64,000 nucleotides of DNA, taken from Gammaproteobacteria bacterium (GTDB lineage Bacteria; Pseudomonadota; Gammaproteobacteria; Eutrophobiales; Eutrophobiaceae). Position numbers and translations under genes: made by a program. The notes beneath the pieces were generated by a model. That model had not been told where the DNA came from. It saw nothing but the letters and a program-made list of their open reading frames with translations, and made no database searches. Shown piece by piece: positions 1 to 64,000 of the stretch. Each line of letters begins with the position of its first letter. The stretch's first letter is position 1. The stretch spans positions 20,206-84,205 of the forward strand of contig JANQNX010000010.1 in assembly GCA_028279365.1 (NCBI GenBank), read 5' to 3'.

Positions 1-1
1 T

Positions 2-133
2 TTGGAACTCGAAGTAAAAACGAGCAAATTACAAACGAAAAAAGCGAATAACAATAAAAATGAAGCGAAAAATGAACAAGTCAAGATAGAAACAGATAAA
101 AATCAAAAGCCAGAGAAACAACCAGACACTTAA
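2..133 (+). CDS. C-terminal fragment (43 codons) of an upstream gene; low-complexity K/E/N/Q-rich tail ending at TAA 131-133
   Basis: Open frame 2 runs from the window edge to the stop (…KKANNNKNEAKNEQVKIETDKNQKPEKQPDT*). It lies 70 nt upstream of the secretin gene on the same strand. The reading frame was traced by hand. Confidence 0.3.
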   Translation: MELEVKTSKLQTKKANNNKNEAKNEQVKIETDKNQKPEKQPDT

Positions 134-206
134 ATAATTGGGTTTTATGGCTAATAACAACTAAAATACTTACTATCACGGTACTAAAAATCAAGGATCT
201 GCCTTC

Positions 207-2378
207 ATGAAGAAGCCACTTATTCTGACAAGCCTGTTTTTTCTGGCCTCGTGTAGCCAGGGAGGGTTGTATTCGCTTGTCAAACCACAACAACAAACAT
301 CGCAAGATAAGACGGAAACAGGACAATATTCTGAACCGGAAACGGCAAGCAATGAAGTTCTTATAGAGACGCAGAATTTGGCGATGGATAAACGCCAGCA
401 AATTGTAGAAATAGGAAGTGGTGAATTCATTAACCCTTCAACACCAGATAATAAAAGTATTAAAAGAACTGACGAAGGAGACATTACCCTGAATTTTCAG
501 GGAACGGATATTAATGAATTTGTCAAAGTCATTCTGGGTGATTTATTGAATCAAAATTTCGTCATCGATCCACAAGTCAGCGGTTCAGTCACTATTGAAA
601 CTGCAAAGCCATTGTCTCAAGACGATCTTTTTCCTCTATTAGAAGAACTTTTGTCGATTAATAATGCTGCCATTATTAACGCAAACGGGCTTTATCAGAT
701 CTTGCCAAAATCAAAAGTCGTTAAAGGCAATCTCTCACCTTCGACTGCAAATATAAATGACGAAAGCGGTTATAGCGTCAGAATGGTCTCTCTAAACTAT
801 ATCGCCGCACAGGAAATGCAAAAAATACTCGAGCCTTTTGTTCCCGAGGGCGGAGAATTACGCGTCGATAAAAAACGTAACATGATTATTATTGGCGGCA
901 CACCGCGAGAGCTCGCTCAACTTCAGGAAACCATCAATATATTTGATGTTGATTGGCTTCGCGGTATGTCCGTTGGGCTTTATCCTCTCGACTATGTTGA
1001 TCCTAAAACCCTAAAAGCCGAGTTAGACGAAATTCTTGGTGGTACGGAAGGCAGTAATCCTGGCGAACTGCTAGGAGGACTGGTTCGCACCGTCGCATTG
1101 GAGCGTTTAAACTCGATATTGTTAATTAGCTCTACGCAAGCGGCATTGCGCGAATCGGAAATATGGCTATATCGGCTTGATCGGCAAGGTGAACAAGTTG
1201 GCAAAAACCTTTATGTTTATAATGTACAAAACGCAAAGGCTATTGAAATTGCGGAAATACTTGGCAACATCTTTGGTAGTGACAATACAACATCACAAAA
1301 CAATACCGCTCCTCAATTAGCACCAGGCACGACTCCCGTCGAAATCTCTTCAGGGGGTGAAGAACCGGCCGCAGAATCAACCGCTCAAGCTTCGCCGCCG
1401 ACACCTTCAGCACCAGTAAGTGTCGGCGACTCTGGACTATCACTAAACTCGTCTGGTTCTATTGAAATCATTGCCGACGATACGCGTAATGCGCTGGTCA
1501 TCTTAGCTTCTTCAAGAGACTATAAAATGGTAGCCGCTGCGATAAAAAAACTGGATGTCGTACCACTTCAAGTCCTGATTGAGGCAAGCATAATAGAAGT
1601 CACCCTAAACGATGACTTGAGTTACGGCGTTGAATGGTTTTTTAATAACCAGGTTGGTTCAAGAAGAGGACAAGGACAACTGGACCTTGGCGATGCTGGC
1701 ATATCAGCACTTGCCCCCGGCTTTTCTTATACCATTATCAATAGCGCCTCTAATGTCAAAGTCGCGTTAAATGCTTTGGAGTCGGAATCTGATATTAATG
1801 TACTATCGGCCCCATCATTAATGGTGCTTGATAATCAAACGGCAACGATCAATGTCGGTGACGAGATACCTGTTCCGACACGACAATCAGTCAGTAATAT
1901 TGATCCCAATGCACCTACTGTAAACGAAATACAATTCAGAAATACGGGCGTGACATTGGAAGTGACTCCTAGAGTAAATAATAGTGGTCTCGTCACGATG
2001 GATATTCGGCAGGAAGTCAGTAACGCAGTTGCGACAACATCATCAACCATCGATGCGCCAACCATTCAACAAAGGCAGATTGAGAGCACAGTAGCAATCA
2101 ATACCGGTCAGACCATTGTTCTTGGTGGACTCATTAGAAACTCTGAAACCGAGAATGAAAGCGGTATACCCGGATTACAGAGAATTCCAGTAATCGGTAA
2201 TTTATTTGGAAATAGCATTATAGAAAAACGAAGAACAGAATTGGTCGTACTAATTACGCCTCGCGTAGTAAGAAACAACACCGATGCACAAAAGATTACC
2301 GATGAGTTCAGACGCAAATTGGAAAACCTCCCACCTGAGATCAACCACGATAAATTGCAGCTCGATAATGCTTCATAA
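207..2378 (+). CDS. Secretin-family outer-membrane channel (GspD/MshL/PilQ superfamily), predicted lipoprotein
   Basis: 723 aa. Lipobox LASC at the end of the signal peptide. N0-like domain (NFQGTDINEFVKVILGDLLNQNFVIDPQVSGSVTIE…). S/T/P-rich linker, then a C-terminal secretin domain (VLSAPSLMVLDNQTATINVGDEIPV…IVLGGLI…IPGLQRIPVIGNLFG…ELVVLITPRVV). Confidence 0.85.
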   Translation: MKKPLILTSLFFLASCSQGGLYSLVKPQQQTSQDKTETGQYSEPETASNEVLIETQNLAMDKRQQIVEIGSGEFINPSTPDNKSIKRTDEGDITLNFQGTDINEFVKVILGDLLNQNFVIDPQVSGSVTIETAKPLSQDDLFPLLEELLSINNAAIINANGLYQILPKSKVVKGNLSPSTANINDESGYSVRMVSLNYIAAQEMQKILEPFVPEGGELRVDKKRNMIIIGGTPRELAQLQETINIFDVDWLRGMSVGLYPLDYVDPKTLKAELDEILGGTEGSNPGELLGGLVRTVALERLNSILLISSTQAALRESEIWLYRLDRQGEQVGKNLYVYNVQNAKAIEIAEILGNIFGSDNTTSQNNTAPQLAPGTTPVEISSGGEEPAAESTAQASPPTPSAPVSVGDSGLSLNSSGSIEIIADDTRNALVILASSRDYKMVAAAIKKLDVVPLQVLIEASIIEVTLNDDLSYGVEWFFNNQVGSRRGQGQLDLGDAGISALAPGFSYTIINSASNVKVALNALESESDINVLSAPSLMVLDNQTATINVGDEIPVPTRQSVSNIDPNAPTVNEIQFRNTGVTLEVTPRVNNSGLVTMDIRQEVSNAVATTSSTIDAPTIQQRQIESTVAINTGQTIVLGGLIRNSETENESGIPGLQRIPVIGNLFGNSIIEKRRTELVVLITPRVVRNNTDAQKITDEFRRKLENLPPEINHDKLQLDNAS

Positions 2379-2420
2379 TTCTGAAGTAACGCTAAAATAA
2401 TTATTTTACAAGTAAGTTAA

Positions 2421-2663
2421 ATGAAACCTATTCAATATTTTGATGATGAATACTTAACACAGTGTCGTTCTTTTACGCCTGAATCAATTGTTGAATATCT
2501 TGAGAATTTCAGATTACTGCAACAGCCAAACGAGAAAAGTCGTTTGATTAGTATCAAGATACCTGAATCCTTGCTGGCCAGCTTTAAAACGAAATCAGAA
2601 TTGCATCAGGTAAAATATCAAACCCAGATAAAAAAACTGATGCGTGATTGGGTAGAATCATAA
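2421..2663 (+). CDS. BrnA/CopG-like (COG3514-type) small DNA-binding protein; orphan antitoxin-like
   Basis: 80 aa. C-terminal KSRLISIKIPESLLASFK…YQTQIKKLMRDWV fits the BrnA pattern (K-x-R-I-T-I-R-I…GYQTxIN..LR.Y). No BrnT-like toxin is adjacent. Confidence 0.45.
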   Translation: MKPIQYFDDEYLTQCRSFTPESIVEYLENFRLLQQPNEKSRLISIKIPESLLASFKTKSELHQVKYQTQIKKLMRDWVES

Positions 2664-2686
2664 TAATAATTTAACTTTTCCAAAAC

Positions 2687-3676
2687 ATGATCCGTATTTT
2701 CTCCTATATAGGCTTGCTCGGTGGTCTGCTCGCCCTGACAATATTAATTGTATGGCAAGGTATCGGCGATGTCTTTTCCGTCTTGTATGAGTCTGGCTGG
2801 ATACTGTTAACACTGCCTTTAGTCTGGATACCCTGTTTTATTCTCGCAGTATTCTCATGGCGATTATTATTCCCGATTGATCGGACTCCACCCTTTAAAG
2901 AATTATTACTCGGTCTATGGATGGGTCGTGCGGTGAACAATATTCTTCCCGTCGCTAGTATCGGTGGCGAGATTGCCAAAGCACGTTTATTAATCCTTTG
3001 GGGAAGAAACGGTATCGATGCCAGCGCATCAGTAATGGTCGACAAGACCGTGCAGGCACTCTCTTTAATACCTTGGGCGATCATGGGTACCGGTTTACTA
3101 GTCTATCTCGCTATTGATAACAATCTTGCTATCAAGATATTACTCGGCGTAAGCGTGCTCAGTATTTCTATATTGTTCTTTATTTACTTTCAACGAGCGG
3201 GCATGTTTGGTTTTGCTGCCAAAATAGTCGGCAAATTTACCTCGTCAGAGGGTTGGGGACAGATCACGAATAATGCCCATGACGTCGATGCGTCCGTCAA
3301 AGCAATTTATAAGGATAAAAAACGGTTTGCATTATCTATTTTTTGGCGTACAGCTGGATTAACTCTACAAACCGGAGAGGTCTGGCTAGGCTGTTATATT
3401 CTCGGCCATCCAATTGGTCTGGTTGAAGCGATCATGTTAAAGAGCCTGACGTCGATCATTACCGATATCGCGTTCATTATTCCTAACGGCTATGGTGTTC
3501 AGGAAGGGGGCTACTTATTGTTTGGCGCGATGGTGGGATTGTCACCAGATTTTTCATTAGCCTTGTCATTAGCGACAAGAATCCGCGAAGTCACGATTGA
3601 TGTACCGGGCGTATTTTACTGGCATCATATTGAAGCAAAGTTTTTGATTAATAAAACGCGCAGCAGGAAAGCTTAA
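2687..3676 (+). CDS. UPF0104 / lysylphosphatidylglycerol-synthase-TM-like (flippase-like) integral membrane protein, possibly HpnL-like
   Basis: 329 aa with about 8 predicted TM helices. Family recognition is by overall architecture and composition only. Confidence 0.6.
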   Translation: MIRIFSYIGLLGGLLALTILIVWQGIGDVFSVLYESGWILLTLPLVWIPCFILAVFSWRLLFPIDRTPPFKELLLGLWMGRAVNNILPVASIGGEIAKARLLILWGRNGIDASASVMVDKTVQALSLIPWAIMGTGLLVYLAIDNNLAIKILLGVSVLSISILFFIYFQRAGMFGFAAKIVGKFTSSEGWGQITNNAHDVDASVKAIYKDKKRFALSIFWRTAGLTLQTGEVWLGCYILGHPIGLVEAIMLKSLTSIITDIAFIIPNGYGVQEGGYLLFGAMVGLSPDFSLALSLATRIREVTIDVPGVFYWHHIEAKFLINKTRSRKA

Positions 3677-3739
3677 TATAGCGATTCAATTATATGAGAA
3701 TTTTAGAAACTGAATTGCTACTAGCCATAAACATGCATA

Positions 3740-4801
3740 CTAGTTTTTAGCGAGTTTTATATTCCTTATGAGCCTATTAATAAAACCATCCTTTTTTGAT
3801 AAATTTAATCTTGCATTAGTATGTCCGCATTCTGTTACTATAAAATACTTATTATCGTTTCTATAATATGAACGAGGAAGGCTGAAAACCACAGTCCACT
3901 GTTTATGCGCAGAATCGAATGAGGATTCAGCCTTGCTACTCCATAGTTCATAAATTGTCTGCCAAGCATCTACCCCATTTATATCTATAGATTTACTACT
4001 GATCAACTTGCTTTTATCCGGCGTAGGTGAACGACCAGTTGCAGGCATGGCTATACCTTTATTAAGCATATCTGAAATACTTATATCCTCAACCAAGTTC
4101 ATCATTGTATAAATATATGTATTGGCGACTTCTTCTGCCAAGCGTTGATTAGTAAAACGGTACCCAACTTCATTAGGAAAATATCGCAACTGTCTAATTT
4201 TGCATGAAGGAGTGTATGAATCAGCTCTAAGCCTCAGCAATGAAATAATTCCAGGATCTTTCGAGGGTGAAAATTTTTTTTGTTCTGATAAATAATTGTT
4301 CGTATCATCCACAAATAATTTATCCAATTTCACTGAGACTAAACCACATCGGTCAGTCACTATGCCTCCATCAGAAACTGAAGTATGAGGAGCATTCTCA
4401 CACCTAGAACCAGAATCGTCTTTAACTGTTGAATTTCCTTTGATTAGGAAATTAGTTTTGCTATCAAATTCATCAAAACAACCAATGCCTTCAAATTCAA
4501 AATGGATACAATTCTTAATTGCTATTTTCTCAGATTGTCGCTTTGGTAACCTAATAGACCAATCCTGTCCAGAAGAACAAACAACACTCCAAAATGCCTG
4601 AGTATTGTAAAAGCCTTGAAAATAAGTAAGCGTCACAGAACCGCAATCGAGTTTGCCTCTATCAAGCATTTCCGTGAATACTCTTCTTTTGGACTGATTA
4701 TCAAGTTTATTTATAGAATCGTGTACTTCATTAGCATATAGGTTATTACAAAAAAGAGTTAATACAATTAAGCCTGGGAATATTTTAAAAAATTGATGCA
4801 T
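3740..4801 (-). CDS. Hypothetical secreted Cys-containing protein (signal peptide), low-GC gene
   Basis: 353 aa. N-terminal signal peptide MHQFFKIFPGLIVLTLFCNNLYA. No recognisable domain. GC is markedly below the flanking recR. Start lies 6 nt after the recR stop. Confidence 0.6.
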   Translation of the reverse strand: MHQFFKIFPGLIVLTLFCNNLYANEVHDSINKLDNQSKRRVFTEMLDRGKLDCGSVTLTYFQGFYNTQAFWSVVCSSGQDWSIRLPKRQSEKIAIKNCIHFEFEGIGCFDEFDSKTNFLIKGNSTVKDDSGSRCENAPHTSVSDGGIVTDRCGLVSVKLDKLFVDDTNNYLSEQKKFSPSKDPGIISLLRLRADSYTPSCKIRQLRYFPNEVGYRFTNQRLAEEVANTYIYTMMNLVEDISISDMLNKGIAMPATGRSPTPDKSKLISSKSIDINGVDAWQTIYELWSSKAESSFDSAHKQWTVVFSLPRSYYRNDNKYFIVTECGHTNARLNLSKKDGFINRLIRNIKLAKN

Positions 4802-4806
4802 ATCGA

Positions 4807-5400
4807 TTAAATCAATTTCCTTCCATCCATGGCATGTGCAATGGTCATACTGTTGACGTATTCCAACTCACCTCCCATGGGAATTCCGTGTGCAATACGT
4901 GAAACCTGTTTGCCTTTGGCTTTGACCATCTCACTAATAAAATGCGCAGTCGCTTCGCCCTCTACGGTCGTATTGGTGGCCAATATCACTTCTTTTAATT
5001 CTTCATCATCAAGCAATTGTTGAAACTGATTCAACCCTATATCTTCAGGGCCAATCCCATCCAGTGGAGAAAGATGTCCTAATAATACGAAATAACGCCC
5101 GCGATAATTTGAATCTTCAATCGCATCGACATCGGAGGGATTTTCAACTACGCAAATCATACTGTTATCGCGCTTACTACTCTCACAAAGCTCACAGATA
5201 GGTCGTTCGGTGAAGGTTCGACAGCGCTGGCAATGACCAATGTTTTCCATTGCCTGTGCCATGATTTTGGATAAATGTTTTGCACCATCACGATTACGCT
5301 GTAGTAAGTGATGGGCAATACGCTGTGCCGATTTTCGTCCGATGCCGGGCATGCAGCGTAATGCTTCAATCAATTGTTCAAGTAAACTTTGTTCAACCAT
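4807..5400 (-). CDS. recR: Recombination protein RecR
   Basis: Helix-hairpin-helix N-terminus (LRCMPGIGRKSAQRIAHHLL), C4 zinc finger (HCQRCRTFTE…CELC), Toprim domain (VVENPSDVDAIE…GRYFVLLGHLSPLDGIG). Confidence 0.95.
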   Translation of the reverse strand: MVEQSLLEQLIEALRCMPGIGRKSAQRIAHHLLQRNRDGAKHLSKIMAQAMENIGHCQRCRTFTERPICELCESSKRDNSMICVVENPSDVDAIEDSNYRGRYFVLLGHLSPLDGIGPEDIGLNQFQQLLDDEELKEVILATNTTVEGEATAHFISEMVKAKGKQVSRIAHGIPMGGELEYVNSMTIAHAMDGRKLI

Positions 5401-5448
5401 TCAACAGGAACAATAAAGATAGGTATTAGATTCTTAAATAACGAACAG

Positions 5449-5769
5449 TTAAAACGGAAGTTTCATGCCGGCAGGCAAGCCCATACCCGAGGTTAAACTG
5501 GACATTTTTTCCTGCGTCATTTTTTCTACTCGTCGATTCGCATCGTTCACCGCTGCCGCGACCAGGTCTTCAATCATTTCTTTATCGTCATTCATCAGTT
5601 GTGGATCAATCTCAACACGCTTGACATCATGAAGACCGTTCATTGTCACCTTAATCAAGCCGGCACCCGATTCGCCAACCACTTCTGTATCCGCCAATTC
5701 CTGCTGCGCTTTTTCAACATTGGCCTGCATTTCCTGCGCCTGTTTCATGATATTGCCTATGCCTTTCAT
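5449..5769 (-). CDS. ybaB: Nucleoid-associated protein YbaB/EbfC
   Basis: 106 aa. [15 protein letters not shown]…[11 protein letters not shown]…[11 protein letters not shown] is typical YbaB. Sits in the canonical dnaX-ybaB-recR operon position. Confidence 0.95.
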
Positions 5770-5801
5770 TACATTACACCTCTTGATATTTTGTTCTAAC
5801 G

Positions 5802-7469
5802 TTAACCTGGCTGAATCGAGTCCTTATCTATCGTTGCGTCGAATGTATCGACAATCGATTGTACTGTTTGATCATTACTGACGGAGAGTTCTGCGGCTTT
5901 TTGTTTTTCGCGTTCGTGCCGGACACGGGACTCGGCCGGTGTCTCACTTGATGGATCTTCAATAGCCACTAACAATTTCACGTTTTCACCAAAACGCACT
6001 TTGATCGCCTGCTCCAGACGTTCTTTTTGAATGCTGTTAAGTAAATGTTCCTGTGACGGCGACAATGCCAGCTCTACCTTGTCTTTAGTATGCGCTTTAA
6101 GCGCACAATGACCGGCAAGTTCTTTGACCAGTCCGACTAATGCCATCTCATCAATAATCGTTTTCCAATCATTATCATCATAACCTGTTGAAGCCGAGTG
6201 CTCAGTTATAGGCCGAGCCTGTTCAATAGCTTCATCACTCGTCTCAACATCTACATCTCTTTCAACTGGCTTAGGTGCTTCAGCTTGTCTAGCATTTTCA
6301 GTTGTATCAGTGTCTGGCGATGTCTGAACCGTTGCTTTGCGTGGAGCGATCGACTGGACGGGAGCATCAGGAATTTCGTTATTTGATACGGGGCGAAATG
6401 CCAACATGCGAATCAAGGTCATTTCAAAACCGGATTTCACATCCGGCGCAAGATATAAATCCTTTCTTCCTTTTAATGCAATTTGATAATACAACTGTAC
6501 ATCTTCCTTGCTCATTGCCTCTGCAAACGCTACCAGCTCTGCATGTTGTCGCAACGGATTATCGACATCATTTGGTAGAGCCCGAAGCGTCGCGATCTTT
6601 TGCAGCAGGCTTAGCAACTCGGATAGCAGTCCATCAAAATCAGGATTTTGTAATGCAATCTCCTGAACTATGTTTAACAAAGATTCGGCATCGGCATCGA
6701 TCAAAGACTGTATTAATCCATATAAGTCAGCACTATCAATCGTGCCCATCATTGCGCGCACCTGTTCCTCTTTCAAAGCACCGCCGCCATAGGCAATAGC
6801 CTGATCCAGCAAACTTAATGCATCACGCATACTCCCCGCTGCTCCACGAGCTATTAGTTCCGTTGAACCTTGATCAAACTCTATCGACTCTTGTTTCAAT
6901 ATCATATTGATCTGTTCGGCGATTTGTTCCTGCGTTAAGTGACTCAGGTTAAATTGCAAACAGCGAGAGAGAATCGTGACCGGTAATTTTTTTGGTTCGG
7001 TTGTCGCAAGCAGAAACTTCACATGCGGCGGTGGCTCCTCCAATGTTTTCAACAAGGCGTTAAAACTGTGATTGGAAAACATGTGTATTTCGTCAATCAG
7101 ATAGACTTTATAGCGACCGCTGGTCGGCGCATACTGGACGTTTTCCATTAACTCACGGGTTTCATCGACTTTGGCGCGAGACGCCGCATCGACCTCAATT
7201 AGATCAACAAACCGGCCCTCGTCAATTGCTACGCATGCAGGGCAAACGCCACAAGGCGTTGAGCTCACTCCAGTTTCGCAATTCAGACATTTTGCCAGGA
7301 TGCGAGCCAGTGTGGTTTTACCTACGCCACGCGTGCCAGAGAATAGATAGGCATGATGCAAACGATCCTGATCCAGCGCATTTTCCAGCGCTTTCAGCAC
7401 ATGAGATTGCCCCACCATATCAGCGAAAGAACGAGGCCGCCATTTACGCGCAAGTACTTGATAACTCAT
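5802..7469 (-). CDS. dnaX: DNA polymerase III subunit tau/gamma
   Basis: Walker [10 protein letters not shown]. Zn module [21 protein letters not shown] box. SRC motif (TILSRCLQF). Confidence 0.95.
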
Positions 7470-7587
7470 TGATTATTATATGTATTGAAAATATCTAACT
7501 GGCAGGAAAGTTTGCCAAAAATAGCATGATACATGAGGCAGTAATCGCGGCAAGTCTGGCTGCAAAATAGCCGAAAAATAAGGAGGC

Positions 7588-7700
7588 AACCCGCACCGTC
7601 CCGACCCCGGCACACAACTCCACTGCTGCCGCTGCTCCCTTCCGGGCCTGACGGGGTTCACAATTTCGTGTTGCGGGGAGACCGGCACGGGTCACCATAA
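7588..7700 (-). ncRNA. ffs: Signal recognition particle RNA (4.5S RNA, ffs); boundaries approximate
   Basis: The minus strand reads …TCTCCCCGCAAC…CCCCGTCAGGCCCGGAAGGGAGCAGCGGCAG…GTGTGCCGGGG…. This matches the conserved E. coli 4.5S domain IV (GGUCAGGUCCGGAAGGAAGCAGC) and its flanking helices (UCUCCCGCAAC / GUGUGCCGGGAU). Located directly upstream of dnaX on the same strand. Confidence 0.85.
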
Positions 7701-7797
7701 ACAGGGAACGGATGGTATCAATTACGACAGGTTTTGGACACTGTAATTATGCGGTTTCCGCTTTCCGGTAAAGTCAAAAAATGACCTATCGAACGTT

Positions 7798-8604
7798 TTA
7801 TTTATCCCGTTTTCTGAGGATAAATACCGCATATTCTGTTTTGGCATCAGGAACGATTGGATGAGTCAGGTCATAATATTCATCCACGACGGTTTCGATA
7901 GTAAAACCTGCCTTTGTGATCAGACTTTTAAATTGAGTTAAGCTGTAGGTACGGAGTTCATAACTCGATTCATGTTTATAAATATGTTTATCCCCCTTCG
8001 CTTTTAATTTAATACCGAGCTGTTCACGACGTTGATTTACGTCTAATGAAAGTTGACGCATGCTGGTTTTCACCTGCAGACGCCCACGTCTGGCTGTCCA
8101 CTTTATCGGTTGCTGTGAAGGTTTATTTCCCACTTGCAGATGCATACCCAGGATATAAATACCGCCAGGCTTTAACATCCTGGAAGTATTGATTAAATGC
8201 TCCAATGCCGCTTGCTCTGTTAATAAATGACGAAAGGTATCGACGGTGCAAAACGCTGCATCATATTTTCTGCCCGTTTGTTTAAACGACACCATGTCGG
8301 CTTCGTATATACGCGCATCGATGCAGTTTCGATTGAGTTTATTGATTAGGTAATTCAACGCGTGGGTATTAATGTCATAACCCTCACACCGAAAGCCGGC
8401 ACGACTCAAGGGCAAGATTAATCGTCCTGTACCGCAAGCTGGTTCAAGCAATCTAGACGAATTGCCTTTGCAATAATGACGCAAAGCCTTAATAAGAAAA
8501 TCCAGTTCAGGACGCATTTCATGCGAAAAAGACACGTCGTAATAAACTGGCAGGTTATACCAACTATGATTCGCGTCCGTTTTGGATTGGTTTCGTTTTA
8601 ACAA
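7798..8604 (-). CDS. Class I SAM-dependent methyltransferase
   Basis: 268 aa. Motif I LEPACGTGRL, then an acidic residue at the end of beta-2 (GYDIN). Confidence 0.8.
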   Translation of the reverse strand: MLKRNQSKTDANHSWYNLPVYYDVSFSHEMRPELDFLIKALRHYCKGNSSRLLEPACGTGRLILPLSRAGFRCEGYDINTHALNYLINKLNRNCIDARIYEADMVSFKQTGRKYDAAFCTVDTFRHLLTEQAALEHLINTSRMLKPGGIYILGMHLQVGNKPSQQPIKWTARRGRLQVKTSMRQLSLDVNQRREQLGIKLKAKGDKHIYKHESSYELRTYSLTQFKSLITKAGFTIETVVDEYYDLTHPIVPDAKTEYAVFILRKRDK

Positions 8605-8613
8605 GTTGGATAA

Positions 8614-9342
8614 TTAATGAACAATAACGTGCTCGACGATATGCAGGTCTTTACCCGTAGCTGCGATAGCTGATTCATAGTCAGGAATCTTTGTCGCGTT
8701 ATAACTATACCACTGCGCCTTTAGTTGTTTATCTGAGTTCACTGTTATTGGAACGGAAACAGCTTTCTCCTCTGATGGAACACTAAATTGATCCAACCCG
8801 AATGACACACCCGAGCCCTCGCCTTTGATGAATGCCTCCTTGCGCGTCCAAATTCGATAAAACGCATCGAGCCGTAATTCAGGATCTATTGAAAGCAATT
8901 GTTGATATTCCGCATCACTAAAAAAACGTTTCGCTAGCGATAGATAATCTGTATTTGAGTTAATTGCTTCAATATCAACCCCTACCTCACAACCTAATGT
9001 AAACGCAAGCAGTGCCAGGTTATTTGAGTGGGAAACATTAAAGTAAATTGACTTACCGACATAACGATAATTAACCAGTGGTTTGCCGTGATCATTATAT
9101 TGAAACACAATAGCCTCCGGACGCGTATCTACCAGACAGCGTGACAACAGTTCCCGTAATAATGCACGCGTAATAATAAACTGCTGTTTTTTTGAATCCA
9201 GCTTGAGTTTTTTTGCCCGGTTCAGTTCATCATCATTCAGGCATTCACTTAATAGCGCATGATCAAACAAACCAAGATCAATTAAATAACATACGATTTT
9301 ATCATCAGCTAATTTAATCTTATCTGGAAAAAACTGTCGCAT
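8614..9342 (-). CDS. 4'-phosphopantetheinyl transferase (Sfp/EntD type)
   Basis: 242 aa. GVDIE metal-binding motif and W-x-x-KEAFIK motif (WTRKEAFIKGEG). Confidence 0.8.
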   Translation of the reverse strand: MRQFFPDKIKLADDKIVCYLIDLGLFDHALLSECLNDDELNRAKKLKLDSKKQQFIITRALLRELLSRCLVDTRPEAIVFQYNDHGKPLVNYRYVGKSIYFNVSHSNNLALLAFTLGCEVGVDIEAINSNTDYLSLAKRFFSDAEYQQLLSIDPELRLDAFYRIWTRKEAFIKGEGSGVSFGLDQFSVPSEEKAVSVPITVNSDKQLKAQWYSYNATKIPDYESAIAATGKDLHIVEHVIVH

Positions 9343-9344
9343 AG

Positions 9345-10355
9345 TTAGTTATCATTCAGCGATGCTGCTAAGAGTTCCATACCTTTAGAGATAGACACCG
9401 CAGGTGAATAATTCAACTCCTTTTTCGCCGCGGACAAATCAAACCAATGGTGTGTAGAAAGCTGTCGCGCGACAAAACGCGTCATGATCGGTTCCTCTTG
9501 TCTACCGAGTAAACGATAAATCGTTTCCAAAACTGCACCCACAGCAAAGGCAAGCCCAACAGGAACTGTTTTAGTAACAGCCGGTAAGTTGGCAGCCGTC
9601 AATATTTGATTAAGCAAACGTTTCATTTCGATAGGTTCATCATTACTAATAAAATAGGCACGCCCGTTAGCGTTTGGATTCGTTTCTAATGCCGTTAATG
9701 CTTGAATATGTGCCAGCGCCGCATTATCAATATAACAAGAGTCCACTTTATTATCGCCATTACCAACCAGTTTCAATTTACCCATGCTGGCTCGCTCAAT
9801 CACCCTGGGGACTAAATGCGGATCGCCCGGCCCCCAGATTAAATGGGGTCGTAGGGCTATGGTTTTTAATGCATCAGAATTAGCTTTCAACACAAGCTGT
9901 TCGGCTTTAGCTTTGGTTTTTTGGTAGACATTAAAAAAATGATTCGAGTAAGGCTCAGTCTCATCTATACCCTCTTCATCCGTGCCATCAAATACCACAC
10001 TGGGCGTACTGGTATAGATTAAGTATTCGATCTTATTCTCATCACAGGCAGTCAGTACATTCTCAGTCGCGATAACATTCGCTTCATAGTAATCCTGCTC
10101 ATCACCCCATACGCCCGCCTTGGCCGCCACATGAAATATGGCATCGCAACCAACGCTGGCCTGTATCACTTCATCCCTGTTTTTTAAATTCCCGATAACA
10201 GTCTCCGCACCCCACTCGCGAAGCTGTGGATAATCACCACGCTGATAAGTGATTACCTGATGCTGTTGATCAAGCAATTGTCGAACAATGGCCTTGCCTA
10301 AAAATCCACCACCGCCTGTGACTAACAGTCTCATCCGATTTGTGTTGCTGCCCAC
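9345..10355 (-). CDS. NAD(P)-dependent epimerase/dehydratase, 3beta-hydroxysteroid dehydrogenase family reductase (OleD-like)
   Basis: 336 aa. N-terminal Rossmann fold LLVTGGGGFLGKAIVRQLL. YxxxK-type catalytic region (YQKTKAKAE). Lies immediately downstream of, and overlapping, the OleC-like gene. Confidence 0.75.
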   Translation of the reverse strand: MGSNTNRMRLLVTGGGGFLGKAIVRQLLDQQHQVITYQRGDYPQLREWGAETVIGNLKNRDEVIQASVGCDAIFHVAAKAGVWGDEQDYYEANVIATENVLTACDENKIEYLIYTSTPSVVFDGTDEEGIDETEPYSNHFFNVYQKTKAKAEQLVLKANSDALKTIALRPHLIWGPGDPHLVPRVIERASMGKLKLVGNGDNKVDSCYIDNAALAHIQALTALETNPNANGRAYFISNDEPIEMKRLLNQILTAANLPAVTKTVPVGLAFAVGAVLETIYRLLGRQEEPIMTRFVARQLSTHHWFDLSAAKKELNYSPAVSISKGMELLAASLNDN

Positions 10356-11989
10356 ACAGCCAGTTTTTCGCGACCAATCTTGGCATTGTGTCGAATATCA
10401 ACTGGAAACGAAGGGTGAAACAATACAGTCTCTATCAATCCAGTTATATCATGTTGTTTTGCTAACTCGAGCAATTGTTTGGTTAATTGGTTTTTATCCG
10501 GCTGTTGTTGATCGACTTCAAGCTCCACACAAATGATCGGCCTGGTCTTATCTGCCTGGGTTACGCCGATCAGTGCCGAACGAAACACGTCGGGATGTGC
10601 ATTAAATATCCCCTCACAACATGCCGTATGCAATGTCACACCATCGACCTCGACCCGTTGACTCTTACGACCGCAAAACCAGAGCCGACCCTGTTCGTCA
10701 AGATAGCCAGTATCACCCATGCGATGATAGAAACCATCCTCGTCATATATCTTGGCCAGTTCTGTTGCGCTGTGTCGATTGTAATACGCGTGCGTGACTT
10801 GTGAGCCTTTAACACATATCTCACCAATTTGATTTGCGCCTAACTTTTCAATTGATGACCATTGCTTAATGACGTCATCGGTAATGTTTATGATTTCGAC
10901 GTTAATACCCTCAACCGGTTTGCCGACACACACACCTTTGCCAGTTGCGGTCATCTCAGCCGTTTCAGTCAAGACTTCGTGACTGCCTATCGAACTGACC
11001 GGGAGTGATTCGGTAGCGCCATAGGGCGTATAGATTTGTGTTGTTTCATTTAATAAACATTGAAAATTGTTCAGGATAAGATCTGACACCGGTGCACCCG
11101 CCGACAATACCCTTTTTAATGTTTCAAAATGCAATGACGTGTTTTTCGCATACTTGCCAACGCGATTTAATAAGGCTGGGGAACCAAACATATTCGTGCA
11201 TCGATAATCCTTGATAGCCGCAATAATAGTTTCGGGATCAACATAACCCGGACGGGTAAAATCCATTTTAGGAATAATCGATGTCATACCCAGTGCCGGC
11301 GCAAATAAGGCAAATAAAGGAAATGTCGCTAGATCTACCTCACCCGCTTGAATGTTATACAGTGACTTTAGCGCATTTACCTGAGCGGTAAAATTTGCAT
11401 GCGTATACATGACACCTTTAGGAATTCCGGTACTGCCACTGGTAAATAAAATGGCGGCATCGTCCTCCGGCTGAGTATCGCGTTGAAAAGCATCATGAAT
11501 ATGGTTTTGTTTAGTCTGCTCTAAGGTAGTGAAAAAGGGTCGTAACAAAAAAGAACCGCCAACCAATATGGTGCGTTTGATGGTTTGTCTACCCCAGCCT
11601 AATATGAGTCTTGCCAGCTGTGCAGATGGAATACCAATAAACGCGTCCGGCTCAGCCTCTTCCAGACACTTACCCAGGTTTTTCATCCCTATACCGGGAT
11701 CAACGGCAACCAGTATCGCTTCGACTTTAAACAAGGCAAACACCAGTACAAAAAAATCCAGACCGGGTTTGACCATTAATACCGTACGTGTGCCCTTACC
11801 TATCCCTTGTTGCATTAAACCATGCGCAACCTGATCGCTTTGTTGATTCAGCTGCGCATAGTTAAGGCTGTGCTGATACTTGTTTTTGTCATCGTTAAGC
11901 ATTTGCTCAACGACAGCATACTGTTCTGGCGCGTGTTTGGCTCGTTCCGGAAGATGAGACGCGATGTTGGCAGTTATCATGGCAAACAA
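10331..11989 (-). CDS. AMP-dependent synthetase/ligase (acyl-adenylate forming; OleC-like)
   Basis: 552 aa. AMP-binding signature LFTSGSTGIPKGV and the C-terminal adenylation core. About 1 nt from the OleB-like stop. Confidence 0.8.
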   Translation of the reverse strand: MFAMITANIASHLPERAKHAPEQYAVVEQMLNDDKNKYQHSLNYAQLNQQSDQVAHGLMQQGIGKGTRTVLMVKPGLDFFVLVFALFKVEAILVAVDPGIGMKNLGKCLEEAEPDAFIGIPSAQLARLILGWGRQTIKRTILVGGSFLLRPFFTTLEQTKQNHIHDAFQRDTQPEDDAAILFTSGSTGIPKGVMYTHANFTAQVNALKSLYNIQAGEVDLATFPLFALFAPALGMTSIIPKMDFTRPGYVDPETIIAAIKDYRCTNMFGSPALLNRVGKYAKNTSLHFETLKRVLSAGAPVSDLILNNFQCLLNETTQIYTPYGATESLPVSSIGSHEVLTETAEMTATGKGVCVGKPVEGINVEIINITDDVIKQWSSIEKLGANQIGEICVKGSQVTHAYYNRHSATELAKIYDEDGFYHRMGDTGYLDEQGRLWFCGRKSQRVEVDGVTLHTACCEGIFNAHPDVFRSALIGVTQADKTRPIICVELEVDQQQPDKNQLTKQLLELAKQHDITGLIETVLFHPSFPVDIRHNAKIGREKLAVWAATQIG

Positions 11990-11990
11990 G

Positions 11991-12887
11991 CTATGCCTGC
12001 TGACTTACATGCTTCTCAAGAAAATCACTGATGACGGGAATCACTTCGTCGCCCGCATCTTCCAACAAGTAATGGCCAGCATCGTATTCATGATATTCCG
12101 CATTCGGGAAACGCTGTTTCCATTCGTTCAGAAAATCATGATCAAAGACAAAATCGTTCAAGCCCCAACAAACCATTAGTGGTAATGCTGAAAACTGTTG
12201 CAGATTTCGATCAACCTCATCAACAATGGAATAAGTCACATGCTGTTCATCTAACGGGATATCCTCAACAAAACGTAATACGGATAAGCGCGCCGCCCAA
12301 CAATCATGTGGGTAGAGATAAGCTGTCGCAACGGAGTTTGTCATCGGTGCGCGTGTCACACACTGCGTAACAGCTCCGCGACAAAAGGCATTGAAACCCT
12401 GAATTAATACTTTGCCTAATAGTGGAATACGACTTAACTTTAATTGCCACGGAATCGCTTTATTAGTAGGAATATGAAAACCGGCGGTATTAGAAACGAC
12501 CAGGCACTTTATCTTGTCCGGGTAACGTGTCGCATAAGTTAGACCAATCATGCCGCCCCAATCATGTACGATCAGGGTAATCTTGTCGCTGGTTTCCAGG
12601 CTGGACAATAACGCATCCAGATCATCGACCCGTTGTTGTAGGGTAAACGAATAATTGCTATCCGATGGCTTATCGGATAAACCCATACCAATGTGATCCG
12701 GCACAACACAATGATACTGTTCTGTCAGTTTAGTAAACAGCTTTCGATAGTAAAACGACCAGCTCGGATTACCATGTATCATGACCACGGTATCGGCATG
12801 CTTGATACCTCCTTCCAGATAATGCATACGAAGATGATTGACCGTGGTATAGCGAGACGAGTCAGACGGGTAATCCGGAAATTGCAT
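11991..12887 (-). CDS. Alpha/beta hydrolase of the haloalkane-dehalogenase-like subfamily (OleB-like)
   Basis: 298 aa. HGNPSWSFYYR oxyanion region. Asp nucleophile elbow VHDWGGMIGL. C-terminal catalytic His (AGHYLLED). Confidence 0.75.
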   Translation of the reverse strand: MQFPDYPSDSSRYTTVNHLRMHYLEGGIKHADTVVMIHGNPSWSFYYRKLFTKLTEQYHCVVPDHIGMGLSDKPSDSNYSFTLQQRVDDLDALLSSLETSDKITLIVHDWGGMIGLTYATRYPDKIKCLVVSNTAGFHIPTNKAIPWQLKLSRIPLLGKVLIQGFNAFCRGAVTQCVTRAPMTNSVATAYLYPHDCWAARLSVLRFVEDIPLDEQHVTYSIVDEVDRNLQQFSALPLMVCWGLNDFVFDHDFLNEWKQRFPNAEYHEYDAGHYLLEDAGDEVIPVISDFLEKHVSQQA

Positions 12888-12967
12888 AGGTTTTTTCGTT
12901 GGAAAGCGTTAACAGCTAGCTAGTTTACTGAATAATAAAGCAATCACCAAACCTGCAAGACGAGTAA

Positions 12968-15412
12968 CTAGTGCATAGGTGGCTTTAATAACAACACTAA
13001 TGCCGGTACCAGCAATAGATCACCGAGTAAGGCCACGAACATGGCAAAGCCGGTCAATAAACCAAAATAAATGGTCGGAATAAAATTGGAAAACGCCAAC
13101 AATGCGAAACCAAAGATAATGGCAGTCGATGTGTAATACATGGCCTTCCCTATGCCACCATGGCAACGGTTAATCGTTTCCAGGTAGTTATGATCCACCG
13201 GGAATTCCTGTTGTAATCGATGTATATAATGAATCGTATCATCCACCGAGATACCAATAGTAATCGCGGCGATAGTGATGGTCATCATATCCAGCGGGAT
13301 CGCTAAATACCCCATCAAGCCCAGGATTAATGCCGCCGAAAATATATTCGGAATAATCGCAATCAATGACAATGCCAGATTGCGAAACAATATAATGAAC
13401 ATAAACAGGATGGCAGCAAACACAGCGCCAATGGTCAGGATTTGCGAACGAAACAGACTTTGCAGCATGTTGTTATACAACACCAGCATACCGGTAAGCT
13501 GAACCTGATCCTTTTCAAAGCCTAATTCCTCGGTTAAATGTCGATCAATATCTTTCAACATCTGGTCGCGATTCAGGTTGGGATCAGACTCAATCACACG
13601 CATGCTAAAACGTGCCTGATTATTATCTTCCGAAAGATAAGGCCGAATCATATCGTCAGCAATCGATTGCGGCACGCGGTTATTAATAACAGCCAATTCA
13701 AAATCGTCCAACGGTTGGCCGTTCAGTTTCTCAACAATATCCATCGTTGTGACAATAGACAGCACCTTACCCATAGACGATACATTGCTCAGGTAATCAT
13801 TGACCTGCTGCGCTCGACGAATCATATCGGCATTCAACCAGTAACTCGGTTCCGGCTGACTATCATCAGCATCGAAAAACAAGGCATCCAATTCACTATC
13901 AGTCTCGGCCAACTCCTGCTGCACTTCAATGAAATCCCGATCAGGATCGATAATTAAATCGAGCGGCATGGTACCGCCAAGTTGATGATCAATAATCTGT
14001 AGGCCCTGATAAATTTCCGTATCCGATTTAAAGTTATTGATAAATCGATTTTCGACTTTTAATTCCGGGATACCGAGCGCAAACGAAACGATAAGCGTGA
14101 TACCCAGTGCGACAATCAGTTTGGGATGGTGATCGACTTTTTTAGCCAACCATAATGTGATTGCACGCGTAATATTTTTTCTGGTTGAAATATTCATTTC
14201 ACCAAACAGCGATAACAAGGCTGGCATAAAAGTAAAGCTGACGACAAACGCGACTGACAATCCAATCACCATGATCCAGCCAAAGTCGATGACCGGACGA
14301 ATCTCGCTGATCACCAATGATGCAAACGCAACCGCTGTCGTTAACACCGTATAAAAACACGGCCTTACCATCGATGCGACGGTTGCCTGAATCAACTCAT
14401 TATGCGTTAACGCAGGATGCTGCATTTGTAAATCGCGATAACGCACAATCAAATGAATGTTCAGCGATAGTGTAATGATTAACAGAATCGATAAAAAGTT
14501 TGATGAAATCACTGTCACCGGCCAGTCGTTAAATCCAAGTATCCCGGTAGTAATCAGACCGGTGATGGAACAGACCAGTAACGGCAAGATAACCCAGCGT
14601 GGGGAATGAAAGAACAGCGTTAGAATAATAATCAAAAATAAGACAATACCGCTGCCAAATACAATCAGATCATTTTGAATAAACTGCAACATGTCGACCG
14701 TTATCATCGGAATGCCACCCAGATAGAGCTGACCGAATTCACGATGATTATCAATAATCGCGCGAATAGCAGCGATATCAATTTCGCGTTGTTCATTAAA
14801 CAACCTGTTCTGCACGCTTATCTGCTGATTAAGCAGTGTCAGGTCTTCCCCTTTTTCCCGAGCAGCATCGCGTTTATCCAGTAAGTCATAATAATCGTTA
14901 TGCCGTTTAAACAAGGCCTGTATCGCAGTAATTTTGCCATCGTTGCTAACCAGTAAATTCTGATACAGTGGATTATGCTGGAACTCTTCTTTTGCCAGCG
15001 CTATATCAACGTTGTTGTTTGATAACATCGGTAAAGTCGATTGTAATTCCGACAGTGATAATCCCGATTGATAAATAATCGGTACATCAAGAATGGACGT
15101 GACCGATTCGATATTATCAAGACGCAGTAATTCTGTTTTTATCGATTCAATCGCCGCCAACGACTCCTCAGCAAATAAACCCGTATTCGGCGCAAACGTA
15201 ATGATGACAAAATCATCCGAGCCGTAACGCTTGGTGATTTCTCGGTAATAATCGAGGCTGGCATCATTTTCCAATACCAGTGAATCGGCAGATGCATCCA
15301 GTCTGAATGACTGGGCGTAATTTGCCGCGAGGATAATAAACAGTAAATAACAAAACAAAACCCATAACGGCTTTTGCAGCACTAGCCGCTGAAAGGTTGC
15401 TGGTAAATTCAC
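12968..15412 (-). CDS. RND-superfamily MMPL-type lipid exporter (HpnN-like)
   Basis: 814 aa. Two blocks of about 6 TM helices, each followed by a large periplasmic loop. Confidence 0.8.
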   Translation of the reverse strand: MNLPATFQRLVLQKPLWVLFCYLLFIILAANYAQSFRLDASADSLVLENDASLDYYREITKRYGSDDFVIITFAPNTGLFAEESLAAIESIKTELLRLDNIESVTSILDVPIIYQSGLSLSELQSTLPMLSNNNVDIALAKEEFQHNPLYQNLLVSNDGKITAIQALFKRHNDYYDLLDKRDAAREKGEDLTLLNQQISVQNRLFNEQREIDIAAIRAIIDNHREFGQLYLGGIPMITVDMLQFIQNDLIVFGSGIVLFLIIILTLFFHSPRWVILPLLVCSITGLITTGILGFNDWPVTVISSNFLSILLIITLSLNIHLIVRYRDLQMQHPALTHNELIQATVASMVRPCFYTVLTTAVAFASLVISEIRPVIDFGWIMVIGLSVAFVVSFTFMPALLSLFGEMNISTRKNITRAITLWLAKKVDHHPKLIVALGITLIVSFALGIPELKVENRFINNFKSDTEIYQGLQIIDHQLGGTMPLDLIIDPDRDFIEVQQELAETDSELDALFFDADDSQPEPSYWLNADMIRRAQQVNDYLSNVSSMGKVLSIVTTMDIVEKLNGQPLDDFELAVINNRVPQSIADDMIRPYLSEDNNQARFSMRVIESDPNLNRDQMLKDIDRHLTEELGFEKDQVQLTGMLVLYNNMLQSLFRSQILTIGAVFAAILFMFIILFRNLALSLIAIIPNIFSAALILGLMGYLAIPLDMMTITIAAITIGISVDDTIHYIHRLQQEFPVDHNYLETINRCHGGIGKAMYYTSTAIIFGFALLAFSNFIPTIYFGLLTGFAMFVALLGDLLLVPALVLLLKPPMH

Positions 15413-15425
15413 GTTGCTTAACGAA

Positions 15426-16046
15426 TCAGGGGATTACACTGCACTCTGAAAAACTCTGCGAAAAACCAAAGATGCCCTGATGTTTCACTTTTCGCGCGAA
15501 GATTTTTTTATAGGTCTTGACCAAACTGACATTATCAATCACTAAATCTACTACCTTCCAGCTGTCACCATCAGGGCGCATAGGATATTTGATGGTCAGG
15601 GGTTTTGTCTCCGGACGAGTCAAGGTCTGGGTGATAGAAATATAATCTTTTCTTGCTTCCGGTATTGCAGATTGATAACTGATATTCTGGTTACGGTAAG
15701 CCAGTAACACATAAGCATAACGTTCAATTAATAAATTACGAAAACCGGCGCTGACACAGGTTTGCAAGTCATGATCTAATTGCTTCCAGTCTGATGACAG
15801 CGTCATTGCGGTCATCATGGTAAAATCCATGTGCGGTACGATTAACTCTCTTACGATCTGTTTGATTTGTGCCGGGTCACGTTCCAGTGCCTGTTGTTCG
15901 GATTCGAGTCGTTGTAATACTTCCTGTGTCGTATCGTAGACAATTTCATCCGCTGACAATGCAAGCACATGATTTGGGATCAAACTGATTAGCATTAAAA
16001 CAAATAACAATGAACCCACTACCGTTAGATCTGTTGTCTTCCCCAT
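15426..16046 (-). CDS. MlaC/Ttg2D-family periplasmic lipid-binding protein (HpnM-like)
   Basis: 206 aa with signal peptide. C-terminal WKVVDLVIDNVSLVKTYKKIF matches the MlaC core (WKVYDV…GVSLV…YR.QF). 13 nt upstream of the MMPL gene on the same strand. Confidence 0.65.
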   Translation of the reverse strand: MGKTTDLTVVGSLLFVLMLISLIPNHVLALSADEIVYDTTQEVLQRLESEQQALERDPAQIKQIVRELIVPHMDFTMMTAMTLSSDWKQLDHDLQTCVSAGFRNLLIERYAYVLLAYRNQNISYQSAIPEARKDYISITQTLTRPETKPLTIKYPMRPDGDSWKVVDLVIDNVSLVKTYKKIFARKVKHQGIFGFSQSFSECSVIP

Positions 16047-16148
16047 CTTCTAACCCACCTTTTTTAACCTATTAATCATTTAGTATTACTCCATGAACAT
16101 TGGGCCACCTTGATCAAGATCAAGCATCTTTCCGGCACAATACGTAAG

Positions 16149-16529
16149 CTATTCTGAATTTAACCAGGCTCTGGCCTCGTCAATTTGATCCAGTGAAAAA
16201 ACCCTGACCTTGCAAGGAAGAAATGCACCGGCTGCCTTACTAAAAGGACCAATCCAGCCTGAATCCGTCAATACGGCACAATGACTGAAATCCTTCATAT
16301 GCTCAATATCAAATAATATCCCTTCCCATAGTACAGATGGATCAAAACCATCAAATTCACGAATCTCTTCCAATAATTTTATCTTACCGTAGTTATCGAT
16401 AAGCTCTTCCATCTCATCCGCAACGCGATCAAAATCCTGCTGTGTAATTTTTCCATCAACAATAATCTCAATCCTTTTTTCCTCCGGGAAGATACTGTAT
16501 TCCGTTGCCATGATAAACCTCCTGCCCAT
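16149..16529 (-). CDS. STAS/SpoIIAA-like (DUF3478-type) small protein
   Basis: 126 aa. Size and predicted beta-alpha arrangement are STAS-like. Sits upstream of the MlaC-like/MMPL genes. Confidence 0.5.
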   Translation of the reverse strand: MGRRFIMATEYSIFPEEKRIEIIVDGKITQQDFDRVADEMEELIDNYGKIKLLEEIREFDGFDPSVLWEGILFDIEHMKDFSHCAVLTDSGWIGPFSKAAGAFLPCKVRVFSLDQIDEARAWLNSE

Positions 16530-16642
16530 ACGAGCATTCGTTTTCTATGCGCAAGATATGGTATAAATTAATCTAATAATAATGAATTAAAATTATAACG
16601 CTCATTATTCTTTTCGAATGATTCCACCTGACTATTCTATCC

Positions 16643-17839
16643 ATGTTATATGACGTCATTATTATCGGTGCGGGCGCATCCGGGCTGTTATGCGCAATCA
16701 CGGCCGGTCAACGTGGACGCAATGTGTTGGTATTGGATAGCAGTAACAAGGTTGGCAAAAAGATACTGATGTCCGGTGGTGGACGATGCAATTTTACTAA
16801 CCTCAATATCCAACCCGAGCGTTTCCTGTCGCATAACCCGCATTTTTGCAAATCGGCACTGAGCCAATATACACAATGGGATTTCATCCAACTGGTAGAA
16901 AAACACGATATTGCCTATGAAGAACGCAAGCATGGGCAATTATTTTGCCAACACTCTTCCAGGGATATCTTGGCGATGCTGGTCAGAGAATGTGAGCCAC
17001 TGCCTGTCACCATACAAACGCATTGCAATGTTGAAACAGTCTCGGCTGTCCCTGATGAAGATAATGGAAACACGTATTATCTAAATACCAATCTTGGAAA
17101 ATTCAGCGCCGGCAGTCTCGTTATTGCATCCGGTGGCCTCTCGATTCCGAAAATGGGCGCGACCAATTTTGGCTATCGTATCGCCAAACAATTTAAGCTC
17201 GCTGTGCATCCTACCCGTGCCGGCCTGGTGCCGTTCACTTTCAGCGATCATTTCAAACAAATATTTGCGCGCCTGTCCGGTGTATCTCAGGCAACGACAT
17301 TATCAAATACCCGAGCCACGTTTCAGGAAAACATTCTTTTTACCCACCGAGGACTAAGCGGTCCGGCCGCATTGCAACTCTCCAGCTATTGGCAGGAAGG
17401 CGAGACGATTAACGTGGATTTATTAATGCACGACATGACAGATGCATTGCTTGATGCGAAACGACAAAACCCTAACATGCTGCTGCGGAATATCTTTGCC
17501 TCGTATTTCACCAAGACATTAATTTCAGAACTGGAAACTTTATTCTGGCCGGACTGGCAACACAAACCGATTGCCGACATTCCCGACAGAGTGTTGAAAA
17601 CGATCAGTCATCATTTATCAAACTGGCAGTTAACCCCCTCCGGCACAGAAGGTTATCGAACAGCCGAAGTCACGCTGGGCGGTGTCGACACTGATTATTT
17701 ATCCTCTAAAACGATGGAATGCAAGCATCAGCCAGGACTTTATTTCATCGGTGAAGTGGTTGATTTAACGGGACATTTGGGCGGCTATAACTTCCAATGG
17801 GCCTGGTCTTCTGGCCATGTTGCTGGCTTAAGTGTCTAG
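16643..17839 (+). CDS. HI0933/YhiN-family FAD-dependent flavoprotein (BaiN-like)
   Basis: 398 aa. N-terminal FAD fold DVIIIGAGASGLLCAI and GGGRCNFTN motif. Confidence 0.85.
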   Translation: MLYDVIIIGAGASGLLCAITAGQRGRNVLVLDSSNKVGKKILMSGGGRCNFTNLNIQPERFLSHNPHFCKSALSQYTQWDFIQLVEKHDIAYEERKHGQLFCQHSSRDILAMLVRECEPLPVTIQTHCNVETVSAVPDEDNGNTYYLNTNLGKFSAGSLVIASGGLSIPKMGATNFGYRIAKQFKLAVHPTRAGLVPFTFSDHFKQIFARLSGVSQATTLSNTRATFQENILFTHRGLSGPAALQLSSYWQEGETINVDLLMHDMTDALLDAKRQNPNMLLRNIFASYFTKTLISELETLFWPDWQHKPIADIPDRVLKTISHHLSNWQLTPSGTEGYRTAEVTLGGVDTDYLSSKTMECKHQPGLYFIGEVVDLTGHLGGYNFQWAWSSGHVAGLSV

Positions 17840-17950
17840 GTAATTAAAGACATCTTGTATTTTGCCGTTATTAGTCCTAGAAGCGAAAAAAGCGTAATTA
17901 GCTAGTTCAGCGGTTACATATAAACCAACACTTAAATAAGAGTAAATACT

Positions 17951-18871
17951 ATGTCGAATAAAATTCTCTATATATTAGTACCTGATGATCATATCAGTCC
18001 ATTTGACGTAACGCTGGCCACTGATGCGGGTTTCACCCAAATCCTTCCATTTACTGGCGTTGAAATTAAAGACGTCATGCCGATGGTACAGGATGCGATT
18101 TTCTGTCGTCCTCCTAAACGATTTAACGATACTGGCATATTCATCGGTGGTCGTGATGTGCATATGGCAACCGACATGTTCCAGAATGCAAAGAATGCCA
18201 TGGTAGGAGATTTTCAGGTAGGGGTATTCGCCGATCCGAATGGTGCCTACACTACATCAGGCAGTATTGTTGCCCTCGTCGAACAATCCCTTGAAATGAA
18301 AACCGGTAGTGGGCTGAAAGGTCGTTCTGTGGCTGTCTTCGGCACCGGGCCAGTGGGGTTATCTGCCGCGGTTTTGAGTGCGCAAGAAGGGGCAGTCCCC
18401 ATGTTATGTCAGCTAACCGCTGATGATGATAAAGATGTTGCCAATCGTTTCTGCGAACGCTTTAATGTGAATGTTCCCTGGGTTAGCGCACAAACACATG
18501 AAGAAAAAGTCGAGATTGTAAAATCTGCTGAAGTGATTATCAGTGCTGCTAAAGCTGGTATTCGCATATTAGGAAAAGAAGAACTCGATTACGCGGAAAA
18601 CCTGTTAGTGGCTGCGGACACCAATGCAGTCCCTCCTTCAGGTATTGAAGGGATTGATGCACATGATAAACATAAAAATGTGAAAATGGAGAAAGCAGAG
18701 TTTAATGGTATCGGCTCTTTAGCTATCGGCAACCTGAAATACAAGACACAATTTGGTCTGTTTGAACAAATTCAGCAGGCTGAAACAGCCGCGTTACTGG
18801 ATTTTAGAGAAGCTTATGAATACGCGGCAACCGAGTTACACCGAGCCGACAAGAAAAAACAGGCCGCATAG
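17951..18871 (+). CDS. NAD(P)-dependent methylene-tetrahydromethanopterin dehydrogenase (MtdA/MtdB family)
   Basis: 306 aa. Colinear with the Mtd family as I recall it: ILYILVPDDHISPFDV…IFIGGRDV…GRSVAVFGTGPVGLSAA…IDAHDKHKN. Confidence 0.7.
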   Translation: MSNKILYILVPDDHISPFDVTLATDAGFTQILPFTGVEIKDVMPMVQDAIFCRPPKRFNDTGIFIGGRDVHMATDMFQNAKNAMVGDFQVGVFADPNGAYTTSGSIVALVEQSLEMKTGSGLKGRSVAVFGTGPVGLSAAVLSAQEGAVPMLCQLTADDDKDVANRFCERFNVNVPWVSAQTHEEKVEIVKSAEVIISAAKAGIRILGKEELDYAENLLVAADTNAVPPSGIEGIDAHDKHKNVKMEKAEFNGIGSLAIGNLKYKTQFGLFEQIQQAETAALLDFREAYEYAATELHRADKKKQAA

Positions 18872-18989
18872 CGCATGTCATTGAACAAGGATGTTCAATC
18901 AACTTTTAAGCTTTAATACTAATACCCCCTTCCCTACTTAAACGCATTAACGGGTTTCTATCTTGCACTAATACTTATACTATTAGTAC

Positions 18990-19898
18990 ATGAAATTGAA
19001 CCAGTTGGTGCTGTTTCTACTATGTTGCACAAATGCACTGCATACATTTGCGCAAGAAAAAATTGACCTTGATATAAATGGCATCAAGATGCAGTTCGTC
19101 ACGATACCTGCCGGTGAGTTCATCATGGGTGATAAAGACGGACAACGTGACGAGCGCCCGCGACACCCGGTATCGATTGATTCATTCTATATGCAGACCA
19201 CGGAAATCACGGTGGAGCAATTCGATATCTTTGCTAATGCAACCAATCACCCCACAAACTTCGGCTGCTGGTACTTTAATAGTGGCTGGCTGTTTTCAGC
19301 AGAACTGAACTGGCGCAATCCCGGTTATCCGCAACAACCTAATCATCCTGCGGTTTGTATCAGCTGGAATGATACCCAGCAGTTTATCACCTGGTTAAAT
19401 CAGCAACAGCAGGAGTATCGTTTTCGATTACCGACAGAGGCTGAATGGGAATACGCTGCACGCGCCGGTTCCCATGAACGTTACTATTGGGGTAGTGACC
19501 CAAGCGGCTTATGTACCCATGCCAATGCATCGGATAAACAAACCTTAAAACATTTTCCCAGTTTCAGGAGCAATGATTGTGATGATGGTTATGTGGAAAC
19601 TTCACCAGTAGGCAATTACCTAGCCAATTCTTATGGGTTATTTGATGTGTATGGCAATGCGTGGGAATGGACCCAGGATTGCTGGCACGAAAGCTATTCG
19701 CATGCACCGGAAGATGGCAGCGCCTGGGAGGGAAACTGCATGCGTCGCGTATTTCGCGGCGGCGGTTGGGGCGACAATCCTAAATTCGCGCGCTCGGGCT
19801 TACGTAACCGCACCGAGGCCAATAAACACAAAGACGATATTGGCTTTCGATTAGTGCTTGAAATAATTAACAATAAACCGGACTCTACAGCAAATTAG
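18990..19898 (+). CDS. Formylglycine-generating-enzyme (FGE/SUMF1) family protein, secreted
   Basis: 302 aa. Signal peptide. FGE-sulfatase domain motifs (RLPTEAEWEYAARAG…RGGGWGDNP). Confidence 0.85.
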   Translation: MKLNQLVLFLLCCTNALHTFAQEKIDLDINGIKMQFVTIPAGEFIMGDKDGQRDERPRHPVSIDSFYMQTTEITVEQFDIFANATNHPTNFGCWYFNSGWLFSAELNWRNPGYPQQPNHPAVCISWNDTQQFITWLNQQQQEYRFRLPTEAEWEYAARAGSHERYYWGSDPSGLCTHANASDKQTLKHFPSFRSNDCDDGYVETSPVGNYLANSYGLFDVYGNAWEWTQDCWHESYSHAPEDGSAWEGNCMRRVFRGGGWGDNPKFARSGLRNRTEANKHKDDIGFRLVLEIINNKPDSTAN

Positions 19899-20108
19899 TG
19901 CGGCCATCATGTTTTTAAAGACATGCGCACTCGTGTTAAACCTTACAAAACGGGTGAGTTAAAAGACTACGTTAGACTCTACAACCCGTTTGAAAAACAG
20001 AAACCAAGAAAAGAATCCGCATAAAAGCTATGGCTATTTGATACAGTCAAAGTTGAGTGAAAAGTTTAAAGAATTTGCGGGTTACTGAAGAATAATGCAG
20101 TTCAAGAA

Positions 20109-20513
20109 TTAATTTGCTTTAACTGCAAATAGCGTATCTTTTTCCCGGTTTAAAAATAACGCAATACACGCTGCCAGCATCGGCCAGGCAGCAAAGAAGA
20201 GTAAATGATACGGCTCGAATGGAGACAAATACTGTTTGTACGGTGTGATTGTTGACACCGTATGGATCAGTAATACAAAGCCATAGGAAAACGTCTTTTT
20301 ATATCCCGCCAGAAACATTAACAGGATAATCATTTCTATCGCGCCTACAATGTACATGACGGTATTGCCCATACCGCTCAGGAAGTAATACTTTTCGTAG
20401 ACCTTTGCTGCATGTTCAGGGTTGATAAACTTATCTATCGTCCACATGAATATCACCACGAAAACTGAAATACGTAATAATAATAGAGACCACTCGAGTT
20501 TTTTATCTTGCAT
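20109..20513 (-). CDS. DoxX-like small integral membrane protein
   Basis: 134 aa. Four TM segments. LLLRI motif near the N-terminus. Confidence 0.5.
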   Translation of the reverse strand: MQDKKLEWSLLLLRISVFVVIFMWTIDKFINPEHAAKVYEKYYFLSGMGNTVMYIVGAIEMIILLMFLAGYKKTFSYGFVLLIHTVSTITPYKQYLSPFEPYHLLFFAAWPMLAACIALFLNREKDTLFAVKAN

Positions 20514-20542
20514 TAGACTGATTCCACTTTAAAAAGTTATAG

Positions 20543-20878
20543 CTAATTACTACCAACTTTTTCTTCATAATAGGCTTTATTAGCTTTGTAGTAATTATCC
20601 AGGCGATTGGCTTCACAATAATCAATCAGCCAGTTTAGCAAGCGATCCGGGGATTTATTCTTGCCGACATCGGCATCCATGACATCATTCATCGCAGTGA
20701 TAAACCCTTGTGTCCAGCTGTAGTACATAATACCTGTTTGGGTATCGACGAAATTGCGCTTGGTTTTTGAATCCGTCAGGAATTGCAAACAGGATGTATT
20801 GCCGACACCAAGTAGCGTGGTCGCGTGTGTGGGTGAGATAGCCAGCAGTAAGGATATTAATAGTATTTTTCTCATCAT
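20543..20878 (-). CDS. Small secreted hypothetical protein (signal peptide)
   Basis: 111 aa. MMRKILLISLLLAISPTHA signal peptide. No recognised domain. Low GC. Confidence 0.5.
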   Translation of the reverse strand: MMRKILLISLLLAISPTHATTLLGVGNTSCLQFLTDSKTKRNFVDTQTGIMYYSWTQGFITAMNDVMDADVGKNKSPDRLLNWLIDYCEANRLDNYYKANKAYYEEKVGSN

Positions 20879-20958
20879 TTTTATTACACAAATCGTATTG
20901 GTTGTTTACTTAAGGCCATAGTATAAAACCTGTTTTTTCTAATATTAAGTCAGGATAT

Positions 20959-21165
20959 TTGCTATGCTTCGCCCACTTTTTCAGACAATTAATTGACGGA
21001 ACGTTCAACATGAAAGTCGCATTATTACTATTGAATTCAATGTTTTTACTGCTGTTTATCAGCATCATTATCGGCGAATGGGGAAACAGCAAGGCCATCG
21101 TCGGCGGAATTTCGAGCTTTATGTTACTGCTGAATTCAATCTATATATTGATCAGGGCGAAATAA
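20959..21165 (+). CDS. Possible small two-TM membrane peptide; true start may be the internal Met (MKVALLLL…)
   Basis: ORF in an otherwise empty 370 bp spacer. Strongly hydrophobic. Confidence 0.25.
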   Translation: MLCFAHFFRQLIDGTFNMKVALLLLNSMFLLLFISIIIGEWGNSKAIVGGISSFMLLLNSIYILIRAK

Positions 21166-21245
21166 ATTCAGCTTTTTTGTCAACATCACTCAAGACAGTG
21201 AATACGAAACCATAGAAATAATGTAGATATACCCTTCTATTTGCT

Positions 21246-22007
21246 TTGTTAAATAAATTCAAATTATTTGATAGTCATTTACATATCATAAACTCTCAAT
21301 TTCCATTAGTTGAAAATAATGGTTATCTGCCTGATGAGTTTACATACCACGACTATTTAGATCGTACCGCATCCTATGACATATGTGGTGGCGCTATTGT
21401 TTCCGGGTCTTTCCAGGGGTATGACCAAAGCTATTTAATTAGTGCCTTGGAAAAATTAGGAAATGGATTTGTGGGAGTCACACAGCTCCCGCATACAGTG
21501 ACTGATGAAGAAATTATAAATCTAGACAAGCTGGGTATACGTGCTGTTAGATTTAATATTAAAAGAAGTGGGCCGGAAGAATTAAAGCACCTCACCACAA
21601 TGGCTCATAGAATCTATGATTTAGCTCACTGGCATGTAGAACTTTATGTCGACTCCAAAGATCTGCCTGATTTATACAATACATTAATTAATTTGCCTTC
21701 AGTTTCAATTGACCATTTAGGATTAAGTAAACAGGGATTAAATACTGTAAAAAAACTTATCGGACATAATGTTAAATTAAAGGCCACGGGATTTGGTCGT
21801 GTAGATTTCGATGTAAAAGCAATCTTGCCTGAATTAAATTCGATAAATCCTTCAGCACTCATGTTTGGCACTGATTTACCCTCAACCAGAGCGCTTAGGA
21901 AATATGAAGATAAAGACTTCTTGTTAGTGATTGAAGCTTTGGGCGAAGATGGTGTGGATAACATTTTCAGTAAAAATGCGATTGAACTTTATCGCCCCGA
22001 TAAATGA
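21246..22007 (+). CDS. Amidohydrolase-2 family metal-dependent (TIM-barrel) hydrolase
   Basis: 253 aa. N-terminal FDSHLHI metal-binding motif and C-terminal FGTDLP motif. Confidence 0.7.
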   Translation: MLNKFKLFDSHLHIINSQFPLVENNGYLPDEFTYHDYLDRTASYDICGGAIVSGSFQGYDQSYLISALEKLGNGFVGVTQLPHTVTDEEIINLDKLGIRAVRFNIKRSGPEELKHLTTMAHRIYDLAHWHVELYVDSKDLPDLYNTLINLPSVSIDHLGLSKQGLNTVKKLIGHNVKLKATGFGRVDFDVKAILPELNSINPSALMFGTDLPSTRALRKYEDKDFLLVIEALGEDGVDNIFSKNAIELYRPDK

Positions 22008-22090
22008 TTTAGTGCATCTAGCAAAGAGGTGGATTCAGTCGTTATCTCCATGCTGATCGAATTATAAACATTATTAAAAAATAACTGATA

Positions 22091-22987
22091 CTAGCTAATC
22101 TTACATTGACTTACTTTATCGATATGCTTCACATTGATATTATGAGGATGATCATGCGCATTGAGAAATTCTGCTTCAAGCGTGTATGCCAAAGATTCCA
22201 GTTCATTTTTACACTCCACATTTTTATCGTGGTCATACTGATACTGCAGAAAGTGTACAACCTCATGCAACAAGATCGCGACACCTTCCGTTGACGTCAA
22301 ATCCAATGAATCCAGAATATAAACTGCTTTTTCATTAAAATTATAGAGACCATAGATATTGAGACTGTCAGGATCCAGCGCTTCAGATAATTTGCCGCCA
22401 AAAGCTACCTCTGCAATCTCAACCGATGATACTTTTTTGACTTCAGGCAAGTCATCTGCACGATAATTAAACGATGAGTGAGCGTTGATCCATTCGACCA
22501 AGCCAACAACCAGCTCTCTATCATTGTGAAAGTTATCCAGATTAAAGTCTCTACCCTGAATGATTTGTGATTGTGTCAAAGCATCAGAATCAGCATCAAT
22601 GACAAACTGGCCATCATTGTTATTTTTAGCCAATGCATTTTGTGCAAACAGGCTGGCTGAAAGAACAACGATTGTCATTACATTTGCGCATGAGCTGTTT
22701 TTTACGCGTTTAACACCCTCGATAAAATTAGAACGTCGGTCTTGTTTAAGTTGATAGCCATTTTCTTTGGCATACTGTTTAATATAAAGAAAAGCTTTTT
22801 TATTACTTTCTGGCAGGCCTTTTTGATAAACAAGCGTTGGTTTACCGTCAATCTTACAAGGGTGGACCAATACCTTGTTATTTACATATTGTGTAACGGT
22901 TTTTTTAAATTCTTGATTCAATAAAAGTTTTTCGTCTGAGGAATCAGACACATTAAAAACTTCAGAGTGAAATTTAGTTCCCATCAA
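22091..22987 (-). CDS. HExxH-motif protein (putative zincin-like/DUF4157-like metallopeptidase); real start probably internal
   Basis: LLHEVVHFLQYQ motif. A signal-peptide-like segment (MTIVVLSASLFAQNALA) lies about 104 codons inside the called ORF, suggesting a 22091..22678 secreted form. Low GC. Confidence 0.5.
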   Translation of the reverse strand: MMGTKFHSEVFNVSDSSDEKLLLNQEFKKTVTQYVNNKVLVHPCKIDGKPTLVYQKGLPESNKKAFLYIKQYAKENGYQLKQDRRSNFIEGVKRVKNSSCANVMTIVVLSASLFAQNALAKNNNDGQFVIDADSDALTQSQIIQGRDFNLDNFHNDRELVVGLVEWINAHSSFNYRADDLPEVKKVSSVEIAEVAFGGKLSEALDPDSLNIYGLYNFNEKAVYILDSLDLTSTEGVAILLHEVVHFLQYQYDHDKNVECKNELESLAYTLEAEFLNAHDHPHNINVKHIDKVSQCKIS

Positions 22988-23109
22988 ATTTTTTTCACAT
23001 TTAACATACTAGTTAAGTATAGTTAAGAATTACCTTTCTGCACTGATAAAAACAGAGTTTTATCCTTTCTTAAAATACGAACTGGCATTTAAAAAACACT
23101 AGTTTTTTC

Positions 23110-24873
23110 TTACGGAGATTCAGCTTTGGTAAACTCGGCTAAAGATCTGGGTTTACCAATACCGTAGCCTTGTCCAAAGTCTATGCCTATTTTTTGCAAC
23201 TCATTTTTTATTTCATCATTTTCCACATATTCGGCAATCGTTTTTTTGCCCATTGCTATTGAAATGCTTCTTATTGCTTTGACCATTGATAAGTCAAGCT
23301 TATTCTCGAGTATATTTTTAATAAAAATGCCGTCGATTTTTATATAATCAACAGGAAGGTTCTTTAAATACGCAAAAGAAGATAAGCCACTGCCAAAATC
23401 ATCCAGCGCAGCTTTAGCGCCTTTTGTATGCAATGTATTTATAAATTCGACCGCATTTTCCAGATTTGCTATAGCGGATGTTTCCGTTACTTCAAAGTAA
23501 ACCTGACTATAAGGAATATTTTTATGTTCAAATTGTTTTACTACAAAATCGGATAAATTTTCATTGGCCAGGGATTGGCCGGATAAGTTAATTCCCCAAC
23601 TATCGTTATCTTTCAATATATCTGAGTATGCCTCCAACCAGGAAAACGCTGTTTTGATAACCCATTGATCAACTTTGCTGGATAAATGATATTTCTCTAC
23701 TGCGGGTAAGAAAAAACCTGGTGGAACCAACGCCCCATCTTCATCCTTCATCCTGATTAACAATTCATAATGCTTCTCACCCTGCTCAGGGTTAAGACTG
23801 ACAATAGGTTGATAATATAAATAAAACCGGTCCTCTTCAAAGGCCCGATTAATTCGTTCAACCCATTCCATTTCCTGTTTTTTCTTACTAAGAACTGTAT
23901 GCTTATCTTGATCTGAAATAATTTCGATACGATTGCGTCCCTTTTCTTTTGCCATTTGACATGCATTTTCGGCGACTATCAGCATTTCATCCGCGTCATT
24001 TAAATTTTGATTATCTATCGGGATAACACCAATGCTGCTGGAAATAATCAAACTGTGTCCCTGCCAGTTATAACGAAACTCGCTAAACGCATTTTGTATA
24101 CGTTCAAGGATTACACCAGCATGAGTGATAGAACAACTCTCTAGCAAGATAGCAAAGTTATCTCCATGTAAACGTGCTAATACATCTCTTCTACTTAACG
24201 ATGACTTCAATAGTTTGGCTATCTGACGTAATAATTCATCACCTGCCAATGTGCCGTGAGTATTATTAATAATTTTGAATTCATCTAAATCAATATAGCA
24301 AAGTGAATGTTGCGTCGCATAATGATCAAACCTTGAAATCTCATTTAGCTGCAACTCCATACCTTTCCTGTTTAACAAACCGGTTAGTGGATCGATTTCA
24401 TCGCTGGTAACACCATTTGTACTTTTAAAGCTGGAGACATTAGCCCAGTTCCCAACAACAAAACATCGTTTTTCATCTAACTCTATTAATTTATACTGAT
24501 CAAAAATCCAGACTGAATTATCTTCAGTTGTTTTTATTCTATATTCGACCATCCCATATCCTGTATCAATATCCTGGCTAATTTGCTTTATCACTCTCGG
24601 TTTATCCAGAGGATGTAAATTTGACACCCAAAAATCAGCGCCAATCATTGTATTAGGATCAGCTCCGATAATATTCGCAGCATCATGACTAATGTAGATG
24701 CAGTATTTTTTAAACGATTTAATTAAGGAAATGTAACTTATGAAAGGAAACTGACTAAGCAGTTTTTCAGTTTTATATTCCGGACAGTTATAATCAAATA
24801 CATCACCATCAGCTCCTGTCATGCTTGATAACAAGGCAACTAAATCATCATGATGGCTCAAACTTATAGGCAT
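23110..24873 (-). CDS. PAS-(degenerate GGDEF)-EAL signalling protein, probable c-di-GMP phosphodiesterase
   Basis: 587 aa. GGDEF position reads RLHGDNF (degenerate). EAL domain carries an ELL variant (YELLIR), DDFGSG, and Q-G-Y C-terminal motifs. Confidence 0.85.
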   Translation of the reverse strand: MPISLSHHDDLVALLSSMTGADGDVFDYNCPEYKTEKLLSQFPFISYISLIKSFKKYCIYISHDAANIIGADPNTMIGADFWVSNLHPLDKPRVIKQISQDIDTGYGMVEYRIKTTEDNSVWIFDQYKLIELDEKRCFVVGNWANVSSFKSTNGVTSDEIDPLTGLLNRKGMELQLNEISRFDHYATQHSLCYIDLDEFKIINNTHGTLAGDELLRQIAKLLKSSLSRRDVLARLHGDNFAILLESCSITHAGVILERIQNAFSEFRYNWQGHSLIISSSIGVIPIDNQNLNDADEMLIVAENACQMAKEKGRNRIEIISDQDKHTVLSKKKQEMEWVERINRAFEEDRFYLYYQPIVSLNPEQGEKHYELLIRMKDEDGALVPPGFFLPAVEKYHLSSKVDQWVIKTAFSWLEAYSDILKDNDSWGINLSGQSLANENLSDFVVKQFEHKNIPYSQVYFEVTETSAIANLENAVEFINTLHTKGAKAALDDFGSGLSSFAYLKNLPVDYIKIDGIFIKNILENKLDLSMVKAIRSISIAMGKKTIAEYVENDEIKNELQKIGIDFGQGYGIGKPRSLAEFTKAESP

Positions 24874-24926
24874 TTACTAATCCTTTAGAATAAAAATTGT
24901 ATTTAATTAAGCATTTAAACAAATAG

Positions 24927-25316
24927 TCATATCATAAATTTCTGCCCGTTTTTTTTGTTGATCAAATTTTCAACTTTCGGCAATAGCCTCTTAAAATCGA
25001 CCGGTTTAACATCAAAATCATCACAGCCGGTTTCAAGGGCACTTTCAAGTTCCGACCTGAGTGTTCGTGATGTTAATACCATTAATGGAATAGAACATAG
25101 TGCTTCATTAGACTTGATACGGCGGATTGCTTCCCAACCATCTATCTTTGGAAGACCCAGGTTTATAAGAATCAGATCTGGAGATTCTGAATCAGCCATC
25201 TCTACGGCTTCCAGGCCATCTATCGCATACACCACAGTATAATTATTACGTCGCAACCGATGCACTAACATCTCCCGGTTCATTTCGTTATCTTCAACCA
25301 GTAAAATTTTTGACAT
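24927..25316 (-). CDS. Single-domain response regulator (CheY-like receiver)
   Basis: 129 aa. VEDNEMN acidic pocket, phospho-acceptor Asp in LILINLGLP, conserved Thr/Lys (VLTS…KP). Confidence 0.85.
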   Translation of the reverse strand: MSKILLVEDNEMNREMLVHRLRRNNYTVVYAIDGLEAVEMADSESPDLILINLGLPKIDGWEAIRRIKSNEALCSIPLMVLTSRTLRSELESALETGCDDFDVKPVDFKRLLPKVENLINKKNGQKFMI

Positions 25317-26000
25317 CAGACACCTCCTTAAATATGGTTTCTACATGTATTTAAAAACCACTCGCGTCATCCCTGACATAAAGTAATAACTAGAATTAGT
25401 GTTGATTGTCTGGCCACAATCATTCTAAAAAATGCGACGTCCAATTACGCTATTAAGTTCGCTTTTTTAAAAATGCACTTAATAAACTAGAATATTTTTT
25501 CATTGCTCATTAATAACTATAGTTAAAAAGCATCAATAATCTACTAATAATTAATGTATTTTTATCAGAAACGCCTTACTACCCTTATCAGGGTATCTGA
25601 TGGTAGTTATCAACTACTCTGATAAGGGTAGTACTCCGATACCGTGTGTAGTCCAAGTGATGGATTCCCGTAATATTTTGGCTTGGAGAAATCTCAACAT
25701 GAAAAGTAAAAGAATTTCATTATTCCATTTTGAGATAACAGAAGGAAATTGCTACAACGAATACGTGGTGTCTGAATATAACTTCTCTAAATAAAAAAGT
25801 TATCGCTGAGAATTAAAACATTGATTTATAGTTTGTTTATAAATCAGTAAATCTTAAATTATATAGGAGAGAGAGGGGCTCACTCGCTACTTCCATGTAG
25901 CTCGCCTTTCAGGCATTGCTAACGCAATGTGCAAATCGTCTATCCTGACGATTTGTCGAACCGAAGGTTTCAAATCAAAACCGCTCTATCGCCAAATATA

Positions 26001-26030
26001 AAAATACCCGCATATAGCGGGTATTTTTAT
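26001..26030 (-). terminator. Rho-independent terminator downstream of tRNA-Ser (bidirectional hairpin)
   Basis: ACCCGC-atata-GCGGGT stem flanked by A- and T-runs on both sides. Confidence 0.7.
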
Positions 26031-26033
26031 ATT

Positions 26034-26124
26034 TGGCGGAGAGAGAGGGATTCGAACCCTCGATACGCTATTAACGTATACACACTTTCCAGGCGTGCTC
26101 TTTCAACCACTCAGACACCTCTCC
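26034..26124 (-). tRNA. tRNA-Ser (anticodon GGA), 91 nt including the encoded CCA
   Basis: Minus strand reads GGAGAGGTGTCTGAGTGGTTGAAAGAGCACGCCTGGAAAGTGTG-[long variable arm]-GAGGGTTCGAATCCCTCTCTCTCCGCCA. D-loop AGTGGTTGAA, anticodon loop CUGGAAA, long variable arm, T-loop TTCGAAT. Confidence 0.9.
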
Positions 26125-26297
26125 TGATTTTTTATCATTGAAACTAAAGATTACAGGCAAAAATAATCCGACTTCGTCAAAGACCTTTCAACCATTACTT
26201 CGGACATCCTGTTCTACACCCTTCGGGATAGCTTTCCGTTCAAGGATGCGAAGGGTAATGAATTATGCGCGGGGATGCAATGCAAACGCGTGGATTA

Positions 26298-26696
26298 TCA
26301 CGCAGCGGTACGTTTTCGTGATTTGGCCTGTTGTAAATGGGAAATAAGATTGAGTTCGCCCATGCTTAAATCACAGGTTGTCAGCAGTTCTTCCTCACTG
26401 GCACCGCGTTTGTATAGGGCGATAGCCTGTTTATAGCTGGAACTCTCTACATCGCCAACCTCAAGCTGGTCCTGACGTTCGGTAATGGTATGAAACTGAT
26501 GTTGATAATGATGTAATTTATTTGAGATACCACGACTACATGATAGTAATGCGTTTAATTCATTATGTAATTCGGACAGCTTTTGCTGTTGCGAGAGTAT
26601 TTTTTTATTGGCCTTCAGTACTATTAAGGACAACATTACAAACAACAAAAAAGACAACACAGGACTATAGCTAACGAGTTGCTCAGTAATATTCAT
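26298..26696 (-). CDS. DUF2802-like protein commonly found at the end of polar flagellar/che clusters
   Basis: 132 aa. N-terminal TM segment then a coiled-coil-like region. Occupies the position of the gene after cheW in the Pseudomonas-type cluster. Confidence 0.5.
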   Translation of the reverse strand: MNITEQLVSYSPVLSFLLFVMLSLIVLKANKKILSQQQKLSELHNELNALLSCSRGISNKLHHYQHQFHTITERQDQLEVGDVESSSYKQAIALYKRGASEEELLTTCDLSMGELNLISHLQQAKSRKRTAA

Positions 26697-26829
26697 AAAA
26701 ACACCTGACTAACGACGTTTCAAATTAGAGAAATAATGAGGCGTAGCTTCCTTGATACGCCTCATAGTCTGGATAAGTGACTCGTGAGTCTTATCCTGTT
26801 TGCTCTCCCTGAGATGCTCTGTCAACTTC

Positions 26830-26991
26830 CTAGATGTATTCATTAACGTGTCCTTCCGCCAATTCTTCTTCCTTCTCCAGAGCCTGTTCTTCCTTGTTAT
26901 CCTTACGATTTTCCTTTTTCGCAGAATCCTTGTTCAGTGGACGCGTTGCCACTGGTTTAATAATTTGTTTAATGGGCCTGACGTCTGACAT
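26830..26991 (-). CDS. Possible 53-aa highly charged small protein (MSDVRPIKQIIKPVATRPLNKDSAKKENRKDNKEEQALEKEEELAEGHVNEYI); below the 60-aa ORF-track cutoff
   Basis: ATG 11 nt downstream of the cheW stop on the same strand. Uninterrupted frame to TAG at 26830. Confidence 0.25.
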   Translation of the reverse strand: MSDVRPIKQIIKPVATRPLNKDSAKKENRKDNKEEQALEKEEELAEGHVNEYI

Positions 26992-27002
26992 ATTGCCTTA
27001 AG

Positions 27003-27572
27003 TTAAAAACCGCTGACTGCATCCAGCTCACTTTCAGATAGCATTTTATTAACGTCCACCAGGATCAATATGTCTTCATCCTGACTATAAACACCTTGTA
27101 TGTACTTGGAGCTTTCATTGTCCTCACCAAGATTCGGTGATGTTTCGATATCGCTTGAATGAATATTGACGACCTCGGCAACACTATCAACCAAGATCCC
27201 GATGACCTGATTATTGACTTCGACAATCACAATACGGGTCGCATCATCGGCTTCTTTCTGGAATAACCCAAAGCGTTTGCGCGTATCAATGACGGTGACC
27301 ACGTTACCGCGTAAATTCACGATACCCATCACATAGTCGGGCGAACCGGGAACCGGGGCGATTTCAGTCAGGCGCAAGACTTCCTGTACTTGCATCACGT
27401 TAATGCCGTACTTTTCCTCGTCCAGTTTAAACGTGACCCACTGAATAATTTCATCATCAACTTTTGAAGTTACAGCAGCATTTGTTGCATTCATATTCGA
27501 CCCCCATATCGTCGATTCTTGTATTTCCGTCAAAAAACAGTCTTGTTTATTCCTGTGATGAGATACTTGCAT
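27003..27572 (-). CDS. cheW: Chemotaxis coupling protein CheW
   Basis: 189 aa. CheW domain (WVTFKLDEEKYGINVMQVQEVLR…IVNLRGNVVTVIDTRKRFGL). Confidence 0.9.
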   Translation of the reverse strand: MQVSHHRNKQDCFLTEIQESTIWGSNMNATNAAVTSKVDDEIIQWVTFKLDEEKYGINVMQVQEVLRLTEIAPVPGSPDYVMGIVNLRGNVVTVIDTRKRFGLFQKEADDATRIVIVEVNNQVIGILVDSVAEVVNIHSSDIETSPNLGEDNESSKYIQGVYSQDEDILILVDVNKMLSESELDAVSGF

Positions 27573-27611
27573 GCTCCATGCCAGAAACCCTGAAAATCAG
27601 TCCACCAATCG

Positions 27612-28280
27612 CTAACTCTGCGTCGGAAACGATTTTTTCTGTAGCCGGTTAACAAAAGGTATCGCCATGACCTCATCACTCAACGCATCAATATTAATGA
27701 GCGGTAGCAGACTATTGACAGTAACCCCCTGATATAACTTGTTTTTAAATGCCGAGGGATTCCAACGAATCGCCTCTCTCTCAAGTGCGTGTATATCGTG
27801 CACTGAATCGCACTCAATCGCGTAGGGATACCCCTCAATCACAACCAGGGTATTCACCTGGTACTGCTCAACCTGATCGCGATTTTCTGTTTGCTGATTC
27901 TCCAATAGCGCCAGCAAATCAATAATGGCCGTCGATTGTTTACGTAAGGTAGCAATGCCTTTAAAGGCAGGGTTCCGCGTCGGTAAGCGGACAATATTAT
28001 GTGCTGAGCGGTCAATAAAGCTGATACGGTTTGCCGGTATGAGCAGATGTTTGCCGCCTTTGGCAATCTCCAACAATGACAAAACCTGTTGATCACTATA
28101 ATCGCCTGTCCTGTCACCGACATCATTATCCGCTAAGGTTTCAGTCATTGACTCGCAATCAGTGGTCACTACGCTGACTGGTTCTTCCCTTTCCGCATCC
28201 GGTACCGTCGTTAACAGTCCTTCAATATACAAGCTAACATCAAGCTGGGTATCGTTGATTAATTTGTTTTCCAACATCAA
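27612..28280 (-). CDS. CheW-like domain protein (PA1463-type)
   Basis: 222 aa. Weak CheW-like core. Conserved position between parA-like and cheW. Confidence 0.6.
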   Translation of the reverse strand: MMLENKLINDTQLDVSLYIEGLLTTVPDAEREEPVSVVTTDCESMTETLADNDVGDRTGDYSDQQVLSLLEIAKGGKHLLIPANRISFIDRSAHNIVRLPTRNPAFKGIATLRKQSTAIIDLLALLENQQTENRDQVEQYQVNTLVVIEGYPYAIECDSVHDIHALEREAIRWNPSAFKNKLYQGVTVNSLLPLINIDALSDEVMAIPFVNRLQKKSFPTQS

Positions 28281-29089
28281 CCTGCCTTCGCGATTTCAAC
28301 CTGGCTAAACGGTAGATCGGTATCACCACTTAATAACCAATCCAGCAATCGTCGATAGGCCATGACACCTCTGGCATCCGGATATAAGCAGGAAGCCGGT
28401 TTACGTTTACTGCTTGCCTCCCTGAATTTGGTATCGATGGGAATATGTTCCGACCAGAGTTTTTCTGAGTGTTGCTCGCGCAAATGATTCAGGCTTTCCA
28501 TTGATGCACGGGTACGACGATCAAACATAGTGGGCACGATCAGGTAATCCAGATTGTGCTTACCGGAATTCACGATCATCGTTAAGGTATTTAAGATTCG
28601 TTCCAGTCCTTTGATCGCAAGGTACTCCGTTTGCACAGGAATAATCAATTTTTTGCAAGCTGCCAGTGCGTTCACCATTAATATGCCAAGCGTCGGCGGA
28701 CAATCGATCAACACATAGTCATAATGATTACGATATTGTTCCAACGTATCTTTAATCACCAGCCCCATACCCTGGTTCATGCTTGCCTGTCTATCGAGTG
28801 AAACCAGCGAAGTCGATGCAGGTAGCAAATCCAGTCCATCGACGCCGGTACGGCACAACATTGATGCCAGTGGCGCACGTCTGTCCTGTATCTTCTTTTG
28901 AAAAAGTGAATATACGCTTTCCTCTACCGTATCCGGATTGAAAGAAAAGTAGCTGGTCAGAGAGCCATGTGGATCGGTATCAATAATAAGCACGCGTTGC
29001 TGTTGCTCTGCCAACAAACCGGCAAGTGTTACCGTGGTGGTGGTCTTACCCACGCCGCCTTTTTGATTGGCTATGGTCCAGATTTTCAT
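28277..29089 (-). CDS. ParA/MinD-family ATPase associated with the che operon
   Basis: Deviant Walker A IANQKGGVGKTTTTVTLA. Confidence 0.85.
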   Translation of the reverse strand: MKIWTIANQKGGVGKTTTTVTLAGLLAEQQQRVLIIDTDPHGSLTSYFSFNPDTVEESVYSLFQKKIQDRRAPLASMLCRTGVDGLDLLPASTSLVSLDRQASMNQGMGLVIKDTLEQYRNHYDYVLIDCPPTLGILMVNALAACKKLIIPVQTEYLAIKGLERILNTLTMIVNSGKHNLDYLIVPTMFDRRTRASMESLNHLREQHSEKLWSEHIPIDTKFREASSKRKPASCLYPDARGVMAYRRLLDWLLSGDTDLPFSQVEIAKAG

Positions 29090-29970
29090 ACTGACTCCTG
29101 ATCGGTTTCAACGGTTTCGCGTTGCTCCGGTGTAGCCGGAATAATGATATTGATACGACGATTTTGTTTACGGCCTTCTTCCGTTGTGTTATCTGCCACC
29201 GGACGAAATTCGGCATAGCCAATCGCGGACATTCGCTCTGGCGCAATCTTCTTTTTCATAAACAAATGTACAACGCTGGCCGCCCTGGCTGCGGACAATT
29301 CCCAATTAGATGGAAACGCCAGGGTATGAATCGGCTGATCATCGGTAAAACCCTCAACCTGGATCGGATTGGTAAAGGTAGAAAACAATAATGCCAGGTT
29401 AGATAATACCGGTACCGCTTCCTTGACCAGTCTGGCACTGCCACTGGGAAACAGGATCTGACTTTTGATCTCTATTTTTATTTCCTTATCGGTATTCGTC
29501 ACACTAATCAGTTGTTCATCCAAAAAAGGAAATAACTCATTGCGAATATCGTCAGCAATCTCACCCAGACTTTTTTTAATCCGGTCTTCTTCTTTTGACG
29601 GGTTTTCCACCGCCTCGGCAAGCTTACCGGTCGTTTGCTGCTCGATGTCCTGTTGCAAGGAATAATCATTTTCTGCCAGTTCCCGTTGTTCCTGATCGTC
29701 AACCAGGCCTTCGGATTGCTCATAGGGAAGTTTTTGATCGATAGGTAAATCAATCGGACTGGGTTGCAACAGTTCCGGTTTATCGGGTTTATCGAAGGCC
29801 TGCACCAGCGCATCAGACAAGACGCGATATTTACCTTCACTGACCGATGAAATGGAATACATCACGACAAAGAAAGCAAATAACAAGGTAATAAAATCGG
29901 CGTATGAGACCAACCAGCGTTCATGGTTCGCTTCTTCTTCGTGTTGATGTTGACGACGCCTGTTACGCAT
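29086..29970 (-). CDS. motD: Flagellar stator protein MotB family (MotD-like), OmpA-like C-terminus
   Basis: WLVSYADFITLLFAFFVVMY plug/TM signature and a C-terminal peptidoglycan-binding domain. Confidence 0.8.
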   Translation of the reverse strand: MRNRRRQHQHEEEANHERWLVSYADFITLLFAFFVVMYSISSVSEGKYRVLSDALVQAFDKPDKPELLQPSPIDLPIDQKLPYEQSEGLVDDQEQRELAENDYSLQQDIEQQTTGKLAEAVENPSKEEDRIKKSLGEIADDIRNELFPFLDEQLISVTNTDKEIKIEIKSQILFPSGSARLVKEAVPVLSNLALLFSTFTNPIQVEGFTDDQPIHTLAFPSNWELSAARAASVVHLFMKKKIAPERMSAIGYAEFRPVADNTTEEGRKQNRRINIIIPATPEQRETVETDQESV

Positions 29971-29984
29971 CGCAATTAAAAACG

Positions 29985-30725
29985 CTAATGTATGAAACTA
30001 TAAAGACGTGCCTGAATAACCCTCGGGTTATAACCCTCGGAAATATTGACAATGCCCTCAATAAGCATTTCTCGAAATTGACTTTCTTCCTGAATAACAC
30101 TTTTTATCTTATTACCTATCGGAATGAACAATAAATTGGCAAATGACACGCCATATATCGTAGCTACAAATGCAACAGCTATGCCATCTCCAAGCTGGGT
30201 CGGGTCCGACAGGTTACCCATGACATGAATCAAACCCAGTACCGCGCCAATAATGCCAATGGTGGGAGAATAAGCGCCAAGGCTGTCAAAGACTTTTGCC
30301 GCCTGTAAATCGAGTCTTTCTTTAGTGAACAGATCAATTTCCATGGTTGAACGAATATCTTCCGGTTCGTAACCATCAACCAGCATCTGAATCCCTTTCT
30401 TGACGAAAATATCCTGTTCATCATCCATGACATCTTCCAGACCCAGTAGTCCCTGTCGACGCGCGATATCACTCCATTGAACGATACGATCAATAGAATC
30501 ATCCAGCTTTAATACAGGGGGGAAAAAGACCCAGCGCGATAAACGCATGGCATGCATAAACACGACTAATGGCGACTGCAACATGGTTGCGCCGAGAGAG
30601 CCACCAAACACAATCAGTAAGGCAGGACCATTAATCAGTGAAGTAAGATGGCCACCTTCAAGATATTGACCAAGTAATATGGCACCGATGCCAACGATAA
30701 TGCCCAGGATACTTAATAGATCCAT
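29985..30725 (-). CDS. motC: Flagellar stator protein MotA/PomA family (MotC-like)
   Basis: 246 aa. 4 TM helices with the conserved C-terminal TM3/4 (GIIGAVLGLIHVM…ATIYGVSFANLLFIP). Confidence 0.85.
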   Translation of the reverse strand: MDLLSILGIIVGIGAILLGQYLEGGHLTSLINGPALLIVFGGSLGATMLQSPLVVFMHAMRLSRWVFFPPVLKLDDSIDRIVQWSDIARRQGLLGLEDVMDDEQDIFVKKGIQMLVDGYEPEDIRSTMEIDLFTKERLDLQAAKVFDSLGAYSPTIGIIGAVLGLIHVMGNLSDPTQLGDGIAVAFVATIYGVSFANLLFIPIGNKIKSVIQEESQFREMLIEGIVNISEGYNPRVIQARLYSFIH

Positions 30726-30731
30726 GGTGCA

Positions 30732-31757
30732 TTAATGCCTCGCCAGAGACGTTCCTATCTCATCAACCGACATTACCTTGTCAGCAAGATTCGCTTTCAC
30801 AATATGCATGGGCATACCATAAACGACTGATGTTTCCTCGTCCTGTGCCCAGACGCTGGCACCTTTCGCGCGTAATGCGCGCGCACCTTCACAACCGTCA
30901 TTACCCATACCGGTCAGGATAATTGCCAATACGCGACCGGTATATTCACTGGCTATGGATTCAAACGTGATATCAACACTGGGACGATAAGTCGTTTGTG
31001 GTGGATCGTCATTCACTACCAGTACATTTTCACGCCGGTTACGCTTCAGGCGCATCTGTCTGCCACCCGGTGCGATGTAAACCACGCCGTTTTTCAATAC
31101 ATCGCCGTCTTTCGCTTCGACTACATTGACCGCACACATTCTGTTCAGTCGTTCAGCAAACGCACCGGTAAAACTGGCCGGCATATGTTGAATCAACACG
31201 ATCGGTATAGGGAAACTGGCTGGTAGTGTTTTTAATACTTTCTCTATCGCAATCGGACCACCCGTAGAAGCACCAATAACGGCAAGCTGATAGGCACTCA
31301 TACTGGTAGAGGACACGCGTTTCAACACATCCGGTACTTTCGGTGCCGTCGACATTTTTCCTTTTTTAGCCAATGAGATGACACGATCACAAAGCGTCGT
31401 GATAATTTCGTTGCGTTCCTTGGCTATCTCATCAAACTTCTTTGGCAGGAAATCAGATGCACCGGCATTCAACGCATCAAATGTTGCCGCAGCGCCCTCT
31501 TCCGTTAAGGTAGAAAACATTAATATGGGTGTGTTGGAGAATTTGCGTATTTGTTTTACCGCATCGATGCCATTCATACGCGGCATCTCGATATCCATGG
31601 TAATAATATCCGGTTTTAGTTTACGCACCTTGTCGACAGCTTCGATACCATCAACAGCATAATCAATGACTTCTATCTCCGGATGTGAAGATAAAAACTC
31701 AGTGATTCTACGTCGAAAAAAACTCGAGTCATCGACGACGAAAACTTTAATCATCAT
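30732..31757 (-). CDS. cheB: Chemotaxis response regulator protein-glutamate methylesterase CheB
   Basis: N-terminal receiver domain plus C-terminal methylesterase domain (GASTGGP…HMP). Confidence 0.9.
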   Translation of the reverse strand: MMIKVFVVDDSSFFRRRITEFLSSHPEIEVIDYAVDGIEAVDKVRKLKPDIITMDIEMPRMNGIDAVKQIRKFSNTPILMFSTLTEEGAAATFDALNAGASDFLPKKFDEIAKERNEIITTLCDRVISLAKKGKMSTAPKVPDVLKRVSSTSMSAYQLAVIGASTGGPIAIEKVLKTLPASFPIPIVLIQHMPASFTGAFAERLNRMCAVNVVEAKDGDVLKNGVVYIAPGGRQMRLKRNRRENVLVVNDDPPQTTYRPSVDITFESIASEYTGRVLAIILTGMGNDGCEGARALRAKGASVWAQDEETSVVYGMPMHIVKANLADKVMSVDEIGTSLARH

Positions 31758-31786
31758 TACTATCCTTTGATGCGATAAACATCATA

Positions 31787-33883
31787 TTAGTAATTAGCCG
31801 CTTTGGATTGAATCAAACTTGGCAGGTCAATGATTAATGCAATCTTACCGTTGCCGGTAATGGTTGCACCGGCAAGGCCCTTGGTACCATAGAGCATCGC
31901 ACCTAAGGGTTTAATCACCACCTCTTCGCGTCCAACCAGTTTATCGACCAGTAAACCAACCTGGCTGGTACCAACAGAAACGATCACCACATGGGCATTT
32001 TTACCTTCGTAAGATTCGCTACTGTTATGCAACAGATTATTCAAATAAAACAAAGGCACGGGTTTGCCCCTGACAATAATCACCGGACTCCCGTCGACCA
32101 TGTTGACCTTGTTCATATCCAGTTCGAGAATTTCTTTTACATTAACTAGTGGTAATGCAAAGGTTTGCTGTGCCTCACCCAGCCTGACCATTAAGGTTGG
32201 CATGATTGCCAGCGTTAATGGCAGCTTGATACTCATGGTCGTTCCTTTGCCTTTGCGAGAATTAATATCGACAATACCATTTAATTGGTTGATACGAGTT
32301 TTAACCACGTCCATACCCACACCACGACCTGATACATCGGAGATTTCTTTTTTGGTTGAAAAGCCCGGCAGGAAAATCAAATTATAAACTTCACGATCTT
32401 CAAGTCTGGATATAGCGTCTTCGTCCATCAAGCCTTTTTCTACCACATTTTTTCGTAATGCATCTGCATCGATACCGGCACCGTCGTCGTCGATGGTTAA
32501 CAGGATTTGATCGCCTTCCTGCTCGGCAGACAACACAACTGTTCCTTTACGTGGTTTACCCGCGGCTTCTCTGACATCCGGCATTTCAATACCATGGTCG
32601 ACCGAGTTACGTACCAGGTGCACTAACGGATCGGCCAGGGCTTCGACCAGGTTCTTATCCAAATCGGTGTCTTCACCGATCATCTCTAACACGACTTCCT
32701 TGTTAAGACTGCGAGCCAGGTCTCTGACCACTCGAGGGAAGCGACCAAACACTTTTTTAATTGGCTGCATGCGGGTCTTCATGACGTAGGTTTGTAAATC
32801 CGCGGTGACGACATCAAGATTACTGACGGTCTTGGTCATTTCATCGTGACCGATTTCTGATTCGAGATTGGCCAGGCGATTTCTTACCAATACCAGTTCA
32901 CCTACCATATTCATGATGCGATCCAGCGTACTGGTTTCTACCCTAACAGTCGTTTCTGCAGCAGGCGTAGCATTTTTATTTGACTTAACCGGGTCTTTAA
33001 CCGTTTCCGCTTTATCTGACGCTGCCGGTTTCAGTGGTACCACCGTATCTTCTTTTGCCTTGTCATTATTAATCGCCTTAAACGCACCTTCATTATTGGC
33101 TTGAAGGTCATCAAGCAGCGATTCAAATTCATCTTCGGTAATTTCGTCTGACTTAGACGCTACTTCAGCCTTTGCTTCAGTTTGTTGTTCATTTGTCGAG
33201 GTGGAATCAGTCTCGGCTTGTTGGCTTGCTTTGGGAACACCACCATGTGACCCCTTGCCATGCAGTTCATCGAGTAAGGCTTCGAACTCATCTTCGGTGA
33301 TCTCGTCAATCGGTGATGAAATCGCATTTTTTTCATCATCCGGTGTTTCTGTAGCTGATGATGGTATATCAACAGTAGCCGAATCGTCAGTGTTATCTGC
33401 TACGACAGGTTCAGCAGTTTGTTGCTCTGTGTCGGTAATCTCAACGTTCTCATTATCATGAACCGATACTTCATTGTTCATCTCCGCTTCTGACTCAGGC
33501 ACAGATAACTTTTCAAGTCGGTTAATTAACGCCTGATCAGCAGCCATCGGATCCTCTCCGGATTTAATTTGCCGGAACATATCATTAACAACATCCAACA
33601 CTTCCAGGACCACATCCATTAATGCAGCATTTACCGAACGTTTACCCTGGCGCAAGATATCGAATACGTTTTCAGCCGTATGACATACGTCGACCAATGG
33701 ATCGATGCTTAAGAAACCGGCACCACCTTTAATCGTGTGAAAACTGCGAAACACCGCATTGAGCAGATCGTTATCTTCCGGGCTGGTCTCAAGATCCACC
33801 AACTGTTCGTTAAGTAACTCCAGAATCTCTCCTGCTTCAAGCAGGAAGTCCTGCATTATTTCGTCATCTAAATCTATTGCCAT
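31787..33883 (-). CDS. cheA: Chemotaxis histidine kinase CheA
   Basis: 698 aa. P1 HPt domain (FRSFHTIKGGAG). Acidic linker with internal repeats. HATPase domain (DDGAGID…GRGVGMDVV). C-terminal CheW-like domain. Confidence 0.9.
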   Translation of the reverse strand: MAIDLDDEIMQDFLLEAGEILELLNEQLVDLETSPEDNDLLNAVFRSFHTIKGGAGFLSIDPLVDVCHTAENVFDILRQGKRSVNAALMDVVLEVLDVVNDMFRQIKSGEDPMAADQALINRLEKLSVPESEAEMNNEVSVHDNENVEITDTEQQTAEPVVADNTDDSATVDIPSSATETPDDEKNAISSPIDEITEDEFEALLDELHGKGSHGGVPKASQQAETDSTSTNEQQTEAKAEVASKSDEITEDEFESLLDDLQANNEGAFKAINNDKAKEDTVVPLKPAASDKAETVKDPVKSNKNATPAAETTVRVETSTLDRIMNMVGELVLVRNRLANLESEIGHDEMTKTVSNLDVVTADLQTYVMKTRMQPIKKVFGRFPRVVRDLARSLNKEVVLEMIGEDTDLDKNLVEALADPLVHLVRNSVDHGIEMPDVREAAGKPRKGTVVLSAEQEGDQILLTIDDDGAGIDADALRKNVVEKGLMDEDAISRLEDREVYNLIFLPGFSTKKEISDVSGRGVGMDVVKTRINQLNGIVDINSRKGKGTTMSIKLPLTLAIMPTLMVRLGEAQQTFALPLVNVKEILELDMNKVNMVDGSPVIIVRGKPVPLFYLNNLLHNSSESYEGKNAHVVIVSVGTSQVGLLVDKLVGREEVVIKPLGAMLYGTKGLAGATITGNGKIALIIDLPSLIQSKAANY

Positions 33884-33929
33884 TGCTTATTCCTTAGTTC
33901 ATCGGGTTATTGAATCAGCGCATCACTGT

Positions 33930-34670
33930 CTAGAACCCAAGACTTGATAACAAGTCATCGACATCATCCTGACCAGACATCACATCAGGATTATCTTCTT
34001 TATTCACTTGTGGGCCTTCCGCCTTAATATCCTTTTGCATGGAAGTATCGGTATTAACCCGGCCTGACTTTTTAATCACATTCACCAGGCTGTCCTGTAT
34101 GTCTTGTACCAAAGTAATAACCTGCCGAATAATTTGTCCGGTTAAATCCTGAAAGTCCTGCGCCATCATGATGTCGGACAGTTTGCCGTTCAGGAACTTT
34201 GCATCCTGTTCGATATTTTCCAGAAACACGTCAATCTTTTTGCTCATCTCTCTGAATTCAGTAACGTTCATTTCCCTGCGTGTGAAACGTTTCCATTCTT
34301 CACGCATGGCTGTGCCATCAGTTTCAAGTTCGTTGGCAACCGGTAACGCTTCTTCTATCGCAGATAACGTGCGGTGGGCTGATTCTTCCGTCTTATCCAT
34401 CACATAATTCAATCTTTCATGGGCATCAGGAATACGATGCTGTGCCAGCTCGGTAATACGATCATCATGATTAAACGAGCCCACCGTGTCATGAAGTTGG
34501 CGTGTTAACTTACCTACTTCCTGAAACAGGACAGACTCATGCTGACTTAATAAGTTGTTCATGATCTTGTCGGTTTCTTCAATGTCACCTTGTTCTAAGC
34601 TGCTTACCAACGACTTTGCCAGCGATAGCCGCATATCGATAGGTTGTTGCTGTTCTGCTGTATCGGTCAT
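33930..34670 (-). CDS. cheZ: CheY-P phosphatase CheZ
   Basis: 246 aa. CheZ catalytic region (…MMAQDFQDLTGQIIRQV…). Confidence 0.85.
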   Translation of the reverse strand: MTDTAEQQQPIDMRLSLAKSLVSSLEQGDIEETDKIMNNLLSQHESVLFQEVGKLTRQLHDTVGSFNHDDRITELAQHRIPDAHERLNYVMDKTEESAHRTLSAIEEALPVANELETDGTAMREEWKRFTRREMNVTEFREMSKKIDVFLENIEQDAKFLNGKLSDIMMAQDFQDLTGQIIRQVITLVQDIQDSLVNVIKKSGRVNTDTSMQKDIKAEGPQVNKEDNPDVMSGQDDVDDLLSSLGF

Positions 34671-34678
34671 GATGCCCC

Positions 34679-35068
34679 CTATGCGGCTTCAATACGTTCA
34701 AAGATCTTGTCTATTTTTTCTTTCAGCGTTTGTGCGGTAAAAGGCTTAACGACATAGCCGTTAACACCGGCTTGCGCCGCTTCAACAATCTGGTCTTTTT
34801 TGGACTCGGCAGTGACCATCAACACCGGCATAGAGGCAAGCTCCGGGTCGGCGCGAACGGCTTTGAGTAGATCAATACCTTGCATACCGGGCATATTCCA
34901 ATCGGTCACCAGGAAATCAAATTTCCCGGTTTGTAACATGGGTAAGGCTGTTTGTCCGTCATCGGCTTCACTGGTATTGGTAAAACCAAGATCGCGCAAC
35001 AGGTTTTTAATGATACGTCGCATGGTAGAAAAATCATCGACGATAAGGATGCTCATGTTTTTATCCAT
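34679..35068 (-). CDS. cheY: Chemotaxis response regulator CheY
   Basis: 129 aa. [31 protein letters not shown]. Confidence 0.9.
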
Positions 35069-35130
35069 GCCTGCCCTCCAGCATAAGAGACGTTTCGTAG
35101 TTCATAGTCCATTCCACCTTTTTTATCGTT

Positions 35131-35883
35131 TTAAAATTCATCGTCTTCATTAAACAAACGCTGCATCTCGGCTTTTAATCGCATCAATGCCTGCGCATGT
35201 ATCTGGCAAACCCGAGACTCACTGACGCCTAGTACTTCACCGGTCTCACGTAAATTCAATTCTTCATCGTAATACAACGACATTACCAAACGTTCCCTTT
35301 CTGGTAAGCCGGTAATCGCTTTTGCCACCAATTGTTTAACATTGTTTTGTTCGAGTTCATCGTAAGGCCCGGTAATATTTGAGCTTGAGCCTTCGACTAA
35401 CTGCGTATCCTTGCTCAGCATGTCCTCAAAACTGACTATCTGGTGGCTGCTTGAATCCTGTAACACCTGATAGTACTCATCCATCTCCATACCAATGCGC
35501 TCTGCAACTTCATTATCTCGAGCATCACGACCTTGTTCTGCTTCGATTTCACGCATCGCCTGGGTAATTTCCCTGACTTTTCTATGCAACGAGCGCGGCG
35601 TCCAATCGCCCTTTCTTATTTCATCTAACATCGAACCACGTATGCGTATCCCTGCATACGTTTCAAAACTGGCACCTTGTGTTGCATCGTAATTCTTTGC
35701 TGCTTCCAATAACCCAATCATGCCTGACTGGATCAAATCATCGACCTGGACACAGGCAGGTAACCGACTGATTAAATGATAGGCAATGCGTTTTACCAGG
35801 GGCGCATGCTCTTCTATCAGTTGCTCCTGCGAAAGCGAACTGACGCTGTTGGTTTGTTCATAGGCTGCAACCAGAGTACTCAT
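35131..35883 (-). CDS. fliA: Flagellar sigma factor FliA (sigma-28)
   Basis: 250 aa. Sigma-70 regions 2, 3 and 4. Overlaps the flhG stop. Confidence 0.9.
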   Translation of the reverse strand: MSTLVAAYEQTNSVSSLSQEQLIEEHAPLVKRIAYHLISRLPACVQVDDLIQSGMIGLLEAAKNYDATQGASFETYAGIRIRGSMLDEIRKGDWTPRSLHRKVREITQAMREIEAEQGRDARDNEVAERIGMEMDEYYQVLQDSSSHQIVSFEDMLSKDTQLVEGSSSNITGPYDELEQNNVKQLVAKAITGLPERERLVMSLYYDEELNLRETGEVLGVSESRVCQIHAQALMRLKAEMQRLFNEDDEF

Positions 35884-36740
35884 TGTATTGCCCTCGTCGG
35901 CTGCTGATTCTGTATACGCATCATTTGTTCAGCAAAAAAAGTCAGTCGCCCGCTAGCTTTAATTGTTCTTCTATTGCTATCGGCATAGGCAGCCATTTTC
36001 TTGAACGTTTTTATCGATTTTGATTGCGCATTGCCCAGAAACAAGGGATAACGCTTTCTTCCGGCACGGAGAATATTTGCGTCCTCGGGCAAAATCCCCA
36101 TCAACGCGATCACAACGTCAAGATACCGCTCGGTCACCTTGCGCAGGTGTTCAAACAAGGCGGCCCCTTCGGCTTCGGTCTGGACCCGGTTAATAATGAT
36201 CTGGAAACGTGTTAAACGAAAATCCCGATGCAGGGTTTTTATTAGGGCATAGGCATCGGCAATCGAGGCTGGATCATTACAGACAACGACCAGTACTTCC
36301 TGCGCAGCGCTACAAAAGCGAACCACACTGTCGGAAATCCCTGCTGAGGTATCCACGATCAAATAATCCGTTTTATCTGACAATTCATCAAACACATGCA
36401 CCAGTCCGACATGCTGTGCCGGTGTTAACTGATGCATGATTTTTATCCCGGATGCAGCCGGGATGATATTGATATCACCCGGACCGCGGATAATGATGTC
36501 ATTTAACGTACAGTCACCTTCAATGACATGCGACAGGTTGCGTAACGGTTTTAGATCCAGCAATACATCAATATTCGCCAGCGTGAGATCAGCATCAAAT
36601 AGTGTGACTTTTCGTTGTCTGTCTGCCAATGCTAACGCCAGGTTGATTGCAATACTGGTTTTCCCAACACCGCCTTTGCCACTGGTTATCGCCAGTACCT
36701 GTGTTGGCTGATTTTGTCGTGTGCTTGTATTCATACTCAA
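35880..36740 (-). CDS. flhG: Flagellar number regulator FlhG/FleN (MinD-like ATPase)
   Basis: ITSGKGGVGKTSIAINLA deviant Walker A. Confidence 0.85.
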   Translation of the reverse strand: MSMNTSTRQNQPTQVLAITSGKGGVGKTSIAINLALALADRQRKVTLFDADLTLANIDVLLDLKPLRNLSHVIEGDCTLNDIIIRGPGDINIIPAASGIKIMHQLTPAQHVGLVHVFDELSDKTDYLIVDTSAGISDSVVRFCSAAQEVLVVVCNDPASIADAYALIKTLHRDFRLTRFQIIINRVQTEAEGAALFEHLRKVTERYLDVVIALMGILPEDANILRAGRKRYPLFLGNAQSKSIKTFKKMAAYADSNRRTIKASGRLTFFAEQMMRIQNQQPTRAIQ

Positions 36741-37972
36741 TGTCTCAATCCGTGTTGAAATTCAAAGTTGCCATAAGCTTGTTCCAGATGTTCTTCTTCA
36801 AACTGAATATTGCTCTGTTGAGCGCGACTCACCATTCGGGTAATCAGGTCATGTGGTTTAGGCTGGCTGATATCTTCCGGCACACGCTGTCCCTCGCAAA
36901 CGCTGGCAATAGACAGATTCTTTTCAATCGCAGTGGACAATACGTTGCCAAGTGAAGCGGCTTCATCCAGTTTGGTGGTGATACAGCAATCGAGTGATAA
37001 GGACTGATAACTATCAATCAGTTTGGATAAGCTGTTAAAGTTTTCCGTGGCCGGCAGTATCAAACAATTTAATGTATGACTGGGCGCAGAAGATAATAAA
37101 CTGATCTGCTGTTGATATTGTTCATTACGAAAGCTGACACCGGCTGTATCAACCAGTATCAATTTTTCCCTGTTCACTTCGTTAAACAGACTCAGGTAAT
37201 CATCGCGATTATTAATCGTCCTGACCGGGATACCCAGAATACGAGCATAACCTCTAAGTTGTTCCCGAGCACCTACACGATAATTATCGGTTGTCGCCAG
37301 CAAAATATTACTGGTGCCATATTTCAACGCAAAGCGGGTTGCCAGTTTTGCAACGCTGGTAGTCTTACCAGAACCGGTTGGTCCGACAAATTGCACTACA
37401 TTCCCCGCAGCAAGTAACTGTCTGTCGTATTGCGGTATTTGATACGCCAATAATGCGAGCACCGTTCGCCAGGCCTGATCAAAGGCATAATGTTCAGGAA
37501 TCTCTTCAACAATCCGTCGTGCTAATGACGGTGCAATCTCGAGATTAATCAGTTGCCGGATCAAATTCGCCCAAAGCGGATGTTGTCTGCCGATATCACC
37601 CCAGGCGAGACTGGACATTTGTTGTTCCAGCATAGAACGCAAGGATTTAATCTCAAACCGCATTTGATCCATCGTGGATTCATTGGTCCAGATATCGGTT
37701 ACGGTCTCATTAAGACTCTTTCGAGGCGTATCAGGCGTCACTGCCGTTTCTTGTACCACCTCTGCATCGATAATATCTGCGCTGGCTTTAGCCTGTTGCG
37801 TCTGTTTATCGTTCTGTTTGAAGTAGGCCTCATCATAATCATCAGCAACAATTAATTCGACGCCACCCAATACTTTACGATTAGAGAGTATCACCACATC
37901 CGGCCCGTTTTCTTCCTTGGCCATCTCTATTGCCTGACGCATATCTGTCGCAAAATATTTTTTAATCTTCAT
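36737..37972 (-). CDS. flhF: Flagellar biosynthesis SRP-like GTPase FlhF
   Basis: FVGPTGSGKTTSVAKLA G1 motif, DTAG G3 motif. Confidence 0.85.
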   Translation of the reverse strand: MKIKKYFATDMRQAIEMAKEENGPDVVILSNRKVLGGVELIVADDYDEAYFKQNDKQTQQAKASADIIDAEVVQETAVTPDTPRKSLNETVTDIWTNESTMDQMRFEIKSLRSMLEQQMSSLAWGDIGRQHPLWANLIRQLINLEIAPSLARRIVEEIPEHYAFDQAWRTVLALLAYQIPQYDRQLLAAGNVVQFVGPTGSGKTTSVAKLATRFALKYGTSNILLATTDNYRVGAREQLRGYARILGIPVRTINNRDDYLSLFNEVNREKLILVDTAGVSFRNEQYQQQISLLSSAPSHTLNCLILPATENFNSLSKLIDSYQSLSLDCCITTKLDEAASLGNVLSTAIEKNLSIASVCEGQRVPEDISQPKPHDLITRMVSRAQQSNIQFEEEHLEQAYGNFEFQHGLRH

Positions 37973-37999
37973 CGTTGTGCTGTTCCAATCATAGTGTTG

Positions 38000-40102
38000 T
38001 TAATCCGCCTGATTCGATCCCACTGTATTCACAATTCTGATTTCCTTATGTTCCGGTACTTCACTGAATGCCAGAATATGCAGGCGCGGTATATTGGTTC
38101 TTACCAGCTTCACCATCAGTTCGCGTAATGAGTCTGCGACTAATAACACTGACGCCTGACCTGCCAGCTCTTGTCGTTCACTGGCTTCTCGCAATGAATG
38201 TACCAACTGCTGTGCAAGACCCGGTTCGATGGCACCGGTGCCTTCACTCATTGACTTTAATGTCTGCTGCAATAACTGTTCCAGTGACATGTCCAATGTG
38301 ATCACCGGCAGGTCTTCTTCATCATTACTGATTCGTTCAACAATCAAACGACCCAGCGCGACCCTGACGGCAGCGGTTAATGCATCGGTTGATTTGGTTA
38401 TCGCTGAATGTTCAATAATGGTTTCGATGATCGTTCGGATATCACGGATGGGAATACTTTCTCTTAACAGGTTTTGCATCACTTTTAAAATCACACTGAT
38501 AGGGATGACATTGGGAATAATATCGTCGATCACTTTAGGCGAATGTTCTTTATAACGTTCGATCAATGACTGCACTTCTTTATGCCCTAATAATTCATAG
38601 GCATGGTCTTGCAGTATCTGACTCATATGTGTCGCAATCACGGTGCTCGGATCAACGACGGTATAACCATAAGTCTGGGCTTGGTCACGTTGGGACACAT
38701 CAATCCAGACCGCTTCCAGGCCGAAGACAGGATCGGTAGATTTATTGCCGGGCAATTCGCCAAACACCTGACCGGGATTGATCGCAAGTTCGGCATCTAC
38801 CTGAACACTGGAACGCGCAATCGTTGCATCCTTAATCACGATTCGATAACTGTTCGGTTCCAGATCGAGGTTATCGCGAATATGCACGGCCGGAAGTAAG
38901 AAACCTAACTCCTGGGTTAATTTTTTTCTCACACCTTTGACTCGTGATAGCAGTTGCCCGCCCTGCCTTCTGTCTACCATGGGAATTAATCGATAGCCGA
39001 CTTCCAGACCTATCTGGTCGATCAGTTCGACATCGTCCCAACTCAGTTCACGATCTTCCTCAGGCGTTTCAACAGGCGCTTCAATTTGTTGCTCCTGTTC
39101 TGTTTCTTCCTCAACTGGTTGACGATGTTCCATGTAATACCCCAACCAACCAGCACCGATGGCAAGTAATAAAAATGCCACATTGGGCATGCCTGGAATA
39201 ATACCGATCAAACCCAGTACACCGGCAGTCACGTATAAGGTCTTGGGGCTCTGAAATAACTGGAAGATAATTTGCTGCCCCATGTCAGACGCAGTCGATA
39301 CGCGCGTGACCATGATGGCCGCTGCGGTCGATAAGAGTAATGAAGGTATTTGTGCTACTAGGCCATCACCGATAGTTAATAAGGTATAAACTCGTGCGGC
39401 ATCACCCATATCCATACCGTGCTGCATGGAACCAATCGCAAGACCGCCGAGTATATTAATGAATAGAATCAGGATACCGGCAATCGCGTCACCACGAACA
39501 AACTTACTGGCACCATCCATCGCCCCGTAAAAATCGGACTCCTGTGCTACCTCGGCGCGTCGTGTCTTCGCTTCTTCCTGATCGATTAGCCCGGCATTTA
39601 AATCGGCATCGATCGCCATTTGTTTTCCGGGCATGGCATCCAAAGTAAAACGTGCAGTCACTTCAGAGATACGTCCGGCACCTTTGGTGACGACCACGAA
39701 GTTAATCACGACAAGAATAGTGAACACCACAAATCCGACGGTGTAGTTACCACCTACGACAAAGTCGCCAAAGGACTCAATCACTTTTCCTGCCGCATCG
39801 GGACCAGAATGTCCATGCAATAACACCACACGGGTTGACGCCACATTAAGACTTAAGCGCAACAGGGTTGCGATCAATAACACGGTAGGAAATACGGCAA
39901 ACTCCAATGGACGTTTGCTGTAGATGACAGCAAGTAAAACGACCAGTGATAGTGCAATATTAAAGGTAAAGGTCACATCCAGCACAAACGGTGCAAGTGG
40001 AATCACCATCATGGCTAGTATTGCCATTAACAATAACGGTGCACCCAGACCCATCCGGTTAATACCAGAGAGACTTAATGGAGCAGCTTGCGCCATTGCC
40101 AT
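38000..40102 (-). CDS. flhA: Flagellar export apparatus protein FlhA
   Basis: 700 aa. FHIPxxFxxGxxA-type N-terminal TM domain and a conserved cytoplasmic domain. Confidence 0.95.
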   Translation of the reverse strand: MAMAQAAPLSLSGINRMGLGAPLLLMAILAMMVIPLAPFVLDVTFTFNIALSLVVLLAVIYSKRPLEFAVFPTVLLIATLLRLSLNVASTRVVLLHGHSGPDAAGKVIESFGDFVVGGNYTVGFVVFTILVVINFVVVTKGAGRISEVTARFTLDAMPGKQMAIDADLNAGLIDQEEAKTRRAEVAQESDFYGAMDGASKFVRGDAIAGILILFINILGGLAIGSMQHGMDMGDAARVYTLLTIGDGLVAQIPSLLLSTAAAIMVTRVSTASDMGQQIIFQLFQSPKTLYVTAGVLGLIGIIPGMPNVAFLLLAIGAGWLGYYMEHRQPVEEETEQEQQIEAPVETPEEDRELSWDDVELIDQIGLEVGYRLIPMVDRRQGGQLLSRVKGVRKKLTQELGFLLPAVHIRDNLDLEPNSYRIVIKDATIARSSVQVDAELAINPGQVFGELPGNKSTDPVFGLEAVWIDVSQRDQAQTYGYTVVDPSTVIATHMSQILQDHAYELLGHKEVQSLIERYKEHSPKVIDDIIPNVIPISVILKVMQNLLRESIPIRDIRTIIETIIEHSAITKSTDALTAAVRVALGRLIVERISNDEEDLPVITLDMSLEQLLQQTLKSMSEGTGAIEPGLAQQLVHSLREASERQELAGQASVLLVADSLRELMVKLVRTNIPRLHILAFSEVPEHKEIRIVNTVGSNQAD

Positions 40103-40129
40103 CAGACTCTGCCTCGTTCAGTTGAACAC

Positions 40130-41254
40130 TTAATCATGTTTTAACTCTTCCGGAATCGGCAACTCATCAGGTGGACGCTGTGCATTCCTGACGTTATCCC
40201 GCAGTTGAAAGATATAGGCCAATACCTGAGCCACGGCCAGATACAGGCCGGCAGGGATATCCTGATCGACTTTGGTGTTGTAATAAATGGAACGTGCCAG
40301 CATAGGTGCTGGAAAGATCATGACGTCGTTTTCTTTAGCTACCGCCTTGATTCGTTCCGCGACTAAATCAGCGCCTTTCGCGACCAGCTTCGGCGCCGAC
40401 ATTTCATCCGGTTTATAACTGAGTGCAACAGCATAATGCGTCGGGTTGGTAATAATCACGTCGGCATCGGGCACGGCTTCCATCATACGACCGTTAGCGA
40501 GTTCCTGTTGCAAGGCACGAAGTTGCGCTTTCACTTCAGGCTTGCCTTCAGTGTCCTTCATCTCATCTTTAACCTGTTGACGCGTCATTTTTAATTGACG
40601 ACTGTGCTCCCATATCTGGAACGGCACATCTACCAGGGCAATGATCATGGTGCCAAGGCAAACCACCATAAAGCTGGTAATAATAATGTCCGAGGCATGG
40701 GCAAGTCCGGGCATTAACCCACCTGCTCCTACACCCAGTAGCTCAACCAGGTTGTACCAGAGAAACACGATTGCAATACCGGTAATCAACACAAACTTGG
40801 CCAGGGCTTTCACTAACTCCATTACTGTCTTGACGCCAAACAAACGTTTCAATCCACTTATTGGGTTTAACTTATCCGGTTTTGGCGCTAATGCTTCCGC
40901 GCTGAACATCCAGCCACCGACTAACAGCGGAGCAAAAAAGGCAACAGCAAACAGGATGGCTAAAAAAGGCGCAAAACTGATCAGGATATCCTTGCCTGAC
41001 ATTAACAGGGCATTGATTAAAAAATACTGGTCAAAGACGTGTTGCCTGCTGATTGAGAAATTATTGATCATTAAGTTCTCAAGCGAAAACGATAATTGTT
41101 GACCCATAAATAAAAAGACAAAGGAGCTGGTCAATAAAATAAACATAGTGGTCAATTCTCTTGAACGTGAGATTTGTCCCTTGTTTCTGGCTTCCTCCTG
41201 GCGTTTCGGGGTCGCCTCTTCTGTGCGTTCCTGACTGGTATCCTGTTCACTCAT
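40130..41254 (-). CDS. flhB: Flagellar export apparatus protein FlhB
   Basis: 374 aa. NPTH autocleavage motif (ITNPTHYAVAL). Confidence 0.95.
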   Translation of the reverse strand: MSEQDTSQERTEEATPKRQEEARNKGQISRSRELTTMFILLTSSFVFLFMGQQLSFSLENLMINNFSISRQHVFDQYFLINALLMSGKDILISFAPFLAILFAVAFFAPLLVGGWMFSAEALAPKPDKLNPISGLKRLFGVKTVMELVKALAKFVLITGIAIVFLWYNLVELLGVGAGGLMPGLAHASDIIITSFMVVCLGTMIIALVDVPFQIWEHSRQLKMTRQQVKDEMKDTEGKPEVKAQLRALQQELANGRMMEAVPDADVIITNPTHYAVALSYKPDEMSAPKLVAKGADLVAERIKAVAKENDVMIFPAPMLARSIYYNTKVDQDIPAGLYLAVAQVLAYIFQLRDNVRNAQRPPDELPIPEELKHD

Positions 41255-41256
41255 CG

Positions 41257-42036
41257 CTAATTCACCAGTAGTGACATCATGTTAATACCGTTTTCAAACA
41301 GCTGAATCATATGCGGAATAAAGGTATTCAGACTGAAGAAGATAATAAGCACGCCGAGGATAATCATAATAGGAAAACCGACAGCGAAGATATTTAATTG
41401 CGGTGCAGAGCGGGTCATGACACCAAAAGAAAGATTAACGATTAATAACGACACAATCGCCGGTAAGGCAATCATTACTGCAAAACCGATAATCTCACCG
41501 GTCCAGATAATGAACTGCCAGACACCCTCCTGAGTAATGCCATCGGTACCAATCGGTAAGCTGATAAAACTTTCAGCCAACACTTTTATTACCATCAAGT
41601 GACCATCGATGGCGAGAAACAACAAGGTAGCAAGTAACAAATAAAACTGACCTATGACCGGGACCTGATTGCCGTTCAACGGATCGACCATGGATGCCAG
41701 CATCAAGCCCATCAATTGACCAATCGCCTGTCCAGCGACTTCCAATGCGACAAATATTACTCTGACAGACAAGCCCATCGCGATACCAATCATTACCTGT
41801 TGCATTGATACAAGTACACCTGCAGCTGATAAGGGATCGATATCAGGCACAAACGAAATGCTTGGAAAAACAACAACGGTAATCACGACTGCCATCATTA
41901 ATCGCGCGCGCATCGGCACCGAACGAGTACCAATAATCGGTGCTGTCATCAACAAGCCAGCAATGCGAAAAAAAGGCCAGATCCATGCCTGAACCATCTG
42001 GATAACTTCGCTTGTTGTCACCGTTAACATCGTCAA
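41257..42036 (-). CDS. fliR: Flagellar export apparatus protein FliR
   Basis: 259 aa polytopic membrane protein in the conserved fliPQR-flhB order. Confidence 0.9.
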   Translation of the reverse strand: MTMLTVTTSEVIQMVQAWIWPFFRIAGLLMTAPIIGTRSVPMRARLMMAVVITVVVFPSISFVPDIDPLSAAGVLVSMQQVMIGIAMGLSVRVIFVALEVAGQAIGQLMGLMLASMVDPLNGNQVPVIGQFYLLLATLLFLAIDGHLMVIKVLAESFISLPIGTDGITQEGVWQFIIWTGEIIGFAVMIALPAIVSLLIVNLSFGVMTRSAPQLNIFAVGFPIMIILGVLIIFFSLNTFIPHMIQLFENGINMMSLLVN

Positions 42037-42039
42037 TAC

Positions 42040-42309
42040 CTAACCAAGTAAAGAAGGAATATTCTGAAATAGCCGCAGCGTGTACTCAGTAATCATCTGC
42101 AACATCCACGGTCCGGCCAGTACCATCACAAACAAGGTCACTAATAACTTGGGAATAAAACTCAAGGTCATTTCATTAATCTGCGTGGCTGCCTGAAACA
42201 TACTGATCAAGACGCCAACGATAAGTGCCGGGACTAACAGAATCAGTAATAACACGGTCAGGTAGAACAGGGATTCCTGACCAATTTGAATAATAGTTTC
42301 CGGCGTCAT
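42040..42309 (-). CDS. fliQ: Flagellar export apparatus protein FliQ
   Basis: 89 aa, two TM helices. Confidence 0.9.
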   Translation of the reverse strand: MTPETIIQIGQESLFYLTVLLLILLVPALIVGVLISMFQAATQINEMTLSFIPKLLVTLFVMVLAGPWMLQMITEYTLRLFQNIPSLLG

Positions 42310-42321
42310 ACTCTGCTTCAG

Positions 42322-43065
42322 CTATGCAAAAAAGAAACTACCCGCCAGGGTACCCATGATTAATGCCCAACCATCAACCAACACAAACAACATCAATTTA
42401 AACGGGAAAGAAATGATTAATGGTGACAGCATCATCATACCCATCGACATCAGCACGCTGGCGACAACCAGATCGATAATCAAGAAAGGGATAAAGATAA
42501 GAAAACCGATTTGAAATGCGGTTTTCAATTCACTGGTGACGAATGCCGGCACAATAAGACTGAAAGGAATATCGGCTTCTGTTGCAATATCGGTGTTACC
42601 TGATATCGATGCAAATAATTCAATATCAGTTTCACGTGTTTGTGCGAGCATGAATTCCCTGACCGGGATGACGGCATTGCTCAATGCCTCATCTGCCGAC
42701 ATCTGTTCATCGAGGTAAGGCTGGACCGCGGACTGATAAACCCGATCAATCACGGGCGTCATAATAAAAAAGCTGAGAAATAAGGCGAGGCCGATCAATA
42801 TCTGACTGCTTGGCGTTTGCGCCGTACCCAGAGCCTGCCTGAGGATGGCTAGCACAATAATAATGCGTGTGAATGAGGTCATCATCAATACCGCAGCCGG
42901 TATCATGGTCAAGGCCGTCATTAACAAAAAGATCTTCAGACTCAGGGTATAAGTCTGTCCACCGTCCTGATTATCGATAACGGTGAGAAAGTCCAGGCCA
43001 GGCTGGGCCATTGCAATCCCGGGCACCAGCAGCAATAACAAAGATAAAAGATATTTATGCTTCAT
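42322..43065 (-). CDS. fliP: Flagellar export apparatus protein FliP
   Basis: 247 aa with signal peptide. Conserved FliP core (…[17 protein letters not shown]…[14 protein letters not shown]). Confidence 0.9.
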
Positions 43066-43516
43066 GATTTAATGGCTTGTTTGCAGCAGCAATGGAATCA
43101 TTTTCGGACGGGCTTGCAGCTGTCGCCCGAAACTGCTCGATAGATGAGTCTATTGAATTATCGTTGTCCGCATAGATGGTATCCAGCTTGGTGATACTTC
43201 CCGGCGTAATCGCCAACAACAGACGCTTGCCTTGCAAGTCGACCAGCATCAATCTTTCCTTATGACTGATGTGCAGACCATCGATGACTTTCAATTGCCC
43301 TCGTGCCGCCATTGGTCCATTACCGTAACGCTTAAACAAGTAACTGCTGAGCAGGAATAATGCGATGACAAAAGCAAGACCAATGATCACTTTAAGATAG
43401 GCGGTCATTGAAACCGGGTTGGAAGCAGTAAAGGGTTCTGCTGCCAGAACATCTTGCGCCAGGAAAAAAATCAGGCTCGCAATTAGCACACGTATTATAT
43501 TCACAAACTGAGTCAT
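43055..43516 (-). CDS. fliO: Flagellar protein FliO
   Basis: 153 aa, single TM. Positioned between fliN and fliP. Confidence 0.7.
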
Positions 43517-43518
43517 AA

Positions 43519-43941
43519 TTATTGTAACTTCTTGACTCTGTCGTGCGTGCTAATAATGTCTGTTAGCCTGATACCGTATTTTTCATTAACCACGACAACT
43601 TCACCATGGGCAACCAATGTATTATTCACCAGCACATCCAGTGGTTCCCCGGCGAGTCGTTCCAGTTCGACGACCGAACCCTGGTTTAACTGCAGTAAAT
43701 TCTTGATACTGATTTTGGTTTGACCGATACGAACCGATAGCGATACCGGAATATCCAGTATGGCCTCCAGGTTGGCATTGCCAGTCGAGGCATTGTCGTC
43801 AGCTTGTAAATTATTTAGTGGTGCCTGTTCAATATTATCCTGCCCATCATTAGCGCCTGCTTCTGCCTCGGCCTGCTCGGACATCGCTGCCGCCCATTCA
43901 TCATTAACCTCTTCACCGGCGCTAGTTGTTTCTTCAGTCAT
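43519..43941 (-). CDS. fliN: Flagellar motor switch protein FliN
   Basis: 140 aa. C-terminal SpoA domain (ILDIPVSLSVRIGQTKISIKNLLQL…GSVVELERLAGEPLDVLVNNTLVAHGEVVVV). Confidence 0.9.
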   Translation of the reverse strand: MTEETTSAGEEVNDEWAAAMSEQAEAEAGANDGQDNIEQAPLNNLQADDNASTGNANLEAILDIPVSLSVRIGQTKISIKNLLQLNQGSVVELERLAGEPLDVLVNNTLVAHGEVVVVNEKYGIRLTDIISTHDRVKKLQ

Positions 43942-44953
43942 TGGTTTGCTCCTGTAAATAATTAATTGAGGCTGGCAACAGATCGTGACGAATCATTTCC
44001 TCTACCTTGATTGCACGATTACCTCGGGATAATCCGTACTGCCCTCTAAACACCGGTACACCATCAACATCAGCTGTCACGCTTTCTGGAAAATCAATCG
44101 GGATCACATCACCGGTCTTTAATTCGTTTAATTCTCTTAAGGAAATGCTGGTTTCAGTCAGGGTGCTGGAGATTTCCACCGGTGCTTTTTTAATCTCTTC
44201 ACGCAGTGAATTAATCCAACGCTGATCATAATCAGACGAATCGCTTTGCACGCCTGCATCAAGCTGCTCGCGTAATGGTTCAATCATTGAATACGGTAAA
44301 GTCAGGTGCAGATCTCCACCACCATTATCCAACTCAACATGAATGGTTGAGACGACCACGACCTCGCTGGGCGTCACAATATTGGCAAATTGCGGATTCA
44401 CCTCTGAACCACTATGCTCAAATTCCACTTCCAGCACCGGCTGCCAGGCCTCTTTCAAATCATCGAAGATTTTCATCAACACATTTTTGACAACCTGCAT
44501 CTCTGTCGTCGTAAAGTCGCGTCCTTCAATCTTGGTATGAAAACGCCCATCGCCACCAAAGAACGTATCCACAATTGAGTAAACCAGTTTCGGATTCATC
44601 ACAAACAAGGCAGTACCGCGCAAGGGTTTAATCTTTACCAGGTTGAGGTTAGAAGGCATAAACAAGCTGTGGATGTACTCACCAAACTTTGTCATCTGCA
44701 CGCCTTCGACCGAAATCGTTGCTGAGCGTCGAAGAAAATTAAATAGCGTCAAACGAAAGTTTCTGGCAAAACGTTCATTGATCATCTCAAGCGTCGGTAA
44801 ACGACCACGAACAATTCTATCCTGGCTGCTGAAGTCGTAGGTCTTGGCCTGGCCATCATCGACCAACTCATCGCCATCAGTATCAACGTCGCCACTATCA
44901 ACACCGGTCAGTAGCGCATCAATTTCATCTTGAGAGAGAATGTCTTCAGCCAT
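43934..44953 (-). CDS. fliM: Flagellar motor switch protein FliM
   Basis: 339 aa. N-terminal LSQDEIDALL CheY-binding motif. Confidence 0.9.
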   Translation of the reverse strand: MAEDILSQDEIDALLTGVDSGDVDTDGDELVDDGQAKTYDFSSQDRIVRGRLPTLEMINERFARNFRLTLFNFLRRSATISVEGVQMTKFGEYIHSLFMPSNLNLVKIKPLRGTALFVMNPKLVYSIVDTFFGGDGRFHTKIEGRDFTTTEMQVVKNVLMKIFDDLKEAWQPVLEVEFEHSGSEVNPQFANIVTPSEVVVVSTIHVELDNGGGDLHLTLPYSMIEPLREQLDAGVQSDSSDYDQRWINSLREEIKKAPVEISSTLTETSISLRELNELKTGDVIPIDFPESVTADVDGVPVFRGQYGLSRGNRAIKVEEMIRHDLLPASINYLQEQTND

Positions 44954-44972
44954 AACAGTAACTCACACGCAT

Positions 44973-45485
44973 CTATTGCATGACAAAACTGGTAAAGAAC
45001 ACATCTTCGACACCTTCCTTACCCGTTTCTGCCTCTAGAATTTTCTGAATTTCCTTCAGTACTTCTTTACGTAATCCCTTCTTACCATCCTGCGTACTTA
45101 ATTCATCGTAGGTTTTTGAACTTAACAACAACACAATATTGTTTCTTACCTGCGGAATATGTTTCGTGATGTCTTCTTTGACTTTTGAATCACGTGTTAA
45201 GCCTTCAATACTCACTTGTAGAAAACGGGCGCGACTGGTACCGGAAAAATTCACGACAAAGGGTGGATCAAGTGAGAAGTAATACGCTTCCGTTAACGTT
45301 TCTTCGCCCTCTGCATCGGCAACCGATTCCTCTTCAACCGCCGCATTGGCGTCTTCGTTACCCATTAGAAAAAAAGCGGCACCACCTCCACCACCTAACA
45401 GCACTAATGCTGCTATTGCGATCAGTAAGATCGGCTTTTTCTTTTTTTCCTGGGTGACGTCTTCGTCTTGATCTTCCTCAGCCAT
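44973..45485 (-). CDS. fliL: Flagellar basal-body protein FliL; start re-assigned to ATG at 45485 (preceded by GGAGGA). The ORF-track GTG start at 45530 overlaps the promoter.
   Basis: Acidic N-terminus, then a single TM (ILLIAIAALVLLGGGGGAAFFL), then a FliL periplasmic domain. A sigma-54 promoter occupies 45523-45537. Confidence 0.75.
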   Translation of the reverse strand: MAEEDQDEDVTQEKKKKPILLIAIAALVLLGGGGGAAFFLMGNEDANAAVEEESVADAEGEETLTEAYYFSLDPPFVVNFSGTSRARFLQVSIEGLTRDSKVKEDITKHIPQVRNNIVLLLSSKTYDELSTQDGKKGLRKEVLKEIQKILEAETGKEGVEDVFFTSFVMQ

Positions 45486-45522
45486 TTGTTTCCTCCAGTT
45501 AATCTCATGTCCTATCCATTTA

Positions 45523-45537
45523 GCAAACACTATGCCA
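45523..45537 (-). promoter_or_regulatory. Sigma-54 (RpoN) -24/-12 promoter upstream of fliL
   Basis: Minus strand reads TGGCAT-AGTGT-TTGC (consensus TGGCAC-N5-TTGC), about 38 nt upstream of the fliL ATG. Confidence 0.6.
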
Positions 45538-45679
45538 TGGATATTTTCCTTTTATTTCAATCACTTAAATTAAGTGATCATAAACACGTCAATGAATTGA
45601 CAGAGGAGTTTTCAGGCCTTAATAAAGCTGCAAAAACAAGTAACGAAGTAGAGAGGAGTCGCGCGATTAAGCGCGATAA

Positions 45680-46816
45680 TTAGACGTATTGATCAACCAG
45701 ACCCAGTTCAACTGTGCGCGTTGGTTGTTCTGATGTGTCATCGACAACATAGTCGCTGGTCATGTCCTGATTTGAATCAGTTTGACTGGCATGTTGTTGA
45801 TAATGTCCTTGTTGAGGTGACTGTTGTGAGACATTGGCTTCGCTAAGGTTGAGTCCATTTTGCGAGAACATTTCCTTTAATCTGGGAAAGGCTTCCTCGA
45901 TGGCATCTCGAACCGTTACATGATTGGACATAAAATGCACACTGGCCTGTTCTTTGGAGAGGTTCACCCTCACTTCTATCGGTCCCAACTCTGGCGGGTT
46001 CAACATGATTTGTGCTGATTGTACTTTGTCATTGACCATCATCATTAAACGTTCACCCACAGCCTGACCCCAACCGGCTTTGTTCAGAGGCACATCGACT
46101 TGAGGCAATGTTACAACACTGTCAGTTTTCGTCATGGCTGGTGTTGCCTGGTTGACCAGACTCAGGTTCGGTGATGTTTTATCCGAATTTAATAATGTAT
46201 CAGGGGTTTGCTGCGTAGTTACATCAACCAGATTAGCATTGATGGTTTGATTCAATTCAACCTCGGACAATTTTTGTTTAGGCACCAGCAACTGTGAAAG
46301 CAATTCGCTGTTGGATAATTTATTTAAGCTTTCATCGGCCAGCGTTTCTTTTGTTAATGCTACTTGTGCAGCGTTGGTTTCAGAAGTACCAGTTTTTAGA
46401 CTATTGTCAGCCAGATTTAAAACATTGATCAATAAATTATCATCAGACTGGTTGTCATCATCAGTAACGAGATCTGTCTGCAATGGATTAAGTACTTCAG
46501 TCTGGGGGCCCAGATCAGACATAGAGTATAATGTTGGCCTAAGCAATGTATCAGGTAAAGCGGGTTCCCCAGACAGTGGCAGTAATGTCAGCGATTCCTG
46601 ATCTAGCGCTAGCTCTGTATCCAGATTACTTGAATCAGATGATAACGGCAGCTTATTGCCGCCTGTTCCGGTCGTAACCGGCAATACTGACATCAACTGG
46701 GTCAGAAAATCAGTCGCGCTATTGGTCTCTGCAGTCACTGCGTCAAAACCACCTAACTCATTGTTTCCTAATGAGTTATTTTGCAGCGGTGATGTAATTG
46801 TAATTAACGGGTTCAC
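45680..46816 (-). CDS. fliK: Flagellar hook-length control protein FliK
   Basis: 378 aa. Low-complexity S/T/L/N/D-rich N-terminal region. Conserved C-terminal FliK domain (…VNDKVQSAQIMLNPPELGPIEVRV…). Confidence 0.7.
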   Translation of the reverse strand: MNPLITITSPLQNNSLGNNELGGFDAVTAETNSATDFLTQLMSVLPVTTGTGGNKLPLSSDSSNLDTELALDQESLTLLPLSGEPALPDTLLRPTLYSMSDLGPQTEVLNPLQTDLVTDDDNQSDDNLLINVLNLADNSLKTGTSETNAAQVALTKETLADESLNKLSNSELLSQLLVPKQKLSEVELNQTINANLVDVTTQQTPDTLLNSDKTSPNLSLVNQATPAMTKTDSVVTLPQVDVPLNKAGWGQAVGERLMMMVNDKVQSAQIMLNPPELGPIEVRVNLSKEQASVHFMSNHVTVRDAIEEAFPRLKEMFSQNGLNLSEANVSQQSPQQGHYQQHASQTDSNQDMTSDYVVDDTSEQPTRTVELGLVDQYV

Positions 46817-46854
46817 GTTTTATCCATAAAAAGCTGTGTCATTAAAAGGTAAAT

Positions 46855-46870
46855 TGCAATGCCTGTGCCA
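46855..46870 (-). promoter_or_regulatory. Sigma-54 -24/-12 promoter upstream of fliK
   Basis: Minus strand reads TGGCAC-AGGCA-TTGCA, a perfect consensus, about 39 nt upstream of the fliK ATG, in the fliJ-fliK spacer. Confidence 0.65.
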
Positions 46871-46883
46871 ATCATTAGTTATT

Positions 46884-47324
46884 TTAATGATTATTGGAAT
46901 GCCATTGTGTCCCTGATAGTTCATCCAGTTCATGCTGCTGCCTGAGTTCGCTGATACGACGCTCGGCAGAGGCGAAACGTTCGGAGATTGTATCCATCGT
47001 TTCTATATAATGCTTTGCCTGTAACCATTTTTTGCATTCTTGCTCTGTCATCTGTTGTTGCATCGTTAACTGTTTCTTTAACAAGCTAATACCTTCATCC
47101 ATTTGCAAGATAAATGCCTGTCTTTCCTGCACCTGCCTGACATTGACTTTTTTTCCATTCGGCTGCAACAAATCCATATATTCCTGACGATAATTCAGCA
47201 TCAAGTCCAATTTGTCCTTGATTGACTTTAATGCATCCTGGGCATTAGCAAGATGACGCGCGGCTTGCCGTTCTTTATTTCTTGATAGTCCTGCGATTTT
47301 ACTGATTCGTTGGGATCGGGTCAT
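46884..47324 (-). CDS. fliJ: Flagellar export chaperone FliJ
   Basis: 146 aa coiled-coil protein in the conserved position after fliI. Confidence 0.7.
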
Positions 47325-48726
47325 TGCTCTGTGTGGTTTCTATCATTTCAGTGGATTGTTGCTGACAAAACTTCACCAGTTCTGCCAACTGTTGTCTGGA
47401 AGAAGCAAAATCAACCTTGTCATTCATACCTTGAACAACAAAATCCTGGAATCGACTACGAAGCTTGATCGCTAAATCAAGTTCAGCATCAGCACCGGGT
47501 TGATAAGCACCGACGCTGATCAAATCCTTGTTCTGCTGATACACCGAATTGAGTTGACGTAACATAAGACTATCTGCCTGATGTGTTTTATCAGTAATAA
47601 TATTCATCACCCGACTAATGCAACGCTCAATATCTATCGCCGGATAGATACCGGCTTCGGCAATATGTTTCGATAGAACAATGTGTCCATCAAGAATGGC
47701 GCGGGCCGAATCAGCAATAGGATCGTTATCAGCATCGACTTCAGTTAACACGGTATAAATGGCGGTAATCGAACCCTGATGCTCAGCGCCATTACCGGCT
47801 CTCTCAACGAGTTGAGGAATACGGGTAAACACCGATGGCGGGAAACCGCGAGTCGCCGGCGGTTCACCAATGGTGAGTGCTATCTCTCGCTGTGCCTGGG
47901 CAAAACGTGTTAATGAATCCATTAACAACAAAACATGTTTACCCTGATCGCGAAAGTACTCGGCAATACTGGTTGCGAGTAATGCACCGTGCAACCTGAT
48001 CAGTGGTGGATCATCGGCCGGACTGGCAACCACAACTGAACGGGCTAAACCTGCCTGACCTAAACTCTGTTCAATAAATTCTTTCACTTCTCTACCACGT
48101 TCACCGATGAGTCCAACCACAATCACATCAGCGGCGGTAAAACGCGCCATCATCCCCAACAGAACACTTTTACCTACGCCACTACTGGCAAACAGGCCCA
48201 TGCGTTGACCACGACCAATGGTAAAAAAAGAGTTAATCGTTCGTATGCCAACATCCAGCGGTTGGGTAATCTTGTCACGCGCTAATGGATTAATCGGCCT
48301 ACCGGTAAGCGGCACTTTTTCTGTGGCTTTAATATTTTGTCCACCGTCTAATGGCTTACCGGCACCATCAATAATTCTTCCTAATAGATCAGGGCCAACC
48401 GCAACATCACCGCCTCTTCCGAGAGGAATAACGCGTGCATCCGGAGACAGACCTTTCGGTAATCCGGTCGGCATCAGGAAAAGATTATCACCGGAAAAAC
48501 CGACAACTTCAGAATCAATATAGGTTTCATTGTCATTCTGTACCCGGCAATAATCACCGATAGCGGCTCGACAGCCAGACGCTTCCAAGGTTAAGCCCAC
48601 CATTCTGGTTAACCTGCCTTGCACGGTTAAGCTGGCAGGGCTTTGACTCGCCAGCGTCAACTTTTGGATTCTTTCCTGCCAGACAGGTTTTCGATTAGCC
48701 GACATCGTCATTCCTTTGCTCGTCAC
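47299..48726 (-). CDS. fliI: Flagellum-specific ATP synthase FliI
   Basis: Walker [12 protein letters not shown], Walker [10 protein letters not shown]. Confidence 0.95.
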
Positions 48727-49363
48727 CTAACAGTTTGACAGCAATGGCCGACAAACGTGATTCAACTGTCGCATCGATAAAGGATGAATCAGTTTCTATT
48801 CGACAATCACCTCGGGTTAACAACAAATCTTCTTGTAGACGCCAGGACTTTTCCTCTTCGCCTATGGATAGTGCGTCCCTGACTAAATGCATGTCTTCGG
48901 GATGCAAATGAATGATGGGGTTTCTCGCCGACAATGGTAAGGCTTTGACTGCCTCGCGAATAACGGCGATGACTTCACCAGGATCGATCTTTATCTCTCG
49001 TCGAACCAATTGCCTGGCGATACACAGACTCAGTTCAGCAATGTTGAGTTCGACTTCATCGTCGAGTTGTTCCAGAGGTGTAGACAATACATGACATATT
49101 GATGTCAGGCTTTGCAGTTTGCTTCGTGTTTCAGCCTCGGCTTTTGCCAGGCCTTCCTTATAACCTTGGCTGTGACCTTCCTTACGTCCCATGTTAAAGC
49201 CTTCATCATAGGCCGCTTTGTGTAAGCTTTGCATTTGATTCAGCGTCGGTGGTTTCATCACGCCATCAAATTCACTGGATATGACGCCTTCGACTAGCGG
49301 TTCCTGCCACTCCATATAATCAGCGGCTTCATTGGCAGGTAAAACACGTTTTGACGAATTCAT
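48695..49363 (-). CDS. fliH: Flagellar assembly protein FliH
   Basis: 222 aa. FliH/YscL-like charged N-terminus. Conserved position between fliG and fliI. Confidence 0.75.
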
Positions 49364-49396
49364 GATCAGTAGCTAATAAGTCTTATAGTGATATTG

Positions 49397-50410
49397 CTAA
49401 ACCATCTCTTCATCACCGCCACCACCCAAAGTAATTTGTCCTTCATCGGCCAGACGACGGGCGATAGTCAGTATTTCTTTTTGTGCAACTTCAACTTCAC
49501 TGAGTTTAACCGGACCTTTTGCTTCCAGATCATCGCGTAGCATTTCAGCTGCACGTTTGGACATATTGGCAAAGATTTTTTCTTTTAACTCATCGTCAGC
49601 CATTTTCATTGCTAACAATAAATTATCGGTAGAGACTTCTCGCAGGATAGTTTGCATTGAACGATCATCAACACTGATCAGATTATCAAACACGAACATC
49701 AGATCCTGTATTTCCTGGCCCAGATCTTCGTCGACTTCTTTAATCTTTTCCATGATGATCGATTCGGAACTGGAATCGACAAAGTTGAGTATATCCGCTG
49801 CGGCCTTGGTACCACCAATAGTTGAAGACTGTACACCACTGCCACCGCGTAACTGCTTTTCCAGTGTTTCATTTAATTCTCTCATCGCGGCAGGTTGAAC
49901 ACTTTCGAGCGTGGCGATTCGTAATAAAAGATCAGAGCGGACCTTTTCAGGGAAGAAAGAAATAATCTCGGCCGACATATCACTTTCCAGATAAGACAAT
50001 ATGATGGCAATAATTTGCGGGTGTTCATTAGCAATCAGATCGGCAATCGATTTTGGATTCATCCATTTCAGTGCTTCCAGTCCTTTGGAATTACCCCCGA
50101 GTAAAATACGATCAATGACACCTGCCGCTTTTTCTTCTCCCAAGGCACTGTACAGCACATTCCTGACATAATCATCGACACCAACACCCAGAGCGGTCTG
50201 TTGTTCAACCGTGTTCATAAATTCGCTGATGACCTTATTCACCATTTCCTTGGTCAGGTCTTTGACTGATGTCATGGCAACACCAATCCGCTGGACTTCC
50301 TTTGGACCCATATGTTTGAGCACTTCGGCCGCGGAATCCTCACCAATCGTCATTAACAACACCGCCGCTTTTTGGGTCGGGTCGAGACTATTCCCTTTTG
50401 CTGTTGCCAC
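49397..50410 (-). CDS. fliG: Flagellar motor switch protein FliG
   Basis: 337 aa. GGG linker region (…ARRLADEGQITLGGGG), charged torque helix. Confidence 0.95.
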   Translation of the reverse strand: MATAKGNSLDPTQKAAVLLMTIGEDSAAEVLKHMGPKEVQRIGVAMTSVKDLTKEMVNKVISEFMNTVEQQTALGVGVDDYVRNVLYSALGEEKAAGVIDRILLGGNSKGLEALKWMNPKSIADLIANEHPQIIAIILSYLESDMSAEIISFFPEKVRSDLLLRIATLESVQPAAMRELNETLEKQLRGGSGVQSSTIGGTKAAADILNFVDSSSESIIMEKIKEVDEDLGQEIQDLMFVFDNLISVDDRSMQTILREVSTDNLLLAMKMADDELKEKIFANMSKRAAEMLRDDLEAKGPVKLSEVEVAQKEILTIARRLADEGQITLGGGGDEEMV

Positions 50411-52041
50411 TACTCTTCACCAACCCAGTTGCGAACTACTTGCGCCGCAAGTTTTGGGTCGTTGGATACGACATCCTTTACGTTCTCAATCGATGAATCG
50501 AAACCCGAGCTTGATGGTAATTCCTTGGTGCCAGCATTACTGGTTTGATTATCAAGACTCTCGTCTGTCAATTGACCAGTATTATTCGGTGCGGCTAGTG
50601 CTGATTGATGCAATGTGATTTCTTTATTCATCATATTTTTTATTGCCGGTTTCAAGATGCCGAACAACACAAACAGCACAAACAACGCACCGACAGCCTG
50701 CTTGGCAATATCCCATACCCAGGCTTGCTGCCAGATAGGTAATTCCGGTAAGGGTTCAACTGCTTCAGGCCGGCTAAACTCGGCGTTCATGACATTAACG
50801 GTGTCACCACGCAGCGCATTAAAACCAATCGCCTCTTTAACCAGCAAGGTAATTTGATCCAGTTCTTCGGGCGTATGTTCAGTCCTGACAACCTCGCCGT
50901 TGTCATCCAGTGTTCTCTTATGATCGATGACAACTGCAACAGATAAGCGATTTAATGTACCGACTGGCGAACGTGTATGACTGATAGTTTTGTCCAATTC
51001 AAAATTTCGTGTCGCACGTTTTTGCATACTGGCACTTCGTTCGGCAGCTCGCCCATCATTTGCATCTGCGACAACTTCAGGCGCTTCCCCATCGACTGCA
51101 GGCTGGTTGGTCAACGCACCCGGCACACCGCCTGTTGCATCACCCGTCCGTGAATCCTCTTCAACACGTTCGCTACGTAAGGAAGGTGTATCGGGATTGA
51201 ATAACTCCCTGGTCTGCTCCGAATGAGTAAAATCTAGGTCGGCAGTCACTTGTGCCTTGACCCCATCCTGACCAAGAATAGGAAACAAAATATTTTCGAT
51301 ACGTTGGATATAAGAGCTCTCTACTTCATGTGTATACTGGAATTGTGTCGCGGTCATTGCCAACTCAGCGGAAGACTGTCCATGCGTCATTAATCGACCA
51401 AACTGATCAACAATACTGACATTTTTCACATCCAGACTCGGTACACTCGCGGCGACAAGATTGGCAATCGCTGCCACCTGTCCAGCCTCCAGTCGGTAGC
51501 CCGGATAAAGATCCAACAATACCGACGCACTGGTTGATTGTTTATTGCGCAGAAAGACACTTTGCTTGGGTATTGCCAGATGCACCCTGGCAGACTTGAC
51601 AGCGCTGACCTGTGCAATGGACATCGCCAGTTCAGATTCGAGCGCATGTTGATAACGTGCCTTTTCGATAAACTGGCTGGTACCCAGTTTTTGTTCGTCA
51701 TTAAGCATACCAAAACCGTTACTTGCACTTTTTGGTAATCCTTCTGCTGCCAGCTTCATCCTTGCTTCATGTACTTGTGCCGACGGCACCAACACCGCAC
51801 CGCTGGCATGGTCCAGCTTGAATTCAATATTAGCCTTTTGTAAAGCCTCAACTACTTTGGCCGAGTCTTGTCCGGATAAACTGCCATACAACAAACTGAA
51901 ATTTGGCGTTTGTGACCAGAGCACTACATAAACGGCCAATGCCACACTAGCTGCTATCGCAAATAAAAAACCAATTTGCCTGAGAAAAAGTGCGCGCTTT
52001 ACATCTGCGGGTATAACGACTGTCGCTGCTTCTGTTGCCAT
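50410..52041 (-). CDS. fliF: Flagellar MS-ring protein FliF
   Basis: 543 aa. N-terminal TM, YscJ/FliF ring-building motifs, C-terminal TM. Confidence 0.9.
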   Translation of the reverse strand: MATEAATVVIPADVKRALFLRQIGFLFAIAASVALAVYVVLWSQTPNFSLLYGSLSGQDSAKVVEALQKANIEFKLDHASGAVLVPSAQVHEARMKLAAEGLPKSASNGFGMLNDEQKLGTSQFIEKARYQHALESELAMSIAQVSAVKSARVHLAIPKQSVFLRNKQSTSASVLLDLYPGYRLEAGQVAAIANLVAASVPSLDVKNVSIVDQFGRLMTHGQSSAELAMTATQFQYTHEVESSYIQRIENILFPILGQDGVKAQVTADLDFTHSEQTRELFNPDTPSLRSERVEEDSRTGDATGGVPGALTNQPAVDGEAPEVVADANDGRAAERSASMQKRATRNFELDKTISHTRSPVGTLNRLSVAVVIDHKRTLDDNGEVVRTEHTPEELDQITLLVKEAIGFNALRGDTVNVMNAEFSRPEAVEPLPELPIWQQAWVWDIAKQAVGALFVLFVLFGILKPAIKNMMNKEITLHQSALAAPNNTGQLTDESLDNQTSNAGTKELPSSSGFDSSIENVKDVVSNDPKLAAQVVRNWVGEE

Positions 52042-52061
52042 GATTCGTACTCGCTAACAGG

Positions 52062-52382
52062 TTACACCTGCATATTCATAATTTCCTGATAGGCAGTGAC
52101 CAATCGATTTCTGACCTGTGTCATTGCCTGAAAGGCGATAGTTGATTTTTGTGAGGTAATCATCACATCGACTAAATCGACATTACTGTTACCCATCTCA
52201 AACTGTTTCTTTAACTCGCCTGCCTGCATTTGCGTTTCATTGACTTTATTCACGGCGTCCTTGAACAGGTTACTGAAATCGGGTTCTACCTGATTAGCCT
52301 TCGCTGTTTCATTAATGCTACTAGCCTTCTCGGTCATCGCCCGCATTTGCACCAGTAGTTGATCCATATTGATATCGTTCAT
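52062..52382 (-). CDS. fliE: Flagellar hook-basal body complex protein FliE
   Basis: 106 aa. C-terminal MTQVRNRLVTAYQEIMNMQV is a typical FliE end. Confidence 0.85.
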   Translation of the reverse strand: MNDINMDQLLVQMRAMTEKASSINETAKANQVEPDFSNLFKDAVNKVNETQMQAGELKKQFEMGNSNVDLVDVMITSQKSTIAFQAMTQVRNRLVTAYQEIMNMQV

Positions 52383-52418
52383 ACTGCTTTCCTTCTTAAG
52401 TTGAAATTAGTAACGTAA

Positions 52419-53762
52419 CTAAACCGGAATCGTTATGCCCTGCTCGCGCATGCGTGCGAGTTTGTAACGCAACGTGCGTGGACTAATACCCAGTTTTTCG
52501 GCAGCTGATTTTTTACTGCCCATCGTTTCTTTTAAGGTCTCAATAATGATGCTGTGTTCATGTTGCTTCATACCTTGATCTAACTTCCCATCAGATATTA
52601 TCTCTAGCGGTTCTTCAGCCTCAGTTGAGGAAAATGATTGATGTTCGAACTGTATGTCGCTGACATTTATCACGCCATTACTGTGAAGAATTAACGCACG
52701 TTGCATGACATTATCCAGTTCGCGAACATTGCCGGGCCAGGAGTACTGGCTCAGCATGGCTCTTGCCTGCTGATCGATCTCCGGCACTGCTGCAGTTGAT
52801 TGGTTGGCAGCCCTGGCCAATAAAAACTCTGCAATCGGCAAGACATCCTGTACCCGATCGCGTAACGCAGGCATCATAATTGGGAACACATTCAATCGAT
52901 AAAACAAATCTTCACGAAACTTCCCTTCGGCAATCTCCTGACGCATATTGCGATTCGATGTCGCAATCACCCTGACATTAAGTTCGATTTCATTTTGATC
53001 TCCCAAGCGCTCAACCACACGTTCCTGTAATACACGCAACAGCTTGGCCTGCAATGGCAAACTCATTTCGGATATTTCATCCAGTAATAAGGTACCGTCC
53101 TGTGCCTGTTCAAATTTTCCGGGGCAAGATTTATAAGCGCCGGTATAGGCACCCTTTTGATAACCGAATAACATTGCTTCCAGCATGTTTTCCGGTATGG
53201 CGGCACAGTTAATCGCCACAAACGGTTTATTCTTTCGGTCAGACTGGTGGTGAATATATTGAGCCAGCACTTCCTTGCCGGTGCCGCTCTCACCGGTTAT
53301 TAATAATGTAGCATCACTGCCAGCCACTTTATTTGCAAGCTCTAGTACTGCTTTGGTCTTTTCATCAATAGCAATAAAACCGGAACTGGTTTCTGATAAT
53401 ACCGTGGGGAGAAATTGACTGACTTTACTGACCAGCACTTCAGGTTGAAAGGGTTTTACCAGATAATCGACCGCACCTATTTGCAATGCATCAACCGCCT
53501 GTTGAATACTGCCATGCGCCGTCATTAACACGACCGGCAAATCGCTTTGTAAGGATTGAAGGCGGCTTAATAGCTTGATGCCATCCATACGCGCCATTTG
53601 CACGTCGCTTACCACCATATCGAAATGATCACTTTGCACCAGGCCAAGCGCGACTTCACCGTTTTCCGCGACTACCGTGTCATAACCGGCCAAGGATAAG
53701 GTTTCAGATAAGGCCTCACTTAATGACGAGTCATCCTCAACAATCAATATCTTAAAACTCAT
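52419..53762 (-). CDS. fleR: Sigma-54-dependent two-component response regulator FleR/FlrC
   Basis: Receiver + AAA+ sigma-54 interaction domain (GESGTGKE, GAFTGA) + C-terminal HTH. Confidence 0.85.
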   Translation of the reverse strand: MSFKILIVEDDSSLSEALSETLSLAGYDTVVAENGEVALGLVQSDHFDMVVSDVQMARMDGIKLLSRLQSLQSDLPVVLMTAHGSIQQAVDALQIGAVDYLVKPFQPEVLVSKVSQFLPTVLSETSSGFIAIDEKTKAVLELANKVAGSDATLLITGESGTGKEVLAQYIHHQSDRKNKPFVAINCAAIPENMLEAMLFGYQKGAYTGAYKSCPGKFEQAQDGTLLLDEISEMSLPLQAKLLRVLQERVVERLGDQNEIELNVRVIATSNRNMRQEIAEGKFREDLFYRLNVFPIMMPALRDRVQDVLPIAEFLLARAANQSTAAVPEIDQQARAMLSQYSWPGNVRELDNVMQRALILHSNGVINVSDIQFEHQSFSSTEAEEPLEIISDGKLDQGMKQHEHSIIIETLKETMGSKKSAAEKLGISPRTLRYKLARMREQGITIPV

Positions 53763-53789
53763 TATTTCCTCCTGGGTATCTTGCTTGAT

Positions 53790-54986
53790 TTATTCTTGCG
53801 AGCGTGTTGCGTCCTGATAGACAGGCAGCCTGATAACAAAGCATGCGCCATTGGAATTATCGGCTTGCAACTGAATCGTCCCGTTCATCGCCCGTATAAC
53901 AGAGTCAACAACAGCAAGCCCCAATCCGTTACCTTGCTGTCTGCCTGTTACGAAGGGTTCGAAAATACTGTCTTTAATGCCATCAGGAATACCCGGACCA
54001 TCATCGCTGACCTTGATAAAAATGTGGGTTGCACTTTCTGATAAACCAAGGTCAAATGTGATTGATACTAATTCCCGACTAGCCTGACAGCTATTATTAA
54101 TCAGGTTTTGTATGGCACTAATAAACGCATCTTTACTGAGTTCAACAAGGACATCATCACTTACGCTTGAGTGTAATTGAATTGCCAGTTGTGTTTGTTC
54201 TGTATCATGATTACGCTGAATAATATCCTGGACTAATGAATGAATCGCAACCGGTCGGGTATTTAACCTGCCACCTCTGGAAAATAACAACATCTCTTCA
54301 ACCAGTTTTTCAAGATGCTGTAATGCATTCATACTTTTCGAAATGAAACGTTTTTTTCTTACCTCATCCAGTTGCGGTGAATCCAGGTTAGACACATAAA
54401 GCAATGCTGAAGATAGCGGGGTCCTGATTTGGTGAGCCATAGCTGCGGCCATCTCACCCATCGCTGATACGCGTTTTAATCCGGAGATTTGATCCTGTAG
54501 CTGACGCGTCTCGGTCGTTTCCGTTAATAAAACGATCTGACCGGGTTGTTCTCCCAGGGACTGGGTAGAAATATTAACACTGCGGCCATCGTGCATGGTG
54601 ACATCATGACCATCGTCCCACTTGGGCCGAAACTGATCTGCAACAATTTCGCGCCAACTTTTTCCAACCAGATTATCACCCAGCAAACCCTGCGCTGCCG
54701 GATTACACTCCTGGATAATACCTTCACCCGATAACACAATAATACCGCCGGGCAATACCTCTAACAGATTTGCAAGACGATTCGCCACGCGTTCTTTCTC
54801 TTCAAACTGCTGGAGTTTTTGAGCGCGCGTGTCGGCCAGTTCCTGACTAAGTAAACTTATTTTATTTTCCAGACCTGCGTAGACTTCACTCAGGTTGGAA
54901 GAGACTTCATTGAACTGTTGAAAGGCATGTTGTAACGACTGTTTGTCGACGTTAGCTTTCAGCTTGTTAGGTTCTATGTTTGGCAT
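53790..54986 (-). CDS. fleS: Two-component sensor histidine kinase FleS/FlrB (PAS-HisKA-HATPase)
   Basis: H-box AAMAHQIRTPLS. N, G1 and G2 boxes (DDGPGIP…GNGLGLAVV). Confidence 0.8.
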   Translation of the reverse strand: MPNIEPNKLKANVDKQSLQHAFQQFNEVSSNLSEVYAGLENKISLLSQELADTRAQKLQQFEEKERVANRLANLLEVLPGGIIVLSGEGIIQECNPAAQGLLGDNLVGKSWREIVADQFRPKWDDGHDVTMHDGRSVNISTQSLGEQPGQIVLLTETTETRQLQDQISGLKRVSAMGEMAAAMAHQIRTPLSSALLYVSNLDSPQLDEVRKKRFISKSMNALQHLEKLVEEMLLFSRGGRLNTRPVAIHSLVQDIIQRNHDTEQTQLAIQLHSSVSDDVLVELSKDAFISAIQNLINNSCQASRELVSITFDLGLSESATHIFIKVSDDGPGIPDGIKDSIFEPFVTGRQQGNGLGLAVVDSVIRAMNGTIQLQADNSNGACFVIRLPVYQDATRSQE

Positions 54987-55022
54987 GCTCAGTTTGCATA
55001 AATAAATTTTATTTATGCTTGA

Positions 55023-55037
55023 GCAAGGACTATGCCA
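55023..55037 (-). promoter_or_regulatory. Sigma-54 -24/-12 promoter upstream of fleS
   Basis: Minus strand reads TGGCAT-AGTCC-TTGC, about 37 nt upstream of the fleS ATG. Confidence 0.6.
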
Positions 55038-55102
55038 TGAGATTTATCGTTACTATTTCAATCATTTACAAGCGAAACAATAAATGCGCAAACCTAAATA
55101 CG

Positions 55103-56536
55103 TCAATTTCCCGACGCGGCTTCCTTACGTTGCATACCCAACTTACGCATCTTTTCTACCAGGGTAGTACGTCCCATGTTTAAACGCTTGGCTGCATGGG
55201 CAACCACGCCGTTTGATTCATCCAGCGCCTGTTTAATCAAACTAAACTCAATTGAATTAATATGATCACGCAGATCAACGCCTGATTTGGGTAGCCGCGG
55301 CATACGCATCTGTGCATCGGCATCGAATTCAGTTTCGATAACCGAGTCAGGCTGTTCCAATATATCTTTCGATTGATATTTTTCCGGTAGATCGTGCACA
55401 TCCACAATACCATTAGGATAAAGAATCGATAAACGTTCAATCAGGTTAGCCAGTTCGCGTACGTTACCAGGCCATTGGTATTCTGATAATGACGCAATCG
55501 CGGCATTAGTCAGTTTAATACCGACATTACCTTCATGTTGTAAACGCTCGATCAGATCACTGATCAACATCGGTAAGTCATCAGTCCTATCCTGCAAGGC
55601 TGGCATTTCTATTGGAAAGACATTTAACCGATAAAACAGGTCTTCGCGGAAACGACCTGTCGTGATTGCATCCTCAAGATCAACATGCGTGGCTGCAATA
55701 ATACGTACATCGGCAACAATGCTTTTGTTACTTCCTACCCGTTCAAAGGTACGCTCCTGCAATACACGTAACAGTTTAACCTGCATGTTCAGGCTCATAT
55801 CGCCTATCTCATCCAGGAACAAGGTACCGCCCTTGGCCATCTCGAAACGCCCTTGCCGTGCGGTTATCGCCCCGGTAAACGCACCTTTTTCATGGCCAAA
55901 CAATTCACTCTCCAACAAATCAGACGGGATCGCGCCGCAGTTGATCGGGACAAAGGGTTTGTTTCTTCGTGAAGACTGATAGTGAATATTGCGTGCAACG
56001 ACTTCTTTACCCGAGCCCGAGTCGCCCATGATTAATACATTAGCATCGGTATCGGCAACCTTATCGACCATACGTCTGACTTTTTTGATCGACTTGCTGT
56101 TTCCACCCAAACTCCTGAACAATTCCATAGAGCGCGGGCTGCCATCTTCATGTCGGGTCTCCCTATACACCTGCACTTGTTGCAGGCTGGTTTCCAGTTG
56201 TTTATGTCTCAGCGGTATATCAACAGTGGTAATACTGCCAATATCCAGTTCTTGATTGAAGCGTTTCCTGTCAGTGGTGTCATGTAACAAGATAACCGGG
56301 AGATAATTATCTACTGATTTGATATCCCTGAATACAGTGAGCGATTGTTTAGCTGTACCGCAGTTGCCAAGCATGATCATCATGACATGTTCCACCTTGT
56401 CATAACGGTTACGCCAATCAGACGGTTCGTTTGCCTGTATACAGGTGTAGCCCATGAATTCCATAATGGACGTGACATGATTACGGACTTTGGTATCCGT
56501 TTCTATGATAATGACAGTATTAGATACGCTGTCCAA
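55103..56536 (-). CDS. fleQ: Flagellar master regulator FleQ/FlrA (sigma-54-dependent activator with atypical receiver-like N-domain)
   Basis: 477 aa. AAA+ [30 protein letters not shown]-terminal HTH. Confidence 0.85.
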
Positions 56537-56682
56537 AGCGCTCTCCCCTTTTTATAAATACCGTGTTGTTCTATTACAGTAAATCAGGCAAAGCGAATAT
56601 TGTCAAAATTTTGTCATTACAATTCCATGACAATGGGAATATTTCAGGGAAAAGTCTATCGCTGTGAATGGATGATTTAAGC

Positions 56683-56997
56683 CTAATAATGATTTTGTGG
56701 GTAGGCTTTTTTCATTCTTTTTCCACGCTTTAACTGCTTTACCTGATCTAACAGTTCATGCCGCCTTTGTTCGACAATCGTGATCATTTCCTGGTGTCTT
56801 TTCATCAGGTCTGTAAGCTGTTGCAGTCGTTGTTGCGTCAACAAATCAGGGTCAACCAGCGTGAATTCCGCTTCAATTGTCTTGCGATAGGTGTCTATTT
56901 GCGTCAGCAAAGACTCATTGGACAAATCATTGACACCTGCAATGATGGATTCGCTGAGCTTTTCTATGATGGACAGGTTTTCCGCCTGCTTCAACAT
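56683..56997 (-). CDS. Small coiled-coil protein in the FliT/FleP position after fliS
   Basis: 104 aa. Position-based call only. Confidence 0.35.
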   Translation of the reverse strand: MLKQAENLSIIEKLSESIIAGVNDLSNESLLTQIDTYRKTIEAEFTLVDPDLLTQQRLQQLTDLMKRHQEMITIVEQRRHELLDQVKQLKRGKRMKKAYPQNHY

Positions 56998-57015
56998 CGA
57001 CCGGTAATCCTCTAA

Positions 57016-57459
57016 TCAGGCAGCGGGTACCATCTTTTTAGGTTCGGCTTGCGAAGCTTGATTGGCTTGATCCTTAATCCCATCCCAACCAAACTTGATT
57101 TCCATCAACAAACCATGCACTTCATCCAGTTTTTCGACAGAATTATGTAAATTAGCTTCCATTAATTTATACGTCATATATTCATAAAGGCTTTCAAGGT
57201 TTTCCGCTATTTCACCGCCTTGCTTCATATCCAGACTGGTTCTCAATCCTTCAATGATAGAAATCGTTGTGCTGATTTCTTTTCCTTTTTGGGAAACTTC
57301 GTTGGCCAACATATGACCCTTGGCCTTTGAAATTCTTGAAAGTGCGCCTTCCATTAACATTTGAATAAGGCGATGCGGCGAGGCATTTTCAATGCCTGAA
57401 TGTACACTGATTTTGTTGTAAGCATTAAGTGCATCAATATTCCCTACACGTCTACTCAT
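57016..57459 (-). CDS. fliS: Flagellin-specific chaperone FliS
   Basis: 147 aa. AYNKISVHSGIENASPHRLIQMLMEGALSRI is a typical FliS N-terminus. Confidence 0.9.
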   Translation of the reverse strand: MSRRVGNIDALNAYNKISVHSGIENASPHRLIQMLMEGALSRISKAKGHMLANEVSQKGKEISTTISIIEGLRTSLDMKQGGEIAENLESLYEYMTYKLMEANLHNSVEKLDEVHGLLMEIKFGWDGIKDQANQASQAEPKKMVPAA

Positions 57460-57495
57460 TATTCTTGTATCTCCATATTAAATTTAAATGTTCAT

Positions 57496-58923
57496 TTAAG
57501 AACGAGACTGATTCAAAATATTACTAAGCTGTTCAAATTGCTGAGTGAGAAAACTACTGGTTGAGTTTAACTGCGTAACAATAATGTCCAGTGAACTAAA
57601 CTGTGATAACAGTCTTGTCTCAAGACGTTCGAGTGATAGATTCAGATCCTGAAGATCAGACTGAATACCTTCTATGGTTCTGTTTAAACCGGATGTCTTA
57701 TTATCAATCAAACCTAGCGGACGCGTATATTCGAGTAACAGGTTATTAATATTCGATGCAATACCATTTGGTGAAGCAAACAATTGCTCGACTTGATCAG
57801 GAGAAGTTGTCAATGCATCGTTTAATGCTGCATTATCAATAATCAACAAACCATCCGGATTTGTTGTTATGCCAAGTTCTACCAAGGTCTGGATTGAATC
57901 GGTACTACTACTAGGCACTGACTGTGAAATTGTCGATCTGATTGAATTAGTTAACGTTCTCAACGTGACATCACCATTCAAATCACCGGATGATTGATTC
58001 TCTGGGTCGAAAAAGGTTAACTCATTATTCAGTGTAATATAGGTATTGTAGTTATTAATAAAACCACGTATCGAATTTAATATCGAATCATTATCTCTTC
58101 CGATACTCAGTTGATTAACCGTGCCCGCCTCTGCCCTGTTCAATGTCAACGTCACACCTTCAATGACGTTTTGAACAGTATTCGTGGAACTGAGTATTCT
58201 TTGTCCATCAATGAAAAGCTCGGCATCAACCGCTGCATTAATCTGCTCCATTTGTTCGGGAGCCGTGCCATCAGTCGTATCATAATAGAGTGCAGACAGG
58301 CCTGACTGATCGACATTGTTCGAATCATCATCCGTTACGTTAATAGTAATTGTATTGTCTGACCCCGTACCATTTGCGGTAAGGATTAATTTGGATTCCG
58401 TGCCACCTGAGCCATCATCAACGGATATAATGGTTGCGTTAACGCCGGTGTTATCAGTGGCATTATTTATCGCGTTTCGGATCCCAGACAGGGTCTGGTT
58501 TTCACTGTTTATCGCAACGTTAAATGAGTTACTTCCTACAGAGATGGATAATGTACCGGTACCCACGTTGGTATTACTGTCTGCAAAACCTGGTGATAAT
58601 AATCGTTGCGACTGTGCCAGTTGTCTTATTTCTATATCGTAACTGCCGGCGGGCAGACCACTGCCACCGGTTGCAGTAAAAAATTCAGTATTGCTGGAAG
58701 TCACACGGGTGGCAGAGAACGTACTGCTTAATGACAGGGTACTGGCCGAGGCTTGAAAGGTAGAAAGCGTACTTCTCACCGATCCGAAAGCTGAAATTTC
58801 ACTTTCTATCGTGGCTTGACGGTTGGCAAGTAACAAGGTCCTTGCATCACCTTCCGCTGACACCAGTCCATTAACAATAGAGTTGATATCGAGTCCTGAA
58901 CCGATACCGGGTACTGAAATCAT
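57496..58923 (-). CDS. fliD: Flagellar filament cap protein FliD
   Basis: 475 aa. N-terminal ISVPGIGSGLDINSIVNGLV and C-terminal coiled-coil. Confidence 0.85.
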   Translation of the reverse strand: MISVPGIGSGLDINSIVNGLVSAEGDARTLLLANRQATIESEISAFGSVRSTLSTFQASASTLSLSSTFSATRVTSSNTEFFTATGGSGLPAGSYDIEIRQLAQSQRLLSPGFADSNTNVGTGTLSISVGSNSFNVAINSENQTLSGIRNAINNATDNTGVNATIISVDDGSGGTESKLILTANGTGSDNTITINVTDDDSNNVDQSGLSALYYDTTDGTAPEQMEQINAAVDAELFIDGQRILSSTNTVQNVIEGVTLTLNRAEAGTVNQLSIGRDNDSILNSIRGFINNYNTYITLNNELTFFDPENQSSGDLNGDVTLRTLTNSIRSTISQSVPSSSTDSIQTLVELGITTNPDGLLIIDNAALNDALTTSPDQVEQLFASPNGIASNINNLLLEYTRPLGLIDNKTSGLNRTIEGIQSDLQDLNLSLERLETRLLSQFSSLDIIVTQLNSTSSFLTQQFEQLSNILNQSRS

Positions 58924-58974
58924 AAAAAATCCTTTTTGGTTTGGTCAATATACACTATGCAGTATTTACACCAA

Positions 58975-59352
58975 CTAGGCTTTCGCATTCACCAATGCAC
59001 CCAGGCCTTGATTAAATCGCTCTGACATACTGATAAATTCATCAGACGGAATTGTTCGAATCAAGCGTTGACTGTTACTTTCTATCACTTTGATGATCAC
59101 GTCGCCGCTTTCATCATCAACAGTAAATTGTAAATCCCTGCGAATATTTTGAACCTGTTGGTTCAACTTATCCGCGGCCTGATAAAACTGAGTTTTGGAT
59201 TCTTGACTACTTTCCCTGGTAGCAGTCGGCAATCTGTCAGCGATAGCGGTAACGTTTTGCCGGTCAACAGCCTTGTTGGGTTCAATCACCAATTCAGACT
59301 TCTGAGACTTGTTTACAATCTGTCTTGACTCTGTGGTGATATCGGTAGTCAT
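58975..59352 (-). CDS. flaG: Flagellar protein FlaG
   Basis: 125 aa. Conserved position between flagellin and fliD. C-terminal DESGDVIIKVIE motif. Confidence 0.65.
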   Translation of the reverse strand: MTTDITTESRQIVNKSQKSELVIEPNKAVDRQNVTAIADRLPTATRESSQESKTQFYQAADKLNQQVQNIRRDLQFTVDDESGDVIIKVIESNSQRLIRTIPSDEFISMSERFNQGLGALVNAKA

Positions 59353-59375
59353 AATGATGACCTCCTGAATTACTG

Positions 59376-59409
59376 GTTAAAAACGCGGTCGGGTAAATCA
59401 CCCGACCGC
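59376..59409 (-). terminator. Rho-independent terminator after the flagellin gene
   Basis: Minus strand reads GCGGTCGGGT-gattt-ACCCGACCGC followed by GTTTTT. Confidence 0.7.
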
Positions 59410-59437
59410 TTGTTGTCGCCTGCTTTCAGACTGGTTA

Positions 59438-61918
59438 TTACTGTAATAATGACAGTACTAACTGTGGCTGAGAGTTGGCCTGTGACAAGATTGAGATACC
59501 TGCCTGTTGCAGGATCTGGGTTCTTGTCAACGCAGCTGTTTCAGCAGCAAAGTCGGCATCCTGAACTCGACTACGTGCAGCTGACAGGTTTTCTGCCGTT
59601 GTTGAAAGTGCGCTTACTACCGTTTCGAAACGACTCTGGAACGCACCAAGATCGGCTCGGGCCGAGTTAATGGTATCCAGTGCAGCGTCGACCGAGACAA
59701 TCGCAGCATTTGCACCTGAAACAGTACTGACATCGGTATTAGCAATAGTGACACCTGATGCTGAAGCGGCAGTCGTAGCTGCAGTTAAACCGGCATCAGC
59801 TGCTGCTGCGCCACCGACCACTAGATCAACACCATTTCTGGTTGTAATGCTGACCGAACCATATAGCGTTTGGTTTGATACACCGAAACCCTCGGCGCCA
59901 GCAGAATCTGCACCTGCTTCTATAATCTCAACATTACTACCATCTTCCTTGGTAATGGTAACGTTGCCGCCACCAAAGGTAGCGCTGTAACCATCCAGCT
60001 CACTGACCAATGCAGCAAGTTCAGTTCCGGTAATCTGACCGTTTGCACCTGATGTGGTGAAATCGATAGCGTTACCATCGATGGTCAGACTATACGTTGG
60101 AGCTACTGCTTCAGCTGCGGTGGTACCGTTGGTTGAGGTAGCAGAAGCCGCACCGCCTAAGGCACCTGCTTGACCTGCACCCGTTCCGGTGAAGTTACTG
60201 GTAATTGCTAATGAAGCATCTGAGCCATCTGCCTTGGTTAATACCAGGTCATTAGTTGCAATAGCACCAGACGTTATGCTGTAAGCGCCATTACTGTTGT
60301 TCACAAATGTTACAATGGCCGCATCCAGCTCGGCTGCCGTCGCTTGTGCGCCAACACCGCCAGCTTCTCTAAATACTTCCGCGCCGTCCAATGACAGTAC
60401 GAAATCATTATCGGTAATTTCTGCGGTACCGTTGGTAATATTATTGGTGCCTGTTGCAAAGTTAGCACCGGCAAAACCGCCGTCCGTACCAGAGAAGGTA
60501 TCAACAACGACTACGCTGAAATCTGCACCATCAGCTCGACTGAAGACGAGGTTACCACCGGCTGCCGTTCCAGCTACAGTAATACCTGCTGCGTTTAATG
60601 CAGCAGTGTTAGCTGTAATTTGAGTATCTACTTCAGCAGCAGTCACATCGTCAGGCGAAGTACCGGCAGCAATTGTGTTGGTACCAACAGCGAAATCTCC
60701 ACCAGCGAAACCACCAGCCGGGTTGTCAAAGGTGTTGGTGACAACAATATCAAACGATGCACCATCAGCTCGACTAAAGACAACGTTATCTGCAGCGAAG
60801 GTACCGGTAAAAGTAATACCTGCCGCATTTAACGCACCTGTCTGAGCCGTCAATGCTGCATCCAATCTTGTATCATCAATCGTCTCAGGAGTACCACCAC
60901 CTTGAGTCACATCGATCAAGGTTACACCATCAACAGTAATGGCAAATTGCTGACCATCTGTTTGTGATGTAGCATCGGTAAATGCACCGCTGGCACCAGC
61001 CGTAGCTGCTGTGTTAGGAGTAGATGTAAAAGTGAAAGCCTGCACGCCACCTACAGTTAATGAGTAGGTTTCAGTCGCACCACCTGCAGCTACCGCTGTA
61101 GTAAATGCACCGCCAGACGCTGTAGATGATGCAACTGCTGCTGCAGCTCTAGAGTTAGCTTGCGTGTATGCGCCGACGCTCAATGTCGTTGCCGTTTGCA
61201 CCGTAGCTGACTCAACGTTACCAAAAGCAACTGCCTGACTGTTAGTTGCCGTTGCAGTCACATCGTTTGATGCATTGTTGATCGCGGTTGCAATTGCCAA
61301 TGCATCACGTGCAGTAGGAGCAACAGCCTGACCATTAATCGTCAGGTCACCCGCATCAATAGCACCAGCAACAGCAGTACCGGTAACGGTAGCAACATTC
61401 GCCTGACCAATATCAGAAGTACGCGAACTGGCGATAGAAGATACGTTAATGGTTTCACCCGAATTCGCGCCAACCTGAAATTGTTGCGAAGTAAATGTGC
61501 CATCCAGCAACTTCACGCCGTTAAAACTGGAAGCGACCGCTAAACGATCAATTTCAGCAATTAACTGTGACGCTTCAGACTGAAGTGCGGCACGGTCAGT
61601 TGCGCTGTTGGTGGCGTTGGCAGATTGCACAGCCAGCTCACGAATACGTTGTAAGCTGTTGGTAATGGCTCCTAAATCACCTTCAGCAGTTTGCGCCAGT
61701 GAAATACCATCATTGGCATTTCGAGAAGCCTGGTTCAGGCCACGAATTTGCGCAGTAATTCGGTTTGAGATAGCAAGACCAGCAGCATCATCCTTGGCGC
61801 TGTTAATGCGAAGACCTGAAGAAAGTCTCTGCAATGAGGTTGCTAACTGTCCTCCCGTTTCACGCAGATTACGCTGCGCGTTCAAGGAAAGTATATTTGT
61901 ATTAATCACTTGTGACAT
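59438..61918 (-). CDS. fliC: Flagellin, unusually large (826 aa), with internal tandem duplication in the variable region
   Basis: Conserved N-terminal ([18 protein letters not shown]…) and C-terminal (…[26 protein letters not shown]) D0/D1 helices. About 500 aa A/T/G/S-rich insert. Confidence 0.9.
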
Positions 61919-62015
61919 AGTTTCACTCCTATGTGTGGCACTTGCTTGTGTTTAGTGCCAGATAAATTATTTTTAGCAGATATAACGAAGACGCTATTCA
62001 CTGCTTCCAGATGGG

Positions 62016-62042
62016 TTATCGGAATAGGCTAAAATAACTTTA
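62016..62042 (-). promoter_or_regulatory. Sigma-28 (FliA) class promoter for flagellin
   Basis: Minus strand reads TAAAGTT-N13-CCGATAA (consensus TAAAGTTT-N11-GCCGATAA), about 100 nt upstream of the flagellin ATG. Confidence 0.65.
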
Positions 62043-62127
62043 GAGAAAATTAGGTTCAGTTTTGAACCTATTTCTGATGTGAAATTCTGCTCGGGAGTGA
62101 ACCTGAACAGTCGTTTAACTGTTTGAA

Positions 62128-63369
62128 TTAACTAAGAAAATTAAACAGTGATAAACCTTGCAGGCGGTTATAACTTAACTGTGCCGCTTCTATCGCGACC
62201 AGGCGCGACTGCAACTCAACAATAGCGGCAGTGTAATCCAGATCTTGAACACCGGATAAGGTAGTTTGCATATCGAGCCTGAATGCATCGTTGATACTGG
62301 TTTGATCGTCAATAGTTTTCAAACGCGCACCTAATTCGGCACGCACTTGAAATACATTCTCCAGTGCCAGATCAATATTCGCGATTGCCTGGTTGATACC
62401 GTTAAAGGTAGCTGACAAACCTGACTGGCCGGTTGCATCGCCCTCAAGCACGGATTGAAATTCCTGTAAGGTCGTAAAAATATCCTGCGACTGACTCGGC
62501 GTCACGGTAAATGTATCGCCAAGGGCAGGCGTGCCTGATATGGAAGTTTGGATGCCATTAAACTGAATGTCACCGCCTGACACATATTCCGGTGCGTCGT
62601 TAATGGCGTCTTGCGGTAGCGGTGGAATCACCTGGCCACTGTTAGCACCAACCACATTATAGGCAAGGTTGCCATTCGCATTGGTTACAAATGAAATCGT
62701 ATAGTCATCTACTACATAAGCCGTCGAATCGATCAAACTACCGATACTAAAAATTCCATCGCCGGTATTCGCATTGGAAAAATTCACCTGAAACGTACCA
62801 TTACCGTTTTTAATATCGACAAACAAATCGTGTCCGGAATCGCCATCCGGTATCTGTCTGCCTGATGATATTTGCAAGGCACGCTGCCCCTGATCACCAT
62901 GATAAATAAAGCCGCCATCTGCCGTCTGGCTGAATGGTCTGGTCGTCACTCGGTTACCGGAATACAGATACTCCTGATTGGAATCACGCGTATTAGCCAA
63001 ACCTAACAGTTCGCCAAGACGTTCCCTGACTTCCGCGGCCAATGCTTCGCGGTCGGTTTGTGACAAGGTTGAGTTACCGGCCTGTATCGCCAATTCGCGC
63101 ACGCGAATCAATGAGTTTTCTACTGCATTAATCGTCGACTCACTCAGTGCCAGACGATTTCTGGCAGTATCGGCATTTCGTTGATATTGGTCAGTAGTAG
63201 CAATCGCCTGATTCAGTCTGATGACCTGTGCGATACCGGTAGGATCATCAGAAGGTTTATTGATTCTTCGACCCGAAGCAACCTGTTCCTGTATGTCGGC
63301 AAGCTGTCGTTGCTGATCGAGAATCCCGTCAAGACCTCGTTGTACATAACTTGCTGTCGACACACGCAT
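62128..63369 (-). CDS. flgL: Flagellar hook-filament junction protein FlgL (HAP3)
   Basis: 413 aa. Flagellin-like N-terminal helix (…RINKPSDDPTGIAQVIRLNQ…) and C-terminal helix. Confidence 0.85.
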   Translation of the reverse strand: MRVSTASYVQRGLDGILDQQRQLADIQEQVASGRRINKPSDDPTGIAQVIRLNQAIATTDQYQRNADTARNRLALSESTINAVENSLIRVRELAIQAGNSTLSQTDREALAAEVRERLGELLGLANTRDSNQEYLYSGNRVTTRPFSQTADGGFIYHGDQGQRALQISSGRQIPDGDSGHDLFVDIKNGNGTFQVNFSNANTGDGIFSIGSLIDSTAYVVDDYTISFVTNANGNLAYNVVGANSGQVIPPLPQDAINDAPEYVSGGDIQFNGIQTSISGTPALGDTFTVTPSQSQDIFTTLQEFQSVLEGDATGQSGLSATFNGINQAIANIDLALENVFQVRAELGARLKTIDDQTSINDAFRLDMQTTLSGVQDLDYTAAIVELQSRLVAIEAAQLSYNRLQGLSLFNFLS

Positions 63370-63378
63370 AGTAATACC

Positions 63379-63981
63379 CTACCTAAATGTCGCAATCAGT
63401 GTCTGAAACAATTCATCGGCAACATTAATCAACTGCGCCGCCGCCGAATAAGATTGTTGAAAACGCAACAGATTCGCAGCTTCTTCATCCAGGTTAACAC
63501 CGGACACACTATCACGTGATTCACGCGTTTGTTCGACCAGCAGGTTTAATGCTTCGCTACTGATCTCGGACTGTCGAGTCCTGGCTCCCACGTCCGCTAT
63601 CATTTGTGCATAGGCTTCCTGAAATGTGGCAGACCCATCGAGCAAGGTCCGAGTCGATTGCAACTCTGCCAGCAATAATCCATTACTGTTATCACCGTCG
63701 GCACCAAGATTATTCTCAATGACAAAGCCATCCCCATCTTCAGGAAAACCGGAAATAGTAAACCGGGCATTGCCTGCAGATGGCAGCGTAAATTCAACGC
63801 CGGCATTATCATTGGCCGGGTTATATAACAGTACCCCGCCAGGTGGATTTGAAACCAGGAATCGACTGTTGGCTGCCTCGAATGTCAACGTGATCGGTTG
63901 TGATATCGGTATGCCTGATACTGTATCAATAGTGACATCACTAATGACGGCATTACCTATATTGGTCGGAATGCCTGCCAC
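63379..63981 (-). CDS. flgK: Flagellar hook-associated protein FlgK (HAP1), C-terminal 200 aa; N-terminus lies beyond the window edge
   Basis: C-terminal helical region (…SEALNLLVEQTRESRDSVSGVNLDEEAANLLRFQQSYSAAAQLINVADELFQTLIATFR) is typical of FlgK. Immediately upstream of flgL. Confidence 0.8.
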   Translation of the reverse strand: MAGIPTNIGNAVISDVTIDTVSGIPISQPITLTFEAANSRFLVSNPPGGVLLYNPANDNAGVEFTLPSAGNARFTISGFPEDGDGFVIENNLGADGDNSNGLLLAELQSTRTLLDGSATFQEAYAQMIADVGARTRQSEISSEALNLLVEQTRESRDSVSGVNLDEEAANLLRFQQSYSAAAQLINVADELFQTLIATFR

Positions 63982-64000
63982 ATTGGTTGCACTGCTTGAG

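Follow-up and report, generated by a model that had tools for sequence, protein, structure and literature searches.

The eight closely spaced minus-strand open reading frames (ORFs) at positions 7798-16529 of the window, i.e., the whole 64-kb stretch of DNA analyzed here, are likely to represent two units made adjacent by rearrangement, and hence a known system in a rearranged setting rather than a new pathway. The first unit (7798-12887) would be the oleBCD-phosphopantetheinyl transferase (PPTase)-methyltransferase (MTase) half of a Pfa-synthase/Ole route to a long-chain polyunsaturated hydrocarbon, and the second unit (12968-16046, perhaps together with the STAS-like gene at 16149-16529) would comprise a MlaC-like carrier and an HAE3/MMPL RND transporter that are conserved independently. 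This reading follows from the position of a known oleBCD part, which has left its customary partner genes and moved beside a transporter pair occurring separately in relatives.

The first-pass annotation of this DNA had described eight co-directional, packed minus-strand genes, and the description is borne out together with the claimed families and motifs, including HDWGG and TSGSTGIPKGV, both of which are present in the translated ORFs (Table 1). Its account of tight spacing holds within two groups, in which gaps are 1-13 nt [MTase-PPTase, 9 nt, or as much as 96 nt should translation start at the later ATG chosen in the public gene call; PPTase-OleD, 2 nt; OleB-OleC, 1-10 nt; MlaC-MMPL, 13 nt] and oleC overlaps oleD, but it had left unquantified the gaps between MMPL and OleB (80 nt) and between the STAS-like gene and MlaC (102 nt), which exceed the spacing inside both groups. 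Neither a terminator-like hairpin nor a consensus promoter on the coding strand was detected in the 80-nt gap; co-transcription of the first unit with the transporter genes is thus plausible here.

Table 1. Features of the locus, with positions in the window.
Feature	Position	Strand	Basis
Class I SAM methyltransferase (MTase)	7798-8604	-	Methyltransf_25/23/11 (Pfam)
Sfp/HetI-type PPTase	8614-9342	-	Pfam ACPS + AASDHPPT_N
Predicted OleD, 3beta-HSD/SDR	ORF 9345-10355; likely gene 9345..10334	-	NCBIfam best match OleD
Predicted OleC, AMP-binding	ORF 10331-11989; gene 10331..11980 from ATG	-	Olefin beta-lactone synthetase models
Predicted OleB, haloalkane-dehalogenase-like alpha/beta hydrolase	11991-12887	-	Abhydrolase_1 + orthology
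MMPL/HAE3 RND transporter	12968-15412	-	Pfam MMPL, TIGR00921
MlaC family	15426-16046	-	Pfam MlaC
SpoIIAA-like PF11964, STAS clan	16149-16529	-	Pfam
SRP (4.5S) RNA gene	7591..7687	-	Rfam RF00169, 64 bits

The oleBCD block and its companions

The three enzymes had been proposed to be OleB, OleC, and OleD in canonical order, and HMM searches, model scores, and 59-71% identity to OleA-linked genes support true orthology. The putative OleB, a beta-lactone decarboxylase as judged from its sequence, scores below cut-off on the Abhydrolase_1 and haloalkane dehalogenase models; the Asp of its HDWGG motif and the His of a C-terminal GHY align with dehalogenase-fold structures, and it is 67-71% identical to the products of oleB genes that follow oleA in five related loci (L002, L006, L011, L012, and L093). 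The predicted olefin beta-lactone synthetase OleC comprises 549 amino acids from the ATG at 11980 and matches database protein P0001 exactly. Its bit scores are 666 on NF045785 (olefin beta-lactone synthetase) and 643 on NF045786, and the generic ligase model PRK09274 (727 bits) is the sole model placed above olefin beta-lactone synthetase. The OleA-linked orthologues of L006 and L011 obtain the same sub-cut-off scores, and identity to OleA-linked orthologues is 60-65%. Furthermore, 36 relatives agree without exception at 156 alignment columns, and the window OleC conforms at all of them (156/156), a retention as good as, or better than, that of OleA-linked relatives; OleC is hence under purifying selection. 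The predicted NADPH-dependent 2-alkyl-3-oxoalkanoate reductase OleD finds its best NCBIfam match in the model of that name (NF042423, 483 bits; NF042422, 414 bits), with scores within the range of OleA-linked orthologues, to which it is 59-65% identical. Except for the generic model noted for OleC, the best matches of OleC and OleD are therefore those expected of the two Ole enzymes; both proteins fall below the NCBIfam equivalog cut-offs, and OleA-linked orthologues do likewise. The true start of OleD is likely to be the ATG at 10334, giving a 4-nt overlap with the oleC stop that is also present in relatives.

The PPTase (HetI model, 145 bits; best PDB match, Sfp) shares 41-52% identity with the PPTases encoded after oleD in pfa-oleABCD clusters, and is predicted to be a PfaE-type enzyme that activates the PfaA ACP domains. 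The MTase has weak matches only to named NCBIfam models and to PDB methyltransferases, and is approximately 50% identical to a methyltransferase encoded 0-4 kb beyond the PPTase gene in seven loci (L002, L006, L011, L012, L013, L015, and L093); it is a clade-specific conserved companion of the ole/pfa cluster.

In relatives, the oleBCD-PPTase(-MTase) block stands directly after pfaA-pfaC-oleA, and the five window proteins share 41-71% identity with the products of such pfaA-pfaC-oleA-oleB-oleC-oleD-PPTase(-MTase) clusters (L002-4, L006, L011-15, and L093). Among the OleC loci whose upstream sequence extends to 4 kb or more (n = 46), OleB was found upstream in 37/46, a strong OleA match in 31/46, and a PfaC-like synthase in 26/46. 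Downstream, among the loci covered for 2.5 kb or more (n = 56), OleD was found in 52/56, a PPTase after OleD in 20/56, and the MTase in 7/56. An earlier alternative, an Ole-type head-to-head condensation fed by the ACP of a PUFA synthase encoded elsewhere, is where these comparative data point. The suggestion of a new pathway or undescribed cluster is not sustained, as the pfa-ole clusters of relatives correspond to the known Pfa-synthase/Ole route, whose variable linkage has been published (PMC3098273, PMC6463001).

The transporter pair and the insertion

The MlaC-family protein (Pfam MlaC, 124.5 bits) bears a hydrophobic N-terminal signal-like segment and is 54-63% identical to MlaC proteins paired with MMPL in L008 and L010. 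The transporter (Pfam MMPL, 125 bits), which the public gene call begins 10 codons later (804 aa), has its best subfamily match in TIGR00921 HAE3 (152 bits, yet below cut-off) and shows 63-66% full-length identity to the MMPL proteins of L008, L010, L095, and L096. A likeness to HpnN/HpnM had been noted; the shared architecture stands, but both proteins fall far below the cut-offs of those models: MlaC scores 58 bits on HpnM (cut-off, 160), and MMPL scores 115 bits on HpnN TIGR03480 (cut-off, 752) and 80 bits on NF052374 (cut-off, 1100). On the MlaC model PRK15117, the MlaC-family protein is likewise sub-cut-off (59 bits; cut-off, 195). HpnN is the closest solved structure to MMPL, with an E-value of only 5e-11 over one transmembrane bundle. 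The STAS-like protein (PF11964, 102 bits) has no NCBIfam match, its nearest PDB entries are the uncharacterized proteins 2ook and 2q3l, and its gene is absent beside MlaC-MMPL in L008, L010, L095, and L096.

In five related loci (L008/9, L010, L095, and L096), MlaC-MMPL occurs among unrelated neighbors with no ole genes nearby, and sequence comparison thus identifies the pair as a separately conserved two-gene unit. L096 belongs to the same assembly as the ole locus L006, on a different contig, and L010 lies approximately 800 kb from the ole locus L011 on a single contig. The window and L010 share a collinear gene order that runs from fliA through cheW, DUF2802, tRNA, MlaC, MMPL, SRP RNA, dnaX, and ybaB to recR (cheW-tRNA-MlaC-MMPL-SRP RNA-dnaX-ybaB-recR in L010), with breaks at the ole block and at a roughly 10-kb segment after the tRNA. 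In L010 the SRP RNA gene is located 59 nt after MMPL and before dnaX; in the window it is the backbone feature bordering the ole block on its downstream side, and the block sits exactly within the MMPL/SRP-RNA spacer. Against this collinear backbone, the 5.2-kb ole block stands out as inserted DNA, with MMPL on one side and the SRP RNA gene on the other.

The same junction is found in L007, in which an intact oleBCD-PPTase is preceded by a C-terminal remnant of MMPL (residues 701-814, 73% identity, with an in-frame stop) and, upstream of it, by a STAS remnant (a protein match and a 59-nt nucleotide match at 78% identity, E 1e-8); no oleA was found within 10 kb. The OleC proteins of the window and L007 are 64% identical, and a junction common to lineages so diverged indicates that the arrangement has been long-lasting in at least one of them. 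These remnants indicate that the STAS-MlaC-MMPL-oleB junction is old and the transporter dispensable in L007.

Proposed route and alternative readings

By analogy with the characterized Shewanella and Xanthomonas systems, the PPTase would load phosphopantetheine on PfaA at its tandem ACP domains, the Pfa synthase would produce a polyunsaturated acyl chain, and OleA would condense two chains head to head into a 2-alkyl-3-ketoacid, which OleD would reduce with NADPH, OleC would close into a beta-lactone in an ATP-driven reaction, and OleB would decarboxylate to a cis-olefin. We infer that oleA and pfaA-D are probably located elsewhere in the genome, outside the window. The second unit probably moves some envelope lipid between membranes; its ancestral place would be beside SRP RNA-dnaX-ybaB-recR, and the ole block would have entered the MMPL/SRP-RNA spacer in a common ancestor of this lineage and that of L007.

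The first-pass annotation had instead favored a fused biosynthesis-plus-export system, in which MlaC-MMPL and the STAS-like protein would have been enlisted to carry the Ole hydrocarbon or an intermediate from the inner to the outer membrane and all eight genes form one unit. The co-direction of the genes, the 80-nt gap devoid of terminator or promoter signals, the inheritance of the junction in two deeply diverged lineages, the co-occurrence of OleC with this MMPL subfamily in several genomes, and the proposal that RND and MlaC-like pairs traffic other neutral lipids (hopanoids via HpnN/HpnM; PMC12324291) would fit it. However, neither MMPL nor MlaC was found near OleC in any informative locus (0/46), the pair stands apart from ole genes in all five relatives' loci, the collinearity with L010 makes the ole block the insertion, and in L007 the transporter and STAS genes have decayed beside an intact oleBCD-PPTase. 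Moreover, for large OleC-bearing contigs, e.g., that of P0053 (2.75 Mb), no corresponding contig appears among the best 120 MMPL homologues. We consider such an export operon unlikely.

The absence of OleA and ACP from the window, claimed earlier, was confirmed: tblastn and a search of all ORFs in the 64 kb with an OleA profile and AcpP revealed no OleA-type thiolase, PfaC-like synthase, or other KS, and no ACP (best OleA-profile E-value, 0.35). Together with the lack of a nearby oleA in L007 and an MTase with no known role in the classical pathway, this could suit a genome devoid of oleA, in which OleD-OleC-OleB would use 2-alkyl-3-keto or 3-hydroxy acids from another source, e.g., a PPTase-primed carrier-bound intermediate, and yield another olefin or a beta-lactone-derived lipid, possibly methylated. 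This appears distinctly improbable. The orthology of the enzymes to OleA-linked OleB/C/D is straightforward, and nothing in them points to altered specificity; the same PPTase and MTase accompany complete pfa-oleABCD clusters, and the separation of ole from pfa genes has ample precedent (PMC3098273, PMC6463001). In L011, oleA and oleB are already parted by two unrelated genes. Least probable of all is a non-functional leftover of lost pfa and oleA genes heading to decay. The missing genes and the rearrangement and gene decay around L007 would agree with it, but all five ORFs are full length and tightly spaced, OleC has lost none of its invariant residues, and OleB/C/D retain 60-68% identity to the L010/L011 genome, close to dnaX (69%) and below recR and ybaB (79-81%). 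The rearranged Pfa/Ole reading is accordingly preferred.

Comparison with known systems

In Shewanella oneidensis MR-1 and Photobacterium profundum SS9, OleABCD is coupled to the Pfa (PUFA) synthase and yields the polyunsaturated hydrocarbon 31:9 (PMC6463001, PMC3098273); ole genes frequently accompany pfa-type clusters, yet may also be encoded at other sites, and the placement of pfaE and oleABCD varies (PMC3098273, PMC6463001). The present locus shares with these systems the B-C-D order, the C/D overlap, and the PfaE-type PPTase, and its relatives link pfaA-pfaC-oleA-oleBCD-PPTase; by contrast, it lacks oleA and pfaA-D, has the conserved MTase, and shows no pfaT thioesterase. Relative to the Shewanella-/Xanthomonas-type equivalogs, OleC scores 666 bits against 850 and OleD 483 against 580, and the whole uncultured gammaproteobacterial clade is likewise below cut-off. 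Lipstatin and nocardiolactone clusters of the oleACD type (PMC7064751) share the chemistry of an OleC-type synthetase and an OleD-type reductase, although they keep oleA without oleB, whereas the present locus has oleB without oleA and is orthologous to olefin-type clusters.

The second unit resembles HpnN/HpnM (PMC12324291) in encoding an RND/MMPL transporter beside a MlaC-family periplasmic lipid binder, likely for an inner-to-outer-membrane relay, although the proteins are not orthologous (all model scores are sub-cut-off) and no MlaA-like HpnS gene is adjacent. With the Mla system (MlaFEDB-MlaC-MlaA) it shares the MlaC family, and the nearby small STAS-clan protein superficially recalls MlaB. 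However, MlaF, MlaE, and MlaD genes are absent, the STAS-like protein belongs to PF11964, matches no MlaB model, and is not conserved beside the pair in relatives, and the membrane partner is of the RND/MMPL type.

Identity of the genes in the ole block

The eight minus-strand ORFs described in the first-pass annotation are all present where it placed them, as are the HDWGG and TSGSTGIPKGV motifs and the 1-13 nt spacings that it quoted; longer gaps separate MMPL from OleB (80 nt) and STAS from MlaC (102 nt). Four plus-strand ORFs of 82-139 aa are antisense to MMPL, OleD, and OleC, and because their antisense-frame tblastn matches in relatives mirror the conservation of the sense genes, they look like shadow ORFs rather than genes.

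Features of the window, with family assignments and model scores
Feature	Position	Strand	Assignment or remark
HpnL-family membrane protein	2687-3676	+	LPG_synthase_TM type; TIGR03476, 253 bits (cut-off 196)
353-aa ORF	3740-4801	-	Ends 5 nt downstream of recR; no Pfam/NCBIfam match
SRP RNA	7591-7687	-	Bacterial small (4.5S); between methyltransferase and dnaX
Class I SAM methyltransferase	7798-8604	-	Methyltransf_25, 45.5 bits (Pfam/NCBIfam)
Sfp/HetI-type PPTase	8614-9342	-	Pfam ACPS and AASDHPPT_N; HetI model 145 bits (cut-off 370)
OleD-like 3beta-HSD/SDR protein	9345-10355	-	2-alkyl-3-oxoalkanoate reductase NF042423, 483 bits, and NF042422, 414 bits (cut-off 580)
OleC-like AMP-binding protein	10331-11989	-	Olefin beta-lactone synthetase NF045785, 666 bits (cut-off 850), and NF045786, 643 bits (cut-off 900)
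Haloalkane-dehalogenase-like alpha/beta hydrolase (OleB)	11991-12887	-	Dehalogenase model scores under cut-offs
MMPL/HAE3 RND transporter	12968-15412	-	MMPL, 125 bits
MlaC-family protein	15426-16046	-	MlaC, 124.5 bits
Antisense ORFs	10288-10536, 10487-10804, 11529-11834, 13538-13957	+	
Extra segment of about 9.9 kb	16047-26033		Between MlaC and tRNA-Ser
STAS-like gene	16149-16529	-	PF11964 SpoIIAA-like, 102 bits; in extra segment
Flavoprotein	16643-17839		Aminoacetone-oxidase family; in extra segment
Mpt_N protein	17951-18871		Methylene-tetrahydromethanopterin dehydrogenase N-terminal; in extra segment
FGE-sulfatase/PvdO-like protein	18990-19898		In extra segment
DUF6647 protein	22091-22987		In extra segment; 46% identical to gene beside L011 ole cluster
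PAS-GGDEF-EAL protein	23110-24873		In extra segment
tRNA-Ser	26034-26124		
MotA/MotB genes	29086-30725		Missing from L010 gene list
Flagellin	59438-61918	-	826 aa

The assignment of three enzymes to OleB, OleC, and OleD is borne out by neighbourhood comparison, which shows the five genes of the ole block to be orthologous to the oleBCD-pfaE-methyltransferase part of pfa-ole superclusters. In Thiotrichaceae MAG loci [L002-L004, L006 (GCA_041689615.1), L011, L012, and L093], the common order is (pfaA-like)-pfaC-like-oleA-oleB-oleC-oleD-PPTase, where the pfaC-like synthase (KS-CLF-DH-DH) has about 2200 aa and OleA 399 aa, and the same methyltransferase lies 0-4 kb beyond the PPTase in Thiotrichaceae clusters of this kind. 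A metagenome scan supplied 80 further OleC loci for combined neighbourhood counts, in which a locus was informative if its sequence reached 4 kb or more upstream of OleC (46 loci) or 2.5 kb or more downstream (56 loci). Upstream, OleB was present in 37 of the 46, a strong OleA match in 31, a PfaC-like synthase in 26, and MMPL or MlaC in none; downstream, OleD was present in 52/56, the PPTase in 20/56, and the window-type methyltransferase in 7/56.

The window OleC is 60-65% identical to its OleA-linked orthologues, as is OleD (59-65%), a 2-alkyl-3-oxoalkanoate reductase of the SDR/3beta-HSD family. OleB shares 67-71% identity with the products of the oleB genes following oleA in relatives, and its HDWGG Asp, the nucleophile, and GHY His align with dehalogenase-fold structures. 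The PPTase, of PfaE type, is 41-52% identical to that closing the pfaA-pfaC-oleABCD clusters, and the methyltransferase is about 50% identical to that of relatives' ole clusters. OleC falls outside the strict NCBIfam equivalogs, whereas its orthology to OleA-linked OleC holds; against the generic PRK09274 model it scores 727 bits (cut-off 478). Since OleC of the OleA-linked loci L006 and L011 scores equally on the NCBIfam models (640-665 bits), and OleD of OleA-linked orthologues scores in the same range as the window OleD, scores under the cut-offs are characteristic of the clade and are no argument against Ole identity. Furthermore, the window OleC retains 156/156 columns invariant among 36 relatives, so oleC is under normal purifying selection.

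Read from ATG, the window OleC is identical to a database protein (P0001) on a 5.9-kb Logan contig (SRR20820731); no entry exists for the version starting at TTG. The nearest relatives of P0001, only about 65% identical, belong to uncultured Gammaproteobacteria/Thiotrichaceae, and JGI gives several of them the name olefin beta-lactone synthetase; among species-representative contigs searched with OleC, only an unrelated Christensenellaceae ligase matched. No NCBIfam model matched by OleB is named for OleB, no chain among the PDB sequence matches is labelled OleB or OleC, and the PDB search with the methyltransferase returned nothing informative. An ordinary fatty-acid CoA ligase, sugar epimerase, and esterase were rejected as identities, the three genes being co-conserved with oleA in relatives.

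Conserved genes lie downstream of the ole cluster in three relatives (L002, 15358-21491; L006, 17431-21546; L012, 18367-21650), encoding a CDP-alcohol phosphatidyltransferase, YdjC, a B12/radical-SAM enzyme, and a family-2 glycosyltransferase, together with an LPG_synthase_TM protein in L002. The set resembles the hpnI/J/K/L hopanoid side-chain genes, and none of it was found in the window apart from the HpnL-like gene, which is 70% identical to the gene downstream of the L002 cluster, is oriented likewise with respect to the ole genes, and may preserve an earlier synteny with the ole block.

Junction of the ole block with the MlaC-MMPL pair

A MlaC gene lies immediately upstream of every full-length MMPL homologue (61-66% identity), and no ole genes occur within 10 kb of any of them. 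The pairing, with a 13-nt gap in the window, is conserved in L008, L010, L095, and L096: it is flanked by crp and an amino-acid permease in L008/L009, adjoins ABC/MacB genes in L095 and unrelated genes in L096, and is followed by SRP RNA-dnaX-ybaB-recR in L010. L096 and the ole cluster L006 belong to one assembly on separate contigs, and L010 and the ole cluster L011 are about 800 kb apart on a single 2.85-Mb contig. Because these MMPL relatives are paired with MlaC away from ole genes, comparative gene order shows the pair to be an independent conserved unit and establishes its ancestral position. The STAS-like gene is beside the pair in none of these relatives (L008/L009, L010, L095, L096), and a PDB sequence search with its protein gave nothing informative.

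The window is collinear with L010 through fliA, cheY, cheZ, cheA, cheB, parA, two cheW genes, DUF2802, and the tRNA, and collinearity continues through MlaC, MMPL, SRP RNA, dnaX, ybaB, and recR; the MotA/MotB genes are extra in the window. The 5.2-kb oleB-oleC-oleD-PPTase-methyltransferase block is likewise extra and occupies precisely the interval from the MMPL stop to the SRP RNA promoter region, whereas the L010 SRP RNA (12511-12607) comes right after MMPL. As read from this collinearity, the geometry is that of an insertion of the ole block between MMPL and the SRP RNA gene. Repeats flanking the block are limited to short matches inside coding sequence, probably due to chance, and no mobile-element signature was found there.

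The segment of about 9.9 kb between MlaC and tRNA-Ser is absent from L010, its GC content drops to 35-37% at 20-26 kb, and it may be a variable island beside the tRNA. The flagellar/chemotaxis regulon fills roughly 27-62 kb, and at its end lies an unusually long flagellin with a very large central region and normal Flagellin_N and Flagellin_C ends.

The age of the junction is indicated by L007, in which STAS-like and MMPL remnants (8575-9036) lie directly upstream of intact oleB-oleC-oleD-PPTase. The MMPL remnant spans residues 701-814 (the last 114 codons) at 73% identity, carries an in-frame stop, and is closer to the window MMPL than to any other; over the same residues, intact MMPL homologues share 81-86% identity with the window protein. 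The STAS remnant is situated just upstream of the MMPL remnant and matches residues 39-63 at the protein level (78% nucleotide identity over 59 nt, E 1e-8). These remnants imply that the order STAS-MlaC-MMPL-oleBCD-PPTase was already present in an ancestor shared by the window and L007; from this window-like arrangement, L007 then lost about 3 kb by deletion, and with it most of its transport genes, while its ole genes stayed intact. As judged from these two loci, the junction is old, yet the Ole module can do without an adjacent transporter. In L011, two unrelated opposite-strand genes (choice-of-anchor I and Polyketide_cyc2; 5395-10004) lie between oleA and oleB, and the breaks in the window, L007, and L011 suggest that the oleA/oleB boundary is a recurrent breakpoint.

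OleA, the carrier protein, and competing explanations

The absence of OleA from the window, claimed in the first-pass annotation, holds for all 64 kb by tblastn and by OleA profile (best E-value 0.35), the profile and phmmer searches having covered every ORF of at least 40 aa. Neither a PfaC-like synthase (tblastn) nor an ACP (search of all ORFs of at least 40 aa) was found in the 64-kb window, and the multidomain pfaA-D synthase genes (KS, AT, tandem ACP, KR, DH, ER) are not in it, the longest ORF having 826 aa. The puzzle of a PPTase without a carrier nearby, raised in the first-pass annotation, is explained by the relatives, in which the carrier domains are the PP-binding domains of the PfaA-like synthase of the same cluster. 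Probably, oleA and pfaA-D lie elsewhere in the source genome, because oleBCD are intact and conserved and a PfaE-type PPTase is retained. The OleA homologue P0142, the likeliest candidate, was rejected as the OleA of this genome, as it belongs to GCA_028281365.1 (SRR20820735), a different assembly that has a complete oleA...oleBCD cluster of its own; the OleA homologues considered were the best 120, at least 76% identical, a set that a more divergent OleA would fall outside.

By analogy with the characterised Xanthomonas and Shewanella Ole/Pfa enzymes (summarised in PMC6463001, PMC7064751), the PPTase would prime the ACP domains of PfaA, and the Pfa synthase would supply a polyunsaturated acyl chain. 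Two chains would then be condensed by OleA, the 2-alkyl-3-ketoacid would be reduced by OleD, OleC would form the beta-lactone, and OleB would decarboxylate it to a cis-olefin membrane hydrocarbon. OleA-independent chemistry, to which a window without oleA might point, is very unlikely, as the enzymes are unremarkable orthologues of their OleA-linked counterparts. That the locus is a decaying relic is very improbable, since its ORFs are intact and their residues conserved, although rearrangement and decay have occurred close by.

The first-pass annotation had proposed a fused locus for biosynthesis and export. An integrated operon of this kind would fit the co-directional genes and the old junction shared with L007, but the pairing recurs in 0/46 OleC loci and 0/5 MlaC-MMPL loci of relatives and the transporter has decayed in L007, so that this reading is unlikely. 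In the 80-nt MMPL-OleB gap, neither a consensus promoter on the coding strand nor a terminator-like fold (z = +1.15) was detected; read-through transcription is therefore possible, and the export hypothesis retains some, albeit low, probability. It is quite doubtful that the MlaC-like carrier and HAE3/MMPL protein, possibly with the PF11964 protein, were co-opted in this lineage to traffic Ole-derived hydrocarbons and are co-transcribed with oleBCD. Transport of Ole hydrocarbons by MlaC-MMPL is not favoured by present evidence, a literature search for ole and MMPL yielded no paper linking the two, and the comparative evidence is that the link is positional. If true, co-option would make this the first trafficking system devoted to polyunsaturated membrane hydrocarbons of Ole origin and would bear on where and how these neutral lipids are placed in the envelope.

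Relation to known systems

A known pathway is present here in rearranged form, and little follows from the locus as it stands. The first-pass annotation did not recognise the gene combination as a described cluster; this kind of system is known and its variable linkage is published, and the window represents a rearranged member of an uncharacterised clade. The Pfa-synthase/Ole linkage leading to a 31:9 polyunsaturated hydrocarbon is established in Shewanella. According to the literature, pfaE and oleABCD can be clustered with pfa or placed elsewhere, and ole configurations vary between genomes of the same pfa type (PMC6463001, PMC3098273). What the comparison adds is, first, that an uncultured marine gammaproteobacterial clade carries the pfaA-pfaC-oleABCD-PPTase genes as a compact supercluster, accompanied by a conserved but unexplained methyltransferase, and, second, that a conserved MlaC and HAE3/MMPL pair, a putative lipid transporter, is widespread in the same bacteria.

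This pair belongs to neither of two known lipid transport systems. Membership of the Mla system was rejected (MlaC PRK15117, 59 bits against a cut-off of 195): Mla comprises the MlaFEDB ABC transporter and an MlaB-type STAS protein, whereas the window shares only the MlaC domain, its membrane partner is MMPL, and its STAS-like protein is of PF11964 without an NCBIfam match. The HpnN-like and HpnM-like labels of the first-pass annotation likewise give way, the scores being far under the cut-offs for HpnN (TIGR03480, 115 versus 752 bits; NF052374, 80 versus 1100) and HpnM (TIGR03481, 58 versus 160). HpnN is nevertheless the only PDB relative of the MMPL protein (E 5e-11), and the window resembles the HpnN/HpnM hopanoid pair in that an RND transporter gene adjoins the gene of a MlaC-like periplasmic protein.
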